From NCBI GenBank assembly GCA_973895155.1, contig OZ316896.1, forward strand, positions 2,294,001 to 2,358,000: a DNA stretch of 64,000 nucleotides, in the 5' to 3' direction. The notes under the pieces were generated by a model that saw nothing but the letters and a program-made list of their open reading frames with translations, was not told the DNA's origin and did not search any database. Origin of the DNA: Marsupella aquatica (Eukaryota > Plantae > Marchantiophyta). The position numbers were made by a program, and so were the translations under genes. How positions within the stretch are numbered: the first letter of the stretch is position 1; every line of letters starts with the position of its first letter. This document shows positions 1 through 64,000 of the stretch, piece after piece.

Positions 1-575
1 ATGCACCTCCAAGAAATGGAACCAGCTCGTAATTTGTACACGAGTCTGGGGTATTCTTAGACTAGCAAAAAGCCAGCTTGAGGAAGTAAATGAAATGCTG
101 ACAAGCATTCCCAATGGAAAACCCCTTCAGAATGTCCATATTGAAGCTTTTGTTAGGATGGAAACACCGAATCTTCCTCCAATCAATTTCTTAGGTTTAT
201 TTTCAAGGTCTGACCTAAATCGATTTCAAGAAGACTGGCACAATCTTGAGAAAGATGAGCAAGCGAGGCTCTTGGAAATGTATGGGGAAGCTTCTAGTCT
301 GGTTTAGAGCCATCTTGAATGGGCTCTTTGTAAAGACTCTTTTTAAGAATATCAACTTATTTTTTTTTGTGGCACAATTCCGAATGAATAAAGAGTTACC
401 CGATTCGCTACGCATAAAATCTATTTGGTTGAATACAAGGACTTGGGGATATGCCTTATCTCTTGTCCCATCAAGAAAAAAATATATACAGACATCCGGA
501 CTCCAACCCTATGCTTTTGGATACACATTATCGCCTGTGGAAACCTTATCGCCTGTGGATATGAAGGTGATAAAG

Positions 576-583
576 TATAAATA
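576..583 (+). promoter_or_regulatory. Candidate TATA box of the ParB-MTase gene
   Basis: TATAAATA followed by a pyrimidine-rich leader, a GT donor at 712 and a TTTTTCAG acceptor at 1140, just before the ATG at 1145. Confidence 0.35.
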
Positions 584-752
584 GAAGTGCCTGGTCAGAA
601 AAAATTACTCTCATTTCTTTTTCTTCTCAACTTTGTTTGCCTCCGCGTTTTTCTCGGGCCGCAACATCTCTATAGCTTTTCGTATTTGCTCGAATCAAAA
701 CCAAAAAATAGGTAAAACCTGAAGAAACTCTCCCCTCCTTGTTTGGTTAATT

Positions 753-1105
753 GTTGAATCCTGAGAGGGATACGCCGTATCCCCATTTGTATTCAACTCT
801 ATTATTTGGCCTTCTTTTCAATTGAATACGAGATGGGATACCGCGTATCCCATCTTGCATTGAACACCCTCTTTTTAGTCTTCCATCCAAACCTCCTCGC
901 TCTTTCTTGACTTTGAATACGAACTGGGATACCGCGTATCCCATTTCGCATTCAACTCCCTCTTTTTCGTGCTTTGCATCAGACTCGAGGCAATTGTTGA
1001 GGTTGGATGCGAAGTGGGATACCGCGTATCCCATTTCGCATTCAACTCCCTCTTTTTCATTCTTTGCGTCAGACTTGGCAATTGTTGATGTTGGATGCGA
1101 AGTGG
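753..1105. repeat. Array 1 of ~43-bp palindromes (TTGAATRCGARNTGGGATAC-CGC-GTATCCCATYTCGCATTCAA) inside a putative 5'UTR intron (712-1140)
   Basis: Units at ~753, 822, 913 and 1003, plus a half unit at 1091; spacing ~68-91 bp. Confidence 0.9.
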
Positions 1106-1144
1106 TTTGGTCTGGTTCTAAGTGTGTCAATCTTTTTCAGGATC

Positions 1145-3106
1145 ATGTGACCGAACAAATCAAAGTCGTCTGGTTCGACCCAGTCTTCACGGACATCCAT
1201 CGTCGATGAGATTTGGAAGAAAGACCTTTACACGGAGGAGAAACTCGTGAGGAATAGGTGGTACTTCAGGGATGCTCGGGTGATGGATATTCACAGAGCG
1301 TATGAAGGTCCAGCGGTGTGGTTGGTTATCGTTAAGGGTAAAGACCATTGCCATTATGGATTAGTCGTGGACACCGGGGAGGCGGATATCACCAACTCAA
1401 AAACAAAACAGCTGAAGAAGATTCCAATGTACCTTTGCATTCTTCCGAACAATGCCTTCACTGTAGTTGTCCTCAACTACGAGAAAATTGATCGGGTCTC
1501 GATGAACACATTTCCTGATGACCCGATCTGCCAGCTAATTTTGGAAGTGCCGGAGATTGAGGACTTCTCTTATTGGTGTTTGAAATTTGTCTTGAAGTCT
1601 TGGAGGGTTGTTGAGGATTTTACGAAGGTAGCGTATAGGTCTGTTGTTGGAGCTGACTTTGGCGTCAAAGAGTGGCCTTTGAAGTTGAAAGTGACGAAGC
1701 CTACCGATCCGGCTTTGAAGTCAGGGGAGATGTCTGGAACACCCTCGACAAAGGAGAAATCTGCCACAGTTTCTTTTAAGGAACCGGCAAAGAGGAAGCT
1801 TGCAGATCAACTCTCTGGGGAAGGTTCTAAAGTAGCGGTGTCAGGAGAAGCTATTGTCAAGAAGAAATTGGATCGACGTGACATCCAGAAGCGCGCGCCT
1901 TTTGCACCATGAAGTGTTGTCTCATCTTTGGTCCCACCAATTTCACAGACACCTCAGATTCCTTCAACTTCGTCAGGTGGGCTTTCTTTATCATCTAGAG
2001 GAGCTGTTAAAGAAAAGAAAAACGATTCAACAGATATCACCACAGCTTTGCAGCGGGAAGAGACACTTGTGGTTCGTGAAGAAGTGTCTCGGTTGATGGA
2101 GACTAAGCGAGTTCAGAAGACAACAGTTATTCTGAAAACAACTAACCTGCTTCTTGTTGACGATATTGACGACGAGAACTCAACGTTGGTTCGAACAATC
2201 GATCGGTTGCATGTGGAGAACATCAAGACTTTGATGAAAATGAATCCGACAAATTTCACGACGCCATTTGTCTTGTTTGTGATCCCAAAAGACTGCCCGA
2301 CAGTGACAGACTGGGACCCAGAAAAGGCAGCAAGTTGGAGATATCGAGTGATTGGAGGTAATCACGGTGCTCGGGCCAAGAGAGAATTGTATCAGGCTTA
2401 TGGGAGATAGATCTTCAATGAACTCCAAGCTTGGGTGTATGCTGGTCTCACAAGGGAGGACATTCAGAAACTTAGCATCCAACATAATATTGATCAGGAG
2501 TACAAGAAAAAAATGAACAACATTGATCAAATCCGAACAATGCATAAGATTTTTATTGCCAGAGGAATGGCAAAAACCAAGGAGACTAGAGAAGCGTGTG
2601 CGATGGAGGTTTGCCTCGACGGGTTTTTTCCGGGGGACGCCACAAGCCTGAAGAAGCATGAGCCTCTCTTCCAAATTGCATTTAGGTCGGGTAAGGTCTG
2701 GGAACTCCAAGACCAGATCTTTGAGATGTGGAACAAGTTGGAGATCAAAGGGCAGAATAAGCAGAAGTCACCGATCAAGAAACTCAAGAAAGGAAAGGGA
2801 AAAGCGCAATCGATTCCAAAAGCTTTGAATAAGCTTGCAGGGGGCCTTACCTTGACACCTTGGAGAGCAATCCAGGGAATTGAACACGACCAATTTTTGG
2901 AGTCCCTTCTTCTCCGAGTGAAGGACCGGATGATCTCTTTGGAGCAGATGGCAAAAGTAGCCGAGAGTTACAAGAAACTTGTGAAAATCAGCAAGCTTTT
3001 TGTTCAGTTGTCAGGGCAGAAAGACTGGGCGACTTGCAAACAAATGTTTCCGAAAGAAACAGAATCTGCCGAGCTTGAAAAATGGAGTGGGAAATTGTCC
3101 GATGTG
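1145..3106 (+). pseudogene. N-terminal exon of transposon cargo gene containing a ParB/Srx-like domain
   Basis: ORFs 1247-1912, 1928-2410 and 2435-3241 share one frame with the ATG at 1145, broken only by TGA1148, TGA1910 and TAG2408. Motif YRVIGGNHGARA resembles the ParB GxxRxxA box. GTATGT donor at 3107. Confidence 0.7.
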
Positions 3107-3184
3107 GTATGTTCTTCCCTTCCACTGATTGGACTTTTCTATTTGTTTTGCCATGTTTGGAGGTTTTCTTCGTGGATTTCTTGT

Positions 3185-3586
3185 TGGAATGCGAAGTGGG
3201 ATATGGGGTATCCCATCTCGGATTCACTTGTGCTTATTTGATGTTGGTGATGTTTCAATGCGGTTTTTTCTTGGTTGAATGCCAAGTGGGATACGCGGTA
3301 TCCCATCTCGTATTCACTTGTGGTTATTTGAAGTTTGTGATGTCTCAATGTGGTTTTTGCTTGGTTGAATTCGAAGTGGGATACGCGGTATCCCTTCTCG
3401 TATTCAATGTGGTTATTTGACGTTTGAGATGTTTCAATGTGGTTTTTGCTTGGTCGAATGTGAAATGGGATACGGGGTATCCCATCTCGAATTCACTTCT
3501 GGTTATTTGACGGTGGTGATGTTTGACTGTGGTTTTTGCTTGGTTGAATACGAACTAGGATACGGAGTATCCCATGTCGCATTCAT
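3185..3586. repeat. Array 2 of the same ~43-bp palindrome, 5 units at 89-90 bp period, inside intron (~3107-3670)
   Basis: Units at 3185, 3275, 3365, 3454 and 3544 with core GGGATAC-NNN-GTATCCC. Confidence 0.9.
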
Positions 3587-3599
3587 CGTCCAGATTTGA

Positions 3600-4781
3600 T
3601 TGTATGAATTCCTAAATGGTTATCTCCCCATTGTCTTTCCTCCAGATTCTTTTAACAAGTTTGCGTTTGCAGTTGAAAGCTTTTTCGAAGAAGAAGAACA
3701 AGATGCAATTGGTGCCGATGCGGTTGAGAAGCCTATGGAGGAGCTGACTTTGAGTGTTATTCCCCCGGGGTTTAAGAATTATGTTCAAGAAGCGATTGAG
3801 AACTACAACCGTCGTCGTGGCATTGAAACGGTTGAAGCAGAGTCGAGTGACCATCGATGGAAAAACGTTGACGGAAATTTTATCAGATATACATTGCATT
3901 GTGGAGATGTCAGGGCGCTGGATAAGTTTGTAGAGAAAAGGAATTACACACTTGCAATTGCAGACATTCCTTATGGATTCAATGCGCCTGGCTCTGAAAA
4001 TGATGAGGTCCCATTTTCAGAGAGTGATATTGTGGATATGGTGAATTGTTTTGCCAAGGTGACAAGTTCAAAGATGTGGAGGTTTGTTGTGATTCACTCT
4101 TTGCAGCAAACTTGGTCTGTGATGAATGCTCTTGGAAAAACTTGTAACGCAGGTGTAGAGGCTGGAATTTGGGAGAAGCCAAATGTACATGCTCATCCTT
4201 CTGGGAATCGATTGGCTTGGGCTTTTGAAAACTGGTCAATCGGATATTATCACGAGAGTGGTATTAGGACCAGAGACATGTACAATTTTGAACATGATGA
4301 GAAAAGTGTAAACATCATAAAAGTCCCTTGTGTTACAAAGAAATATGTAACACCATTGGGAGAAATAGTGAACCCTTACCAGAAACCGATAGCTTTAGCA
4401 GATTGGTTCGTTCAACATTTTAGTGAAGCAAGGGATTGGGTTGCTGATTTATGTGCGGGGAGTGGTTCGACCTCATGCGCTGCCTTGTTAGGGAAACGTC
4501 CGGTGACAGCCGTGGAGCTCAGTGCAAGCCAGGTGGATTGTATCTGGACCCGACTTGTCACGCTTGATGAATCATGGGACTTGAATGATGAAGCAACCGA
4601 GGAGGGTACAGGACCCATGAGCTTTGAGGTTCAACCACCTATTGGTGGTACTACGAGCACCCTCACCACTGGAACTTGCATTATTACAACTGCGGAGGAG
4701 AACGACAATGATGAGGATGAAGATGATGAAGTGGAACATGAAGCTCCGGCACTTGATCTTGGCTCATTCCTTGAGGTGTAG
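3600..4781 (+). CDS. Beta-class DNA amino-methyltransferase (N6-adenine/N4-cytosine, N6_N4_Mtase-like) exon
   Basis: LHCGDV, catalytic motif IV variant ADIPYG, IWEKPN, NPYQKPIAL, SAM-binding motif I DLCAGSGST, and AVELS, in beta order (IV before I); acidic tail. Confidence 0.85.
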   Translation: MYEFLNGYLPIVFPPDSFNKFAFAVESFFEEEEQDAIGADAVEKPMEELTLSVIPPGFKNYVQEAIENYNRRRGIETVEAESSDHRWKNVDGNFIRYTLHCGDVRALDKFVEKRNYTLAIADIPYGFNAPGSENDEVPFSESDIVDMVNCFAKVTSSKMWRFVVIHSLQQTWSVMNALGKTCNAGVEAGIWEKPNVHAHPSGNRLAWAFENWSIGYYHESGIRTRDMYNFEHDEKSVNIIKVPCVTKKYVTPLGEIVNPYQKPIALADWFVQHFSEARDWVADLCAGSGSTSCAALLGKRPVTAVELSASQVDCIWTRLVTLDESWDLNDEATEEGTGPMSFEVQPPIGGTTSTLTTGTCIITTAEENDNDEDEDDEVEHEAPALDLGSFLEV

Positions 4782-4893
4782 ACTTAAGTTTGATTTGTTC
4801 TCTCATGTTGTATCTATTGATCCAAACTTGTGAAATATTGAGGAAGATTATGATTGGACTATGTTCTTATTTCACAAAGTAATGTCTTTGCAG

Positions 4894-6110
4894 GAACCAA
4901 AGGAGGATTTTGTATTAAAACATGTTCTGCATAGATTCTCACACAATCCTTCTAGTGGATTTCTTTTGGACAATAAAACATTGAGCCAACTTCTCAGGGG
5001 TCTCACTATATGGGGACCTCCCCATCGCCTGCGACGTTTTTAGGCCTCGGACCCCCTAAAATGTAAGAAAAAAAATTTATTTATTAACCCCTATAAAGTT
5101 GGAATATTCTTGGAATATTCTAAAAATTGGATTAAAAGGACCCTAATGTTCTTATAAGTCTCAAAATTGAATTTAAAAGACCCTATTGTTCTTCTACAAA
5201 AATTCTTAAGTCTTCCCTTAGAACCAATAAAATGACCCTATCCTTCGTCGCACGTGATATGCCATTTTTGTGGAAGTGAAACCCCCGAGGCCAACTTGAA
5301 CCCGGTCAATATTTGGGTGATGAAATAATGGAATTTTACCCACAATTAATAACCGAGGAACATGGAGATCTGGCTCCCTTAGTAAACACATTATCCTTTT
5401 TTTTTTACCCTTGGCTTGTTTCAAGGATTGAAACAGAACCAGCTGAGACCCTGTTGGAATCAATTCAAAAGATGCGGAATTATTACAAGCCACCATTTTC
5501 CCAAATTGAGGTCATTCTCATGCCAATTCACATGAGCATGCACTGGAGTCTGGTTGTAATATGTTTGGATCGGATTGAATCTTCGATCAAAATGTATCAT
5601 CTAGACTCTCTCGCCGGTCTACACTCAACCCATGTAATTGGATCAATACTGAGCAGGTATGTATATATTCGATTACATTTTTTCAATTTGAATTTATTTA
5701 TGTGGTACATAAATATAAACACTTTGGACTAATAACTTTGAATGATAATTTGCAGATATTTTACAATGGAATGAGAATTATTTTTTGGAAAAGTTCCAAT
5801 GGGAGTTGTGGAGATATACAATCCAATGGTAAGGATTTGAAAAGTTATGTCAACTTTTATTTAGTTCAATTATTAAACACTTTGGACTAACTTTAAGATT
5901 CTTTCTCAGGTACCTCAACAACCAAACAATTCAGATTGTGGTCTATTTGTTCTTCAAAATATGGACGAAATCAGAATTCAATGGCATATTACACAATGCC
6001 TTGATGCACAGTCTTTATTTACTGAAAAATGGTACAATTGTAAAAGAGCATGTAACCTTAGAAAATTCATTCGAGATCAAATTCTAAAATTGATGCATGT
6101 ACCTGTTTAA
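4894..6110 (+). pseudogene. Ulp1/C48 SUMO-protease-like domain (3 exons), interrupted by a MITE
   Basis: Removing the MITE restores TLSQLEPGQYLGDEIMEFY. Catalytic motifs PIHMSMHWSLVVI, HLDSL and, in exon 5910-6110, VPQQPNNSDCGLFVL. Confidence 0.8.
4993..5289 (+). mobile_element. MITE (~297 bp), hAT-like
   Basis: TIRs CTCAGGGGTCTCAC / GTGAAACCCCCGAG; perfect 8-bp TSD GCCAACTT at 4985-4992 and 5290-5297. Confidence 0.9.
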
Positions 6111-6121
6111 GGACATCAATC

Positions 6122-9100
6122 TCAATCCTCTGAGTGTGCAGAACCTCTCTCTAATATAGCAGACTCTATAATTTTTTTAGTTTTTGTTGCTATTTGATTA
6201 GTACTTAAAAGCGCAAAGTTGTATGCATACACCGCTATTGATGATAGAACTAGTTTATCTTGGAGAAGTCGATTAGATATATTATCTTTCTCTGGAAAAT
6301 ATTTCCCATCAATAGCAGACTCAGCACTTGCTTCAGTTGTGTACCATGTGATTTTGATTCTCTCGGGAATGTCTGCAGTTCTTGTCAAAAATTTTGACAC
6401 CTTTGCCATCCAAAACAACTTGCCTTCTGGATCCTTGAATTGTTGCCGCTACACATATCATGGACCACTTATTGTTAACTTCCATATCTCTGAAATCTCC
6501 AAATTCAGCTTGCTTTCGTCGAGGTCCGGAGTACATAATTCTCCGTGGTCCAGCAACTTTGTCAACCAAAGTTGGATCAACACCTTCTTCAACAAGTTCA
6601 TTTCTCACCCTTGGAAGTAGTTGTGCACCTTGATTTTGTTGCGGCCAAACCCACTCAAATAACCACTCACCTTCCTCTAGGTGGTTTTTGATAATATCTT
6701 TTTGTTTCTCAAAAAAACTCATCCACCAAAGTTTATCTTCATTGTCAAAGTAATTGAAACCTTCCTGAATAGCTTTTTCATATTTCACCAGAGTAGTTAA
6801 TGCACCATCTGTATTGGAAGAATCATGGACATCATCCCTCTCAACACCTTTTGCTGACTTTAGTGACATTTGTGCAGCAACCCACATTCTTGAAGTTGGA
6901 ATGTAATTGACGAACGTCACTGCATCTCCCCAATCCTGGGTCGTGGAAAGGTGTTTCCCGTGAAATGTTGTCTCTTCGTTTCCATCCTCCATCACTCGTT
7001 TGAATCTGAATTGCCTTTGAAAGGTTATGAGATTGAGATCTCTCAAGACTCTACCTGAGACTCCCTTCTCATTTGGCTGGTCGTTTTTATTGACAAATTT
7101 TTGAAAATTGGCTACTTCATCCACAAATATGATCAAAGCTTGAGGTGAATATGCTCGTCAAATAATATCCTCGAGAGTCTCCAAGCGAAATGCTTTGTAC
7201 GTGCTTGTTTAACCTAGACGAAAATTTACTAAACATCTGATCTATCTGGTCATGTGTATGACCGACCAACAAGAAACCCACTTTAATCTTGTCAAAAATC
7301 TTCAAATCTACTAACATGTGAAGATAAGCCATCAAGAATTTATTCTTGTTTTCCCGAGTGGTATTATCTAATTGAAGATATAACACTCTTGGTAATGTCC
7401 CATCCCATGTATTCAATACATTTTGAATAACATGTATGGTCAAGTTTGCATCATTATGGATATTGGGATATGTCAAAAATACTTTTGCTGCAAGGTTCCT
7501 GTTGAAGATGAGACAACCTACAACATGTATTGGAATGAAATATTTTTCATCCATGTTCTTTGGACAACGAATAAAATGTGGTAGCTCTGTTTTCTTTTGA
7601 TCCATACCATCTATACAAATACCCAAATACTTGTTGGGCTCATCATAGCATTTTTTACAATGCTTGGCTAACTTCATCCTTTCCAATGATTGTACTTTTC
7701 AATGCTCCATAAAGGCATTGATATACTTTCCTGAAATTATACAATAGCAATGAATTAAAAATCAATAACTAAGGATAAACTTTGACAAATATTGAATTAC
7801 ATGTCATCAAATTAAAGTTGAAGGTTATAGTTAGTGGAACTTACTTTTATCCTCTTCAGTTGTTGCTTTGTCCCGAAGAGCCTTGAATTCAGTACAAGGA
7901 CCACAAGTAGAAAATCGACTCCTTTTAGGAATTCGTACATTTGGAAACTTTTTTTTCCAAACACGCAAAAAATAAGAATATGTAACTTGTTGTTCTTCTC
8001 GCAACATTGTTTCAGCTTCAAAGATTCCATGTATCTCTTGCTTTGTCCAATTGTCTGGCAAGTGATGAATCTCTTTATGGGGAAGACTATCCATATTTTT
8101 TTGGAAAAAATCTTTCAACCATTCCACCAAGTTTAGAAATGAAGGTGAGTCTTCCTTACAAAAAGTATCTCGTTCAATCCTTGTAAACATGTTTGCATGG
8201 ATTGTTGCCAATCTATTATTACCTAAAGAATATAGTTTCTTGAATCCTCCTCTACATATAGGTTGTCCATTTACACTATATCCACGAGAAGTACTACAGT
8301 TGTTCATGATACAACCTCGTAGCAAAATATTTTTTTGCAAGTGTTTACGACCAAAATAATACTTGCGTTGTTTTGAGCATTCCTCTAGACCCAAAGACCT
8401 CAAGCAAAACTTGTCACAACAGGGATACTTAAAAATATATTTAATTTTGTGTTTTTTTAGATTTGCAATGGTAAATCTATCTTTTCTAATCATCTGATCT
8501 CTGATTTTCTTGCTGGGTCTTGTCACCTCTACTCTATCCTGAATAGTGTCGGGAGAACTTACCCCCCCCCCCACTATTTTCTAGTGAATTAGAATTTAAA
8601 ACAAAAAGATTTGATGTAGAGTTGTTTCCACTCTCCACATTTTCTGTAACTGTTTCATGAACAATCTCACCTCCCAAGATCTCTTCAACAACATTTGAGA
8701 TTACAGCAGTCTCTCTGTCATTTGCAGCCTCCTCTGATCTCTCTTCAGAGTCTTCTGAAAATGTAATAGGTGTTCTGAGATTTCTAGTTTGAAATCTTCT
8801 AATGATATTCACATCTTCAGTCGGAGTACCGCCCACTTGTCTCTGAGACTGTAATCCCAGCCTAGGTGATTCTTCTCGACTTGAGGGCTCATCTTGACCA
8901 TTGAATAATCTTTGGACAAGTTTCAATTTAGCATGTACCCTTGAATTTTTGGGCCCTCTCTCCGGCAGCTCACTTCGCAATAATCTCTGAGGAATTTTTT
9001 GGACACTAGATCTCTTCCCTCTTTTGTTCTGCACTTGCCGTCCAATGGAAGATCCAAAAACCTCACACTGCATCCTCGCCAAAGGGCTTCGAAGTCCCAT

Positions 9101-9156
9101 GTTGGTAGTTTCACCACTCTGTGAAATAACTGATGGGAATACCGATTGGGATCCAT
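6122..9156 (-). pseudogene. Sola1-like (DUF7869-type) DDD transposase, frameshifted
   Basis: CIDGMDQKKT, YLQLDNTTRENKN and FLLVGHTHDQIDQMFS; upstream Cys motifs (CCDKFC, ICRGGF, STCGPC); intron 7731-7844; spread over ORFs 8923-9156, 8534-9100, 7831-8574, 7117-7686, 6333-7136 and 6122-6418. Confidence 0.7.
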
Positions 9157-9160
9157 GGAT

Positions 9161-12100
9161 TGTGATGCCTAGACAGGAATCACTCGGCCGGTTAAGTGGG
9201 TAAAGCAGGAAGGCACCCTAGGAACACCTTAGTATAGTGACAAAACAAGGAAAATATAAACAATTAGGGGCAACCATGGAACCCGGGCAGAGGCCGGAGG
9301 TAAGGCTGAGGGTGAAAACCCGATTAGGGTTAGGGCGCGTTAAGCGTCGGCGGCTAGGAAGGATCAACGGGAAGAAGGACCGGCAGAGGAGAGGGGTAAG
9401 GAGCGCTTGCAGGAGATGGTGGCTCATTTGCGAGCACGAACTAGGCAGACGACGACGGGAGGCCAACTACTGTCAGCTGCTTAGGCAAGCACTCGGGGAG
9501 AGAGTAGATACCGACGATCAACCTAAGGAGGGTATGAGCAACGTCAATCAAGCAGCACATTTCTGGGGATGCCTGTTCGAACGGGCAACTGAGTACATCA
9601 AGACTTACGAGGACGAGGAGTCAGAAAGGGCAGCTCGAGAACGGCAGGAGCTCGCTCGATTGTGGGAGCTGCAGAAGACGGCTTTCTTAGGAGGCGAACT
9701 CATCAAGGACGAGTTCCTGTGGACGCCTACTTCCAATCAACTCGACGATCTTCTGTTTTGCAAAGACAGCGTCGTCGGCATCCGAGAGGCCATCAAGAAC
9801 TGCAACGACATACGCTGGGAATTAAAGGGTAGCACGGAAAGGTGGACCCAGGCAACGGTGCTAGGAGAAACCTCCACGGCAGCAGAGATGAAGAGGAAGG
9901 GAGCCGTCAACGATGAAGCCACCCCGGCAAAAAGAACGAGGTCGGCGGCACCAAAGAAGCCAGCCGAGCAGCAGAGCAGGAGGCAGGGAGAAGCCGAAGA
10001 GGAGGAGGTCGATCCCATCAAGGCCATTCCAACCAGGGATGACACCTGGAAGGGCTGGGCGGCAACCCTACCGGTGGAGGTGCAACTACATTTTGCACGG
10101 GAGGAGGATGCATGCTTTACGGCCATGCAGACCAAGAAGTACCAAGGCTTCATGGCCGGATCCGGCTTGGAGGCCTTTGTAAGATTACCATGGCTGAAGC
10201 CGGAGGTACCGGAGTCAGACCTATTAGAATTCGTGGGGTCATGGGAACCCGAGACCAATTGCACGAGGATATATGGGAAGGATTTCTATCTTACTCCCAA
10301 GGTGATTGCCGAAGTGTTTGGCTTGCCGATGGGCAATAAGACCAAAGTTGATACCAGGAAGACCTTGCCTGACAAGGAGTTCCGGTCGTTCCCCGGGCCA
10401 TCAACGAAGAATGGCTTCTTCCGGAACACCTGCACCAACCCGCACATAGGAGAGATGATCGACTTCTTGCGGGTGACCATGCATTGTAACTTGCCGAGGG
10501 CAGAGATCGGCAAAGCACAGGTCTATCTGGCAGAAAGGCCAGACCCAAGCCGGGACTACAACGGGTACCTCCTCAACCAATTGAAGAAGATCTTAAAGGA
10601 GGAGCAGCAGGTAATCGGCATGGGGAGCGTGTCGCGGCTTGGCTATCACATGCCGCTGTTGTGCCGGTATGCCAGAGGTCAGACTTTTGCCCCGGTACTT
10701 CCCCTGCAGGTAAGGGCACCCGAGGAAGCTCCAACGCCGAGGCCGTTGGCTGAGAAGCCTCAACCACCTGTTAGTCCTACGATCGAGCAGGTGTTTAGGC
10801 CCAGGAAGGAAGACTTGCCGATGCAGCAACCAGGCATGCAGAGTCTGCTGAAACTACTGGAGAAAGAAAAGAAATCGGCATCGGCAACAACAACGGCAAC
10901 GGCAACAATGCAGGACACTACTACAGAGGTAGGCCTACACCGGCTCACAAGAGAAAACCCCTTTGCTGGAGACAAGGAGAGAATCAGGCCGGAATCCAAG
11001 CCAGGTGTTCGAATGTACGTGGGAACCTCAAGCTCCGAATCTGAGGCAGAATTGCCTGAAGCTCCTACCGAGGTAGAGGAGGCAGTGGAGGACTGCAGCC
11101 ATGATAATTCCGGCTATGGGTCGGACCATCACGTTCCAGGAGTAAGGACCTGTGGCCGGTTTGTCCCCACACTTCCAAGGGTAGTGCGAGGGGACCCCAA
11201 CCAGCAGAGTAGCCCTGAGTCTCCCCCACCAGATGTTGCTCCCCCGAGCTTCGACGGCATAAAACAGACGGTGCAAGAATTTCAGGAGCGAATCAAGCAG
11301 GAGGAAGAGGCCGCCCTGGCTAAGGAAAAGGATTTACCAGGAGGAGATTGGCCGGAGGACATCAGGCGGCTAGCCGAAAAAGGAAGCAAACCTCTAGCCA
11401 CGATTGAAGAGATCCGCAGGACGGCTTGGGAGCAGAGGCCACGATGGGCGATGCCGATCACTTCTACTTACTCCACCTACGCTAAGAATAGAGCCATGGA
11501 GTATGGTGAGATGTGTGGGGAACTTGCGCTCGGCATCTTTGGAGAGGAGTTGGAGGTAGGACCCTTTTTCCATAGGGAGCAGTTGGAGAAGCACCAATTA
11601 GAAGAAGCGGTGGCTTTAGAGAGAAGCAAGAAGGACGAGGTCATTCGGCGGCTTAGGAGGATGGGAGCCGAGATTGAAGATCTAAGGGCGGCCAAGAAAG
11701 CCCAAGATGAACTGCGGATTAAACGACATGAGCTGAACATCATGCAGGGGCAGTTGGACGCCGCGCAGGCTGATAATCAGAATATCAAGGATAAACTGAC
11801 TCAGACGCAGGAAGAGTTGGCCGACACGATCAAAGAAAGGGAAAAGTGGAAGCAAGAGCTGAAGAATACAGAGGAGGCCCACATAACAGCCAACAGCCGG
11901 GCCATGGCGGAGACCCAAAGAAAGGAATGGGCGTTGAAAGGGGAGCTCGAGAAAATCCGCGGAGCCCTTGAGCAGAAGGAGGTTGAGTTAGGGAAATCCT
12001 ATCAAGGGATTATGGCGCTGCAGCAGGAGCTTGCGTCCCTGACGGCCAGCTTCAAGGCCGACCTAAGGGAGAAGGACGAGATGCTCGAACAGACTTACGC

Positions 12101-12175
12101 CGTTTTTCACGAAATCGAAAACACACTTCTCGTTTGGTGGTCATACTTCTCGTTTGGTCCGTCACTGTGTTTAGC
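9161..12175 (+). mobile_element. LTR-retroelement fragment (TG-starting) carrying a large accessory ORF
   Basis: Abrupt switch to GC/CpG-rich sequence at TGTGATGCC; ORF is homologous to the one in the TSD-flanked unit 22183-25881. Confidence 0.55.
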
Positions 12176-12182
12176 CTTGTGA
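9237..12182 (+). CDS. 981-aa retroelement accessory protein: plant-transposon-protein-like domain plus long C-terminal coiled coil; 3' end truncated at the gag junction
   Basis: Long open frame; GLEAFVRLPW..LLEFVGSW..IYGKDFYLTPKVIAEVFGLP; heptad-rich C-terminus. Confidence 0.65.
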   Translation: MTKQGKYKQLGATMEPGQRPEVRLRVKTRLGLGRVKRRRLGRINGKKDRQRRGVRSACRRWWLICEHELGRRRREANYCQLLRQALGERVDTDDQPKEGMSNVNQAAHFWGCLFERATEYIKTYEDEESERAARERQELARLWELQKTAFLGGELIKDEFLWTPTSNQLDDLLFCKDSVVGIREAIKNCNDIRWELKGSTERWTQATVLGETSTAAEMKRKGAVNDEATPAKRTRSAAPKKPAEQQSRRQGEAEEEEVDPIKAIPTRDDTWKGWAATLPVEVQLHFAREEDACFTAMQTKKYQGFMAGSGLEAFVRLPWLKPEVPESDLLEFVGSWEPETNCTRIYGKDFYLTPKVIAEVFGLPMGNKTKVDTRKTLPDKEFRSFPGPSTKNGFFRNTCTNPHIGEMIDFLRVTMHCNLPRAEIGKAQVYLAERPDPSRDYNGYLLNQLKKILKEEQQVIGMGSVSRLGYHMPLLCRYARGQTFAPVLPLQVRAPEEAPTPRPLAEKPQPPVSPTIEQVFRPRKEDLPMQQPGMQSLLKLLEKEKKSASATTTATATMQDTTTEVGLHRLTRENPFAGDKERIRPESKPGVRMYVGTSSSESEAELPEAPTEVEEAVEDCSHDNSGYGSDHHVPGVRTCGRFVPTLPRVVRGDPNQQSSPESPPPDVAPPSFDGIKQTVQEFQERIKQEEEAALAKEKDLPGGDWPEDIRRLAEKGSKPLATIEEIRRTAWEQRPRWAMPITSTYSTYAKNRAMEYGEMCGELALGIFGEELEVGPFFHREQLEKHQLEEAVALERSKKDEVIRRLRRMGAEIEDLRAAKKAQDELRIKRHELNIMQGQLDAAQADNQNIKDKLTQTQEELADTIKEREKWKQELKNTEEAHITANSRAMAETQRKEWALKGELEKIRGALEQKEVELGKSYQGIMALQQELASLTASFKADLREKDEMLEQTYAVFHEIENTLLVWWSYFSFGPSLCLAL

Positions 12183-13135
12183 TTAGGATTGCCACAGTAG
12201 TTGCAAGATGGCAGCATGAAAGCAACATATGCTGGTTTGGTCTTGGAAGCATACTGTGGCACACGGGAAGGGGTGGTCATTGTAGGGGCAGCAGCCTGGT
12301 ACCTGGATCGCGGTGGACGCGCAATACTGGCCTCATAATGTGCATGGGCCAACTCAAGTTTCTCATCAGTGTCATAGACAGTGAACAGTGTATAGCCGTC
12401 TCCAAACTCTGAGAATACTTGTTGCAACACTTGCGAATGGAGAGCTGGTGTGCCCTCCAATGTGCGAAGATAGCGATGAGCAGCTTCCAGGTCAGTGATG
12501 CTCTGGGTGTCCTCCTTCAGCTTGAGAAGCTGGCGATACATCATCTTCAATGTTTCATCGCGCTGCCTCACAAAGGTGGCCAACTGCATGATTTTGTCAG
12601 CACTCTTGATTGGGAATTCCAATTCAACAACCTGGAAAAACTCAGCCATTGGATCAGCAAAGGCAAGGGAATCAATGGTGGGAGAAATGCTTGATGTAGC
12701 CTGTGCCAAGACAGTGGGAGTAACTGGCGTAGTGGTAGGAACTGGAGTAGGAGGGGAAGTGGCAGGAGCAGCAGCATGGGCTGCAATGGCATTCTGTAAG
12801 GCCAATTGTGAGGCTGCCGCAATTTCACTGGCATAGGTAGGGTTAGGCAACCTTGTGACAGCAAGCAGCCATTGAGAATGCTGCTCATACACATCCAAAG
12901 CCTCATGGTGCACATACCTGGCTAGCTGCTTAAATGCAAAAGCATTTGTGAAATTGTTGCCGTACTTCAACTCCAATTTGTAAACGACAGTGTAGAAAGT
13001 GGATTTGAACTCACGTAAAGAGACAATGCCTGGCCGCCCGCTGAAGCGCTCAATGCGGCCAGATGAGTGGTTGACATCCATGCTGTATGTCGGTGAAGCA
13101 AGAACAACCACTGATGCAGAAGGGGTAAATGGCAA
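12176..13135 (-). pseudogene. Ty3/gypsy-type gag, truncated in the zinc knuckle
   Basis: IERFSGRPG..LREFKSTF, ALDVYEQ, RQRDETLKMMY and CNYCGNPNH; no pol downstream. Confidence 0.75.
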
Positions 13136-13410
13136 TGAAGTGATAGCAGGCTTCGGAGTAGTGGTGAAGCGATCGCCAAATATAGCAGGAGGATTGCGTG
13201 GTGTGGGTGTTGCTGCTGTCTGTGGACGTCGTCAAAATTTCCGAGACTCCAATGAAATTGGCACCAATGGTCGTGGATCACTCCGTAAATGGTACCTGGG
13301 TGTCGGTGGCGATGTGCTGCTATGACTTGGCTCCTCTGCTGACATGCTGCATGCTCACCCGGGGTGCCTAAATAAAAAATGTCCCCCTTCCCGGTGGTAC
13401 AAGGTGCCAA

Positions 13411-14976
13411 TGGGAAAGAAACTGACAAGAAAAATGAGTGGTAGCCCCAAGGCTAGGAAATAAAACCCACAAAGGAAACAACAGTGCGAGGCAGAAATGT
13501 GTAGACCGGCCCTGCCGAAAATATACTCACAAAAAAATGAACGGAAAGAAAACAAGAGGAGACGGTGAAAAGGGTTCTCCGTTATGTGTATACACAGGGG
13601 TCTCTGTATACACATAAAGGGCACCAGTCGGTGCCCAATGTGGATACATCGTCGGGCTCCCTAGAAGAAAAAGAGGCCGGAAAGAAGCAGGTGTATGCAC
13701 ACTCGGGAGGCACGGTACCCTATGCTGCAGGGCGCGGCGAGGCGAGGCTCGGTGACAACTTCATGGCTAGGGCCCTGCATAGGGCTTCGTGCCCCACTAT
13801 GAGCTCCCGAAAAGATGGGGCTACGAGCTCCCCCTATCCCCCTTTTGGGCCTCGTGCCCTGGCAGCGAGTGACTCCCGAGAGAGGAGTCGAGTGTACTCC
13901 CCCCCCTCTTTAATGCTGAATTAAGGGCTTCGTGCCCTGCAGGAGTACTCCCGTGTGAGGGAGGTCGAATTGAACTCCCCTCCCCTGCTTCAATGTGCTT
14001 AGGGCCTTGTGCCCTCTCCTGGCACTCTCGCCCCCCTCCTTTAATGTTGCTTCATGCCCTGCAGGAGACTCCCCCTACTTTAATGTGTACTCCTGTCCCC
14101 TCCTCTTAATTTGCCATAGGGCCTCGTGCCCTCCATCCTCTCTCGCTTATGCTCGGCCACGGCAGGATGCAAAACAAAGGAATAGCGAGGCGACGAGGCA
14201 AAAAAGGAGTAAGAAAGGCAGAAAGAAAAGGGGCGCGCGGCCCTATGCAGTCGGGAAATAGTCGCGCGCAGTGGCCGAGGCAGTCCGGTGGTGGTCGCGC
14301 GGCAGCCGTGGCCGGGAAATGGCCATAAAAACTAACAAAAAAGGGGCCCCGAACTGCCAAAGGGTCTTAAAAATGCGAGCGAGGGCGCAGCGGCCTGTGC
14401 AGTCGGCAGCAAGTCGCCGATGTAGGTCACAAAGAAGGTTGCGGCCGGGAAAAAAAAATTTGGGCCCCTTGTTATGTGTATACTCCACAATAAACCCATA
14501 ACTTTTAACTCGTCACTCCGATGTTCATCAAAGAAATTGCAATGGCTTCACCAGAAATTGTCGAAATCGTCACGAGCAATCTTCTTCCCCTCACTGCCAA
14601 CTCGGCAGTTCTTCTTGAATAAAAGGCATAAGAGAAACAATTGTACTGAAATCGAATCGAAAACCGGTAGGATGCCAAGATCGGTCGGGAGCATCTAATG
14701 AATCACTGTGTGAATCCCGTGTACGGAACCGACGAGCACTGTCTGAGCTCTGTCAACAGCGATTCAAGAATAACTGAAAACCCACAAAGAAAGACATGCC
14801 CTAAGTAAACAAAGTCCTGGCGTCACACTAACAAGCGTGTTTGCTTCAAGAACGCCTGGCATTTGCTATAAGAACATGTCGCTAACTCAAGTAGTACACT
14901 AGCCCTAACTACATACCTAGCGGGCATGCGAGGGACATGCCGATGTGCATAAGAGGCACTGTCCCTCGGCATGACA
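13411..14976 (-). mobile_element. Probable 5' LTR of the gag-bearing element
   Basis: On the - strand starts TGTCATGCC at a sharp GC/AT boundary and ends ..CCCA followed by TGG.. (PBS-like) upstream of gag; no TSD found. Confidence 0.4.
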
Positions 14977-15117
14977 TTGCAGTCTTTTATATCAATGTAT
15001 GTTTGTTTTGATTTATTTTAGGCAAGGTGTATTCGTTGTATTTTTGGATTTTGAAATTATTTTACCCCCCTTTAATACTTTTAATTTTATTTTTTGAGAC
15101 CCCCTTTTAGGTCTATA

Positions 15118-15420
15118 CTCAGGGGCCTCAATCCAAGGGGTGTCCCATATCACACCCAAAATTTTGGGGGCAATAAACACAATAAAACTTAAGTCAATAA
15201 ATTTATTTGAAGAATTTTTTACCCCTACCTTAATTGAATTTTCTTGGAATATTCTCAACTATGGTTTAAAAAAACCCCTATGTTTCTTATAATTCTCAAA
15301 ATTGGATTAAAACAAATGTTCTTCAACAAAAATTTAAAATTCTTTAACTAAACCTAATAAAAAACCTATATAAATTAGTTGCGCGTGATAGGTTGGAAGA
15401 AAAGATGTGAGAACCCCAGG
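15118..15420 (+). mobile_element. Diverged copy of the ~300-bp MITE
   Basis: CTCAGGGGCCTCA..TGAGAACCCCAGG; TSD-like GGTCTATA/GCTCTATA (7/8); internal similarity to 4993-5289 (TTCTTGGAATATTCT, TCTCAAAATTG, CGTGATA). Confidence 0.7.
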
Positions 15421-16976
15421 GCTCTATATTTATTTTTCAATCTTGGCCAGATGTCCTTTTTCCTACATTGTTTTTGCCTTTTAATATTCAAGTTATATTA
15501 AACTGCCTTCATACACTATAGATACCTAGACCCTCTTAACTAAAGCTTAGAGTTCTGTCTCCTAATTTTATGGTTTTGAGTAACTTATGTGTCTCTACCC
15601 TAAGTCATTTATGGTGTTACCTTGTGTTCTGGATCCTACTCAGGTTATTTTGTTTTATTGAGATTTATATATATATATATTGATATTTAAATTTATTTTA
15701 GGCAAGGTGTATCCTTTGTATTTTTGGACTTTGGAATTATTTTTAATCTTTTTAATTTTCTTGTTTGAGGACCTTTATACTTATTTATTTTTAAATCTTG
15801 CCCATCTTATGGTAGAATAAGTTTTTTATCATTAAATCAATTTATATTAAATTGATTCTTTATACACACAGACCCTAAGCTATTGATTCTTAAGAGTGGG
15901 ATGGAAGCCAAGATTTGTGATATACATTCAAACATTTCACCCCCTCCCCTCTTAACCGGAGCTCATAGTTATGTTTCCTAAGTTTATGGTTTTGAGTTAC
16001 ATTTTGTGGGCTTAAGTCATTATGGCAAAGAGGCCCACCAGTTTTTAAAAGAGATTCACGATAGTTTAGAAGCTAAACAAGTGTCTACCCAAAAAAATGG
16101 CAAGTGGGTATGAAAGTGGGGCCAACACTTTGTAACGGAATATATTAAGCATTGAGGCACAATTACTAAGTCACCCAAAACTAGTTTATTCTTGCTTTAA
16201 AGGGGTTACTAAAAATTCATCCTAGCTCTAAAAAGGATTGATTAGTTATTCTTCTCAACATGGGAATCTTTTTGAGTGGGAAACACTACAAGACAAACTA
16301 TTTTACCTTTTTGGAGTGAATCTCTACACTTTTAGGTACCTTAATGGATATTTTTTTGTTTATAAAATATGACAGTCCTAAAAGCCCGCCTAAAAGCTTT
16401 GTGTTACCATTTGGGGAAGATTGTTTAAAGTTGGAGCAACATCATATTGGGATATTGAGGCACAAGTATCAAGTCACCCAAATCTAATTACTCTTACTTT
16501 GAAGGGGTTAACTAAAAATCCATTTAAGCTCTCAAAAGGAATCATTGATTATTCTTCTCAATATGTGGAATCCTTTGAGCCAACACATTATAAGACAAAC
16601 CTTTACCTTTTTGGAGGGAATCTTCAGGATTTAGGTGCCTTAAACAATACTGGTTTTCTCATTTATGGATGTAGTACTACTAAAAGCTTCTTATTACCAT
16701 TTGAGGGCGATTGTTTAGAGTTGGAACAACCATATCCCATAAATGCTCACTCAGCTTTTTCCTTTTATGTTTATAAGGGCATTGTGGGGACAAGATCTAG
16801 GTCATTTCTCTAGGCTCTGCTTTTACTAAAGTTAGAAGGAAACAAAAATATCTCATACCTTTCATTGTAGTAAGGTCCTCTTTTTGGAGATTTACAGACA
16901 ACAATTAATAGCTCCTTAAAACTCAAGCTCAAACTCTTGGGCCATCATAATTTTTGTGGGCATCATATCCAATAAT

Positions 16977-17284
16977 CCCAGGGTCCTCACTTTTTTTTTA
17001 AGATTACTACCATTCCACGCAAATAAGTTAGGGGTTTTTAATTCAATCAGATGAAAGAGTTCACTTTAGTTGAAAAACATTAAGGTTTTCAATCCAATTT
17101 TGAAAATTGTAAGTTAGAGCTATAGGGTTTTTTCAACCAAATTTAAGAGTATTCCTAGAATATCCCATAAAGTTAGGGCCTAAAATACTAAAAATTGTTT
17201 ATTTTCTATAAGTTTTATGGTGTTTATTACTTGAAAACTTTGCACATGATAGGGTCCCACCAGCCTTGGAGTAAGGCTCCCAAG
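16977..17284 (-). mobile_element. Third, inverted and more diverged MITE copy
   Basis: CCCAGGGTCCTCAC..GTAAGGCTCCCAAG; TSD-like CCAATAAT/CCCATAAT (7/8); internal reverse-complement similarity. Confidence 0.55.
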
Positions 17285-17619
17285 CCCATAATGCCCTCTC
17301 AGCGATACCTTAATGTTTAATGTATACTTACTATACTGCCCTTCTTCATTTTTCCTTTCAAGTTTTCAGGGCATTATGGGAGCATATGTAATGTCCCGGA
17401 CAAGATCTGGATAGTTTATGTAGGAAGATTCTCCTCTCTTTTTACTAAAGTTAGAAAAAAACAAAAATATCTCAGACATACCTTTTAGTGTAGTAAGGTC
17501 TTGTTTCCTGAACCTTATGGGCCCGGTTTTCACTGTCGGACAAGATGTGTCCTTGTCCGACACGACAAATGACAACTTGTCCATTCAAAAACCCTCTATT
17601 TGTCCAATATTCTCTGATA

Positions 17620-18235
17620 TTCCCCGGCCCGGTGTCAAATTCTCCCGGCCCCTCCCGGCCGAGCACCACACTCTCCCGGCCTGGTCGAAAATCTTCCCGG
17701 CCAGGTCCTAAAACCCCCCTGCCCGGCCCGGCCGGGGGTTGGGGAGGGACGGGAGAGGGGAGACCGGGCCGGGGGAGGGAGGCCGGGGCGCGGGGTGGGG
17801 TGGGGACGGGGCGGGGAGGGAGGCCGGGGGTGGGGAGACCAGGCCGGGGGGCAGGGAGGCCAGGGCGGGGGGTGGGTGCCCGGGCGGGAGGGGGGGCGGG
17901 GGGGGAGAGGGGAGGGGAGGGAAGCCGGGGGTGGGGAGGGGAGGGAGGGAGGCCGGGCCGGGGGGAGGAAGGCCGGGCCGGGGGGGCAGTGGGAGAGGAG
18001 AAAGGCCGGGGCCGGGGCGGGGGTGAGAGAAGCCGAGGGTGGGGAGGGGAGGGAGGGAGGCCGGGGCGGGGGGGGGGGAGTGGGAGAGGAGGAAGGCTGG
18101 GGGGAGGGGGGAGCGGGGGCTGGGAGGCCGGGGGAAGGGGAGGGAGGGGCGGGCCGGGGGGCAGGGCGGCCGGGCGGTAATTTACTTTGCGGCCGGGGCG
18201 GTAATTTACTTTGCGGCCGGGATTAGGGTTAGGGG
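17620..18235 (+). repeat. Extremely G-rich GGCCGGGG/GGGGA low-complexity tract upstream of the hAT transposase
   Basis: Dense G3-G5 runs; ends in a 22-bp duplication (GGCGGTAATTTACTTTGCGGCC) and TTAGGGTTAGGG. Confidence 0.85.
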
Positions 18236-19085
18236 CCACGAGACGGCCAAAATTAGGGTTAAAAGAGTGTAAACCAAAAATTAAGGCTAAAAATACGGGA
18301 AAAGGGGTCCGTGGGAGGCCATAAAAGGGGAGACCCCCAATCATTGTACACACAACTTAGTACGAGAAACACTAAGCCACTAAGGTCTAAGGGTAAGTTT
18401 TGCAATACTTCTCAATTTTAGAGTCTTATAATGAAATGTTTTTCTTTAGTGAATTGTAATGGAGTAATATATATGAATTTTTGTATGCGCGGGTCTGGAG
18501 CCTTGGCTCGGCTCGGGATATTTCATACAAGAGTTCTATATATTAACTTAACAACTTAACGTCATTTATTTAGTAAGCAAAAAAATTTCAAAGGATAGAG
18601 AAACCCATGTGCGTAGGCTTGGAGCTTTGGCTCAGTCTGTGATATTTCACATGTGTGTCACAATTTCCCTGAAAATATTTCTGCTTTATAAAGAAGTGAT
18701 TGTTAAGTTATAGATATTCTATAACTTAGGACGAAGTAGGGATGTAAGCAAGTATGAGAGATTGGGAAACGATGGTGCGTAATCTTGGAGTCTCGACTCA
18801 GATTGTGGTAATTCATCAAAGTGTCCTACTCTTTTATACTTGTTACAACCAAACATAAAAACAACAAAAATACTATGATAAAATTTAGGGAACTCAAAAT
18901 GTTGTGCAATGTGATTATTCTTGGGGTTCATTGTATCTGCTATATGAAGTTTGATATACAATAAATATTTATTTTGTATTGTTGTATTTATGTATGTTCA
19001 GTGTGCGTTGGAGAGGAGATGACACTGTCATTTTATTGACGGTACACTGTAGAATTTGAATTTTGCATGTACATCTTTCTTTACA

Positions 19086-22001
19086 ATGATTTCTTCCGAT
19101 GACAATGAGTCCGGTGAATCTGGATATCGTTCCACTATCCCTAGGCATGGAGCAAATCATTCGCGAGAGCATGGTGCAAAATTTTCTACAGTGTGGAAAT
19201 ATTTTGAACAATGTGATGCGCCTTCAACATCTAATGATGCAAACCGTATGTATCAAAAATGCAAGTTTTGTAAAACATATATTACTTTTCATGCAACACG
19301 AGCCAAAGCACATTTGATGGGAAACATCATCAAAGGGAATGCACCACCATGCCTAGGCCTGTATGGTCATGTGGAGTTGGATGAAATCAACAGAATGTAC
19401 AATGTCATCAAAGTTCCATCAAACATCAACTACAAACGAAGGGATGGAACCCATATCTTGCGGGATGTCAAGGGTCGCAGGCCAGAGATTGGAACTTCCC
19501 ATTCACAAGCATCCACACGAGAGTCTAACCATTTTCAAATGGAAAATGAGTCAAATACGACTCATATGGCTCGGGCAGGAAGTCTTTCAAACCCGATTAT
19601 GGATGCTTATCAAGTTCCACATAGAGCGTATTTGGACAAGCTTTGGGCAAAAGATTTCTACACAAGTGGTATTGCATTCAATGTTTCACAGAATCCTTAC
19701 TTTCGAGAAGCAGTACACGAGACTTCAAAAGGTATTGTAAATGGGTATTCTCTTCCCATTATGCGAAATTTGCGAATGAAGTTGTTGGAGGAAGCCAAGG
19801 AAGATCTCACAAAAGACATCACCAAAATCATGAAGGAAACAAAACTTTTTGGTTATTCTGTTTCATCAGATGGATGGGAAAACATTCGTAGGGAACCTTT
19901 GATGAACGTCATGTTGTTGACTTCTAAAGGTGATTTTTTCTTGATATTGGAATGCGGCACAAGTTGATAGGAAAGATGGAAAATATCTTGGAGAGATGTG
20001 GCTGAAATATATCGATGACATTGGTCCAGATCACATCGTTCAAATTGTAACTGATGGTGCGCCTGCAAATCGTGTAGCGGGTTGTGAGATAGTCATGAAA
20101 AAATATCCACATGTCACTTGGAGTTGGTGTGCTGCCCACGTGTTCAATTTGTTGCTAGAAGATATGTGCGGTCATAAGAATGTAGTGCTAGATGAGAGTA
20201 GACAGAATCCATTCAAAAGCATTTTTAAACTCTTGAGATGGATAGTAAAAGCAGTTTCATCGTCCCAAAAGCTCTTCGCAATATTTGTGAGAAAATCGAC
20301 TTACAAAAAACTACTAAATCCAAATGCAACAAGATTTGCAACAAATTTTCTCATGGCGCAAAGAGCATTGGAGCTAAGAGGAGCTTTGCAACAAATGGTC
20401 ATTGATGATAAATGGGAGTCTTATCGTGATAGACTTCCTGTGCGTGCAAAATCAAATGGTCACATGACAAGGGCCAAGGCAGAAGAACTTAAATGGTGGA
20501 TACAACAAGATAAATTTTGGGCCGATGTGAAAGCTACAGTGAACTTCTTTCTTCCGTTGGTGAAGATGCTTCGCGAATTTGATGGTGCTTCACCCCAATC
20601 AGCCTGGTTGTATTGGAGTTTGAAAAGAGGGATTACTGATTTGAAGGCAAGCATGTCAGAATGTCCATTGGTAACAGAGTTCTTGAAGCCAAGGATATTA
20701 AAAGTGTATATGGATCGAAGAGAATCTCTTACCACCGATTTCATGCTAGCTGCAGCATATATCAATCCTCAAATGTTTTTTGATGAAGACCTAGATGTTG
20801 CTGGAGATGGAGAACTATGTCGAGGTTTCAATGAGTACATTGCCCGATATGCCGAACACAAGGTGAAGGAAGGGGTCAACCATGATCGTGAGGTTAATGC
20901 ACTCATTTCTGCCATACAATTGCAAGCAATTGATGCGCAAAAAAAATACCAAACACAACAGTAACCATGAGAGGAGCCCAATCTAGTATAGGTCAAGTAA
21001 GTCCACGAGAGTGGTGGCATTCATACGGTGCTGATTATCCAGATTTAAGAGTTTTGGCTAGAAAAATCTATCACCAAAAAATGTGTGCATCTGCGTGTGA
21101 AAGAAACTAGAGTTCTTATGGATTTATTCATTCTGCAAGTCGCAACAGATTGACAAATGATCGAGCAAAGGATTTAGTGTTTGTATTCACAAACATGAGA
21201 GTGGAGAAAGGGCTTATAAAAGTAAGAAATCCCCATACGTTTATATATCAACGTTATGAGGAAAGAAGAGCAACAAATAACGGTGTCAGGCCATTATCCA
21301 CTGAGCAGACTCAGAATGAAGGGTGTGACGCAATGTATACCGCCCTTGGTCAAGAAGATGTCAAAGATTTTGATGCAATTGATGATGCGGATGAAGCCTT
21401 GGAAGGATTATTATTACATAAAGATGGTGACTTCTTAACTCGTCTTCCACCAGATATAGATGTAAGTGATGCAGGTGATTGGGAGAATGAAATGGATTTC
21501 GAGATGTATCCTACAATTGACGAGTCGCAGATTGAAGATGAAGATCATGCATCGTTGTATTCAGATTTTGCAACACCTTTCCAACCAAACGCATCTTGGG
21601 CTTATCCATCATTAAACGTCCATAATGATGTCGACCCAAGTAGCTCATACTTTGTTCAACAACACACTAGCACACAAGGGCATCATTCTAAGGGAAGCAA
21701 ATCAGCTACTTTTCAACAACCATATAATGTTCAAGGTACATCTTTGAACAACACACGTGCACCATGGGAAGAAGCTACTACAATCTTCAATGAGTATGGA
21801 GGTCAGACTATGACTAATCCATATACATCCAACAATCCTATTGATTGTGAATTTCAAAGAACATCATCATTTCAACAAGCTCAGAGGAATGTCCATCTGC
21901 AAAATCGCGACCCAATTGCATGGGCTGCAGAGGAAGAGTGGAATCAAGCTTTGCAACAAAATCACAACAAAAACACTAGGAATTTTCTTTCACAGCCTTG
22001 A
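19086..22001 (+). pseudogene. hAT transposase (zf-BED, DUF659 core, dimerisation domain)
   Basis: VWKYF..CKFC..AKAHL; SSDGWENIR; QIVTDGAPA; WCAAHVFNLLLEDM; PNATRFAT; WWHSYG..ASACERN*S..SRNRL; frameshifts near 19950 and 20950, stop at 21108. Confidence 0.9.
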
Positions 22002-22182
22002 GAAATGTTATGTTTAGCATGCTTTGTTACTATTGTATTGTCTTTACTGACAATAACAATGAATGTCATATATTTTTTGGCCATGAATATAAGTTATTGA
22101 GTTTTATAAGTGTCACAATTTGCAAAATAATGTACCTTGTGCCTAGTCTAAACTTTATTCCCTATGGGATTTGAGGTATTTC

Positions 22183-25100
22183 TGTGACACGGGTAACGTG
22201 TCACTTGACCGAACCCAGGTCGTAGATTAGGACTTATACGGTCATTAGGACCGTAGCCATAGCGTAGAATAGCACGTATAGCCGTCAAGTTGCCATTATG
22301 ATTAGATTAGGAGTAGGTTAAGATAACCGAATAATTACGAGTTTAGGAAAGGGATTATTACGCACGACCGAGGTACGGTGGCGGCAGCGGAGTAAAAATC
22401 AGTTAGAAGAATCACGCTTGGACCGAGACGCCGACTTCAGCTCGTTATCAATGACCAAACGGCCTGACCTTCTCACGCTCGGGCTCGTCCGGGCACCCCC
22501 ATAAGAGAGGAGCCGATGGCACTGCGGGCCATTCGCTCACGTTTACCTTTTTGGAATTCATGGACGCTGCCATCCGCTCGCCTTTTTTATTGAATCCAGT
22601 CGACCTTTACGAGGAAATTATCGAGGGAGAAGAGCGGAATGTGGCGAGATTTAGTCAGGACGAGCGAGGCCTCCGCGAAAAAGGACCAGCCAGGTGGGAA
22701 CGTGGACGCAACGAACCGGACTACGAGGTTAGTATGACCCTCACAACCTTGGGATTTTGGACCTTGTTTGGCGAGGTAGGTGCTAAGTTCTCCGAGACTT
22801 ACTGGTACTCTTGCCCCGAGAAAGCCGCTTACGAATGAAGGTACGCGAAGCTGGTAACCAAGGTAGCACTGGTTAATTGCGAAAGGACAGCCATCACCAG
22901 GGATTCTAGCTATAACGAGCTGCGAGACTACATCACCGAACTATATCTCAGCGAGGAAGGGCTTAGATCGGTAGCAGAGGCGATTCTTGAGGTTCCACCT
23001 AAGTTCTTTAAGCTGAAGGGCAACCAGCGGCTTACTCAAGCGGAGTTTGACAAGATTCCGGGGTACCTAGACCAGCAGATCGCAGCCGAAAAGCGCCAAG
23101 AAGACATCAGTAGACAACGGGAAGCGGCACAAAATCTCACGTTCCTCGGGGAAAGCTCCAACGCCTTCAACTGGGATATGGCTACCCCAGCGTCTCAACC
23201 GATGACCACCGGAGTACCGCCGAACCAGTCCCAAGTCCGTCCAGTAATCAACGTGGAGTGTTGTTCGGGTTCCGAGCGAGCTAGTCCGCAACTCGAACAG
23301 CGTCCTCGTAAGCGGTCAAGGACTACGACGGCCCCCGAATCAACACGGACCGACGCCGCGCCTGCACCTGCCCCGGCAAACCCCCCGACCAACCAGACCC
23401 GACGGCCCCCGGATAACCCGAAGTCCAACTTATTACAGGTAATCCGCGTCCCCGAGGTAGTCTGGATCGCGATCAAGAAACTCGAACATGCGGACTATCT
23501 CATGGAGCATCGGTTAACGCAAATTTTTGGCCTACCAACCGGGCCGGTGCCGGTGGAAATCCAAATTTGGGATAAGGAGTATACGCCGCGGCACTTAAAA
23601 CCCGAGGGTAAGACGGACAACGGATACAAGCAGGGGGCGTGCACCAACTTAACCTGTATGGAGCGGCTTAACTTCATACGGACTACCCTACACATGATTG
23701 AGCCACGATCTGAGATTTCCCTCTGCACGATAGTGCAGGTGGAACAGTACAAGCGACGAAACTGGGCCCAATTCTTCTACCGAAGATTCTCGGGGGAGCT
23801 GAAGCGGGCTCAGGGTGGTATGGCTATTGGAGGGAAGACTTACTTGGGGAGTCATATCGCCATTATCCTCGCCTGGTACAAGGCACGGCGGGAGGCCAGG
23901 GGAAAGAATACGGCCACCTCAGCCCCGGGTAATGTCACCCCCGCCCCAGAGGAGGCAACCCCGACTATGCGGACTACTGTCCCTCAGACAAACCCCGAGC
24001 CGGAAGCCCCGACTAATACTCCGCAACCGCCCCCTGTGGAAATTCCACCGCCTCCTTCCGTTGAGCCTCCGCTACCTGCAGTACAACCACCCCCAATCCC
24101 TCCACCACCTGAAGAAACCTTCCCCTCCCCAGCGCTGACTACGGAGGAGCTCATTGCCCCTGCCGAGGAACCACCGGTACCCGAGAGGATGGAGGACTAC
24201 CAAGTAGCCCCGGGGACCATGGCCTACGACCTGGTCCAGAAGTTTAGCCAGACTATGTCTGGGGAGTTGGCGACATACATCGGACAACAAGTCTCGGCGT
24301 ACTTTCAGCCAGCCTTCTTCATGTTAGAGCACCAACCACGGATCGTCAGCCGCTTGGAAGAAGAACTCATGGCGAAGGGGAATGAGATCGGGCGTCTCCA
24401 GATGCTGGTAGAGCACCTCGAGGAGGAGGCAACGACCCGCCGCAAGGATTTAGTCTGCACTGTCGAACAGAGGGACGGACTAACCCAGGAGTTAAGCGGA
24501 GCGCAGGCCGAACTCAAGAAGCTGGACGATACCGTGCTTCAATTACGCTCAGAATCTTCAGCTCGGGTTACCAGCCTGACCGACCTCAACAAACAATTCC
24601 TGCAGGCAGCACAGCAGGTGGCTAGTCTCTCCGCCGAACGAGATAAATTGCTAGCGCAGGACCAGGTCCATCGCGACACCATCGACCAGCTCAACTTGGA
24701 GGTGGCACGGCTCCAGACTGAAGCCGACGAAGCTGCAAACAAGGTGGAGGAAGCATTACGAGACAACAAGGCTTTGCAGGACCGCGTCACCCTGCTCGTC
24801 CTCCAGCGGGGAAAACCTGGGCCCACCTCTGATCAAGGCGGCTCGAGGTCTCGCCCCGACAAGGGGACCAGCCCTGGTCCAACCACTGCACACACGTAAG
24901 GGGTAGTTAGCGAAGGGTAGAAGCAGGCGCCGCGCAAGGCGGTTAAGTCAGTGGCATCTTTTAGTTAGGCGTAACGACAGAATGACTGTCATTAGGCGCC
25001 GATTAGCGGCAGTAGGAAGAATTAGGGCCGGTCAGTTAGGATCAGCCAACGTAGGATTGAGTCCATCAACGGACTAGAGTTTGTCAGTAGGCTTGGCCGC

Positions 25101-25881
25101 TGCCATTCCGGTTGGCACACTCGTGTCGACGGTCAACCGGTCAGTGCAGCGCGACCGGTAGTCAGCAGTTAGTTAGTCAGTAGGTAGTACCCCGGAAGGT
25201 AGTATCCTCCGGTTCTCTTCCGCTATGGTAGTATTTAGGCTTCCCCTTCCGCGATGGGAAGGGGGAGAAGGCTTAGTTATCTCAGCAGAAGAAAGGCGAG
25301 GCACGGGGAGTCCCGGCCTGAGTAGGGTCAGAGCGTACCAAGGAGTGAGAGCCAGAGTCGAGCTTGTTGGGCAAGTGCGAGGCAGGGCCTCGTAGAGACT
25401 GGGCATCGACTGCCGTTGGGCCTGCTGACCCCCTTTGAAGTCGAGTCAACCATGTAAACTGATGCTTCGCTGAGTAAATGTAGTCTTTTCCCCTTAATGT
25501 TTCTGAGAGTAACTGGTGTTGTGTGTATGCTTTGTCCGGGCAAAGGTGCCATTTTAAGGGACGTACCAGGTGCGGACTAATGGTAGGGATTGCCACTCAT
25601 TGCATGTCACAAGGTCCTGTCACGTCGATGGCTTGAAAAGCCCCAAGTCGGGAGTTAGTCCGCGTCACTAACTGAGGGAAAATTCCAGCGGTGGAAAATA
25701 AATATACCTATGACAAGTACGAATTATGCGAGTGTTATACCAGTAAGTATAGCGGCTTAGCCCGACTTAGGGCTATTGAAGGTCACTACACACCTCCTTG
25801 CCCGAACCCTCACCCCTACTGGTGGTCGAGGTCGCACCACGACACTAACCCGGATTTAAGGCCCAGGGTAGGGGTGCGACA
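22183..25881. mobile_element. 3.7-kb solo-LTR-like insertion
   Basis: TGTGACAC..GTGCGACA ends; perfect 5-bp TSD ATTTC at 22178-22182 and 25882-25886; GC-rich relative to flanks; no gag/pol. Confidence 0.85.
22551..24899 (+). pseudogene. Accessory ORF within the solo-LTR-like unit (Pro-rich linker plus coiled coil), homolog of 9237-12182
   Basis: ORFs 22551-22838 and 23178-24899 are one frame with a single TGA at 22836; shared motifs IFGLP/VFGLP, NGY..CTN/NGF..CTN and PRSEIS/PRAEIG. Confidence 0.7.
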
Positions 25882-26180
25882 ATTTCTGACGGTACTTATA
25901 CTACAAAAATGGTTAAATAATCTGTAAAGTAAATCCACAAGCACCACACACGAGCTCAACCAAAATGTGACTCCATGGTAAGTCATATATTATGCCACTG
26001 CAATATTTTTTTACCAGTTACACTTGAAAACAATTGTCCAAAATGATTTTGCAGGTGCTAAGAAAAAAGAAGTCTCTAATAGTAACTCCATCAAAATCTA
26101 GAGACTATTGTATTCATATTTTTTTTCCATTGATGTCAACAATTTTTGCTTTCACTTCTGCCTGTTGTACGTTGACGTCG

Positions 26181-26558
26181 TCAATGACGACGAATAGATC
26201 GTTGCATATTTTGCTCGTCTATTGATGGCTGGTTGGCTACAGCATATTCTTTCCATTTATTGAATCGACCACTAAGGAGCAATCTGTCAAATTCGTCATC
26301 TAACAAATTATACTCATTGATTGTGAAGTGTTCAATGGGAGTGGAATCTATTTGCGTCATCACTACACCCTCTTGTGTCTCTTCAGTGTCTTGTTGTGTC
26401 TCCATTGATGGCATCTGGTCCAACAATCCTCGTTGTTGATATTCACGTTCATGAAATGGTGTGCGACACCAACATTTTTTGCTCTTCTTCAACCATTTGA
26501 ACAAACAAGCATGATGCCATATATGTCCGCAAGTTCCCAACATGGAAACAGATTCTGG
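26181..26558 (-). pseudogene. 3' half of a RING-H2 protein gene split by the CACTA insertion
   Basis: ESVSMLGTCGHIWHHACLFKWLKKSKKCWCRTPF; joins in frame to KCTWCLYPWGP at 59909+. Confidence 0.8.
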
Positions 26559-29500
26559 CACTAGTAGAAACCGGGGCAATTTAGACCATACCTTATAGGA
26601 CTATGCCCACTAAGTCCTTTTTCCATACTTAAAACGACTCGCACCCATTGCACCGGTTTTGTTGAAGACTAGAAAAGACTATGAGAGTTTTATGGTTCAC
26701 TAAAAGACTATGAGAAGTAACCTTGCTACTTTGTGAAGGGTGAATAGTCTAGCACATCATGGGTAATGTTCACTCTATGTTGAGGAGGGGTAATTCTCCT
26801 TCATCTTTGAGCCGAAAGCACCGACGTCTATCGAGTGCCAAAGAACTGCTGGAGATCGAGCGAATTCACACTCTTAGATGTGGGTCGTGTCAAATTGTTT
26901 CCTCCATTGATGGCAGCCTTCTGTGAGATTGATTTATACTGTGTGGCTATCTGGGAGTTTTGTCGACTCATTTGACACCGATACTCCCGTGATTTCCTCA
27001 TACATAGTGCCACTGCCCCCCCACATTGTGTTCAATCCCTATAGCTTATAGCTGCACCACTCTTGGTGGCCCTTGCTCATGCCTTGGTTTTTTTTTCTTT
27101 TTCCCATTACAGTATACACCCCCTTCTTACTAATCAGGTGGATTAATTTAGTACTAGACAATGCTTTGACACTTTACACTTACACTATGCTGACCTACTG
27201 CGCCTTCTAGTGCTTATTCCCTAGTTGTTACTTGTTGCATGGACCACTAGAAGAACGGCTTCGCAATCTTTGCCTGATCTGATGACCCTGGTTGAGTAAC
27301 TCTTTGTTATTGCCTCCTTTGGGTGTTGAGGTTTTATGATGCCATTTGGCCTACTGGTTCCCCCATCCGTGGGGTTCACGCGGAATAAATGTAAAATTTC
27401 AAACAAAAAAATAAATCTATAAAGAGGGTGATAGCAAGGGGCATAACTCATTAAATGTCCTTATTTGTGACCAAAAAGGTTTTGGGTTTAATGAAGTGGG
27501 GTTCATGGAGGTTGGACCATGGAGGGATGGTCAAGATATTCTTGGCCATTACTAAATCCATCTATAAAAGGTCAAGATGCACAAAGGTAGATTTGTACCG
27601 GTCCTTTTTCATACATTAGAGCTAGGTCACATTCTTGCACCGGGAATATTGCATTTTAGGACCGGATATAATGTTGGGCAACCTTAATCCTGATTACGGC
27701 GTGCAATAAAATGTCACTACCGACCATGTATGTGCAAATATGACCATTCATTGCCTAAGTTGGCCATGCAGTAACACTTTGTAGCTTTGTCCCACTTTGG
27801 GTGACACTCAACGGCTCACTCAAACGGTAAGGCTGAGTGGCTTCCCCTAATTCGGTTTCAGGCACTAAACTTCACTTTGGGAGTCTCTTTGGAGTTTTCG
27901 CCATTGTCATTGAACTTAGAACGTGAGGGGTGGAGTGTTCGGGGTTTTACGTAGGGTTTTCCTTTCAGTGTTGCCCACTTTTTGTGACCATTGCGGAGTG
28001 AACTTCCCGCGCGTTATGTGCTTGTTTATGCTCTCGAGGAGCAGTGTTCAGGCAGTTGCAGTGATCTAACCTTGCGCTTGCAGTCTACTCATAGACCTGC
28101 ATTCCTGCTCGATCTCCTTTAGGGACATTTAGTTTTTGGCTGGTAGGGCGAAGAAGGTTGTGGCTGCTGCAACGTTCGTGAGGAGCTTGTCGGAGTTTGA
28201 GGAGTCGGAGGTTGGGGTTTCTTCAAGGTTTTGGGTGACAATCTCGGTCACAGTTGTGGTATAGACCCTTTTGCTGCACCCATAACGAGCATCGGGAGGC
28301 CGTGAGGCTCATTGGGAGGTCCTTCAGTTGTCAAGCTGCCGTTGAGCTGGTGAAGTTGCATGCGGGTTGCATCTGTTCTGCGGACACAGTCAATGTGGGA
28401 ATCCATATTTTCATAGTGCTTGTTCTTGCAAACTGGGAGCCGAGAGTTTGGAGTCGGGAGCTAAGAAGGGTATTGTTAGGCTTCAATTACTCTGTGGTTT
28501 TCTCCAGCTCCATGGTACAGTTTCAATGTTAATGCTTTGTCCTTGTGCTGGTCTAGGTAGCGCGAGCTTCTACCTATTGCGCCCTCTTGCTGTAAGCGTA
28601 TTGAGCTGCCAACTGAGTGATTCATACCTGTAGCTGCTTACGCGTGATCAAGAGATTGAACAAATGCCTAGTGCTGTCCAGCAGGAGAAAACTCTTTTTG
28701 GTCACGATCGGGCGTTGGAATATAACTAAGTGCGGCAGAGCAACACGGGGAGCTGTAGAGTTGCAGACAAGACGCAACTACAGAGGAGGCATTGGGAAGG
28801 ACACAACGGTGCGGTGAAGGTACAAGGACCGTGGACCCTAACTTGTTTGCTGCCTTGGGAGGATCCGGAGAGCCCGAGGCGACATGCTTCATTGAGCCTG
28901 AGCTAGCTGAATCCAATCCAGGAGTTGTTGCGCTAAGGTGAGACTTTGAGTTTAGGGTTGCTTCAGTGTCCGAGTAGGTTTTCTCTTTGCGTCGGCAGCT
29001 AGAAGGTAAGCTCGGGGGCTTTACAAAGGGTTAGTGTTGCGGACTTTCCCTCCTGGACGTTGTGTGTCTTCATTTGCAACTTGTTTGTGGACCTGTGATC
29101 CTGAGACTGTCAAAATTGTTGTGGCCGCACTGACAACTTGATGACGCGTTTTGTGGATGCACCGTTAGTAATCGCGAGTACAGCTCTCCAACAATTGCAC
29201 TTACCATTTTTGACCACCTTGCATGATGTCCATCCGTGGGCTGGACCCCAAGAAGTAGATTTCGGTAGATTTTGGTAGATTTTGTCTCTGCCCCCGGTCC
29301 TCATTTTGTGCAATGTCCACCTGGCACTTGGTTCTTGATCCCTACATTATCGTCTGCCGCTCGGCTGCTTGCGGAAGGGATCAAACAGATTGGAGGTGCT
29401 TGGTCTTTTCATTTTGAGTGTCAGAGTTTAGGAGGACAGCTTGCACCATCGCCGACAAGAATGACCTGCTTGCAGAACAAGAGGGACGAGCATGAGCTGC

Positions 29501-30953
29501 TTGCAGAATAGGAGATTGACCGCGAGCACGAGCTGCTTGAAAAATAGGAGACTGAGGGCAACCTGCTTCTTTGTTGCTACTCTGGTTGCGCTGCTACATT
29601 GGTTGTTGATCTTCACCCACCCACTTGCCTACTCAATTGACAGAGTACAGCTTTGTCTCTGCGTCTGTTATTGCTGTCTTTGTCCCTCCCCTTGAAATTG
29701 TGGGCCTTAAAAGGTCAGTAAGTTGGCTTATGTAGTTTTTATGTCCCTCCGCTATGTCAATGCGTGTTTCATTGCATCAGGGCATCAGTCGCTGTTTGCC
29801 TATAACCGGACTGTTCATTCTCTGTCCACTCATTTGATGTAATTCTTCCCATTGCCGCCCAATGCTATGGCGCCCATGCTACAATTTGTGGTTTTTGTCT
29901 AAGCACAAATCCTCTCTGTGCCTGGTCTCTGTGTCCCGTCATTGGGATTGATTGTGTAGACGTTTCCTCTTCTCCCAGTCCTTGTCATCCACCAGCCAAA
30001 GCACATTGGATTGTTTTCAAAGGAGGGCTGTGTAGTTTGGAGGGTTTGATCTATGCAGCGGATTTGAGCAGATTGGCGGTTGTTAGTTTCTTCTTGTAAA
30101 ACCTGTCTGTCTTTTCTGCTTTTGGCCATGCTCCTTCACTTCTTGCTGCAAGCTCAATGTGCTTCAGCTATGGCAATATTCACTTACCCTATCCCAACGG
30201 CACTACCGTGAGCTGTAGGACAGCCAACAGAAGCAGATTGTATCGATTGCATGTAAGTCAGGGTATTTTATGTATTGCGGAACAACTATCCAAGTTTGCT
30301 GCAATGGCCGGTCTTGCGCAGCTGAATGAGCCAATTTCATTTTCCCTGTGCACTTCTATTTCTCAAAGAATTCCTTGGTCATGCTCATTTCCCCCAGAGT
30401 TAGAAAACAAAGAAGAAGAGCTGACTAATTGTAATTCCAATCCATATCCTGATCGGTCAAGGATTGTTCACTACATTGGCCTTGTCATTGGCCGAGGTCA
30501 CCAAATTTTGCTTGGTTTCATTCCTGTGGAGCACTGCTGTGATGGATTTGTCGTAGCATTCTGCAAACTCTCACGGTTTGCTTATGGCCATTATTTGCAA
30601 TTTGCTGCTACTAATATGTCTTCTTCTGAGCAGCATACACCAGAAGTAAGCAATAGTGGAGGTTTAACTGCACATCAACACATCTAGTGAACTACCTCTC
30701 TGTTGCTCACTGGAGGGTGAGACTTTCACTCTTTCTGGATATTGTAGTTTGTAAGCAAGTTGATTAGGAGTGTTTCATGCTATGTTTACACTGTGACCCC
30801 TAGCTGGAACCAATGGAATGACACAGTGAGTGGGAACTGATAATTTAAGGTTGGTTGCTGTTGGTGAGGCAAGTACAGCTCCTGCTCACCTTGCTGATCG
30901 AAGGTGCTTATCAGAGGACGTGAACACACGACATCTCCACAAAAGCAACACTT

Positions 30954-31403
30954 ATGGTGAGGACCCGCAACGCTGAACATGTGCGGCTTGCACGCAAGGC
31001 AGAGATGTTGCGCCTTGAGTATGTCAGACTTGGGATCCTTCCAGCCCAGTCTGCATGGTACTTTGAGTACCCAATTGTTGCCAGGAACAACTACAGCCGG
31101 CCTGTACCTGCTTCTCCACCCTTCCCAACATCCTTGGTATTTCTTTCTCTCATACATGACCCGCCACAAATTAGGGCCCAAGGGTGTGTGCACAGTTGCC
31201 AATATGACTGTCCTGCCTGTAGGGCTTCTGGCCTAGAGTTGGATGATCGTTCTCTTGGATGTCGGTTTTTTCACAGAGCACAATGTATCATCTGGAACCA
31301 CTCGCCATCCTGCAGTGTGCCTGGCGATGTCACTTGTCCTGCCCTCCCAGACCCCACCACCGGTCACTTTGGTGTTTACACATGTTTGGATCACACGCTC
31401 TAG
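30954..31403 (+). CDS. 149-aa Cys/His-rich protein of unknown function (CACTA A cargo)
   Basis: Same-length ORF retained in element B (54646-55095), with 12 aa differences. Confidence 0.5.
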   Translation: MVRTRNAEHVRLARKAEMLRLEYVRLGILPAQSAWYFEYPIVARNNYSRPVPASPPFPTSLVFLSLIHDPPQIRAQGCVHSCQYDCPACRASGLELDDRSLGCRFFHRAQCIIWNHSPSCSVPGDVTCPALPDPTTGHFGVYTCLDHTL

Positions 31404-32072
31404 AGGACCACTTGTCACACCGCATGCACAAACCAAAGACCATTGACCTATAACTTAACACTTTGACTTGAACAGAGAGGATATTTACTTAAGATTTTGA
31501 ATTATGACCAATTTTGGGTCCAGGGTTTAGGGTCAACAGTACATAACTTATCCTATTATGGCTGCACTAAGTACAATATCCTAATTTAAGAGGCTAGCAA
31601 GCTCACTTAAAAGTCTCCTTTCAAAGACTGGAATTAATGGGCCATGTGATAACCTGGAAAAAGTGATTTCTGCCTAACTTATTTGTCTCATTCACTATCA
31701 TAGCCTATTTAGGATGTATAAATTACAACCCTGATCACAGTGCTTGATACCAATCCTGTTCAAAAAATGCTTGTTTTACATGTCACGACTGTTATATGTG
31801 ATTCAAATGCATTAAATCTTGTTGCAGATCTCCTTTGGTGAATCATAGCCACAAAATTGAGGTGTAGGTGGAGCTATTGTACGAGGGGATCAGTTTTTAG
31901 TGTGGGCTCAACAAACCAAAAAGTATGTCTACTCTGCACATGTGTGTGAACATTTCATTGCAGTAGCAATTGCCACTCTAGTCTATATGCTACACTGTAC
32001 TTTTTGTACACTGCACTAAATTATATTGTCCGTGCACTCTGCTAAATTGTACTATCTGTCTCATGCGTAGGC

Positions 32073-32753
32073 ATGGCACGCCCTAAAATCCGAGCCAAGA
32101 AGCGGGGGACAGAGGTGAGCAACACAGGTGTAGTTGGGCCAGATGGTAGTAACTTCTCCGCAAGTCAGATTTTCCAGAAGGCAGCTCATTGTTGTGCCAT
32201 TTGTGACGATGGTGGTGGCTTAGCCATATGTGAGGGCCCTTGCATGAGGCATTTCCACCTCAACTCGGAGTCTGACCTTGCTGCAGAAAACAACTGTCCA
32301 GGGGTGGGCCTCCCGTCAGCACACCAGGGAGGCTGGATGTGCACTGATTGTTTGGAGAAGCAGGCTAAGTGTGCACAGTGTGGGAAATTGGGGTCTTATG
32401 AGGGCTCTGTTGATGCTCCACCACTTGTTAGGAAATGCCCTGACAGATATTGTGTGAGGTTCTTTTGTTTTTCATGTTTGCCCGATCTTGCCACAGCTTG
32501 CCCACTTCATAAGTGCAAGGCATGTGGTCAGCACGATGAAGATTTCTGGGTGGACATAGTCCACTGTGTTAGGTGTCCCACCATGTGGCACTTTCATTGT
32601 TTGAAGGAGCGTCAAGCAGAAGGCTATGCTTGTGACAGACACATCTATGATCACTCTGCACATGGTGTTGATCGATGGATCTTCTATTGTCATCGCCATG
32701 CCATAGATCCTACTTTGCACACTCCCATGAGAGATCACATTTCTTGGCTTTGA
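32073..32753 (+). CDS. EDM2/NSD-like multi-PHD finger protein (226 aa)
   Basis: CAICDDGG.L.ICEGPCMRHFH, WMCTDC..CAQCGKLGS, CPLHKCKAC, CVRCPTMWHFHCL and FYCHRHAIDP..TPMRDHI. Confidence 0.8.
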   Translation: MARPKIRAKKRGTEVSNTGVVGPDGSNFSASQIFQKAAHCCAICDDGGGLAICEGPCMRHFHLNSESDLAAENNCPGVGLPSAHQGGWMCTDCLEKQAKCAQCGKLGSYEGSVDAPPLVRKCPDRYCVRFFCFSCLPDLATACPLHKCKACGQHDEDFWVDIVHCVRCPTMWHFHCLKERQAEGYACDRHIYDHSAHGVDRWIFYCHRHAIDPTLHTPMRDHISWL

Positions 32754-33351
32754 ACCTGAATAATATACATGCATAGTGCACCTGATGTGGATACCTTGGA
32801 GATTGCAGACATTCCAATTTTGAGAAGAAGGACCTCTGTAGGAGAGGATGCTTAGGCAACAAGTACCCTAAGTTCATTACTTGTTCCTGGGTACATGCCT
32901 TCAAAAACTGCCCTTAAGCCTTCTAGGAACTTTTTTAACTCTGCAATCATTTTGATCACGACTTACATGACACTGCTTAAATTAAATCAGGACTTCTCAT
33001 TATGAGCATATAAGTTACAAGGCTATTTAATTTGCGAGAATTCCCTTAAAGTGTACCAACATTTTGTATTCTCATTGAATGTCTGCCCATTTACAACATC
33101 TGTATGTGGCATCACAAAACAATTGCACTTGTCACCTTCAATATTGTGAAGGCACATATTCAAACTATGAGGTGCATGCTTGCAGGTGTCTAGTACGTTT
33201 GTCCCAATATTTCTCCCGTTTGGAATCGGAGCAGAGACTCACCAGACGACTGGACTGGACCAAGTTATAAACGCAGCATTTTAAGGGCCCTCCGATTATC
33301 AGGTGAACGCATTATCTTCCGGTCTGCAGTGATTAGGTGGCCCGTGTGTAC

Positions 33352-34200
33352 ATGGCCTCTAGAAAACGTACAAAGGTTGACCACCCGCCTCTGTTGGCTG
33401 GAATCAAAGCCATTTTGATTCCTGGCCACTATGGGTTCACCCAAGTGAGTTGGCCAATCGTACAAAAACGATTCTCAGAGTTCCATGGGACTGAAGTCAA
33501 GGACATCACTCCACAGACTACACATGTTGTTGCGGGGACATGGCTGGATGTGATGAACAAGTGGTCATGGTCCTTCATTGATTCTGACATTACCAACCAA
33601 GGTCTAAAAGTAGTTGAAGTCTCTTGGCTGACCGATTCTGTTAAACATAGGTGTGTACAGAGTACTGAGCAATATGAGTTGTGGGAGAGTGAGGAGGCCA
33701 CTGCAGAGGCTTTGGCTGAAAAGGAAGCCTATGAAGCAGCGGCAGAGAAACCCAACTTTGCTTCTGTCCAATATGGACCTGTTGTCAACATAGGACACCA
33801 TCCTATGCGTGCAGATGCTATATTGAATGAGCATGGCAAGGAGAGAAATACCATTATGAAGGGGTTCAGTGTGGTATTTGCAGAAGAAGGAATTGGGGAG
33901 ACTAAGTGCAGACTGTACAAGTCTATAGTTGTTGAGCTAGGTGGGACAGTGGAGGAGAGTCTAACAGAAACCTCCACTCATGTTGTAGGTCTGTCATACA
34001 TGAAAATATGCAGAAAATTCTTTAAGACAATAGTGCGTGATTTTGTCATGAACAACAATCTTTGGGTGCTTTCCCCTGATTGGCTTCTGGAATCAGCAGC
34101 TAGAGGGAAGCGACAGAATGCTTGGGACTTTGATATTTTTGAGGCCTGGCCCTCCAAGATTCAGCGGAGATGTATGCTTAGCAAAGGTGGGAGAGAGTGA
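33352..34200 (+). CDS. Tandem BRCT-domain protein
   Basis: Two repeats: FHGTEV..TTHVVA..VVEVSWLTDSV and LGGTVEE..STHVVG..VLSPDWLLESA. Confidence 0.85.
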   Translation: MASRKRTKVDHPPLLAGIKAILIPGHYGFTQVSWPIVQKRFSEFHGTEVKDITPQTTHVVAGTWLDVMNKWSWSFIDSDITNQGLKVVEVSWLTDSVKHRCVQSTEQYELWESEEATAEALAEKEAYEAAAEKPNFASVQYGPVVNIGHHPMRADAILNEHGKERNTIMKGFSVVFAEEGIGETKCRLYKSIVVELGGTVEESLTETSTHVVGLSYMKICRKFFKTIVRDFVMNNNLWVLSPDWLLESAARGKRQNAWDFDIFEAWPSKIQRRCMLSKGGRE

Positions 34201-34340
34201 GGAGTAGGAGTCCCTCATATTTTTGTATAAAACACAATTTTGTAATAAATGTGATCCTTGAACTAACTCATCTTGTCATGGTTGGTCGCAGTTGAAGTGA
34301 TTGTTGTTTCCTGCTGCGTGGGGTGTGACTGTGAATCTAC

Positions 34341-34910
34341 TTGCTGGGCTCTGTTTGGCTGAAGACTTTGGTGGGTATGCTGCCTCTTCCAGACCGTCAG
34401 GCCCTATGTAGGGTCCTCCTACGGGTTGCATTGTGCATGGCTACTGCTTGGGCTTACTTGTGTGGATTGGTAACCAGACATAGTGTAGCTCCATCCGAGA
34501 TAATGCCTGCAGACCTTGGATGTGTTGTGAATGCTGTGGTGAATGAGGATGCACAGTCGGAAGAGGACATTTACTTTTCAGCAGATGAGTTAGACAAGCA
34601 CGATGCTGTAGGTGGTTCCTTGTTGCCTGATTTGGCAGATGATATAGTTCTTACACATGTCTGGCCAAGGGTTCTTGTGGTGTCTGGCGCACAAGATATC
34701 TGCAAATATAGACTAATTAGTACCCAGTGGAGGGACTTGGTAGCAACATGTGCACCATGGAGGGCACTGCTGCCACTGCTTGTAGGCACGGATCGAAGAC
34801 CACCATGGCATGAGCAGGGTTTAGACCTTGATGACTTAATGTACATGCCTGAGTACCTCAGGGCTGAGTGGCATCGACAACAGGATTGGTATCCGTATTT
34901 GATGTGGTAG
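34341..34910 (+). CDS. F-box-like protein (true start uncertain)
   Basis: LLPDLADDIVLTHVWPRV..KYRLISTQWRDLV. Confidence 0.55.
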   Translation: MLGSVWLKTLVGMLPLPDRQALCRVLLRVALCMATAWAYLCGLVTRHSVAPSEIMPADLGCVVNAVVNEDAQSEEDIYFSADELDKHDAVGGSLLPDLADDIVLTHVWPRVLVVSGAQDICKYRLISTQWRDLVATCAPWRALLPLLVGTDRRPPWHEQGLDLDDLMYMPEYLRAEWHRQQDWYPYLMW

Positions 34911-35236
34911 TAAGATGAGGACATCTTACACTGGTCTCGCACCTGGCACCTGTGTCTATGACTATACATGATTGGACTCTGATATGGTCATGGATGTACG
35001 TGCAGAGGCAGTACATGTGAGGACAGCGGAGGAGTTGACACCCTCAAACATTTAGGAATTTTGTCTCATTCACTTGAGAATAGGTACATGACTCAGGCAC
35101 CTATATTTTTTGTTTTTTTGTTTTTTTGGAACGTTACGTATTTTGGCAAGTACAGTCGGGGGTGAAATCCTTAACAGGAAGTGTATTTTTCACTTGCATA
35201 ATAAAATGACAGGGTGCTGAGTGCGTGTGTATAGTG

Positions 35237-38200
35237 ATGGCTCCAAGGTTGCCTCTTCACAACCCATTTAGGATTAGGCATCATGATTCTAAATTGTGGA
35301 TGCGTGAACAAGCCCGGGCCGCCCAAGGTAGGAGTAGGAGGATGAGATGCCCATGCACACAGTGCCAAGGATTCAAGTCGTTGAGTTTGAACACTGTGCA
35401 CCTTCACCTGCTGCGGCATGAAAGGCACCCTCGGTGGAGGGTTTGGAATGTACCAGCAGAAGAAGACTCCTCTGATGAAGAGTGGAGAGCTGACTTTGTG
35501 GATTCTAATACAGCTAGGCGTAGAGACTACGTAGAGCAGGACATAGACTGTGCAGAGGATGGTCCTGGGGTCCAACATGAGAACGTGGATGACCAAGATG
35601 GAGATGCAGAGGCAGTCACTGAGGACGGTGGGATGGATGTCCCAAGAATGGTTCAAGAGATTTTTGAAGACCTTGATGCTTTTTACGACACAGTGGAATC
35701 AGAAGAGGACAATGAACCGCAGCCACACATTGGCGACGGCCAAGCTCAACCTGACTTTGACATTGGGGAAGGTGCAGCAGAGAGGGAGTGGGTGTTTGGG
35801 GGCCCAAAACACATCAAAGAAGCTTGCATTCCTATCTACAAGGGGTCGAACTGCTCCAAGCTGGGTTTTGTCGTGTTGTTGTTGAACATCTGTGGCAATC
35901 ACAATGTTCCCAATATATTTGTGACAGAGTTGTTGACCTTCCTACGCCGAAATGTGTTACCAGATGGTAATTCAATTCCAAAAAATATGTACGAGGCTAG
36001 GAAATTGATGTCTAACCTTGGGCTGAACTATGTGTCTATTGACGCATGCCCTGATGGGTGTGTTCTCTTTCGCAAAGAGCATGCAGATAAATTGACATGC
36101 CCTCATTGTGGTAAGCACAGGTACAAGAATGTAGGGAAATGTACACACCCTGCCAAGGTTCTTCGTCATTTTCCTCTCATTCCTAGACTACAACGTCTGT
36201 TTAGATGCCCTGCCATTTCCAAGCTGATGACATGGACTCCTGATAACAAGAGCAGTGATGGCCTGCAGCGTCACATTGGAGATTCCAACCATTGGAAATT
36301 TGTTGATGAGAGGTGGCCACAGTTTGCTGCAGAGAAGCGGAACTTTCGATTTGGTCTATCACTGGATGGAGTAAACCCATTTGGAGACAAAAACAACCGT
36401 TATTCATGTTGGCCGGTTACGCTGCTAAATTACAACCTTCCCCCATGGATGACTACAAAGAGGTTTTTTGTCATGATGGTGCTGTTAATCCCTGGACCAG
36501 CTTCTGTGACCAAGCAATTCATAGATATCATGTTGGCTCCAGCAGTGGAAGAGTGGAAGACTTTGTGGATAGAAGGGGTGTTAACCCATGATGTTCTGAA
36601 GGGGCTTCTTCGACCCAGCCCCTTTAGACTGCATGCAATTTGTTTGCTGGATATAGCAGATTACCCAGGCCATGGCATCATATCTGGACGAGTGACAAAG
36701 GGCTATGTGGGGTGCACACCATGTGGGAAAAATGTGACAAGTGAGTGGTCGCATGCCCTGCACAGTATGAAATTTCAGGGGCATAGAAGGTATCTGCCTG
36801 TTGATCATCCTTACAGGCACACACGGTCTCAAATTGCACACTTCAACAACAAAACAGAGCTTCGTGGCCCACCACAGAGGGTCACCAGAGAGCAAGTCCT
36901 GAGGTGGGCAGCCAGGAAGGCTGATTGGGACAAGAGAAGTGCCACTGATCGAGAACCTAAGGATCCAGTGGTGAAACACGGTGTGAAAAGACAGACCTTG
37001 ATGGACTTGGAGTTGGAGTACTGGAGGGTAATGTACTTAGCCTCCAGCCCCTGTATGATTGCAATTTTAGATTGGAGCAATGGTGGATTGATGTTGGTTA
37101 CAATCCTCCTATGTGGTTAATTAGTGTTTCTGTTGTTGAATTCTTTGCTTTGTGGAGTGCAGGAATTCGAGCCCAGCAAACACAATGTGGACGTCATGCA
37201 CATTGAGAAAAATATTTGTGAGAGCTTGCTGAAGTTCTTGTCGGGTGAGAAAGATACAGGAGCAGTTCGAGCTGATATGCAACAGAAGGGGATTCGCCCT
37301 CACCTTTGGTTGAAGCCCCATGCAAGCAATCCCAATGTACTTCTCAAGTTCCAAGCTCCCTATGTGTGCACACAGGATGAATGGAAGACATTCTTGTATA
37401 GATTGAGCTGTCTGAAAGTGCCCTCTGGCTATGCTGGTGCCTTCAAGAAGCATATTACAAAGAATAAACTTGGCAGTATGAAAACACATGACTACCATGT
37501 GTTGATGCAGCACATTCTGCCCCTATGCCTCAGAGGTCTCATGCAGAAACCAGTCCGTAATGTCATTCTTTGACTGTGCAATGTATTTCGCCGTATATGT
37601 GTGAAAGTGTGGGATCCCCAAGGATTGGAGCAGTTGAAGCAGGATGCTGCTTATGTCCTCTGTGACTTGGAGATATACTTCCCCCCTGCTTTCTTTGATG
37701 TTATGACTCATCTCCTAATCCATGTGGTAGAAGAGCTAGGGCAGTATGAGCCAGTCAGTACCAGATGGATGTACCCTATGGAGCGATACATGAAGTTGTT
37801 GAAAGGTCATGTGAGAACATACTACAGGCCAGAGGCTTCCATGGCATTGGGGTACATTAAGGATGAGACGTTGGGATTCCTAACAGAGTACATGGCTGGG
37901 TATGGTGAAGCTATGACAAGAGTTTGGAAATCTGGTGAAGATGATGGAGTGAGTGGCGAGGTTGTTGAAGGTGTGGGACGTGCTGTTCAGCTGCCTGTTG
38001 CGATTCGAGACAAGGCTCATTCATATGTGCTGGCAAACACAGAGCCTATGCAACCATGATGGAGGTGAGTGATTGAATTGACTTGCCTTTGTTGTGATGC
38101 TTCTTGTCTGTTCCAAGGGTGATCTTAGGTTGTCATGTGTTGTTTAGACCTAACTATGCCTGTACCTCATAATGCAGGGAATATGATATGCAAAAAGCTG

Positions 38201-38937
38201 CACACTCTGGGCAGCAGGATCCCTTCCCACAGTTCGAGCAGTGGATTCGGGTGACAATTCGAGAGCATAGTAGACATCACCCAGATATGGAGAAGGATTT
38301 GTATCTTCTATCTGTGCCACCACGATTGTCTATTCTGACCTACAAACGGATGAGAGCTTATGGAAATCATTATCGAGTGAGGGATGAGCAGGGTGACCAT
38401 TGTGTATCATATGATTGTGGTTTGATTTCTGTGTTTGAGCAGAGAACCTCTGAAGAACAGAGGGGGTGGATGAAGATGGGTTACGTGGGGGAGTTGACCG
38501 ACATTTGGGTGTTGAATTATGGTAACACAAGTGTCCCAGTGATATTGATGAAGGGATCATGGGTGAAATCAGAGTGGCAGAGACCAAGGGCCACCATGAA
38601 GCGTGATCATGATGGGTTCTTGTTGGCCAATTTTAGGTCCAGAGTACCAGAATGGTCTGAGCCTTTTGTTTTCCCTAGCCAAGTTGAACAGGCTTTCTTT
38701 GCAGATGTGGAGGAGTCACATGGCTGGAGGGTGGTATGCCATAGCCAAGCACGGAACAGGCGGATGGATGGAAGTAAAGTAGAGTTCAGTTTGGATGACC
38801 ATGCTGCATTCGAGCATCCTAGTCATGAGACTGTACTTCCAACTCGGGCAGGGACTGACTACATCCCCTTAACATTGAGAGAGACATATGATGAACCTGG
38901 ACAAATGGAATATGATGAGGTTGATGATTTGCAATAG
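35237..38937 (+). pseudogene. CACTA TnpD transposase (3 exons) with premature stops
   Basis: CPCTQC, IDACPDGCVLF, LRHFPLIPRLQRLF, GLSLDGVNPF, YNLPPW, DVMHIEKNI, FPPAFFDVMTHL, RWMYPMERYM and EPFVFPSQVEQAFF; introns ~37028-37162 and ~38065-38177; in-frame TGA at 37571 and 38057. Confidence 0.93.
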
Positions 38938-39114
38938 GCAACAGCTGGCGATTGGCAAGTATGAGGTTGAGGATGACTACCTGCACAGAGTCACATAACG
39001 GGAATTGCTGCCTGGAATGATGTTTAGGATAGTTGGATATGCATGAAATTGATTGATACTTTGAATTTAGTGTGCTGATTCTCCCTGTTTGGTTGTGGGT
39101 GCTGTGCAGAAGCG

Positions 39115-42100
39115 ATGGGGGAAGAGGGTGATGACACGGAGACAGACATGGGGCTTGGAGAGTGGGGTGAAGAGGAAAGATTGGATATGGATGGAGACCC
39201 AGATGCAGGGGGCTCACAAAAAAATGCACCTGTGCAAGATGCACAGGGCCCTCATCAAGTCCCAGGTAGGTGGGCAGCTAGAGAGAAATCACATAATCCA
39301 TACCCTAGAAGGAGCCAGAGTTATTGGCAAGGGACGCCTGATAATTATGATGATGACTATGATGGAGCAGAAGATGGATGGGATGAATATGAACACCCAG
39401 AGCGTGGTAGAGACGGGTACAGAGGGCAATGGAAAGGTGAGGAGGATGATTGGACAAGTAAGTGCCTTGTGCTAGTGATTTTGTGATGGTAGTAGAGATT
39501 TAGCTCAATATGCACTTATCTGATGTGTAGCTAGGGCAAAGAGTTTATCTTACAGGTCCATGAGTGTGGCATGTACCTGTTGGTATGCAGACTCTGATTG
39601 GGACAATCACGAAAACAACAAAGGCCATCCACATTCAGATAGGAGGCAATCATTCACAGGCGGGAGAAACGCCCCTAATTCATCAAGACAAAGCAATAGG
39701 ACAGGTGGTCCAGAACCATCTATGCGCCAAGGGAGAGGTAACTTGGTCATTGCAGAATTGCTTTGAAGTCCACTGTATATTTGGCAGCGGGATTTATGAT
39801 TCATACTTACCTAATGTAAGTGACTGTAAATGGATCCTGTAAATGTGCAGGGACTCCAGGGAGGTTTGGACAATGCAATCCAGGCCGTGGGGGGAGATCA
39901 GGCCGTGGAGGGACCCCAGGCCGTGGGGGGACACCAGGCCGTGGAGGGACACCTAGTAGCGCTTCAGGGAGTACCAAGGCAGGAGACAGTAACAAATTTG
40001 GTAAAGTAGAAGTGAATTCCGAAGGTTGGATAACTCCCACATGTGATGGTAAGAACCGTTGGCATTCTGACCTAAGAGGAGAAGTATTGCGTTGGTTAGA
40101 TTTGAGCATTACAGAGTTTAGGAGTCAGAACAAAGCTGATTGGGCTGCTATCTGCAAGGACATTCTTGAACGGTGGGAGTATGTTGGTAATGATGGTAAG
40201 GGCCCAGTTGAAGATTGCATATCAGATTATGCAATGAGGATTTTGAAACAAGAGAGGCATAGGTTGAAAAGGATGTGGATAGACAATGGTTCTAACAGGA
40301 GAATGCCACCACCCCCATCATTGGAACTGGATCAATGGACACGGTTAATCAAAGGGTTCATGTCGGAGGCTGGACAGAGCAAGAGTGAACTGATGTCAAA
40401 TGCTCGAGGCAAAGTGAAACACCTTTCACAGGCTGGGAGAGGAAGTTATGCTCCAGTGAAAGAACAATTGGTAAGGCAGTGACATGCCTGATAGTAAGCC
40501 TCAAACTTATCATCTTGCTACCATTATTACATTTTCATTGACAATCAACACTTGGTTTCATTCATATGTATGTTGATGTGGACTGCAGAAGAAATTGACA
40601 GGTGAAGAACCATCAGCACAAGAAGTGAGAGAGGAGTTCATGAAACAAAGGAGTGAGGTGACAAGTGTAACTTCCAAACAGGTGATTATGTTGTAATTCT
40701 GTATGTTCTGTGACTATTTGGCCTTGAGCATCAGAAAGAAATGTAGTAGGAAGTAAGCAACCAGTTCTTGGGGACAGTTATCTGAGATATGTAAGCTGTG
40801 TTATGACAGGGAACTGTTACAACTCTCACAAAGATGTGTGAACGGTTGAAGTCATTAGAGTGTGGACTCCCTCGAGTGGAAAGTAAATTGGCTGATCGTT
40901 TGGATATTGTGGAGGCATCTGTAGCGAACCTTCTTGCATCAGTGGAATCTAATTTCAAGCTTGTGATTGAAAAATTGGGTGGTTCCCAACCAAACAATGA
41001 GGGCAACATTGTACAAAGTGTGCCCTTGTTAACAAAAAAGGGAATTGGCAAATCTGACACAGGTATGGAAATGACACCGGCCCATTGTTCATTGTGTCCT
41101 ATGTTCAAATGTTAGAAGTAAGTTTTCATGAATTGAGTGAATGGTTTGAATGCAGGAAGAGTGGAGGCAGAGAAGGACCCTGTAATCAGTAAGCAGAAGG
41201 GCAAGAAGGTTGCTGAGACAGGTAACCTGCTATGATCCAATACATTACATTTGAAAAGTGCATGGAGTTTTGTGAAGCTTAAGCCGGTTGGAGGTAATCT
41301 TTTCTGTAAGAACTGGTTGGATGAACTGGGATCTGAAGTGACATCATGATTGATGTATCAGGTGATTCAAAGAGCAATAATGAAGAAGATGTGCCCAGTG
41401 CCTCAGTGACCATAGCCAAGGAGGTATCAGGTAAGCTGATGCTTTAAATTCCTCTATATGAATGTTGAGCAACAATTCAGTGGTTAATAGATTCAACCTG
41501 AATATTGTGGTGTGTTTATTGATCAACAGAAGCAGACATGGAGCATATGGCAATGGCAAAGAAGGGGAAGAAGGCTGTTCATAATGGTAAGGAGATAGTG
41601 ACAACTTTGTGGTTGGTGACATGTACATTTAGCACATGTGATGAGTGATTGACTTATGTTGGACATGACACTGAATTGTAGTTGATGCAGAGTTGACAGA
41701 CTCTCAACCAAGTGGGAGTAGGGTGAAGCGACGTCGAAACTTGGGAGCAACATTGGATGCAAGTAAGATTGTAGATGCTTCAATTGAAGCAAGTACAATG
41801 TTGGCAGATACTGAGATGATGTCGCAGGGAAATCCTGCTACACAATCAGAAGTGTCAAATATGGATGCAGATTCTTTGAAGAAGAGTGTAGCCAATTCTC
41901 GATCACCAGCACAAAACACTCGTGCCAAAGTCATGACTCGCAACCAAGGTATGAATAATGTCATGTATAAGCCACCCAAGAAAGCCAAGAAAAACAGCCA
42001 GGGTAAGGTGGAGGTGATAGCCACAGCAGAGCCAGTCCATAATCTTCTATCATGGGAGGATGACTCACAGGTATGTGTGGGTACAGGCATTTTGCGACCG

Positions 42101-42286
42101 GATCATGCAAAATTCCATGGCAAAGTGGTCCCGGATGACCATGTAGTAGTGTTGTTGACTACAGTGATTGTATCTGATTGTAATTTGCCATTTCCGAATA
42201 GAGACGATGATCCACCTCAGGAAATAATTGCAGATGCAGTAGGATCTCTTGTGCTCTGGCCATCAGAGTGTGTTAGTCTGCAGTGA
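39115..42286 (+). CDS. CACTA TnpA-like multi-exon gene (exon boundaries approximate)
   Basis: Many short GT-AG exons; Ptta/EnSpm-like block QWTRLIKGFMSEAGQSKSELMSNAR..AGRGSY; C-terminal FHGKVVP..LPFPN..AVGSLVLWP. Confidence 0.7.
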
Positions 42287-42859
42287 CTGAATGCAAGTGT
42301 AGATAGCATCATGTGAATTGTGTCACATTTTGACATTGCCTTGGAAAGATCCAAGAAATATCTGTACCAATTTTTCCATTTGGTAAAGAGGATGAAGGAG
42401 ACGTTGTGTGTGACATTGATATTTCTGAATTCTGTATGTATGAAACAAGTGATTGATGTCAAACTATGGCTCTATGGTGATTGTCTATGATACTTGAATC
42501 TATTTTATCATTTCAGTATTAGTGTGTATGGTATAGAGGAATACTTTGTGACCTTCTTTGTAGTCTATGAAGTTTGAATCTGTGAATTCATATTAGTGTA
42601 CATGGTATAGAAGATGGCTTTCTGAAACTATGTATTCTAATGTTAACATGATGAATGGTGAACTTATAGAGTGAGTTCATTCCAAGTACACAATAAAACA
42701 TGAATGCAATATGTTATTTGTGCACAAGAGTGGGTTCATTCCAAGTAGTATAGTGGGGTCTTCATCACTCATATCCAGTTGACATAAAAGACTTATACAT
42801 ACCCCACAAAGTATATTTAAAGACTACCCTCCATAACCTTTTTAGCACTAGAAGAATCC

Positions 42860-43220
42860 GAGGTGAACTGAGACCGCAATATATGACTCATTTTGGCTCA
42901 TGTGACTTCATTGTGACTCAACGTGACTTGACCCACGCTGTGACCCTTGGAGTTGCAAAAGTTGAGACCAAAAAATGGAAGTCACTATTGATACTGGGCT
43001 TTGCAACTTGCTTGATACCCATTTGTGACTGATCTGTGACTTTATTGTGGAGTCTAGCCTTGTTTCGACGTGACTGCAATATGACTTCAGCGAGTCACAT
43101 CGTAAGTCACATACATGACTTACCCGCATTCAACAACGACTAGCGTGTGACTATTTAGTGTCACAGGAGAGACCAATGGAGACCCTGGCCCGCGTCACAC
43201 AACAGAACCATTTGGGACTC
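42860..43220. repeat. Subterminal repeats of CACTA B (GTGACT/AGTCAC/GAGACC motifs in both orientations)
   Basis: Dense short motif cluster next to the TIR, typical of TnpA-binding subterminal regions. Confidence 0.7.
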
Positions 43221-43700
43221 TATATACTCATGTTTATAACTAATAAGGTTCACATGCAAGTTATAACCATGACTAATGAACACAGAGGGACAGTTCATAA
43301 GAAGAGAGAGCACTCGACATTACAATACATAGAAACCTGATGTTCTAACTTTAGAAATATAACACATTGAATACAAGAAATGAACATAGCATGAATGACA
43401 TCCACATGAAACAAAGCATCATATAAGCAGATCCTACATAAAACATTCATAAGAATTAAACACAATCACAATCTTGCTAAAAAATGAAGATCATTTGAAT
43501 TCCAATGGAATAGTTTACAATGTGATCAATGTAATTTAGACAAAACAGGAACTCATAATTGATGACTGTAGGATGAGATAACTGAAAGCACATGCATGAT
43601 ACTATGAATCTCCAAGAGGACATGATTCTTGTACTGTTTCTTGACATCTAAAATCTACATAACATGACTCACACTACAAACAAATAATGGCATGACATTG

Positions 43701-46700
43701 TTATGGATCCTCTATGAACTTGCTTGGCCATAATACCAAAGAACCTGCAGCATCTCCAAGTGTCTTTTGAGGAGGATCATCATTTGTGTTTGGAATGGGA
43801 AGGACAGCTTTAGGTTTCACTAGTAATGTGACTAACACTACTGAATAACCTGGGGGAATCCTCTTGCCATGGAACGTTGTGGAACCAACCTGCACTCTGG
43901 CAAATCCTACTCGTGTTCCACTCTCATCAACAGCTAACAAGCCACTTTGTCCCTCAGCATTAGGTGCTTTCCCCACTTCCACCTTAGATCTTTCTGCCAG
44001 CACTGTTCTTGGAGGTTTGTATGAAACCTTTGACGTGGCTCTGCTCCCACCAGCAGACTTGCTTCGTGTGCGCATGCTTCCTCTCTTCACAGTAGTGAAG
44101 CTAGGCTCAGTAGGTTCCTCTGTTAGGACTGTCACAGTAGCAGGTTCATCACCTGGGAGTGTCATACCAACTAACTCTTTGGTTGGATTTATCTCAACAA
44201 GAGGCACACCTGTCATTGAGAATGATACATTCTGCAAATCATTTATCTCTGCAATGGAGTCAAGATCTACATAGCATGAATCTGGCTCAATGGTATCATT
44301 GTCATGCTTGCTGATATCCTCATTTGCCCCAACATTGATATCATCCACTCCCTTGCCAATGTCATCCTCATCCAAACATGGTTGACTGCCCTCTGTCAAA
44401 CAAGTTGCTTGTACAGACTGCAACTTTGTTGCCTCTAAATTACAGCGAGTATTTGCCAGGTTCTCATACTTCTTCTCTGTAGCACCTGTCTTATTCTCTA
44501 TGGACACAACAACCACAATATATGTTACTGAAAATAACACATTCAACAAACAATGTCAATTCAAACTATACATTTAATAATCATATCCCACACAGTTGTA
44601 AAGGCCTTACCTTCAAGCCTACATGTCGTTGGCATGCCAGAAGAGTGCATCGACTTTGCCACCTCAAGTGGTGATGGTGGAACTCCTGCAGAATTGGAAT
44701 CAATTTTATCTCTCACCGACACAACAGCTTCCATTAATGTCTTGAAGTTCACATGGAACAAGTCAGTCAATGAATTCAAACGTTCATTGATCTCTGGAAG
44801 ACATGTTTCGACAGCCTTCAAACGACCACTTATCTCTGTAAGTGAAGATCCACCTCCCTACATGACACAGGGGTATAGGTTCAATCACTCCATATGAAAT
44901 GTTGGGCAATATATGCACAATCAATGTTATATACAGTGTACACCTGAAATTCAACGCAGGTCATTCAATTACCAATCAGAACTCATATAACTTACATGCT
45001 TGGAGGATTCAGATGCACCCTCTTGAGCCCGGGTGTTCACAATTTCAGCCCTCAACTCTTCTTTTGAAGGGCTTTGCCCCAATTGGGCTTTCTGCACATG
45101 CATGGCAAACACAAGTTATCGATCAATATTCAGGGAACGTACACTAAAAAACAAAGTTTACATGTAGGGACAGTACACTAAAAAATAGTACATAGTGTAG
45201 CATAAATTACATAGCTAGGCCATTCATTCTTACCAAACGTTTAGCTGTCGGTGCAGTGCCGGTCCTTCCTGTCAGATTAGGGTTCTGAACACTCAACCTG
45301 GCCTCGGTCATCTGTGAACTCTTCTTTTTTGAAGCATCTGTTACAAAATAAGCTACTAACCTTGCCCACACTTTATCATCACAACTGGCTGGTGGAGGCA
45401 TATCTGGCTTCTCCCCACCTTCCTTCCAAGCCTTATGCATTCTCCACCTCTCTTGCTTGATAATTTTACCTGCTGTACTCTCTAGGCAACCTATGTCCAC
45501 GCCATCATCACTGCCCACATAATTCCATTTGGCAGCAACATTTTCACATACAGTCTTCCAATCTTTTGGATGCTGTTTTTTAAAATTAATAACACTCACA
45601 TCTAACCAACGCAATACTTCAGCTTTCAAATCAGCATGCCATCGGTTCTTGCGAGGACACTCAGCATCCACCCATTGTCTCTCATTCAACTTTACGTTCC
45701 CTTTCTTTGTCACCTCCCCTCGTGCACTGCTCTCGGTAGTACTGGGCGTTGTATTGGCCACCCCTTCATTCACCCTACCTGGGGTTCTGAAGCCACCTGG
45801 GAAAATACAATGCCATTCATGCTTGAGAACTACATATAGCAGAATGGATGACGGCAACATTCAATGCTTCACTTCAAGAAAAATTCTTCAAACATACATA
45901 CCTGTAGCTCTGCCTGTAGATGCCTGTGCAGGGACTGCACTCTGAAATTGTTGCGACCCTGGACCACCTGTCCAGCCTAGTACAGGGGCCGGATGATGTC
46001 ACTTTCTAGGTATGTGTGTGCAAACATATGTACTGAAAACTAAGTACAAACTGTAGGAAAACAACTGAACATTCACCGACATACCTGTCCCCCTTCCGTG
46101 CTGCATCTGCATAGGGGCATTAGTGAATACTTGAGTCGATGGTTCGACTGTCCAACCTGCACACATACATTTTCTATCATTATACATGTGCAGAGTCCCC
46201 CCCACGTGAATGGACTCCACATATAATGAGTTCTTCCATTGCTGACAAGATCAGACATTACCTGCTCCTCTTCCAGCGTTTGTAGGTACTGAATTTTGAT
46301 ATCCCTGCCAATTACCTTCACCACCTTCCCAACCTTGTTCATTCCACGACCCACCACCATCCTCCCAACCTGGTTCAACCCATGTCTGTCCTTGTGGACA
46401 TTGGAACTGATCATTACTAGCATTTGCCCAATCAGGTTGGGCAGAATCTGCATGCAATGGCAGGTGGACAGAATTTCATGTTGTCTGAATCCAATACATC
46501 CCAAACAATGTCAAAAATTGATATGCAGTCTGAAATTCAGGAGTGCCATGCCTTCACAAAGAACTGGCATATAGATATATACTCACATCCCCACGGTTGA
46601 GGTGGACGTCCATACCCACGAGATTGTGGGTTTGGACCTGCTCTGCCTCTACCACGGGCATAACCTAGAGCTTGCCCCCTGCCATAGTATTGGGCACCAG

Positions 46701-47410
46701 CCTGGGATCTACCACTACTACCACCTCGCCAACCTTGATCAGAGGTCAGCCCCCCCTGCTGGTATGGTGCATGCACAGGCTTCGAAGGCAAAACAGAACT
46801 GGCAGGACGCTGCATCACATCACCAACTACAATGTCAGGAACTAAGCAAGGTACATATGTGTAGTACTGAATATATGAAACCTCTAAACAAGAGTTTTTA
46901 ACTCAAAACCTTGTTGGGAAAACTACTTACATGTTTCTTTTGGGGCTGCTCTGCAATGTATTCATCTTCATAACCCCCATCCTCATCCATTTCCTCTGGA
47001 AAATACTCATCATCTGCATCTTCTTGTCTAGTGTCTGCACCCACCTGTGCAGCATCAATGTCATCTCCACATTCTGCCATTGTAGGTACGACCTTCTTGC
47101 TCAACCTGTCACTCCGACGCACAGGCCCAGAGATAGTGCTGGTCACCCTTCTTGCGTACTCCTTTTGTTTCTTTGAAAATGCTGTGGCTCTGCGACATTC
47201 CAATATGAGAATACAGTCACAATTTCAGTGCCACATTGAACTATTCATGTCACACAAACTCAGCGGAGGGGTGTAGTTGAGAATCGTTCCCTTACAATTC
47301 AGCCACATCCTTTTCCAGATCCAGTTCTGCGATTTTGGCTTTCACGTATGCTCGTTGTTCCATAGCTTTCCTTTCATACTCACACATCTCTGTGTCACTC
47401 TGTTCCATCC
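43701..47410 (-). CDS. CACTA B TnpA-like multi-exon gene (boundaries approximate)
   Basis: KNRWHADLKAEVLRWLD..WARLVAYF..MTEAR; C-terminal FHGKRIP..LPIPN..DDPPQ..AAGSLVLWP; paralogous to 39115-42286. Confidence 0.7.
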
Positions 47411-47564
47411 TACTGGACCACAAAAACATGTCATCTATGGTCACCCCGTATAACACAATGCAACCACAATCACCAGGCATCCATCCATACATCTGTGTTG
47501 CTTCAGAATTACTTTATTACACATCCTTCCCCTCACTAATGTCTATGCAAACAATTCACATTAC

Positions 47565-50500
47565 TCATGGCACAGGCACACTGTTGGCATCTGCATCTCT
47601 GAATTCGCCTCCTTCAGCAAATGCATCTACCCTTGTCACAGGAATGAAGTCCCCGCTATCATGAACTACAGGCACTTGGTCTGAACGCCGACGATCAAAG
47701 GCACTATGAGAGTGTAAATGAAACTCAAGGTTTGATCCTTCCATCCGGCGTTGCCTGGCCTGTTTATGACACACTACACGCCAACCTGGGGAGTCTTCCA
47801 CATCCAGGAAGAAAGCTTGCTCCACCTGACTAGGAAACACAAATGGCTCAGACCATTCGGGCAATTTCCCTCTGAAATTGGCCAGCAAGAAACCGTCGTT
47901 GTCTCTCTTCATGGTAGCCCTGTTACCAAGCCAATCCTGCCGCACCCATGAACCTTTCATAAGAATCACAGGACTGGACACCGCCCCATAGTCCAGAGCC
48001 CATATGTCAACTAATTCTCCCACATATCCCATCTCCATCCAGGCCCTGTCGTGATTGTGGCTCTGTTGCTCAAATACAGTGATGAGCCCGCAGTCATTCG
48101 TCACCCTGTAGGCACTGTCACCATCCTTCACTCGGAAGTGATTCCCATATGCTCTCATCCGTTTGTAAGTCTTCACTTTCAGGCTAGGGGCATTAGACAG
48201 TAGGTAAACATCTGCATCCATGTCTGGGTGGGTCTCGTGATGCTCTCTAATTGCCACTCTGATCCACTCCATGAAACCTGGAAAAGTTGTTCCTGCAGTG
48301 GGATGGGCCGCCTTCAATGACTCATACTCCCTGAACGAACAACCACACAGCATTAGCTTGGGTAAACATGAACAGGCTGAAGGAGAAAACCACACGAACA
48401 CAACATTTAAGCTCATGAACTGGATTATAGCACATGTATGCACTCACTGTATCCAGGGTTCCATCACCACAATGTTGTGCAATACAAAGTCATGTGCCAA
48501 GTCTCTCATAGATATGGTCAGGTTCTTTGTGGTTGCAGCCCCTTCCAGTACTTCACCTACCACCCCTTCCTCCTCATCAGAATTCCACACCCTGGTCTTC
48601 ACATGCTCATATTGTGCTATGTATTCGGTCAGAAATCCCAGAGTCTCATCCTTGATGTAACCTTTAGCCATGCTTGCTTCAGGTTTGTAATATGTTCTCA
48701 CGTGACCTTTGAGTAGCTTCATGTACCGTTCCAAAGGGTACAACCAACGAGCACTCACAGGCCCAAATTGGTGTAGCTCTTCCACAACATGGACAAGTAG
48801 GTGGGTCATGACATCAAAAAATGCGGGAGGAAAATAAATCTCCAGGTCACACAGCACCTGAGCGACATCTTCTGTCAGTTGTGGGAAGTGTGTTTCATCC
48901 CAAACCTTCACACAAATACGACGAAACACATCACTGAGTCGCATGATCACAGTACGAACAGGCTTCTGCAACAGGCCCCTCAGGCATAAAGGCAACACCT
49001 GTTGCATCAACATATGGTAGTCATGGCTTTTCATACTACCAAGCTTTCTAGTCATGATATGCTTCTTGAAAGCACTGCCATAGTTTGAAGGAACCTTCAA
49101 AGAACTCAACCTCTGCACAAATAGTTCCCACTCTGTGTCTGTCAGAACATAGGGCGCTTGGTACTTCAAGAGCACATCAGCTCTGTGGGCATGTGGCCTC
49201 AACCAAAGATGGGGTTTCATTCCCCTCTGTTCAAGATCCAATCTCACTGAACCAGTGTCTTTCTCTCCACACAAGAATCTGAGTAGACTCTCACAAATAT
49301 TCTTTTCAATGTGCATAACATCAATGTTATGTTTGCTTGGCTCAAACTCCTGCATCGTTGCAATGCAAAAGCGTCAGGAAATGCCTCAAGTTTAGTCTCT
49401 CTCTTCGAAATGAATGCACATGCTCTGAACCAAAACATGTATCCCAATTAGCATCAACTCCAAGAGGCTTACCCTCCAGTACTTGAGCTCCAAGTCCAAT
49501 ATGCTCAGTCTTTTTACACCATATCGCTTTATTGGATCACTCACTCCATCTTCCCTGCCCCCTCGTTTGATATAGTCATCCCTCAGTGCTCCCCACTGCC
49601 TGATCTCCTCTTTGGTCACTCGTGCCGGGGGTCCACGTTGCTCAATCTCATTGCCAAAGTGTGCAATCAGTGCCTGTCTTTCTCTGTAAGGGTGATCTGT
49701 CTTCAGAAAACGACGATGGCCCATGTATATCACTTTCTGCAGGGCTCTGGAGTACTCACTGGTGACATTGCGCCCACAGATAGTACAAGCACAATATCCT
49801 TTTGTTGTTTGGCCTGATATCATCCCATGGGCTGGGTAGTCAGCTATAGTCAGAATGACAATGGCTCTAAGGATGAATGGGTTTAACCTCCCAAGCCTCT
49901 GTAGGACATCATATGTGAGAACTCCTTCCTCCCAAAGCTTTCTCAATTCCTCCACTAGGGGAGCCAGAAACACATCTATGTTGGCAGATACAGCACTGTC
50001 TGGCCCTGGTATCAGTAGGACCATCAGAACAAAAAATCGCTTTGTAGTCATCCAAGGAGGAAGGTTATAATTCAAAATAGTTACAGGCCAGCATGAAAAT
50101 TTGTTGTTCTTGTCTCCAAATGGGTTTACCCCATCCAATGACAGCCCAAGTCTGACATTCCTCGGCTCAGCAGCAAATTCGGGATACATCTCATCTATGA
50201 GTTTCCATTGCCTTGAATCTGCAGCATGTCGTTGTAGCCCATCATCACTTTTCTTGTCAGTTGCCCAAGTCATCATCTCCGAGATGGCACGGCTTCTGAA
50301 CATCCGCTGAAGTCTGGGAATGAGTGGAAAATGACGAAGTACCTTGGCGGGAACCATAGACTTTCCTGAGTTCCGATACCTGTGCTTCCCACACTTAGGG
50401 CATGTCAACGATTCTTTATACTCCTTTCTGAAAAGAACATGCCCATCAGGACAGGCATGGATCGAATCATAGTTCAATCCAAGATTAGATATGCATCTTT

Positions 50501-51296
50501 TTGCCTCGTACATGTTCTTGGGCAAAATATTACCATCTGGTAGCACAGTTGTTCGCAAGAATGCCAACAACTCAGAAACCAAAACGTTGGGGACATTGTG
50601 GTTGCCGCAAATGTTCAGGAACATGATGACAAATCCCAGTTTAGAACATTTGCTACCGGGGTACAAAGACTTCCTGCCTTCCTGTATTTGCAGGGGAGAG
50701 CCAAACATCCCATCATGCCCAGGGGTTTCCTGCCCTATCTCAAACTCATCAAGAGGCTCTTCGACAGGGGGCACACTTGCATCTGCAGCCGTATCCTCTT
50801 CATTGTCCAGCCCATCATGAAATGCATCCAAGTCTTGGAAGATGTCTCTCACCATCTCTTCCACATGAATTCCTTCGTCACGTGGTGCTGCCTGAGCACC
50901 ATCCCGTTGGAGAGCTGACAACCCACAGAGACCAGCTACAACATTTTCAAATGCACCAGGCAGAACCTCACTTGCCCGTCTTGCAGCATTGGCAGCATCA
51001 AATTCTAACCTCCACTCCTCGTCGGAAGAATCTTCCTCTGCAGGATCATTCCAAACTCGATGTCGTGGATCTCTTCCATGAACCGCGATATGCCGCCAAA
51101 CCTCATTCAGACCCCTGGTACGGGATCCTTGGCAGATTGCACAAGGACATCTCATCCTACTGGCTCCTGAAAGTCTGGTTCGTAACCTTTCACGCTGCCA
51201 AAGCTTATTATCATGGCGTGATATCCTTGTGGGATGATGCAAAGGCAGTGCCTGTGCCCTGGGCTGGGTCTGGGGAGGGTGGTGACCAGGGTGCAT
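47565..51296 (-). CDS. CACTA B TnpD transposase, apparently intact (3 exons)
   Basis: ORFs 49392-51296, 48444-49355 and 47565-48443 carry all TnpD motifs; introns ~49350-49472 and ~48331-48447; no internal stops seen in exons. Confidence 0.9.
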
Positions 51297-51729
51297 TGTA
51301 ACAGGCTGGGAGCTCTGCAGTCATGGACAGCAGTGAACAAGGATGCCTAATGGTGGTATTTGTGTTCCATATATCCCTGACTGTATCTGCCAAAAGAGTT
51401 AACATAACGTGTACTAAATTCTCACAAACCCTAAACCACCCCAAAAGAAAAAAACAGGTTCGCAAGTAGTGTACCTATTGTCAAGTGAATGACACAAAAT
51501 TTCTAAATGTTGGAGGGTGTCACCACCTCCTCCGCTGTCCTCAAATGTACCGCCTCTGCATGTACGTTTACAGTGACACCCCCAGGCAGCAGGAAACAAC
51601 AATCCGCCAACAGTAAAATAAGCCCAACTGCCACCAACCATAACAAGGTACATTAGTTCAAAGATCACATTTATTTCAATGATCTGATTTATACAAAAAA
51701 ACTTGTGTCCAAACTGATGCTACTACTCC

Positions 51730-52602
51730 TCACTCTGATTCAGAATCGCTAATGACCCATTCCTCACTTGTTGTCTCATAGTCCTCTCTGTAAGGATCCT
51801 GACCCTTCCGTGGCCAGGCCTCAAAAAGATCATAGTCCATTGGGTTTTGACGCTTCCCAGCTGCTACTGATTCCACAAGCCAAGCATATGAAACCACAAA
51901 CACATTATGGGACATGACATAAAAGCGAATGTCTCCCTTCCCAAACTTGCGGCAGGCTTTGGGATATGACTTAGTAATGACATGAGTGGTGTCCTCTGTT
52001 ATATTCTCCTCCACTGTCCCACCTAGGTCAAGCACTGTGGACTTGTACACTTTGCACTTAACCTCTCCAATTCCCGCCTCCACAAATACCATGCTCAGCC
52101 CTTTCAGAATGGGGGTTGGTTGCTTCGTCTCCTCAGCCAACATACTCTTCAGCCTTGTAGAGCTCTGTCCTTTGTTGAGTACAGGTCCATATTGGAGATC
52201 AGCAAGCCGTGCCTTTGCTTCCCAGACTTCTTGTTCAGCCCAAGCTGATGCAGTAGCTTCTTCATCCTCCCACAACTCATATTGCTCAGTATCCTGTACA
52301 ATCTTATGTGCTATGGAATCTGTGATCCAAGAGGCCTCAACTACTTTTAGGCCTTGCTTAGTAATTGCAGAATTCATGTAGGACCATGACCACTTCTTTA
52401 TCACTGATAGCCATGTCCCTGCAACAACATGTGTAGTCTCTGGAGTGATGTCCTGAACTACAGTGCCATGGAGCTCAGAGAATCGTTTCTGTACAGTTGG
52501 CCAATGCACTTTGGTCAACCCATGCTGGCCATGGACCAAAATCGCTCTGACCCCTGTAAACACTGCTGGGTGGTCACACTTTCTACGTTTACCAGGCTCC
52601 AT
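51730..52602 (-). CDS. Tandem BRCT protein (CACTA B copy)
   Basis: Paralog of 33352-34200 with both BRCT repeats. Confidence 0.85.
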   Translation of the reverse strand: MEPGKRRKCDHPAVFTGVRAILVHGQHGLTKVHWPTVQKRFSELHGTVVQDITPETTHVVAGTWLSVIKKWSWSYMNSAITKQGLKVVEASWITDSIAHKIVQDTEQYELWEDEEATASAWAEQEVWEAKARLADLQYGPVLNKGQSSTRLKSMLAEETKQPTPILKGLSMVFVEAGIGEVKCKVYKSTVLDLGGTVEENITEDTTHVITKSYPKACRKFGKGDIRFYVMSHNVFVVSYAWLVESVAAGKRQNPMDYDLFEAWPRKGQDPYREDYETTSEEWVISDSESE

Positions 52603-53194
52603 GTACACACACCCTACGTGATGACAGTGAATTTTGGAAGAATGGGTTCACCTGACAATACAAGGACAACAAAATTCCTGCTTTTTGAGTTGATCTGGCC
52701 CACTGGTGCTCAGGTCCGATTTTGATAGGTACAAGGGATATGTGAACAATACGTACTAGGCACCTGCACGGATGCAGGACATTGTTTGAATATATACTAC
52801 AAAATCCATATCCGTGGTGAAATGAAGTGCAACCAACTTGTCATGGCACATACATATTTTGTTGTAAAGGAGGATACATTCAATGACAAACTTATAGGGC
52901 AATTTGATTAATTGCATGCCTGATAATTTATACGCTTACAACTTAGAAGTCCTGTTTTAATTTAGCAGTGTGATGAAAGTGTTTATGAAAATGACCACTC
53001 AGCCTAAATACTTCCAAGAAGGCTTGTAAGGATAAGTTTGTATAGGCATGTACCCAGCCACTGACGCCAGAGCACAAGATAAGTGCTGCCTATATAAACT
53101 CGCCTACCCAACTCCTTTTCAAAATTGGAATCTCTGCAATCTCAAAAAATAGTACATCCACATCAGGTGCACTGTGCATGTACAATGTTCAGCT

Positions 53195-53875
53195 TCACAG
53201 CCAAGATATGTGATCTCTCACAGGAGTGCGCGAGGTAGGATCAATGGCATGGCGATGACAATAAAATATCCATCGATCAACACCATGTGCAGAGTGATCA
53301 TAGATTTCTCTGTCACAAGCATAACCCTCTGCTTGATGATCTTTCAGGCAATGATAGTGCCACATAGTGGGACACCTAGCACAGTGGACTATGTCAGTCC
53401 AGTAGTCATCATCATGCTCACCACATGCCTTGCACCTATGAAGTGGGCAAGCTGTGGCATGAGCAGGCAAACACTCAAAACAGAAAAATCTCACACAAAA
53501 ACGGTCTGGACATTTCCTAACATTTGCTGCAGCATCAACAGAGCCCTCATAGGACCCCAACTTCCCACACTGTGCACACTTAGCCTGCTTCTCCAAACAA
53601 TCAGTGCACATCCAGTCTCCCTGGTGTGTTGACGGGAGGCCCACCCCTGGACAGTTGTTTTCTGCAGCAAGGTCAGACTCCGGGTTGAGGTGGAAATGCC
53701 TCATGCAAGGGCCCTCACAAATGACCAGGCCCCCACCATCGTCACAAATGGCACAACAATGAGCTGCCTTCTGGAAAATCTGACTTGCAGAGAAGTTAGT
53801 AGCATCTGCCCCAAGTACACCTGTGTTTCTCACCTCTGTCACACGCTTTTTGGCTTGAATTTTAGGCCGTGCCAT
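53195..53875 (-). CDS. EDM2/NSD-like multi-PHD finger protein (CACTA B copy)
   Basis: 226 aa; Cys/His ligands conserved with 32073-32753; ends TPVRDHISWL. Confidence 0.8.
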   Translation of the reverse strand: MARPKIQAKKRVTEVRNTGVLGADATNFSASQIFQKAAHCCAICDDGGGLVICEGPCMRHFHLNPESDLAAENNCPGVGLPSTHQGDWMCTDCLEKQAKCAQCGKLGSYEGSVDAAANVRKCPDRFCVRFFCFECLPAHATACPLHRCKACGEHDDDYWTDIVHCARCPTMWHYHCLKDHQAEGYACDREIYDHSAHGVDRWIFYCHRHAIDPTSRTPVRDHISWL

Positions 53876-53886
53876 GCCTGCGCATG

Positions 53887-54030
53887 AGATAGACTCTACA
53901 ATTTAGCAGACTGCACAGAAAGTAATATATATTTAGCATTTAAGGTACAAAGGCATTTAGATAGACTCTACAATTTAGCAGACTGCACAGAAAGTAAAAT
54001 ATATTTAGCATTTAAGGTACAAAGGCATTT
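53887..54030. repeat. 72-bp tandem duplication in intron upstream of the PHD ORF
   Basis: AGATAGACTCTACAATTTAGCAG..AGGCATTT occurs twice. Confidence 0.85.
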
Positions 54031-54645
54031 GCTACTGCAATGAATTGGAATGGCCACACAAGGATGCAGAGCACACATACTTTTGGTATGTTGAGCCCAC
54101 ACACAAAACTGATCCCCTAATACAATTTCTCCACCAACACCTCAATTTTAATTGTGGCTATGATTCACCAAAGGAGATCTGCAACAACATTTCATGCATT
54201 TGAATCACATACAATAGTCGTGACATGTAAAACAGGCATTCTTCGAAGAGGATTGGTATGAAGCAGTGTCATAAGGGTTGAAATTTATACATCCTAAATA
54301 GGTTATGATAGTGGCTGAGACAAATAAGTGAGGCATAAATCATTTTGCATATTATCACATGGCCCATTAATTCATTCAACGTTGCAATGTTCACCAGGTT
54401 AAAGCAGTCATGAAAGCAGTCTTTCAATAGAGACTTTTATGCGAGTTTGCTAGCCTCTTAAATTAGGATATTTTGCTTAGTGCAGGCATAATAGGATATA
54501 AGTTATATACTGTTGACCCTAAACCCTGGACCCAAAATTGCTCATACATCAAAATTTTAAGTAAATATCCTCTGTGTTGAAGTCAGAGTGTTAAGCTATA
54601 GGTCAATGGTATCTGGTCTGTGCATGCGGTGTGACAAGTGGTCCT

Positions 54646-55095
54646 CTAGAGCATGTGATCCAAACATGTGTAGACACCAAAGTCACCGGTGGTGGGGTCT
54701 GGGAGGGCAGGACAAGTGACATCACCAGGCACACTGCAGGATGGCGAGTGGTTCCAAATGATACATTGTGCTCTATGCAAAAATCGGCATCCAAGAGAAC
54801 GGTCATCCAATTCTGGGCCAGAAGCCCTACAGGCAGGACAGTCATATTGGCAACTGTGTACACACCCTTGGCACCTAATTTGTGGCGGGTCATGTACAAG
54901 AGACACAAATACCAAGGATGTCGGGAAGGGTACTGAAGCAAGTAGAGGCCGGCTGTAGTTGTTCCTGGAAACAACAGGGTACTCAAAGTACCATGCAGAC
55001 TGGGCTGGAAGGATCCCAAGTCTGACATACTCAAGGCGCAACATCTCTGCCTTGCGTGCAAGTCGCACATGTTCAGCGTTGCGGGTCCTCACCAT
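54646..55095 (-). CDS. 149-aa Cys/His-rich protein (CACTA B copy)
   Basis: Paralog of 30954-31403. Confidence 0.5.
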   Translation of the reverse strand: MVRTRNAEHVRLARKAEMLRLEYVRLGILPAQSAWYFEYPVVSRNNYSRPLLASVPFPTSLVFVSLVHDPPQIRCQGCVHSCQYDCPACRASGPELDDRSLGCRFLHRAQCIIWNHSPSCSVPGDVTCPALPDPTTGDFGVYTCLDHML

Positions 55096-56089
55096 AAGTG
55101 TTGCTTTTGTTGTGATGTCCTCTGTTCACGTCCTTTGATGAGCAAGGTGAGCAGGAGGTCGACTTGCCTCGCCAACAGCAACCACCTAAACTAATCAGTT
55201 CCCACTCAACTACAGGTCATAGTATACACATAGCATGAAACGTGCATAGTACATATTTGATTCTGAGTTTATGAGTTTCCTAAGACAAAGAGCTTGGTGA
55301 TAAACCCATATTCTCGATGGACATGTATATCAATCGTATTAAAATCCTGTTTTTTCATCCAGAAAGACCGAAAGTCTCACCTTGCAGGTTGCAGCAGAGA
55401 GAAAATTCACTGGTTGTCGTGTTGTGCAAGTGAACCTCCACTGATGCCCCCGGTGTAGCCCCTCAGATGCAGGTGACACTTACCAACTCCCAAGTTGCCT
55501 GGTCTAACAGAAAATGCTTATATCTTCAGAACTTTATAGAGCAAGTACATGATCACATACTTCTGGATCTATTCATATTTGGAACTCTTGCCAACTACAA
55601 CTCCCATTATGCACAAGCTCACATCAACAGAGAAAGATACAGAATGCATACTTACTAGGCTCTAAGCACCTTCACTACCTTGTTGAACCCAGTCCTGAAG
55701 TCTTTTCAGCGTGTTTGTTGTGCTGTCTCCTTTGGCACCCAACACCTTAGTCCTTGATGTAACAGAATGCAATTTTACAAGTTAGATGCTTTGGAACCTT
55801 CTATGGTCTTAGCTGAATTGATGTCATCGTAAGTGGTGAAAGACAAGGAAGACGAAAGCTGGTTGAAGAGCTGTAGACAACACACTAGCATGAAGTGCTT
55901 CAACCAATCCACTGCCAAACGGAACTCTTACACAGTCACATTCTTTCAGTAAACAGAAACTCAGTCAAACTTTATAATCAAAGTACAGACTCTGAAGGAC
56001 CAAAGGAGGATGTTGTGAGTTTCTCTGTTGTTTAATGTGTTACCCTTCTAGTTTCGAAGTTAGCAAATGCTGAATAATGTGTCTACCAG

Positions 56090-56431
56090 ATCTTCGAAAA
56101 GAAGCCCACCACAATTAAGAACTTTGGTATCTGGGTGAGGTATCAGAGTCATACAGGTTATCCCAACATGTAGAAGAAATATCGTGATACCACATTGAAC
56201 ATCGCTGTAGAGCAGATGTATGATGAGATGGCTTCTTGTCATAGAGTTCGGTTCCCTTGCATCCAGATCATCAAGACTACGACAGTCCCTGTCTCTCTGT
56301 GCAAGCGAGAAAGTACCAAGCAGTTCCATGATTCAAAGATCAAGTTCCCCTTGACGTACCGCAAGATTCAACCTCCATCGCGAAAGCTAAAGACGACTTA
56401 CAAGGCCACCAAGCCCAACACATTTGTTTGA
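56090..56431 (+). pseudogene. RPL18A: Captured last exon of 60S ribosomal protein L18a (eL20)
   Basis: CAG acceptor, then [83 protein letters not shown]; one premature TAG. Confidence 0.9.
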
Positions 56432-58067
56432 GTTTCTAGGTCAGGATGCTTAATATAAGGAAATTCAATTTTCACTTCGTTCCCAGCTTCTACTAATTGA
56501 ATATACACGAGATGGAAGCAAGAAGATAAGCCACAATCTAGCATCTTAGCCAAACACATTCGTCCCGACAAAGCAAAACTACAATCACACAGTGCGAGTT
56601 GTGTCTGCACCGGCACCCCCAGTGAGACTGATCAGCATTTGGACTGCATCATTGTCTAGAGCTAGCAGTGGAAGGAATCAACATAGCTAGCAGTGGAAGG
56701 TGCAGTGGAGATAGCATGGGGACAGGGAAGGAAATGCAGGTTCCTTAAGCATAAATTTCCAAAAATGGAACAACAGGAAATGAAGAATAGGCACTGAAGC
56801 GGTCAACTAGACAAACGTTGTAACAAGGCAGCAAGCATTGGATTAAGAAGAAGCAAGGTTTCATCAGCAGAAGCAAGGTTTCATCAACAATGGCATTGTG
56901 AGACAAACCACTCCTTACAAATTTCTACAGACATCCTCCCCACTTGCAGCTTCTCGGCCAGGCTGGATTTCTTGTAAGACAGGTTTCTTGTAAGAAAGAT
57001 TTCTTGTTTGGTGAGGAAAGATCAAAAAGCAACTGATCAATGCCTTCTTGTCATCTAGAAGAGCTGGATGCAGCCCTGTCTCACATTTAATGTTAAACTG
57101 AATGAAAGACATTATGCGCATGCACAAAAGAAAGACATGAATATAATTAAGGTAGGTTTTAAGGAGCGGAGTCAGCAGTCAGACTTAGAAAGTTCAAATT
57201 GAAGCGCCATTAGTTTGGCGTGGTCAAGAGTAAATAAATGTTGGTCAGGGATACTCACCTCTTTTGAATGTATTACTGACTCAGCTAAGCCCAGCTAGAC
57301 AGAAGTCACTCAGACCCACAAAAAAGTGAAGATCCACCTCCAAGCCGGAGCTCTATCACTTCAGTAGAGCAGCTTCTGGACGGAACCAACTCTAATCAGC
57401 CCCACAGAACACAAATGTTAAGGCTCCAAGTCAGAGCTCACTTCAGCCGAGGTGGACATCGCAGCTAGACCATTCAGTATAGGCAGTATGGAGCCTGAGA
57501 CTACGCTCATTGTTCAGAATTGAGGTGATGAAAGTGAGTTGGCATCAGTGGATACAATGAGAGGGGAAAAAATTCTGACCAAATCACACCTCTATAATCA
57601 GAGAGGTTCTATTTCCAGGGAACTCATTCATTGACCAGAGTAATATGGCCCACATTTAATTAGACTATGATAGACTCTTCCTCTGCAGACTCAAACTCGA
57701 GGAACCCCCACGGATGCCAGCATATACACGAGCTAGAAGCAAGAACACAAGTCGCAATCTAGCATCTTGGCCAAACACATTCTTCCTGGCGATAGTAACT
57801 GCAAGCAAGGGGGAGACAGGGAGAACAAGGAGAATAGGGAGGCAACTCACAATGGAGCTAGGTAGCTCATGATCAAGCAACTTGCAATTGCAGCAACAGT
57901 AGTCTTAGTAGCAAGCGATTGAGCTCCAGGAAATGACAAACCCGCAGCTGAGTCCTCAACTGACAAAATGTTCGCCACTCGACCCTCCTTCCAACTGCAA
58001 CCGCCAGATAGTAGGAATAAGATAGAGAGGTTGCAGCCTTCTCAGTGATCCAATAGCACCTCTCTTA

Positions 58068-58335
58068 CCACCTCCGCTCTTAGCACATCCGCTCGCACCT
58101 CCGCTCTCAGCACCTCCTTTGGCACCTGAGCCGCTCTCAGCACCTCCGCTCGCACCTCCGCTCTCAGCACCTCCTTTGGCACCTGAGCCGCTCTCAGCAC
58201 CTCTGCTCGCACCTCCGCTTGCACCACCTCCTTTGGCACCTGAGCCGCTCTCAGCACCTCCGCTCGCACCTCCGCTCGCACCACCTCCTTTGGCACCTGA
58301 GCCGCTCTCAGCACCTCTGCTCGCACCGCCGCCCA
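58068..58335. repeat. Minisatellite: ~57-60 bp units built from GCACCTCCGCTC-like subunits
   Basis: CCTTTGGCACCTGAGCCGCTCTCAGCACCTC repeated 4 times. Confidence 0.9.
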
Positions 58336-59908
58336 AACTGAAGCTACGTAGCAATCCTCAGCAGTGTGTGACAGAAGCACTCCACTCCAGCTCCACTCCG
58401 CTCGAGCTCCACTCCAGCTGCTCTCCGCTCGTAGCTCCTCGGCCAGACCGGCGGCCAGAGCAGCTCCCAAATTGCAGCTCCTGCCCGCCCACAGCTCCTC
58501 CCAGTCCTAGAGCTCGTCGTCCACTGCAGCTCACCTCTCCACTCCGCAAGCCGGTCGCCCTCTCAGCTTGAATGCTCTAGAGCTTTGAAGGTAAACCTTC
58601 AAGCTCCAAGCACAAAACTCCCCTACGCGAAGGAACTGCCCCGATCACGAAGCACACTCCCCACTTTGTGAGACCACGCACAATGTGACAACCTTCAGGC
58701 ACGACGAATGTCCCCGTAATGGACAAGTGAGTTTTTCTGAAACAAAACCCTCCGAGTTCCCACGCACATTGAACTGAACTTTGCATTCTGCTGGCGTGTT
58801 TAAACCCTAAACAAAACCCGCGCACCCTAAACTCGTGTCCAAAGGCACACTCCCGCACAAAGCATACCTTAACACTTAGTGACACTTAGTGAACCAAACC
58901 CAATGAGCCTCGACCACTTTGCGTTGACATGAGCCGTTGATACACATGTTAGTACCCTAAAGCAAATTGGACACGACACTTTGTGAGCAAAGATTAAATG
59001 AACGCAACTGTAACCTCTTAGAACGCAACTGTAAATTAACCCTTACACATGCCACTTAGGGAGGGTGGACAAAGAATGGGGGCCAGACACTACTTTAGCC
59101 CTGAATTGAAAATGATATCACCCCAATATTCTTGTCAAAGTTGCCCATGAACTCTAAGGAATCCATTGAGCAGCATAAGACTTACTATTATAGAGGCAAG
59201 TACTCCCATGCACGTTTAATTAGGCTAGCTAGGATAACTAGCTACAATGCTCTTGACATGAAGACATTTAACTAGTTCTGCAACCCTAAACCCCCATTCC
59301 TTCTATGTGCACCTAGTGCTCCCGACTCCGCAAGTTGCAAGTCAAGGGTTGTAAATGGAACATTCCGTGATGTCTAGAGTGCATGTAATCCTTCTTGCAC
59401 TCTATTTCAGAATGCCGTAATGGAGAGTAGCTTATTCAACTTACATATGACTGCCCTACTAGTGTTACAATTGCTACTTTATCAGAAGTTGTAGGAATGA
59501 CTTTCACAAATATCCCCCAAAAATCAGTTGATAAAATGTAACAACAATGACTCCCCTAAACTTGGAGTCATGTATTTTTGAAAGTCTCCCTAAAGTCACA
59601 AAGCATAGGGTCTCAAAAGGGGACGTTTTCTTCTAGTGTAGTCGTTCCCAACGACTCATCATCGCAGCCCATAAAAGACTAAAAACGACTCACCAAAGCT
59701 ACCCACACAAAAACTAAAATAGACTGAAAATCCAGTCTATTAAACGACTTATAAACCAGTTCTATAAAGGACTCAGTTGATTATAGTAACAAAACATACG
59801 ACTCGCAGTCCTATAAAGGACTAGAGTCCTTCCCAGTCGTTTCCAAGTCCTATACGGTACTGAATAGTCGTTTAATGGGGTCTAAATACCCCCCGGTTTC
59901 TACTAGTG

Positions 59909-60610
59909 TGGGCCCCAAGGATAGAGGCACCAAGTACACTTGTCATTTTTTTCACGAACAAATGGTGCCATAGTTTCATCCTTCTTCCATTTGTCAAAAT
60001 ATTTCTCAATGCCTTCTGCACTAGCCTCCACATAAGGAAATAGGGTGTTGTGTCCTGTAGGATCAATGATCTGCATTTGAACAAAATCGGATGATGTTTC
60101 TTTTTTTGACCACATCCCAAATCACCATTGTTGACATTGGTTATCTCCTCGTGCAAATTTGTAATGATGAGTTGTTGAGATGCAAGCTGATTTTGAAGAT
60201 CTTTGATGATTTTGTTCTTCTTTTCAAGTTCTAGCACTTGATTAGCTTGACCTTCTTTGTTGGCAAGTTGTTCAGTCAACTTCTGGATTTTCTCCATCTG
60301 GTCAAATAATTGAGCCTTGTAGTACATCACCTTTGAATTGGTCCCCGATTCCATGGGCCTCTTCTCTAGTGATCGTATCTTCAAATCGGCCTCTTGTAGG
60401 TTTGCCTTGTATCTTTCCATGCTGCCAGAATCACAAAGCTCGACAACATACTTTGTGCGAAGATTCTTCTCAAGCAAATCACCAATCTTTGCTCCCAAGC
60501 TCTTGCATATATGTTGCATGCTGAGCCTCTCCTTGTTAGGAGGTTCGATATTGATTACAGGTGGAGTTTTGCTTCCAATCCCTGAAATGTTTGGCCTTGG
60601 GCCCTTAGTG
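59909..60610 (-). pseudogene. 5' part of coiled-coil + RING-H2 gene (frameshifted), cut by CACTA A
   Basis: Coiled coil in ORF 59872-60723; ORF 59903-60115 ends NDKCTWCLYPWGP at the TIR. Confidence 0.7.
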
Positions 60611-61552
60611 TTACTAATACAGGGAGGACGTGCGAACAACGCAAGGGTATTTTTAATGTAATGCAAACTAATTTTTATAACAGTTTTTAAAGTAGGCAAC
60701 ATCCCTCTATATACATTCACCACAATATTAGTAATAAGGCAAGAATCAAATACATGTCACATAAATCTTATGCAAGGGTACCCAAAATGCCAAGTACACG
60801 CGTCACTATATGGTTGACACACATGTCATCACTTCATTTGCACACGTGTCCATATAGTAAATCAGATATTTAATTATTATCATCTTAAGGCAAGTTTGGT
60901 TTCGTTGGTCCCCTTATGGTGGAACAAATGGGTTAAGGTAGACATGTTTACCCGCATGTTTAGGAGTTAAGTGGGGAGTTGAGTAAATTTTGGGCCAGGA
61001 TCTTTGGGCCCAACTTGGTTGGGAAACTGGGATTGATGGGGATCCATGGATTAATCCCACATGGACGGACAAGATTACTTTTGAATTCCCTTGAATCAAA
61101 CAGCCATGTATGAGGCCAGATGTGTTTGTGTATTGAGGGAGGGGTCTCGAGCGCTCAAACAATGTTTGTTATAGTTGGTTCAGACTTTGAAGTATTATTC
61201 CTGGATTATACATATATAGTACTAATGAAAACTAGAAGTTCAGAGGCACTTTTGCGAACACTAAGACAAAACTGCAGGTCTATGTGTAAACTATAGGAAG
61301 AACTATAATTTTCTCTCGTCCTAATTTTGTTTATCTATATAAAATATGTACCTTGAACATCGAGCATAACATACAAGTCCCCTATGAAAGATAAAGTTTT
61401 AACTATTTCAGTATGATATTTGTAATTCTAAAAATTCAAGGGTGTTTTCAATTCCTTGAAAAACTCTATTATAATTTATAAAAGGATAAAATTTAATAGG
61501 AAAAGTTAATATTTTTACATTAACAAGGGGATTTTTTTTGTGAACAAAAATA

Positions 61553-62470
61553 TTAAGAAGGGGTACACGGGGGATATCTGTTCTCAGGGGGGTTCACTTG
61601 ATATAGTAAGAGTGAGGGCCCAAGGATGTTTGGTCTTTTACTGTTGGTAGACTCCACATTGCTTGGTGTGGTTGCTGGCTCAGGCTTCACAAGGAATTGT
61701 GAGATAAATGTTGTTTTCTCCTTTGGTTGTGTATTCACCTTTTGTGCCTCATCCATTTTTCTTTTGGACCCCTTGTTAGAGGTCATGGTTGGAACATCCT
61801 TCTTTGCACTTTTTCCTCTGTTTGTTGCAATAGCATGCACTGATTTATGCACGAAATGGATCACCTTGCCATCGTTGTTTTCCCAACGGTAATCCACCTT
61901 CCATTTTAGAATGAACTCGACAATCAAACATTGAACAAAAGGAGGATAAGCAGAACTAACTTTCCCGTTTGCCTTATTTGGAGCATATTCCCGAAATCTT
62001 TGTTGCCAATGTGTGGCGGCATCTCGATGTGTTAGCCTAGACATGGTAAATTTGTTCTGTAACCAAGAGTTTGTTGTCCACATTTCTGGATCGTCAAACA
62101 ACTTTTTCACAAATTTGCCAAACTCTGCTTTGGGCATCAAAATCTCCAATTCTTTGGCGTTGATCGGCCATTCATGATGAGGAGGTTTCACGTTTTCTGT
62201 TGTGATGTTCCACTCCAAATTGTCACTTTCATCCTCCAACTTAGTTGAATTTGGCAAGGGGTTTTTATCGCCCGTACCAATGTCACAAGCATTGGGTTCG
62301 GACTCATCTTCCAACCCTTTTGTTGGAGATAGCGAGTTTCCATGAATATCATGATCAAAATGATTGTAATAAGCATCTTGAGCGTCTTGCATGTATAAAT
62401 GAGCATATTTGTCTTTTGGAACTTTTTCATCATCATCAGAATCCAAATTCCATTTCGTCATGATTGCAAG
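61553..62470 (-). CDS. Unknown protein exon (possibly the upstream part of the RING gene)
   Basis: ~300 open codons with protein-like composition after an AT-rich intron-like stretch. Confidence 0.45.
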   Translation of the reverse strand, partial: LAIMTKWNLDSDDDEKVPKDKYAHLYMQDAQDAYYNHFDHDIHGNSLSPTKGLEDESEPNACDIGTGDKNPLPNSTKLEDESDNLEWNITTENVKPPHHEWPINAKELEILMPKAEFGKFVKKLFDDPEMWTTNSWLQNKFTMSRLTHRDAATHWQQRFREYAPNKANGKVSSAYPPFVQCLIVEFILKWKVDYRWENNDGKVIHFVHKSVHAIATNRGKSAKKDVPTMTSNKGSKRKMDEAQKVNTQPKEKTTFISQFLVKPEPATTPSNVESTNSKRPNILGPSLLLYQVNPPENRYPPCTPS

Positions 62471-62629
62471 ATCTACAAACATAAAAACATATTTAAAACA
62501 AATCCAAATATAATGAAATGGCATGGCATAACAATATAAATAAATAAGATACATATCACTTTATAATTACCATCTGATTGTTTGTAACTTAATGACTTCA
62601 TGTAATAATTAGAGGGTCAAGTTTCATCT

Positions 62630-64000
62630 CTAATCTCTAAGATAAGGACTATTTTGGGCAAATAGTCTACAATCCGGGAATGTCCGAACCATCTTCAAAC
62701 TCCAAAAGGCACACTCTTGCCTTTTCTTCACCTCGGTGGACATCATATCACGGACCATTGCTTCCAATTTAGGACCATGCTCCAAGGTATTCCAACCCCT
62801 ACCCAACCACCGTGTCCTCATGGACGCTCCATCCCAATTCTCTAAAAAGAGACTCTCAAAAATGTTGCCCAAAGCATATATATCAGTGGCAGCACTATAC
62901 TCTACTGGGGTGGGCGAAATAAGCTCTGGAGCTAATTGAGGATATTGTTTTTGATAAGCTACAACTTTATCTGTAGGAGTAGACCACATTTGATTCTCTG
63001 GTAGTCTGCACTGTGACTTATGTTTGGACAAGCCAAAATCGCATAAGCCAACATACACCTTGATGGCTACATCATCTTCATACTCAAAATGTAGAAGAAC
63101 GTTTCCAAAGTGAAGATCACAATGGAATCGGTTGTGATCATGCAAATATTGTAACGTCTCAAGCAGCGCCAACGCAATTCCCAATCGGTTCTCCAGAAAA
63201 AGTTTCTTTTCAGAAACAAACTTGAAATCAATGTTGGAGGAACCTTGTGATTTCCCTTTGTTCTTTGATCACAATTCACATCTATCTATGAAGCTTCCCA
63301 AATCACCTCCGTTGTAGTGATCATACACAAGTCTTGGTGGATCATCAATCCTCATTGCCAAAGCCCCAACAATTCCCTTGTGATTTAGTCCTCCCATAAG
63401 CATTTCTTGTAATGCATCTGTCCTCCTCTTATGCTTATCTCCTTTTTTGAATCTTTTTGCCACTAGTGTGACATTCTTCGGAATAAGAGGGCAATCTAAT
63501 ACGTGACAAGTGTACACCTCCCCTTGCACATCTATCCCGATGGAATGAGCATTTTGCACCTGCTCAGGCTTCAAGAAATGGATACTCCTCACATCCGGAA
63601 GTACACGTGATGGACGTGTTCCTTTTCCATCGTTTCTGATATTCACATCCCCAAATTGCATCACCTTGTTTACATATTTGACGTTGCTTTCAGCTTTTGC
63701 CATTGCCAACTCTTTACTCCAAGTTGATAACAAGTCCCTCTTGTGCTTAAACATCCTAGGATTTCCAAGCATTGTAGTATCATCCATGTTTAATTTGGCC
63801 ACCATCAAATCCCAAATATTGATCTCCAAATTAACAGCCAAGTTGTCAATGAATCCTCCTACTTTCTCACACTCAAGTACAAATGCATCCTTCTGCTCCC
63901 GTGTGATAGTGTCTTCATCCTCTACACTTTCACGCAAATAACAAGTCATCTCGTTCACAAACTTCTTGTATCCTTTTAGACCGTGCCTTGTAAAATCCAT
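62630..64000 (-). pseudogene. Protein kinase (Ser/Thr or TKL-like), one premature stop; 5' end may lie outside the window
   Basis: GEVY, VAKRF, LNHKGIV, YNGGDL, HCDLHFGNVLL, CDFGLSK, APE and DIYALG; ORFs 63269-64000 and 62630-63184 are in the same frame, separated by one TGA. Confidence 0.85.

Follow-up and report, generated by a model that had tools for sequence, protein, structure and literature searches.

Two introns, one of them putative, of a gene coding for a predicted ParB-fold region fused to an amino-methyltransferase-like domain carry arrays of the same 43-bp palindrome, and the question is what, if anything, reads these sites. The sequence-only reading of the 64-kb stretch analyzed here (termed the window) regarded them as loading or methylation sites for the ParB-methyltransferase protein of the element itself. 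The candidate protein was recovered in our analyses as a predicted ParB fold fused to a PF01555 domain.

Palindrome arrays in non-coding parts of the fusion gene

The fusion gene lies on the plus strand. A putative 5'-UTR intron with GT/AG ends (712-1140), in which array 1 resides, is followed by an ATG at 1145 and a coding exon (1145-3106) comprising an N-terminal region of unassigned fold and then the ParB-fold region. Array 2 resides in intron 2, a phase-0 intron placed earlier at approximately 3107-3670. The presence of this intron was confirmed but its exact span was revised to 3107-3672, because the open frames of homologues stop at this GT (3107) and the protein P0008 continues into the next exon without an intron. 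A phase-0 GT/AG intron was found at the same position in five homologous loci (L001-L005; see below). The last exon (3673-4781) encodes a beta-class amino-methyltransferase-like domain of PF01555 (DIPY ... DLCAGSGS) and an acidic tail. The window copy bears in-frame stops at 1148, 1910, and 2408 and a frameshift near 3701, and at these stops and near the frameshift the contigs from the runs carrying the element disagree with the window sequence. The window element thus belongs to a multi-copy family, of which it is a decayed member. This copy is dead, and its sites could only be read by a protein supplied from other copies.

The search for GGGATACNNNGTATCCC with up to two mismatches, the threshold used for the site counts in this study, yielded nine matches in the window, against 0.16 expected from 100 shuffles. 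All of the nine matches lie in the two arrays, in agreement with the earlier observation that the palindrome was not seen elsewhere in the window. When three mismatches were allowed, two chance-like matches at 446 and 518 were added. The core takes the form GGGATAC-NNN-GTATCCC in the window (termed type W), the arms reach to approximately 20 bases, and the full palindrome spans 43 bp. The half-site consensus obtained from the 18 arms is TTGAATNCGAAATGGGATAC. In a half-site weight matrix, these arms scored 21.6-34.2 bits, and scores above 8 bits were found elsewhere in the window only at 9135, 15140, and 49439 (9.4-15.6 bits).

Array 1 comprises four palindromes, to which no strand is assigned and which were identified by both motif match and half-site matrix: a degenerate one with the loop GCC (754-796) and three with the loop CGC (822-864, 913-955, and 1003-1045), the last of which, palindrome 4, is nearest to the consensus. 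Their centers are at 775, 843, 934, and 1024, with spacings of 68, 91, and 90 bp. An additional partial left arm lies on the plus strand at 1090-1105. The '4.5 copies' counted previously in this intron are thus four palindromes, and the remaining half is a left arm without the core. Array 2 (3185-3586, also without strand) contains five palindromes, as counted earlier, at 3185-3227, 3275-3317, 3365-3407, 3454-3496, and 3544-3586, with centers at 3206, 3296, 3386, 3475, and 3565 and spacings of 90, 90, 89, and 90 bp. A period of approximately 90 bp was noted before for both arrays, and this is correct for most of the spacings (89-91 bp) except the first one of 68 bp.

The units inside one array are tandem duplicates, and their linkers can be aligned within each array. 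No alignment was possible across the arrays in either orientation, except one of the 24 comparisons in one direction that reached a shuffle p of 0.03, so that the linkers of the two arrays are indeed unrelated. The contrast in loop sequence drawn in the sequence-only reading was retained only in part: CGC occurs in three of the four sites of array 1, but GCG in merely two of the five sites of array 2 (GGG, GCG, GCG, GGG, and GGA). On the plus strand, the loops of array 1 are rich in C and those of array 2 in G, which fits an opposite orientation of the two arrays.

Homologous loci, motif types, and the nature of the sites

A metagenome scan provided 113 candidate stretches, among which six loci homologous to the fusion gene (L001-L006), all from one assembly, were identified. 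Arrays were found in five of the six loci, and the methyltransferases of these five are 55-58% identical to that of the window. No site was detected in the 1986 bases of L006, including two introns, of which the methyltransferase is 39-40% identical. In L001 and L003, the first array is located upstream of the ATG, as array 1 is in the window, and their first exons are 23-25% identical to the N-terminal part of the window exon. Across the homologous loci, sites were found in both introns as well as 5' of the ATG and 3' of the stop. All of the 64 sites in the window and the loci (up to two mismatches) are non-coding, and coding DNA accounts for 60-80% of each stretch; a placement figure of 10^-33 was set aside, as it treats duplicated sites as independent. 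Tandem arrays may avoid exons for trivial reasons as well. The palindrome is thus not peculiar to one copy, as altered forms recur at homologous genes and in non-coding DNA only.

Each locus carries a single motif type, with at most 0.06 sites expected by chance. The nine sites of the window are of type W, those of L001, L002, L004, and L005 (16, 6, 8, and 5) are of type A, and the 20 sites of L003 are of type B. Type A has the outline GAAT-N5-GGAGCGA(G/T)AC-NN-GTCTCGCTC-N6-ATTC. Type B, with the outline AATAC-N5-CCGATCCAAACATCGG, is one-armed and asymmetric, and was found on both strands. The half-site AAT-N9-GA(T/G)(A/C)C is common to the three types, with intervening bases that vary, and the center between the GA(T/G) boxes is 7 bases long in type W and 6 in types A and B. 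Counts of AAT-Nk-GA(T/G)(A/C)C, a pattern derived from the same sequences in which it was counted, peak at k=9 in the window and four loci (17, 30, 14, 11, and 8, with other values of k at 3 or below); in L002, the spacer is divided between k=9 (5) and k=10 (6).

In the methyltransferase phylogeny, the type-A loci formed one supported clade (95/98) apart from L003 and the window. In the phylogeny of the ParB region, from which L002 was omitted as being too short, the other three of the four type-A loci formed one clade (100/98), again apart from L003 and the window. L006 was left out of both trees. The sequence-only reading had proposed a comparison of subfamilies for co-variation of motif and protein, and the motif type did follow the clade. 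Nevertheless, the three types amount to only two changes on the tree, related loci share their labels, and the window branch is long. Thus, we regard the correspondence as agreement between motif type and protein clade rather than as proof of co-evolution.

The read data showed that the palindrome occurs in more contexts than the window copy holds. Contigs aligned to 640-1240 heap on palindrome 4 with summed depths of 7,423 (X1), 96,282 (X2), and 197,204 (X4), against some hundreds (X1 and X2) or a few thousand (X4) for the linker and exon. The excess over the flanks, approximately 16-fold in X1 and 60-130-fold in X2 and X4, is not a copy number, as the collapse of nine sites per copy and the summing of short overlapping contigs explain part of it; the remainder may come from sister subfamilies, deletion derivatives, or an unrelated repeat. 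Many palindrome-bearing contigs, mostly in X2 and X4, have foreign flanks or other linkers (units of 82 bp and approximately 90 bp). These contigs, together with the tandem duplication of the units, would fit a palindrome that is a remnant of an independent dispersed repeat, such as a MITE or a satellite seed, expanded neutrally in the non-coding DNA of the element. We consider this origin quite unlikely, since three motif types share one half-site frame and occupy equivalent places in genes that are 55-80% identical, no locus carries the type of another, and neither a target-site duplication nor a shared linker was found. Moreover, the pile-up is inflated by summing 25-41 short overlapping contigs for one variant, and sister subfamilies with other linkers would look the same.

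The 90-bp period was previously taken as a sign of selection on phasing, but the spacing in the relatives ranges from 33 to 229 bp, including runs of 44-46 and 61-63 bp, and no 10.5-bp periodicity of the site spacing was detected (p = 0.33 and 0.79). The claim was therefore abandoned, and the period is a trait of the subfamily to which the window belongs.

Palindromes in introns may also act as RNA hairpins in the pre-mRNA, for splicing control, for back-splicing of the middle exon, or as a source of small RNAs. Both introns fold far better than their shuffled versions (z = -9.9 and -4.5), and the two arrays lie on either side of one exon and are able to pair with one another. On the other hand, true arm partners had no pairing advantage over partners shuffled inside the arrays (p = 0.26 and 0.45), and one compensated change was counted in the type-W arms against 32 one-sided ones. 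A pooled p of 0.002 for pairing of the type-A arms was lost once the partners were shuffled within arrays (p = 0.45). The fixed arm positions are mostly unpaired, position -14 being paired in approximately one of the nine type-W sites, and Rfam gave two weak matches far under the threshold. In addition, type B is one-armed in both orientations, and there are sites far upstream or downstream of the coding region. Altogether, a role as RNA hairpins appears very unlikely, and the lack of compensatory pairing between the arms favors DNA binding sites over RNA hairpins. Judging from the sequences, the combination of a bipartite motif, a fixed spacing, and a free filler has the look of a protein binding site.

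A predicted ParB fold joined to a methyltransferase domain

The segment 2021-3106 was modeled on 72 rows with a pLDDT of 89. An earlier model on 11 rows (pLDDT 64), for which the ParB rows had E values of 0.03 or worse and a Z of 5.6, was replaced by this model. A ParB/Srx nucleotide-binding fold was predicted at 2117-2503 on the plus strand, with GGNHGARA at Box II, and a ParB/KorB-like helical DNA-binding domain, whose insert is rich in lysine, was predicted at 2510-3001 on the same strand. Foldseek retrieved 14 matches with E values of 0.001 or below, with ParB and Noc on top (best ParB, E = 5.8e-6, probability 1.0). In the alignments of the model, the nucleotide-binding fold matched 7bm8 with a Z of 10.6 and an rmsd of 2.2 over 98 residues, and KorB (8qa9) was aligned across both predicted domains over 200 residues (Z of 9.2, rmsd of 4.4); the helical domain gave Z values of 4.0-4.9 against isolated DNA-binding domains. 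The best match of the 11-row profile in the PDB sequences was residues 152-192 of Spo0J, which was weak (E = 0.23), and the sole match of the 72-row profile was an uninformative helical protein. HTH_ParB reached two of the 72 members at a best E of 0.032, and the Pfam families of the ParB fold gave no match. The ParB/Srx fold of the stretch 2117-2503 is therefore a prediction from the model.

In the register against ParB that we take to be correct, Box II of the window protein lacks the arginine of GxxR, which was present in one of 78 matches; a later arginine was found in 41 of the 78. GxxR is named as the ParB nucleotide-binding motif in an account of phage proteins (PMC12704722). As the arginine is absent, CTP-dependent loading is questionable, and classical CTP-gated sliding seems doubtful for this family. 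ParB-family proteins are described to bind palindromes as dimers, and four residues switch their specificity (PMC7383237), so that sites specific to a family are plausible. Between the proteins of types W, A, and B, the alignment shows differences in the predicted recognition region.

PF01555 was detected in the last exon with 27.1 bits, against a cutoff of 26.7. Motif IV (DIPY) precedes motif I (DLCAGSGS), the order of beta-class enzymes. The canonical catalytic motif of amino-methyltransferases is (D/N/S)PP(Y/F/W), and DLPY occurs in phage enzymes; among the 21 rows of the alignment, we found DIPY in 17, DVPY in 3, DLPY in 1, and DPPY in none. The same alignment contains 61 invariant columns. 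Considering the rarity of the GxxR arginine and the consistent absence of DPPY, either domain may be inactive.

Of the 72 aligned proteins, a large number of them fragments, 8 contain the ParB region fused to PF01555, and the named distant homologues of the fusion are proteins of Chara, Riccia, Ginkgo, and Holothuria. No relative of either the ParB-fold region or the methyltransferase domain was found in viral contigs, in which the exact motif matches were lone sites (8 of type W and 2 of type A) rather than arrays. The prokaryotic genomes yielded one weak match to the protein with 30% identity, without sites.

Candidate binders and relation to known systems

Downstream of the fusion gene, the element is interrupted by a high-copy MITE-like insertion foreign to it (4985-5289, without strand), of which 8 bases fit either side of the joint; the joint 4984-5290 without the insertion was found in three runs along with many loose ends. 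Pieces of a Ulp1-like protease gene follow on the plus strand (5290-6110, with an approximate end; PF02902, E = 1.5e-11). A DUF7869 gene for a putative DDD/E transposase occupies 6333-9101 on the minus strand (with an approximate start; PF25273, E = 8.5e-41), convergent with the fusion gene. In L002 and L004, the two of the six loci that extend far enough to include a neighbor, a DUF7869 homologue likewise faces the methyltransferase exon tail-to-tail, so that the two genes occur together in three loci, including the window. From its acidic motifs, which presumably resemble those of Sola-type DDD transposases, we infer the DUF7869 protein to be the transposase; a PDB search with this protein gave no match, and no literature on DUF7869 was found. 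The nearest cluster of DUF7869 sequences is mostly streptophyte. The ends of the element were not found. Plant-type CACTA domains were also detected in the window; together with the streptophyte DUF7869 cluster and the named distant homologues of the fusion, they make a land plant the likely host.

The sites may instead be bound by the DUF7869 protein or another product of the element, in the manner of subterminal repeats, with the proximity to the fusion gene being incidental. As the transposase genes travel with the fusion gene, their clades would follow the motif types too. Furthermore, L002 and L004 have sites between the two 3' ends, and the half-site-like match at 9135-9154 is approximately 35-55 bases before the start of the putative transposase. 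We nevertheless consider such a binder unlikely: the sites are densest in the introns and the upstream region of the fusion gene, no type-W site occurs at 4782-9200 or in the DUF7869 and Ulp1 introns of the window, and the predicted fold of the fusion protein is of a type known to read palindromes.

The sites are real and probably functional. We propose, with a probability of roughly 0.6 judged from the sequences, that the palindromes are sites where the predicted ParB-fold methyltransferase of the element itself would bind as a dimer, methylate nearby DNA, and thereby mark or regulate the element. Each subunit would read one half-site, namely the core GA(T/G)(A/C)C and the AAT nine bases further out. 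Tandem duplication would have multiplied the sites, and the protein and its sites would have changed together. The bound protein would methylate nearby DNA (6mA or 4mC), and the mark would keep the element active or tune the fusion gene, as VANC does for VANDAL. Binding by the fusion protein as such, with or without methylation, appears rather likely. That it binds but never methylates, simply repressing or activating its own gene with the methyltransferase as a relic or a reader, would accord with the non-canonical motif IV in all of the 21 rows, with the repressor KorB among the best structural matches, and with sites flanking the start of the gene. This version is distinctly improbable in our view, since the methyltransferase motifs are strongly conserved, as the invariant columns indicate, and the fusion is kept in the distant homologues named above. 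A broader interpretation is conceivable, although we lean against it at present: a plant DNA transposon lineage may have turned a prokaryotic ParB-methyltransferase into a means of self-recognition, in which each subfamily marks the copies belonging to it with 6mA or 4mC via a private parS-like code with a shared AAT-N9-GA frame and a variable core and center.

The closest counterpart is PAG3 of red-algal Plavaka, a ParB-like protein with tandem inverted repeats, for which self-binding and modification were proposed (Petroll 2025, bioRxiv 10.1101/2025.02.11.637652). As described there, PAG3 is an accessory gene of a eukaryotic DNA transposon with an N-terminal ParB-like domain and adjacent inverted-repeat arrays; its best structural match, 7BNR, was also matched by the window protein, and the same element also encodes PAG2, a methylase of PF01555. 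Unlike our fusion protein, in which the ParB fold and PF01555 form one protein, PAG3 has a 2OG oxygenase as its C-terminal domain, with the methylase encoded by another gene and fused there to SET. The partner here is DUF7869 instead of the Plavaka/EnSpm transposase. In the main text of that account, we found neither the motif sequence nor a comparison of motif against clade. For family-specific motifs that form tandem repeats in non-coding DNA, VANC of the Mutator-like VANDAL elements provides a tested precedent (PMC5735166). According to this work, short motifs specific to a family are multiplied in tandem in the non-coding DNA of introns, intergenic regions, and termini; related families have different motifs, which can also sit in another element (AT9TSD1). 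In contrast to the bipartite palindrome of 30-43 bp here, the VANC motifs are non-palindromic and 8-9 bases long, and VANC causes loss of methylation, whereas the unrelated protein here would add a mark via its enzyme domain (PMC5735166). The neighbor is DUF7869 rather than a Mutator-like transposase, and the candidate binder has the ParB fold and PF01555 only.

Bacterial ParB, Noc, KorB, and VirB, in the account consulted, share with the window protein the nucleotide-binding fold and helical DNA-binding domain predicted for the latter, along with clustered palindromes (PMC7383237). KorB and VirB are reported to regulate transcription, VirB being a ParB-like anti-silencer (PMC10770331). The present system differs from them in the absence of the GxxR arginine, the longer two-part site, and a methyltransferase where those proteins have their C-terminal dimer domain; a scan of 40 of the 123 window ORFs found no ParA-family protein, the left part of the element lying outside the window. 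Fusions of ParB and N6N4-methyltransferase are described as common in phages, with an identical domain order (PMC12704722). One such phage-type fusion, P0048, matched through the methyltransferase (E = 3.9e-4), but its ParB part could not be aligned to the window family (hhalign probability of 1%), and the window family is eukaryotic, has introns in its genes, and carries a large helical domain that separates the ParB part from the methyltransferase. ParB-HTH methylases of chlorophytes are placed in another class, the group-2 enzymes (PMC4738411). In the main texts of the literature surveyed, we found no account of a ParB-methyltransferase fusion with arrays in plants, and none of DUF3723 together with ParB. 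By analogy, the system would work in the manner of VANC/VANDAL and parS/ParB without belonging to either, and is best viewed as a variant of the kind proposed for PAG3. New here are the methyltransferase fusion, the putative DUF7869 transposase as a partner, and motif types that follow the protein clades.

The three types provide three natural pairs of protein and site (W, A, and B), one of them from an open gene (L003), by which the proposal that ParB-fold proteins of eukaryotic transposons bind parS-like arrays of their own can be put to a three-by-three binding test. Should the methylase be active, plant genomes would have in this element a mobile source of 6mA or 4mC and a sequence-targeted epigenetic writer. 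If the broader interpretation of self-recognition is true, the family would represent an additive counterpart to VANC anti-silencing and a set of natural, orthogonal, sequence-targeted DNA methylases.

Arrangement of the sites around the fusion gene

In two of the homologous metagenome loci with site arrays, L001 (1690-2062) and L003 (1209-1893), an intron carrying sites separates the N-terminal exon from the ParB exon. Unlike these homologues, the decayed fusion gene of the window, which encodes a predicted ParB fold and a PF01555 methyltransferase-like domain, possesses neither an intron nor sites at the N-terminal/ParB junction (both parts lie in one exon, 1145-3106), and is without downstream sites. 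The one-armed type-B sites of L003 were found in inverted pairs (3165-3226 and 3353-3414), 46 bases apart, and this pair spacing matches the 44-46 bases at which type-A sites follow one another in tandem in L002, L004, and L005. Separately, a single match to the half-site shared by all site types, AAT-N9-GA(T/G)(A/C)C, lies shortly before the putative DUF7869 start (9135-9154), albeit its score of 12.4 bits is no higher than that of the best chance match in the window.

Over positions 997-1057, contigs of three sequencing runs (X2, X4, and X5) contained two palindromes of the window's own 43-bp type (type W) joined by other linkers, with a repeat unit of 82 bases in some cases and about 90 in others. 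These alternative linkers point to unseen arrays, which may reside in sister copies of the element or in other repeats.

Cargo, boundaries and neighboring repeats

No Ulp1 gene was found between the methyltransferase and DUF7869 genes in L002 (1626-1985) or L004 (2650-2995), while the window has one; thus, the cargo differs among subfamilies. Upstream of the fusion gene, the broken reading frames at 1-584 are similar in read depth to the element and had no Pfam match, and are perhaps another cargo gene. On the other side, the view of the element's end is blocked by a distinct repeat of higher read depth (9200-13300, starting at about 9200), which bears a 986-aa ORF on the forward strand and another, presumably gag-like, on the reverse strand.

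The window also harbors two diverged CACTA-type copies, inverted relative to each other (30650-40143, forward strand; 45558-55447, reverse strand), each with Transposase_21, DUF4218, and DUF4216. Ahead of each copy lie NSD-like PHD-finger and BRCT genes, chromatin-reader cargo of this other transposon. The MITE-like insertion at 4985-5289, where read depth is very high and 8 bases fit on either side, has a related copy 10 kb away (about 15110-15420). G-rich tandem repeats (17736-18221) and DUF659 gene pieces that we take to be hAT-like (19053-20964) were detected as well.

The predicted ParB-fold region and its fusion outside plants

The atlas look-alikes of the ParB-fold region (P0003) were fungal DUF3723 clusters (0.95-0.96, with a low recognition score), hinting, as a lead only, that DUF3723 is ParB-like. 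The same fusion of a ParB fold and PF01555 was found, at ~20% identity, in the database proteins P0139/P0199 and P0146, which are assigned to a sea cucumber, Holothuria leucospilota. Thus, this cassette is not restricted to plants.

Follow-up and report, generated by a model that had tools for sequence, protein, structure and literature searches.

Transposons carrying a ParB-like protein together with a DNA methyltransferase (MTase) have been described in algae. The Sola1-1_Ec32 element of Ectocarpus encodes a fusion of a ParB-like domain and an N4C/N6A MTase on the strand opposite the transposase, whose best match is the moss Sola1-1_PPa (PMC12477816). Judged by its domain description, it shares the fusion and the opposite-strand layout with the Marsupella aquatica locus analyzed here, and the same self-modification hypothesis was proposed for it; its accessory protein is 1104 aa in length, compared with about 1020 codons in the liverwort copy without Ulp1. 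It differs in being a complete 21.5-kb element of a brown alga with terminal inverted repeats (TIRs) and a 4-bp target site duplication (TSD), and the published account of this element, as far as it was available, mentions no target palindrome, Ulp1, or land plants (PMC12477816). Red-algal Plavaka elements, through their accessory genes PAG2 and PAG3, also carry a ParB-like protein beside tandem inverted-repeat arrays, with a PF01555 methylase in the same element; however, the host elements are of the EnSpm/CACTA type, one gene joins ParB to a 2OG oxygenase and another joins PF01555 to a SET domain, and the available account describes no bipartite site (10.1101/2025.02.11.637652).

Other systems resemble the plant element in part. 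In VANDAL elements, as far as the source describes them, the family-specific motifs of VANC likewise occur in many copies, through tandem repetition within introns, between genes, and upstream; this likeness is one of description, and VANDALs are Mutator-like elements with short non-palindromic motifs, while VANC has no MTase domain and causes 5mC loss, an activity demonstrated experimentally (PMC5735166). Retrotransposons of the DIRS and LTR types that carry DAM are also mobile and encode prokaryote-like adenine methylases, but they are retroelements with an NPPY-type DAM, ParB has 0 occurrences in the accessible part of the source, and DAM-LTRs are reported there to be absent from Streptophyta (10.64898/2026.05.21.726589). 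Rotifer N4CMT and Marchantia MpDN4MT1 are prokaryotic-type beta-class amino-methyltransferases of multicellular eukaryotes; these are host genes writing 4mC, and N4CMT has SPPY and a chromodomain (PMC8885841; bioRxiv 2021.02.12.428880), whereas the MTase of the plant family shows D-x-P-Y, is joined to a ParB module, and is found in a transposon setting. Bacterial and phage beta-class N6-adenine MTases (CcrM, RsrI, MboIIA) have the same order of motif IV followed by motif I, and their DPPY aligns with DIPY; ParB–terminase loci are among these cases (PMC4738411). Phage records match the plant ParB–MTase weakly (574 records), and in the 15 of them listed solely the MTase part is aligned, with 24–29% identity.

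The architecture of ParB–MTase on a transposon and the idea of self-modification are already published for brown and red algae, and with these precedents the ParB–MTase transposon cannot be described as categorically new. The bipartite palindrome of the plant family is new here. Repbase may already annotate a ParB–MTase gene in a moss Sola1, and Iyer 2011 is reportedly the reference for green-algal cases.

Organization of the Marsupella locus

The window, i.e., the whole analyzed stretch of 64,000 nucleotides, contains the features collected in Table 1.

Table 1. Features of the ParB–MTase transposon and adjoining DNA (window coordinates).
Feature	Coordinates	Strand	Basis and details
Four bipartite palindromes upstream of the ParB–MTase gene	756..1043		Repeat search
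Accessory-gene exon 1	1145..3106	+	One frame; three in-frame stops (1148, 1910, 2408)
ParB/sulfiredoxin-fold domain (predicted)	2099..2509	+	Structure model, motif list; GGNH at 2354–2365
All-helical region, likely ParB-type HTH DNA-binding domain	2510..3097	+	Foldseek, weak structural matches
GT-AG intron with five palindromes	3107..3672	+	Cores at 3198, 3288, 3378, 3467, 3557
Exon 2, beta-class (permuted) amino-methyltransferase, acidic tail	3673..4781	+	Pfam, motifs, homolog alignment
Ulp1/C48 protease exons	4894..6110	+	4894–5656 (MITE-split), 5756–5828 (has stop), 5910–6110
297-bp MITE inside Ulp1 exon	4993..5289		15-bp imperfect TIRs, 8-bp target duplication
Decayed putative transposase, DUF7869	6122..9156	-	Intron 7731–7844; several frameshifts and stops; 5' end uncertain
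GC-rich LTR-retrotransposon-like insertion(s) adjoining the transposase 5' end	9161..14977		Sequence features

Exon 1 encodes an N-terminal domain without assigned function, a low-complexity linker, and the ParB-like region, in this order. It aligns with intact ParB–MTase fusions (E of 6e-29 to the homolog P0010), and its N-terminal part matches the related locus L002 (25%, 1e-8). The phase-0 acceptor of the following intron is supported by P0193 and the starts of other homologs. The sequence-only reading, which had reported a single frame with a GGNH motif, a beta-class amino-MTase exon, and a decayed copy, was accurate on these points: in addition to the in-frame stops and the MITE, one frameshift is present shortly after 3673, at the 5' end of exon 2, and the window copy is unable to make the ParB–MTase protein. 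The length of the MITE target duplication is hAT-like, and its body resembles 15183–15362 and 17065–17167. A bacterial contaminant as the source of the gene was rejected because of the spliceosomal introns and plant-type neighbours.

The same reading had joined a Ulp1 protease to the MTase. The protease itself is present: two exons match PF02902 (1.1e-11 and 9.2e-5; 45.4 and 22.8 bits, cut-off 20.7) and contain the His, Asp, and Cys motifs (HW, D, QQPNNSDCG), the gene being disrupted by the MITE and a stop. The fusion did not hold, because the relatives are without Ulp1 (0 of six loci, 0 of 43 proteins) and the window retains the ancestral MTase stop TAG at 4779–4781, in the same position as the stop in six relatives; joining the two would require a weak GT at 4776. 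A constitutive ParB–MTase–Ulp1 fusion was rejected on these grounds. Judging from these sequences, Ulp1 is copy-specific cargo and not a conserved third domain, and its exons would be a later capture in the lineage of the window copy.

The convergent gene matches DUF7869 in Pfam (8.5e-41), the sole family returned by profile searches, and Atlas gives it 0.97 to DUF7869 clusters, commonest in Streptophyta. The acidic motifs DGMDQ, LDN, and HTHDQID have identical spacing in the window and in the related locus L006. The facing genes end at stops 6108–6110 and 6122–6124. The convergence and the distance of 11 bp agree with the initial description, whereas the Sola1 identity of the transposase was not confirmed by TIRs or a TSD: a search of the window revealed no terminal inverted pair for the element, the right end of which adjoins the LTR-like insertion, while its left end may be outside the window. 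The pentamer CGGTT at 9189, equal to the Ectocarpus terminus, was rejected as a chance match, six such sequences being present in 9.4 kb. By eye, the insertion has TG...-type starts, a PBS-like site near 13270, and a gag-like ORF at 12107–13231; a Pfam search of it gave no match. The transposase is presumably Sola1-like, by its three acidic motifs, candidates for the DDD catalytic triad of Sola1 transposons, and the host element is likely a Sola1-type plant DNA transposon.

The same transposase is located tail-to-tail with the MTase in four of six related metagenome loci (L001, L003, L004, and L006), where the convergent gene is 45–77% identical to that of the window; in the two others, the contig ends 305–360 bp after the MTase stop. 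All six are partial contigs sharing one contig-name prefix and therefore may derive from a single host; the weak matches L007 and L008 were excluded from all locus counts. The ParB–MTase fusion is kept in five of the six loci, and intact fusions are found among named streptophyte proteins of Chara, Ginkgo, Adiantum, and Riccia; Marchantia polymorpha is absent among the 30 homologs whose names were looked up. Scans with exact short patterns, which miss distant kin, detected neither a related MTase nor a related transposase in viral contigs and no relatives in prokaryote genomes. Word-index searches for longer protein forms gave no match, which is weak evidence; one of them covered only 1382–3945 aa.

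The ParB-like and methyltransferase modules

The AlphaFold model of 2060–3106 (pLDDT 85.5) was compared with known structures. The top eight Foldseek matches are all Noc/ParB (E<0.001; ParB/Noc 4.8e-5), and structural matches include PadC (Z 9.7), KorB (Z 8.6), and sulfiredoxin (Z 7.6), with residues 14–150 superimposed on PadC at an rmsd of 2.9 over 99 aligned positions. According to this model, the accessory protein has the ParB/Srx N-terminal fold, as had been read from the sequence; Pfam returned no ParB match for the window sequence itself. In the helical region, the Foldseek alignment to Noc/ParB spans about 280 columns, the matches to the DNA-binding domains of ParB, KorB, and SopB are weak (Z 3.5–4.1), and the intact relative L004 matches HTH_ParB at 8.6e-4 (19.9 bits, under the cut-off of 22.6); this region is likely a ParB-type HTH DNA-binding domain. 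ParB CTPases proper have a canonical nucleotide-binding G-x-x-R arginine. It is missing from the window, which has GGNHG, as do L002–L004; homologs contain GGGH or GGNH, then T, S, C, Y, or G at the next position.

Exon 2 contains DIPY (3963–3974), NPYQKP (4371–4388), and DLCAGSGST (4446–4472). Its Pfam match to PF01555 is 27.0 bits at a gathering cut-off of 26.7 (homologs reach 1.5e-19), and its Atlas features give 0.97, every set among the matches listed being PF01555. Motif IV (DIPY) precedes the SAM-binding motif I (DLCAGSG), which is the beta-class order, and the domain was aligned to CcrM and 5hek. In a profile search of the PDB, N6-adenine beta enzymes are the best matches (1e-17 to 1e-12) and N4C enzymes are weaker (7.5e-8 and 4e-5), with N4CMT scoring below the N6A enzymes; a single-sequence search returned RsrI as the sole match (0.75), and the single-sequence fold of the MTase is unusable (pLDDT 37). 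On a tree built by a quick method, the eukaryotic MTase family is separate from 28 prokaryote-like rows.

Among the 104 homologs covering motif IV, the first residue is D in 96 and D-x-P-(Y/F/W/H) is found in 77; the variants are DIPY (29), DAPY (11), and exact DPPY (9), and SPPY occurs in none. The G-x-G of motif I is kept in 80 of 94. Since motif IV is D-x-P-Y and never SPPY, the rotifer-type N4C assignment, which the initial description had left possible, was rejected, and the motif suggests the N6-adenine type (6mA). DIPY of the window is without the first proline of DPPY; the second position of this motif acts via the backbone, and Ile or Leu is found there in active Erm/KsgA adenine methylases. 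The dN/dS values are 0.05–0.07 in the three of 15 MTase pairs with measurable dS, and in the remaining 12 pS is 0.75–0.86 versus pN of 0.13–0.29. These values indicate strong purifying selection on the MTase, and the ParB domain is likewise under purifying selection. The sequence-only reading had named linkage elsewhere, the two folds, and intact catalytic motifs as the points to check; the linkage is seen in the four loci above, both folds were found, and the motifs are conserved in homologs.

Bipartite palindromes and the proposed function

Scattered across the non-coding DNA of each element is a 38–39-bp bipartite palindrome, whose inner core (16–17 bp) is specific to the family and whose outer (G/C)AAT box, at a constant spacing, is common to the families. 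Nine, which the sequence-only reading had overlooked, are present in the window within 1–9200 (span 767–3573), with none in the other 54.8 kb and none in 10 resamplings. The upstream ones have 17-bp cores GGGATAC-N3-GTATCCC (767, 835, 926, 1016) and outer GAAT...ATTC boxes, and are mostly within ~90-bp tandem units. The six loci contain 58 palindromes in 6,110 non-coding bp versus one in 15,804 coding bp, the core patterns having been derived from the same sequences in which they were counted and the coding intervals set by hand. Three core variants give no cross-hits. GAAT, which was outside the search pattern, is found at distance 18 in 67 of 136 half-sites versus 0.8 expected, and AAT at distance 17 in 95 of 136, although tandem copies are not independent. 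No palindromes are found 3' of 3573 in the window, unlike in the relatives. The CpG/GpC ratio is 0.87 in the palindrome-bearing half versus 0.59 in the transposase half (p 0.11), no significant sign of CpG protection within the element; the contrast of 0.87 with 0.35 in a neighbouring CACTA (p 2e-6) is confounded by age and composition.

We give an even chance to the following model: the ParB–MTase protein binds the palindromes of its own element and methylates adenine beside them, keeping the family active. The ParB/HTH part, as a dimer, would recognize the inner core in the manner of ParB on parS. Each of the two tethered MTases would then come within reach of a (G/C)AAT box, roughly a helical turn away on the outer side, and write N6-methyladenine there. 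The mark may shield the element from silencing by the host or activate its promoters, as VANC does for VANDAL elements. The fold, fusion, linkage, selection, and palindromes in this model were computed, and we infer the binding and methylation steps. A self-marking or anti-silencing writer, as suggested from the sequence, thus remains the best model; as an idea it is not new, being in print for Ectocarpus and the red-algal Plavaka. The further suggestion of the sequence-only reading, that such an element could have brought amino-MTases into plants, is speculative, as no result ties the family to MpDN4MT1 or N4CMT. More tentatively, streptophyte transposons, from Chara to ferns and Ginkgo, may long have carried a self-contained parS/ParB-guided adenine methylase, in which a diversifying DNA-binding head picks the palindrome core of the family and the tethered enzyme writes 6mA at the fixed AAT box one turn away, a private anti-silencing mark for each family in lineages thought to be without DNA 6mA writers; plants would then possess a natural enzyme of this kind that is site-specific and programmable.

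It is unlikely, although the best of the alternatives, that the protein binds the palindromes with a catalytically dead MTase domain, serving as a scaffold, by binding DNA or SAM or by flipping bases, that blocks silencing and is closer to VANC. This would fit the non-canonical motif IV, the DIRS DAMs judged likely inactive (PMC4738411), and the statements in the available part of one source that retrotransposon DAMs gave no 6mA in E. coli and that streptophytes are without abundant genomic 6mA (10.64898/2026.05.21.726589). However, motif IV retains Asp, Tyr, and its second Pro, and QKP and the G-x-G SAM loop are kept too, under strong purifying selection.

Dam gates IS10 and IS50. By analogy, the system may control transposition and not chromatin, with ParB gathering or bridging element DNA for the transposase, or with the palindromes as transposase sites switched by methylation. 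We regard this as improbable. The constant tail-to-tail pairing with one transposase, the ability of ParB proteins to bridge and load on DNA, and the palindromes of relatives that also flank and interrupt the transposase gene are consistent with it; yet the palindromes mostly occupy the 5' leader and internal introns instead of forming arrays at the termini, and red-algal ParB genes with inverted-repeat arrays are described as riding on unrelated transposase families (10.1101/2025.02.11.637652), which ties the repeats to ParB and not to the transposase. No better are the prospects of an active enzyme that holds the element back, by repressing it or limiting its copy number, or that places 4mC on the CG-containing core and not 6mA on the outer box. 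In favour, a dimer bound to the leader sites, which follow a TATA-like box, could act as a repressor, CG is present in many cores, and silent transposons are marked by 4mC in rotifers (PMC8885841). Against this, SPPY is absent, the outer AAT is fixed whereas the middle of the core differs from family to family and also inside a family, and 6mA is described as accompanying higher expression in DAM-LTRs (10.64898/2026.05.21.726589).

The published algal cases, as far as their sources describe them, consist of domain annotations and a hypothesis, to which the plant family adds near-intact copies and three core families; the fixed outer AAT box predicts the position of the mark. If the model is true, transposons would have, besides VANC, a second way of altering their own epigenetic state, and land plants, in which the existence of DNA 6mA is disputed, would have a defined source of it. 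Should the enzyme prove dead, the bipartite site, being conserved, would still indicate a sequence-specific self-recognition system.

Domains of the accessory gene

The sequence-only reading described a decayed gene in which a ParB/Srx-like frame precedes a methyltransferase (MTase), and this architecture is retained. The single frame of the first exon is present, with three in-frame stops, and the expected MTase motifs lie in the exon after a GT-AG intron. A Pfam search placed PF01555 on this exon just above the cut-off (27.0 against 26.7), and in Atlas features the exon agrees with PF01555 clusters (0.95–0.97). A homolog 80% identical over the aligned part starts with QLKSFSKKKKK, which fits a phase-0 reading of the acceptor at 3671–3672; thus, the window is frameshifted shortly after it. 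Decay of this copy is evident from the stops in the ParB exon, this frameshift and the MITE-broken Ulp1 exons.

No ParB family was matched by Pfam anywhere in the window. A structure model of the GGNH region was built on a 20-row alignment (pLDDT 85.5). All eight of its Foldseek matches at E<0.001 were Noc or ParB, with about 280 columns aligned, and its top five matches by Z (9.7 to 7.6) comprise PadC (Z 9.7), KorB, pNOB8 ParB, sulfiredoxin and a serine kinase sharing the ParB/Srx fold. The model comparison shows the predicted ParB/Srx fold in the accessory protein. The helical half resembles the DNA-binding domains of ParB, KorB and SopB weakly (Z 3.5–4.1), and HTH_ParB matches the intact related metagenome locus L004, which has three open exons, below the Pfam cut-off; an HTH after the fold is likely. 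The arginine of the G-x-x-R motif is absent from the window's GGNH domain, which makes CTP use by the protein doubtful. In the related loci L002 (1690–2075) and L004 (1235–1900), a palindrome-bearing intron separates the N-terminal and ParB domains; the corresponding stretch of the window stays in one frame, interrupted by a stop at 1910, and holds no palindrome.

Motif IV is covered by 104 of 150 homologs; its first residue is Asp in 96, DIPY is the commonest form (29), DPPY occurs in 9, and SPPY in none. PMC8885841 gives SPPY as the hallmark of most N4C enzymes and DPPY as that of N6A enzymes. In family profiles, beta-class adenine enzymes rank above N4CMT and PvuII. N6-adenine would be the better guess for the target base of the putative MTase, and the proposed tie to 4mC enzymes found no support.

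Features of the putative transposon and of its neighbours within the window
Position	Strand	Feature	Remarks
1-600	+	Remnant of a reading frame, with stops	Upstream of TATA-like box (576-583); no Pfam match, no counterpart in related loci; possibly part of the element
1145-3106	+	ParB-like exon	
3107-3672	+	Intron	
3673-4781	+	MTase exon	
to 6110	+	Ulp1 exons	
6122-9156	-	DUF7869 gene	Putative transposase
4993-5289, 15172-15362, 17065-17228		AT-rich MITE-like copies	Three related copies within 12 kb
9222-12182	+	Long GC-rich ORF	No Pfam match
12107-13231	-	Long GC-rich ORF	No Pfam match
22839-24899	+	Long GC-rich ORF	Similar, coiled-coil; no Pfam match
17600-22001		hAT element	DUF659; N-terminal part looks BED-like by eye
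17750-18220		Very G-rich repeat tract	Ahead of hAT element
30650-42290	+	Large CACTA element	Tnp2 and TnpA-like genes, cargo ORFs
43700-55450	-	Large CACTA element	Tnp2 and TnpA-like genes, cargo ORFs
32046-32753, 53195-53902		NSD-like triple PHD finger ORFs	CACTA cargo
33337-34200, 51730-52647		Twin BRCT protein ORFs	CACTA cargo
59872-64000	-	Protein-kinase ORF and the ORFs after it	PF00069 1.9e-12; kinase ORF split by a stop at ~63268

Transposon linkage and conservation

As proposed, the decayed DUF7869 gene converges on the accessory gene, its stop lying 11 bp from the Ulp1 stop. It may be called Sola1-like by its motifs and the parallel with the Ectocarpus element Sola1-1_Ec32 (PMC12477816). 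A single metagenome scan returned eight loci, six of them true relatives; the contigs of these six have a name prefix in common and might all stem from one host. The ParB exon lies upstream of the MTase in five of the six, and the same putative transposase lies tail-to-tail with the MTase gene in four, while the contigs of the remaining two end 305 and 360 bp past the MTase stop. Most loci differ from one another almost to saturation at synonymous sites and therefore represent old, separate families; MTase dN/dS is 0.05–0.07 in the 3 of 15 locus pairs where it was measurable. The ParB-methyltransferase system is real, under selection and transposon-borne.

Of the suggested ParB–MTase–Ulp1 fusion, the ParB–MTase part stands. 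Ulp1/C48 exons with well-formed introns are present downstream, where a 297-bp MITE has inserted and a stop interrupts them; the fusion of Ulp1 to the MTase is unsupported. In all six relatives the MTase frame closes with TAG at the position of TAG 4779–4781 in the window, Ulp1 was found neither in these loci nor among 43 homologous proteins, and the distance from the MTase stop to the transposase is 320–473 bp in the three loci with both stops seen versus 1,341 bp in the window. Taken together, these sequence comparisons indicate that Ulp1 is a lineage-specific capture. Splicing from GT 4776 to AG 4893 could still join Ulp1 in frame to the MTase.

At E≤0.001, 311 homologous clusters were recovered from 1.84 billion representatives. 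Organism names were looked up for 30, some of which carry none; those named were Chara braunii (5), Adiantum nelumboides (3, and one more as a cluster member), Riccia sorocarpa (2) and Ginkgo biloba (1). Window exon 1 aligns to the N-terminal halves of the homologous proteins, which argues for a conserved ParB–MTase fusion. In quick trees, whose rows were chosen for MTase coverage and then thinned, and from which we claim no donor or transfer direction, the family stands apart from prokaryote-like rows; a 25-row clade (support 97) takes in the window together with all eight named plant rows. Streptophyta is the commonest taxon of the transposase Atlas clusters, and the neighbours include plant-type CACTA and hAT elements; with the plant homologs, this points to a plant host. 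One Chara gene model (P0006) has two tandem ParB-MTase units, and the distant homolog P0121 has a weak PHD-finger match after its MTase-like part.

The two CACTA elements are related (70–93% alike) and inverted; their cargo, which also includes ORFs without assigned function, brings chromatin-reader and repair domains into a second transposon type. The kinase ORF is followed by ORFs without assigned function, partly low-complexity; this region may be cargo of another element. One long GC-rich ORF lies antisense to a gag-like ORF and overlaps it; the LTR-like region that holds them has no pol.

Bipartite palindromes and their possible role

GGGATAC-N3-GTATCCC occurs nine times in the window. 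Four copies precede the ATG, five lie in the intron, and the other 54.8 kb has none at ≤2 mismatches. Five related loci carry GCGA(G/T)AC-N2-GT(A/C)TCGC and L004 a third variant, with no cross-matches among the three patterns. The related loci hold 58 copies in 6,110 non-coding bp versus 1 in 15,804 coding bp; these counts are descriptive and without predictive force, the core patterns having been taken from the same sequences. In a result not forced by the pattern, 67 of 136 half-sites, against 0.8 expected, have a GAAT that begins at precisely 18 bp from the spacer, and AAT stands at distance 17 in 95 of 136, from 2/8 in L006 to 17/18 in the window. Given these fixed distances, the candidate recognition site is a bipartite palindrome of 38–39 bp, in which the inner core varies and the outer box is shared.

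Just as ParB and Noc recognise palindromes of 16 bp, a ParB-type dimer would read the inner core, and the outer boxes, a helical turn further off, would be the targets of the two tethered MTase domains. Head and core could co-drift while the enzyme target stays constant, which would explain the bipartite pattern. A protection-footprint test within the element gave a CpG/GpC of 0.87 in the palindrome-bearing half versus 0.59 in the transposase half, a difference short of significance (p 0.11).

The copies lie in introns, leader and intergenic DNA, are tandemly amplified and are family-specific. A parallel layout is described for VANC target motifs (PMC5735166), and by this analogy an anti-silencing role is favoured. 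Alternatively, the accessory protein could be a catalytically dead scaffold, or the system could control transposition; it could also serve self-repression, or use 4mC as its mark, to which the motif IV forms lend no support.

In the Ectocarpus element Sola1-1_Ec32, a ParB-like domain is joined to an N4C/N6A methyltransferase encoded opposite in strand to the transposase, and self-modification of the element has been hypothesised (PMC12477816). The Petroll et al. preprint describes Plavaka elements that carry PF01555-SET genes as well as ParB-2OG genes, the latter adjoined by arrays of inverted repeats; there, ParB is fused to 2OG and PF01555 to SET, whereas here ParB is fused to the MTase. 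Iyer et al. 2016 (PMC4738411) report adenine methylases fused to ParB-HTH from chlorophytes and chytrids and note that land plants have few enzymes of this sort, and a review (PMC9033089) records Sola1 in Physcomitrella. Literature searches, mostly at the level of listings and outside subscription papers, Repbase and the preprint and Ectocarpus FASTA supplements, showed no report of a ParB-MTase fusion in land-plant transposons or of the bipartite site. The kind of system seen in the window was proposed earlier from algae, and here it has a land-plant member. The addition made here, a family-specific bipartite palindrome, opens the published algal hypothesis to direct testing.

Follow-up and report, generated by a model that had tools for sequence, protein, structure and literature searches.

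In Arabidopsis, EDM2 is described as a protein with an N-terminal RFD, acidic regions and a C-terminal methyltransferase-like ELP domain (PMC7529245), whose PHD fingers bind H3K9me2 and other histone modifications according to reviews (PMC7472560, PMC4980392) and whose loss is reported to shift transposon silencing both ways (PMC3632883). In plants carrying Spm elements, copies activated by TnpA are reported to remain H3K9-methylated (bioRxiv 10.64898/2026.08.24.746577). Analysis of a window of 64,000 nucleotides of Marsupella aquatica DNA, meaning the whole stretch that was analysed, revealed two CACTA elements, E1 and E2, each of which carries a stand-alone EDM2-type cassette of three zinc fingers (the PHD ORF) together with other cargo genes (Table 1). 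The explanation favoured here, tentatively and with somewhat less than even confidence, is that the PHD ORF is a selected CACTA accessory gene, whose product would likely act as a chromatin decoy aiding expression of the element in a family-independent manner.

Both E1 and E2 are complete elements of the CACTA/EnSpm type with inverted-repeat termini, a 3-bp target-site duplication, a TnpD gene (Transposase_21), TnpA-like genes and subterminal repeats, which at the 3' end of E2 are of the GTGACT type. E2 is nested in the right subterminal region of E1, about 270 bp from its right end. Once E1 is removed, the frame of a RING-H2 finger reads through its flanks as an empty site, and this in-frame reading independently confirms the E1 ends; the gene split by E1 encodes a coiled coil plus RING-H2 (26181-26558 and 59909-60756, minus strand). 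The gene order ORF-A, PHD ORF, tandem-BRCT ORF, TnpD and TnpA is common to both elements, with an additional F-box-like ORF located 5' of TnpD in E1. A second copy of the latter was not found within the window, and it is possibly a fourth cargo gene of the decoy type. In the initial annotation the two PHD ORF copies were assigned to one CACTA family. However, E1 and E2 are two different CACTA families with common cargo: their 5' regions do not align, their subterminal repeats are unlike, and identity between them amounts to about 60% for TnpD and 35-39% for the TnpA pieces. Both elements (26559-59638) are depleted in CpG, with observed/expected ratios of 0.23-0.53, and have CHG ratios of about 1.0-1.3 as compared to 0.55 in the right flank; these ratios, calculated without control for composition effects, would fit CHG-methylation escape.

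Several further features were observed in the same window. An ORF at 1151-4781 (plus strand) contains an N6/N4 DNA methylase domain (E 5e-6) and is possibly a decayed mobile-element methyltransferase; stop-interrupted ORFs lie 5' of it, one of them with a GGNH motif that we take to resemble ParB-like domains. A cluster of DUF7869 ORFs at 6333-9217 (minus strand, E 8.5e-41) is probably another DNA transposon. Two long GC-rich ORFs of 986 and 686 aa with coiled-coil ends (9222-12182 and 22839-24899, plus strand) gave no Pfam match at cut-off, and a gag-like ORF, recognised by eye, is located on the opposite strand at 12107-13231 (minus). Pieces of a hAT-type transposase (DUF659) are found at 19053-22001 (plus strand) and a kinase-like ORF at 62630-63268 (minus strand).

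Table 1. Features of the two nested CACTA elements, in window coordinates.
Feature	Position	Strand	Remarks
CACTA element E1	26559..59908	+	16,554 bp without nested E2; termini CACTAG..., 18 bp identical; target-site duplication TGG; subterminal repeats with GACT core
86-bp island	30655..30740	+	shared with E2 55357-55442; terminal conserved splice-donor-like GTGAG
ORF-A, E1 copy	30954..31403	+	first cargo gene; 149-aa orphan; Cys/His-rich C-terminal half
Predicted 5' untranslated exon and intron	31828-31922 and 31923-32070	+	both conserved in E2
PHD ORF, E1 copy	32073..32753	+	stand-alone EDM2-type cassette, three Zn fingers, 226 aa; open frame ATG to TGA
H3-tail-like N-terminus, residues 2-11	32076..32105	+	P0001 (E1 copy) matches H3 at 1, 2, 4, 7, 9
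Tandem-BRCT ORF, E1 copy	33352..34200	+	282 aa
E1-only ORF	34335..34910	+	weak F-box-like motif around 34620; Pfam F-box match under the cut-off (E 0.09)
E1 TnpD transposase	35237..38937	+	predicted exons 35237-37027, 37163-38064, 38178-38937; two premature stops
E1 TnpA-like exons	39079..42286	+	bounds approximate
CACTA element E2	42846..59638	-	16,793 bp; target-site duplication TAG; other family than E1
E2 TnpA-like counterpart	about 43701-47000	-	Transposase_24 E 1.5e-4
E2 TnpD transposase	47565..51296	-	three predicted exons, intron positions as in E1; 1163 codons open
Tandem-BRCT ORF, E2 copy	51730-52602	-	290 aa
PHD ORF, E2 copy	53195..53875	-	86% identical to E1 copy; plus strand not open
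ORF-A, E2 copy	54646-55095	-	91% identical to E1 copy; best-conserved cargo gene

The intact 226-aa frame claimed for both elements in the initial annotation is confirmed, although the strand of the second copy, which was not given there, is the minus strand. The two copies differ at 71 nucleotides (37 third, 19 second and 15 first positions) and at 31 residues without a single indel, and they agree in all 24 predicted Zn ligands, which bears out the earlier remark that the ligands are conserved despite some 30 substitutions; the quoted motifs of the CAICD.GG..CEG.C.R.FH type are present as well. When 71 random substitutions were introduced in 20,000 simulations, the number of residue changes averaged 50.1 and never fell to 31 or below, and the open frame together with all ligands was preserved in 0.02%. 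A dN/dS near 1, which had been named as the signature of neutral capture, was not obtained, as the Nei-Gojobori value for 226 codons between the E1 and E2 copies is 0.26 (p 8e-8). A stricter test speaks less clearly for selection: with differences at 12 of 74 fourfold sites versus 19 of 226 second positions, p is only 0.076, and the comparison of second positions with the upstream spacer gave p 0.09. The PHD ORF is also unbroken in E1 despite the two stops in the TnpD of this element. By dN/dS, the simulations and the lack of indels, the PHD ORF copies are under purifying selection, and the gene is very probably functional for its element.

The ATG of the PHD ORF is preceded at a distance of 2 nt by a conserved acceptor AG, and the predicted upstream exon contains an in-frame stop in E1 and E2 alike. 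An in-frame fusion of the PHD ORF to this nearest upstream exon is thereby ruled out in both elements, so that translation likely begins at this ATG. The 86-bp island shared by the two elements is a candidate for a common leader exon, as suggested by its terminal donor-like sequence.

For the genes flanking the PHD ORF, Nei-Gojobori dN/dS values of 0.33 (p 0.003) and 0.58 (p 0.0008) were obtained with ORF-A and the BRCT ORF, respectively. Between E1 and E2 no indels are found in the PHD ORF or in ORF-A and two in-frame indels in the BRCT ORF, as compared to 8 and 14 in two flanking spacers. ORF-A had no match in Pfam and Atlas searches and its structure model has a pLDDT of 39; its M-V-R-T-R start resembles what we take to be the H3-like start of PAF15. 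For the BRCT ORF, no PDB sequence match was found at E 0.01. Divergence at synonymous sites between E1 and E2 is 0.15, 0.28 and 0.51 over the three cargo ORFs and 1.9 or saturated for TnpD. Since the cargo dS is far below that of TnpD, the block moved between families long after these had split, with E1 and E2 as the two parties or with a third family as the partner of either. Neither this exchange, nor the co-travelling BRCT and orphan ORFs, nor the H3-like N-terminus described below had been part of the initial annotation.

The relationship to the PHD cluster of EDM2 proposed in that annotation is upheld by BLASTP, with residues 41-225 aligning to positions 225-432 of the Arabidopsis protein (EDM2_ARATH) at 29% identity and E 2e-25. 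The match is confined to the PHD cassette, which it follows up to the very C-terminal end, and a displaced sixth PHD1 ligand as well as the closing YCxxH...TPxRDH are found in both the PHD ORF and EDM2. The NSD relationship was also seen: three NSD-type PHD models of Pfam fall on the PHD ORF, all under the curated cut-off, and NSD2 660-794 gave a weaker match than EDM2 (E 0.025). An AlphaFold2 model based on a 44-row alignment has a mean pLDDT of 88; its residues 1-21 are disordered and do not dock onto the fold. Foldseek retrieved only generic PHD/PZP matches (best E 1.8e-4, TM 0.21), and the best VIA fold match is the PHDvC5HCH of NSD2 (Z 5.0, rmsd 2.6, 75 aligned). No EDM2 chain is present among the PDB sequence matches, and no solved structure for the reading of H3K9me2 by EDM2 was found. 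The PHD ORF is indeed a stand-alone module, ending at the cassette and lacking both the RFD, which was matched in EDM2 itself by the domain search, and the methyltransferase-like ELP domain, so that partners supplied by the host would be required for it to act as EDM2 does in the ASI1-AIPP1-EDM2 complex.

A word search recovered six short relatives of 217-245 aa with 38-81% identity. A full HMMER search yielded 567 proteins at E 0.001, and the best 150 of these 567, which were inspected, comprise more short members followed by EDM2-like proteins from liverworts, from one lycophyte and from seed plants. The short family, delimited by eye and tree, contains 24 proteins, with fragments, cluster mates and both copies of the window counted among them, and its CACTA context is known for the two window copies only. 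Members of sufficient length form one clade (FastTree 0.956; SH-aLRT 85 with 11 rows and 97 with 8 rows), which appears to be located outside the EDM2 orthologue clade (support 87-89) with a polytomy at the base. Liverwort paralogues appeared as the nearest relatives in FastTree and in the first IQ-TREE run (support 80, with long branches intruding); without the longest rows this collapses into the polytomy, and hence no donor is named. The Zn ligands are preserved in the family down to 38% identity, while several other members are truncated or frameshifted. A separate stand-alone clade reaching down to such identity argues for an old, kept gene rather than neutral Pack-type cargo. Searches of the word index for longer forms returned no hit with the single protein and two distant proteins with the profile, blanks that reflect the index, since EDM2 proteins were found by full HMMER. 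In a metagenome scan, the 11 loci included no member of the short family, only EDM2-like transcripts that resemble grass sequences, together with unrelated PHD genes, and hence added no transposon context. As a separate observation, 38 IMG/VR contigs (L012-L049), many labelled GVMAG, contain H3-like genes whose residues 20-35 are divergent.

One of the structural features that sets this family apart is the remodelling of the predicted H3K4 site. An acid at positions -4 to -2 of the first PHD1 Cys is present in none of 23 family members versus 109 of 114 non-family proteins among the matches listed (114 of 136 non-family proteins had a flank readable by the pattern), and the mean number of D/E in the 12 residues before PHD1 is 1.1 in the family versus 4.8 in the others. 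In the alignment and in the AlphaFold2 model, this acidic flank is replaced by a family-specific helix. Mutations of Asp297 and Asp304 are reported to be among those causing the largest losses of H3 binding by AIRE PHD1 (PMC3471955). The PHD ORF has a His at the Asp297 position and D46 aligned with Asp304, with the PHD1 acids D46 and E54 retained. PHD2 differs from that of EDM2 by a His-to-Cys ligand and a deletion of about 19 residues. The cassette thus described appears to be folded and selected, with its H3K4 site probably remodelled, as judged from sequence and model.

These observations bear directly on the reading, held to be possible but rather unlikely, that the cassette still reads H3K9me2 tails and thereby blocks host readers or recruits host ASI1/AIPP1 to bring the long element transcripts to full length in heterochromatin, the basic N-terminus being a nuclear-import signal alone. 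Such a function would agree with the preservation of the whole EDM2 cassette to its exact C-terminal end, the two retained PHD1 acids, the binding attributed to EDM2 PHD fingers in the reviews cited above, the H3K9 methylation that persists on active Spm, and the size of the elements (16.5 kb, with several predicted introns). It is opposed by the loss of the PHD1 acid and acidic flank in all 23 members, the altered PHD2, the missing RFD and ELP domains and the position of the family outside the EDM2 orthologue clade. Because the PHD1 acid is lost throughout, EDM2-like histone reading by the cassette is doubtful on sequence comparison, and the retention of H3K9me2 reading assumed in the initial annotation is so far unsupported, which holds equally for a loss of this reading.

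The other distinctive part of the protein is its N-terminus. Initiator Met is removed before Ala, and the free N-terminus of H3 is recognised by PHD fingers. The likeness of the tail to H3 was noticed by eye and tested post hoc, and it is a partial match in register: P0001 has Lys for Arg at H3 position 8, and T3, Q5 and T6 are mostly unmatched in the family. The tail starts with the first Met in 11 family proteins, of which 9 have A1, 11 have R2, 10 have K4, 7 have A7 and 6 have K9. A match to H3 at four or more of 10 positions is seen in 9 of these 11, in 7 of 135 non-family N-termini and in 3 of 452 other Met starts of the window; as the family members are related, the tail counts are not independent. 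Shuffling each tail with its own residues gave p 0.0003-0.036 for the nine matching members and about 0.46 for the other two; if the first residue is excluded from shuffling, two of these nine values go up to 0.07 and 0.13. When six distant members are compared with P0001, 3-7 of 10 tail residues are identical as compared to 0-2 of 12-16 in the adjacent linker. Nine further members were scored with a chosen offset, so that the scores cover 20 of the 24. Of these 20 members, whose tail is readable, seven carry Thr at the Met position; Ala1 is also absent from six of the seven, and no free ARxK end would be formed there. A MAR start also occurs in 13 of 135 non-family relatives, and hence this start may be inherited and not evolved by the transposon. 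The basic character of the N-terminus may reflect nothing more than a signal for nuclear import. The H3 reference sequence was taken from PMC3022755 and fetched H3 genes.

In the favoured reading of the PHD protein as a chromatin decoy, the PHD ORF would be spliced onto the leader and translated from its own ATG, and removal of Met would leave a free Ala-Arg-x-Lys end. The K4 and K9 equivalents of this tail could then be bound or methylated by readers and writers of host H3, with EDM2, H3K9 methyltransferases and chromomethylases as candidate targets, so that the tail would compete with nucleosomes for them, while the folded cassette with its remodelled H3K4 pocket might serve as a docking body. 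Since the block moved between families with unlike subterminal repeats, it probably acts on proteins or chromatin in general, and it would do so alongside the sequence-specific TnpA. We infer both the direction and the target of this action. In its boldest form, which is unlikely, the cargo would constitute an exchangeable counter-silencing cassette, made up of EDM2-derived fingers, tandem BRCT, the orphan and sometimes an F-box, with a true H3 tail mimic that titrates H3K4/H3K9 readers and writers. If true, this would represent a transposon-encoded histone mimic and an anti-silencing system independent of the family.

Quite unlikely, too, is a purely transpositional role, in which the three cargo products, PHD, BRCT and orphan, would anchor the transpososome on particular chromatin and on repair factors, steering insertion into heterochromatin or helping repair with no effect on silencing. 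The PHD and chromodomains of retrotransposons have been linked to target choice (PMC6673714), a tandem BRCT co-travels with the PHD ORF, and E2 landed inside E1 in a transposon-dense region, although two insertions carry little information on target bias. The PHD ORF is, however, not fused to TnpD or TnpA, and the block was exchanged between elements differing as widely in both proteins as E1 and E2 do, which a specific interface would hinder.

It is improbable that the block is kept because the protein restrains the element encoding it or is of use to the host. Host EDM2 is reported to repress Mu1 and to favour COPIA4 (PMC3632883), and the direction of the effect hence cannot be read from homology; yet the presence of the gene in complete elements and its exchange between families fit a benefit to the element. 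Pack-CACTA elements are non-autonomous and contain recent, decaying host fragments, whereas the elements described here encode transposase, and their cargo has a dN/dS of 0.26 and 29% identity to EDM2. Neutral capture of a host exon is highly improbable, for although several other family members are broken and pseudogenisation is reported as the usual fate of captured genes (PMC13317346), broken copies are expected among dead transposons, and the low dN/dS, the 20,000 simulations, the ligands preserved down to 38% identity, the distance from EDM2 and the clade-specific motifs all stand against it.

Within the papers searched, literature treating CACTA, PHD and BRCT together was not found, and no transposon-encoded EDM2 cassette or histone mimic appeared in the titles and abstract beginnings of the matches listed. 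The main text of a survey of 962 Spm protein structures does not contain the word PHD (bioRxiv 10.64898/2026.08.24.746577); such ORFs may already be in its supplements or in Repbase. The PHD ORF is real and selected and, within the literature searched, apparently undescribed. As compared to EDM2, with 1297 aa including RFD, acidic and ELP domains, it has 226 aa and none of these, and it differs further by the lost PHD1 acid, the shorter PHD2 with its His-to-Cys change, the H3-like start and its location inside a transposon. NSD1/2/3 have the same three NSD-PHD Pfam models in the same order, below cut-off in the PHD ORF, but are more distant than EDM2, and the PHD ORF is without SET or PWWP. 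Short host EDM2-like paralogues of liverworts and grasses (P0019, P0021, P0023, P0031, P0062; P0033) also end soon after the cassette, several of them starting with MAR, and three short proteins, one of them grass-named, start with MARxK; they are placed in clades separate from the transposon family, P0033 with angiosperm EDM2. An M-A-R-x-K start was observed in P0033, P0041, P0059, L001 and L003 (one named Eleusine, a grass), all grouping with angiosperm EDM2, and such proteins possibly combined a stand-alone cassette with an H3-like start by convergence. As a small protein predicted to be well folded, the PHD ORF product could serve as a comparison for locating the residues with which EDM2 reads H3K9me2.

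VANC and KIU of VANDAL Mutator-like elements and TnpA of Spm are, like the PHD ORF, described as separate accessory genes of plant DNA transposons, KIU also with a captured host domain, Ulp1 (PMC13317346, bioRxiv 10.64898/2026.08.24.746577). However, VANC and TnpA are reported to recognise DNA motifs of their own family, whereas the PHD ORF is a captured chromatin module in which Pfam recognised no DNA-binding domain and whose carriers have different repeats; a captured heterochromatin-reading piece, selected and traded between families, would hence be a different strategy directed at chromatin proteins. In fungal DNA transposons, EnSpm among them, TET/JBP genes are likewise reported as epigenetic genes of host type that are located in complete elements and have been passed between transposon lineages (PMC12730594), but these encode an enzyme in fungi and the PHD ORF a non-catalytic module in a plant. 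Transposon-borne readers are also described in retroelements, namely PHD, chromodomain and MBD in CR1, Chlamydomonas Gypsy-7a, chromoviruses and CopiaMBD (PMC6673714, PMC9940879), where they are parts of larger proteins linked to integration, in contrast to the stand-alone three-finger cassette of a DNA transposon. Finally, viral and cellular histone mimics (PMC11738798; G9a, cited by title in PMC3022755) share with the PHD ORF a short motif like the H3 tail, which here would form the very N-terminus of a protein encoded by a transposon and span both K4 and K9; should the likeness of this putative tail reflect genuine mimicry of H3, a strategy so far familiar from viruses would extend to transposons.
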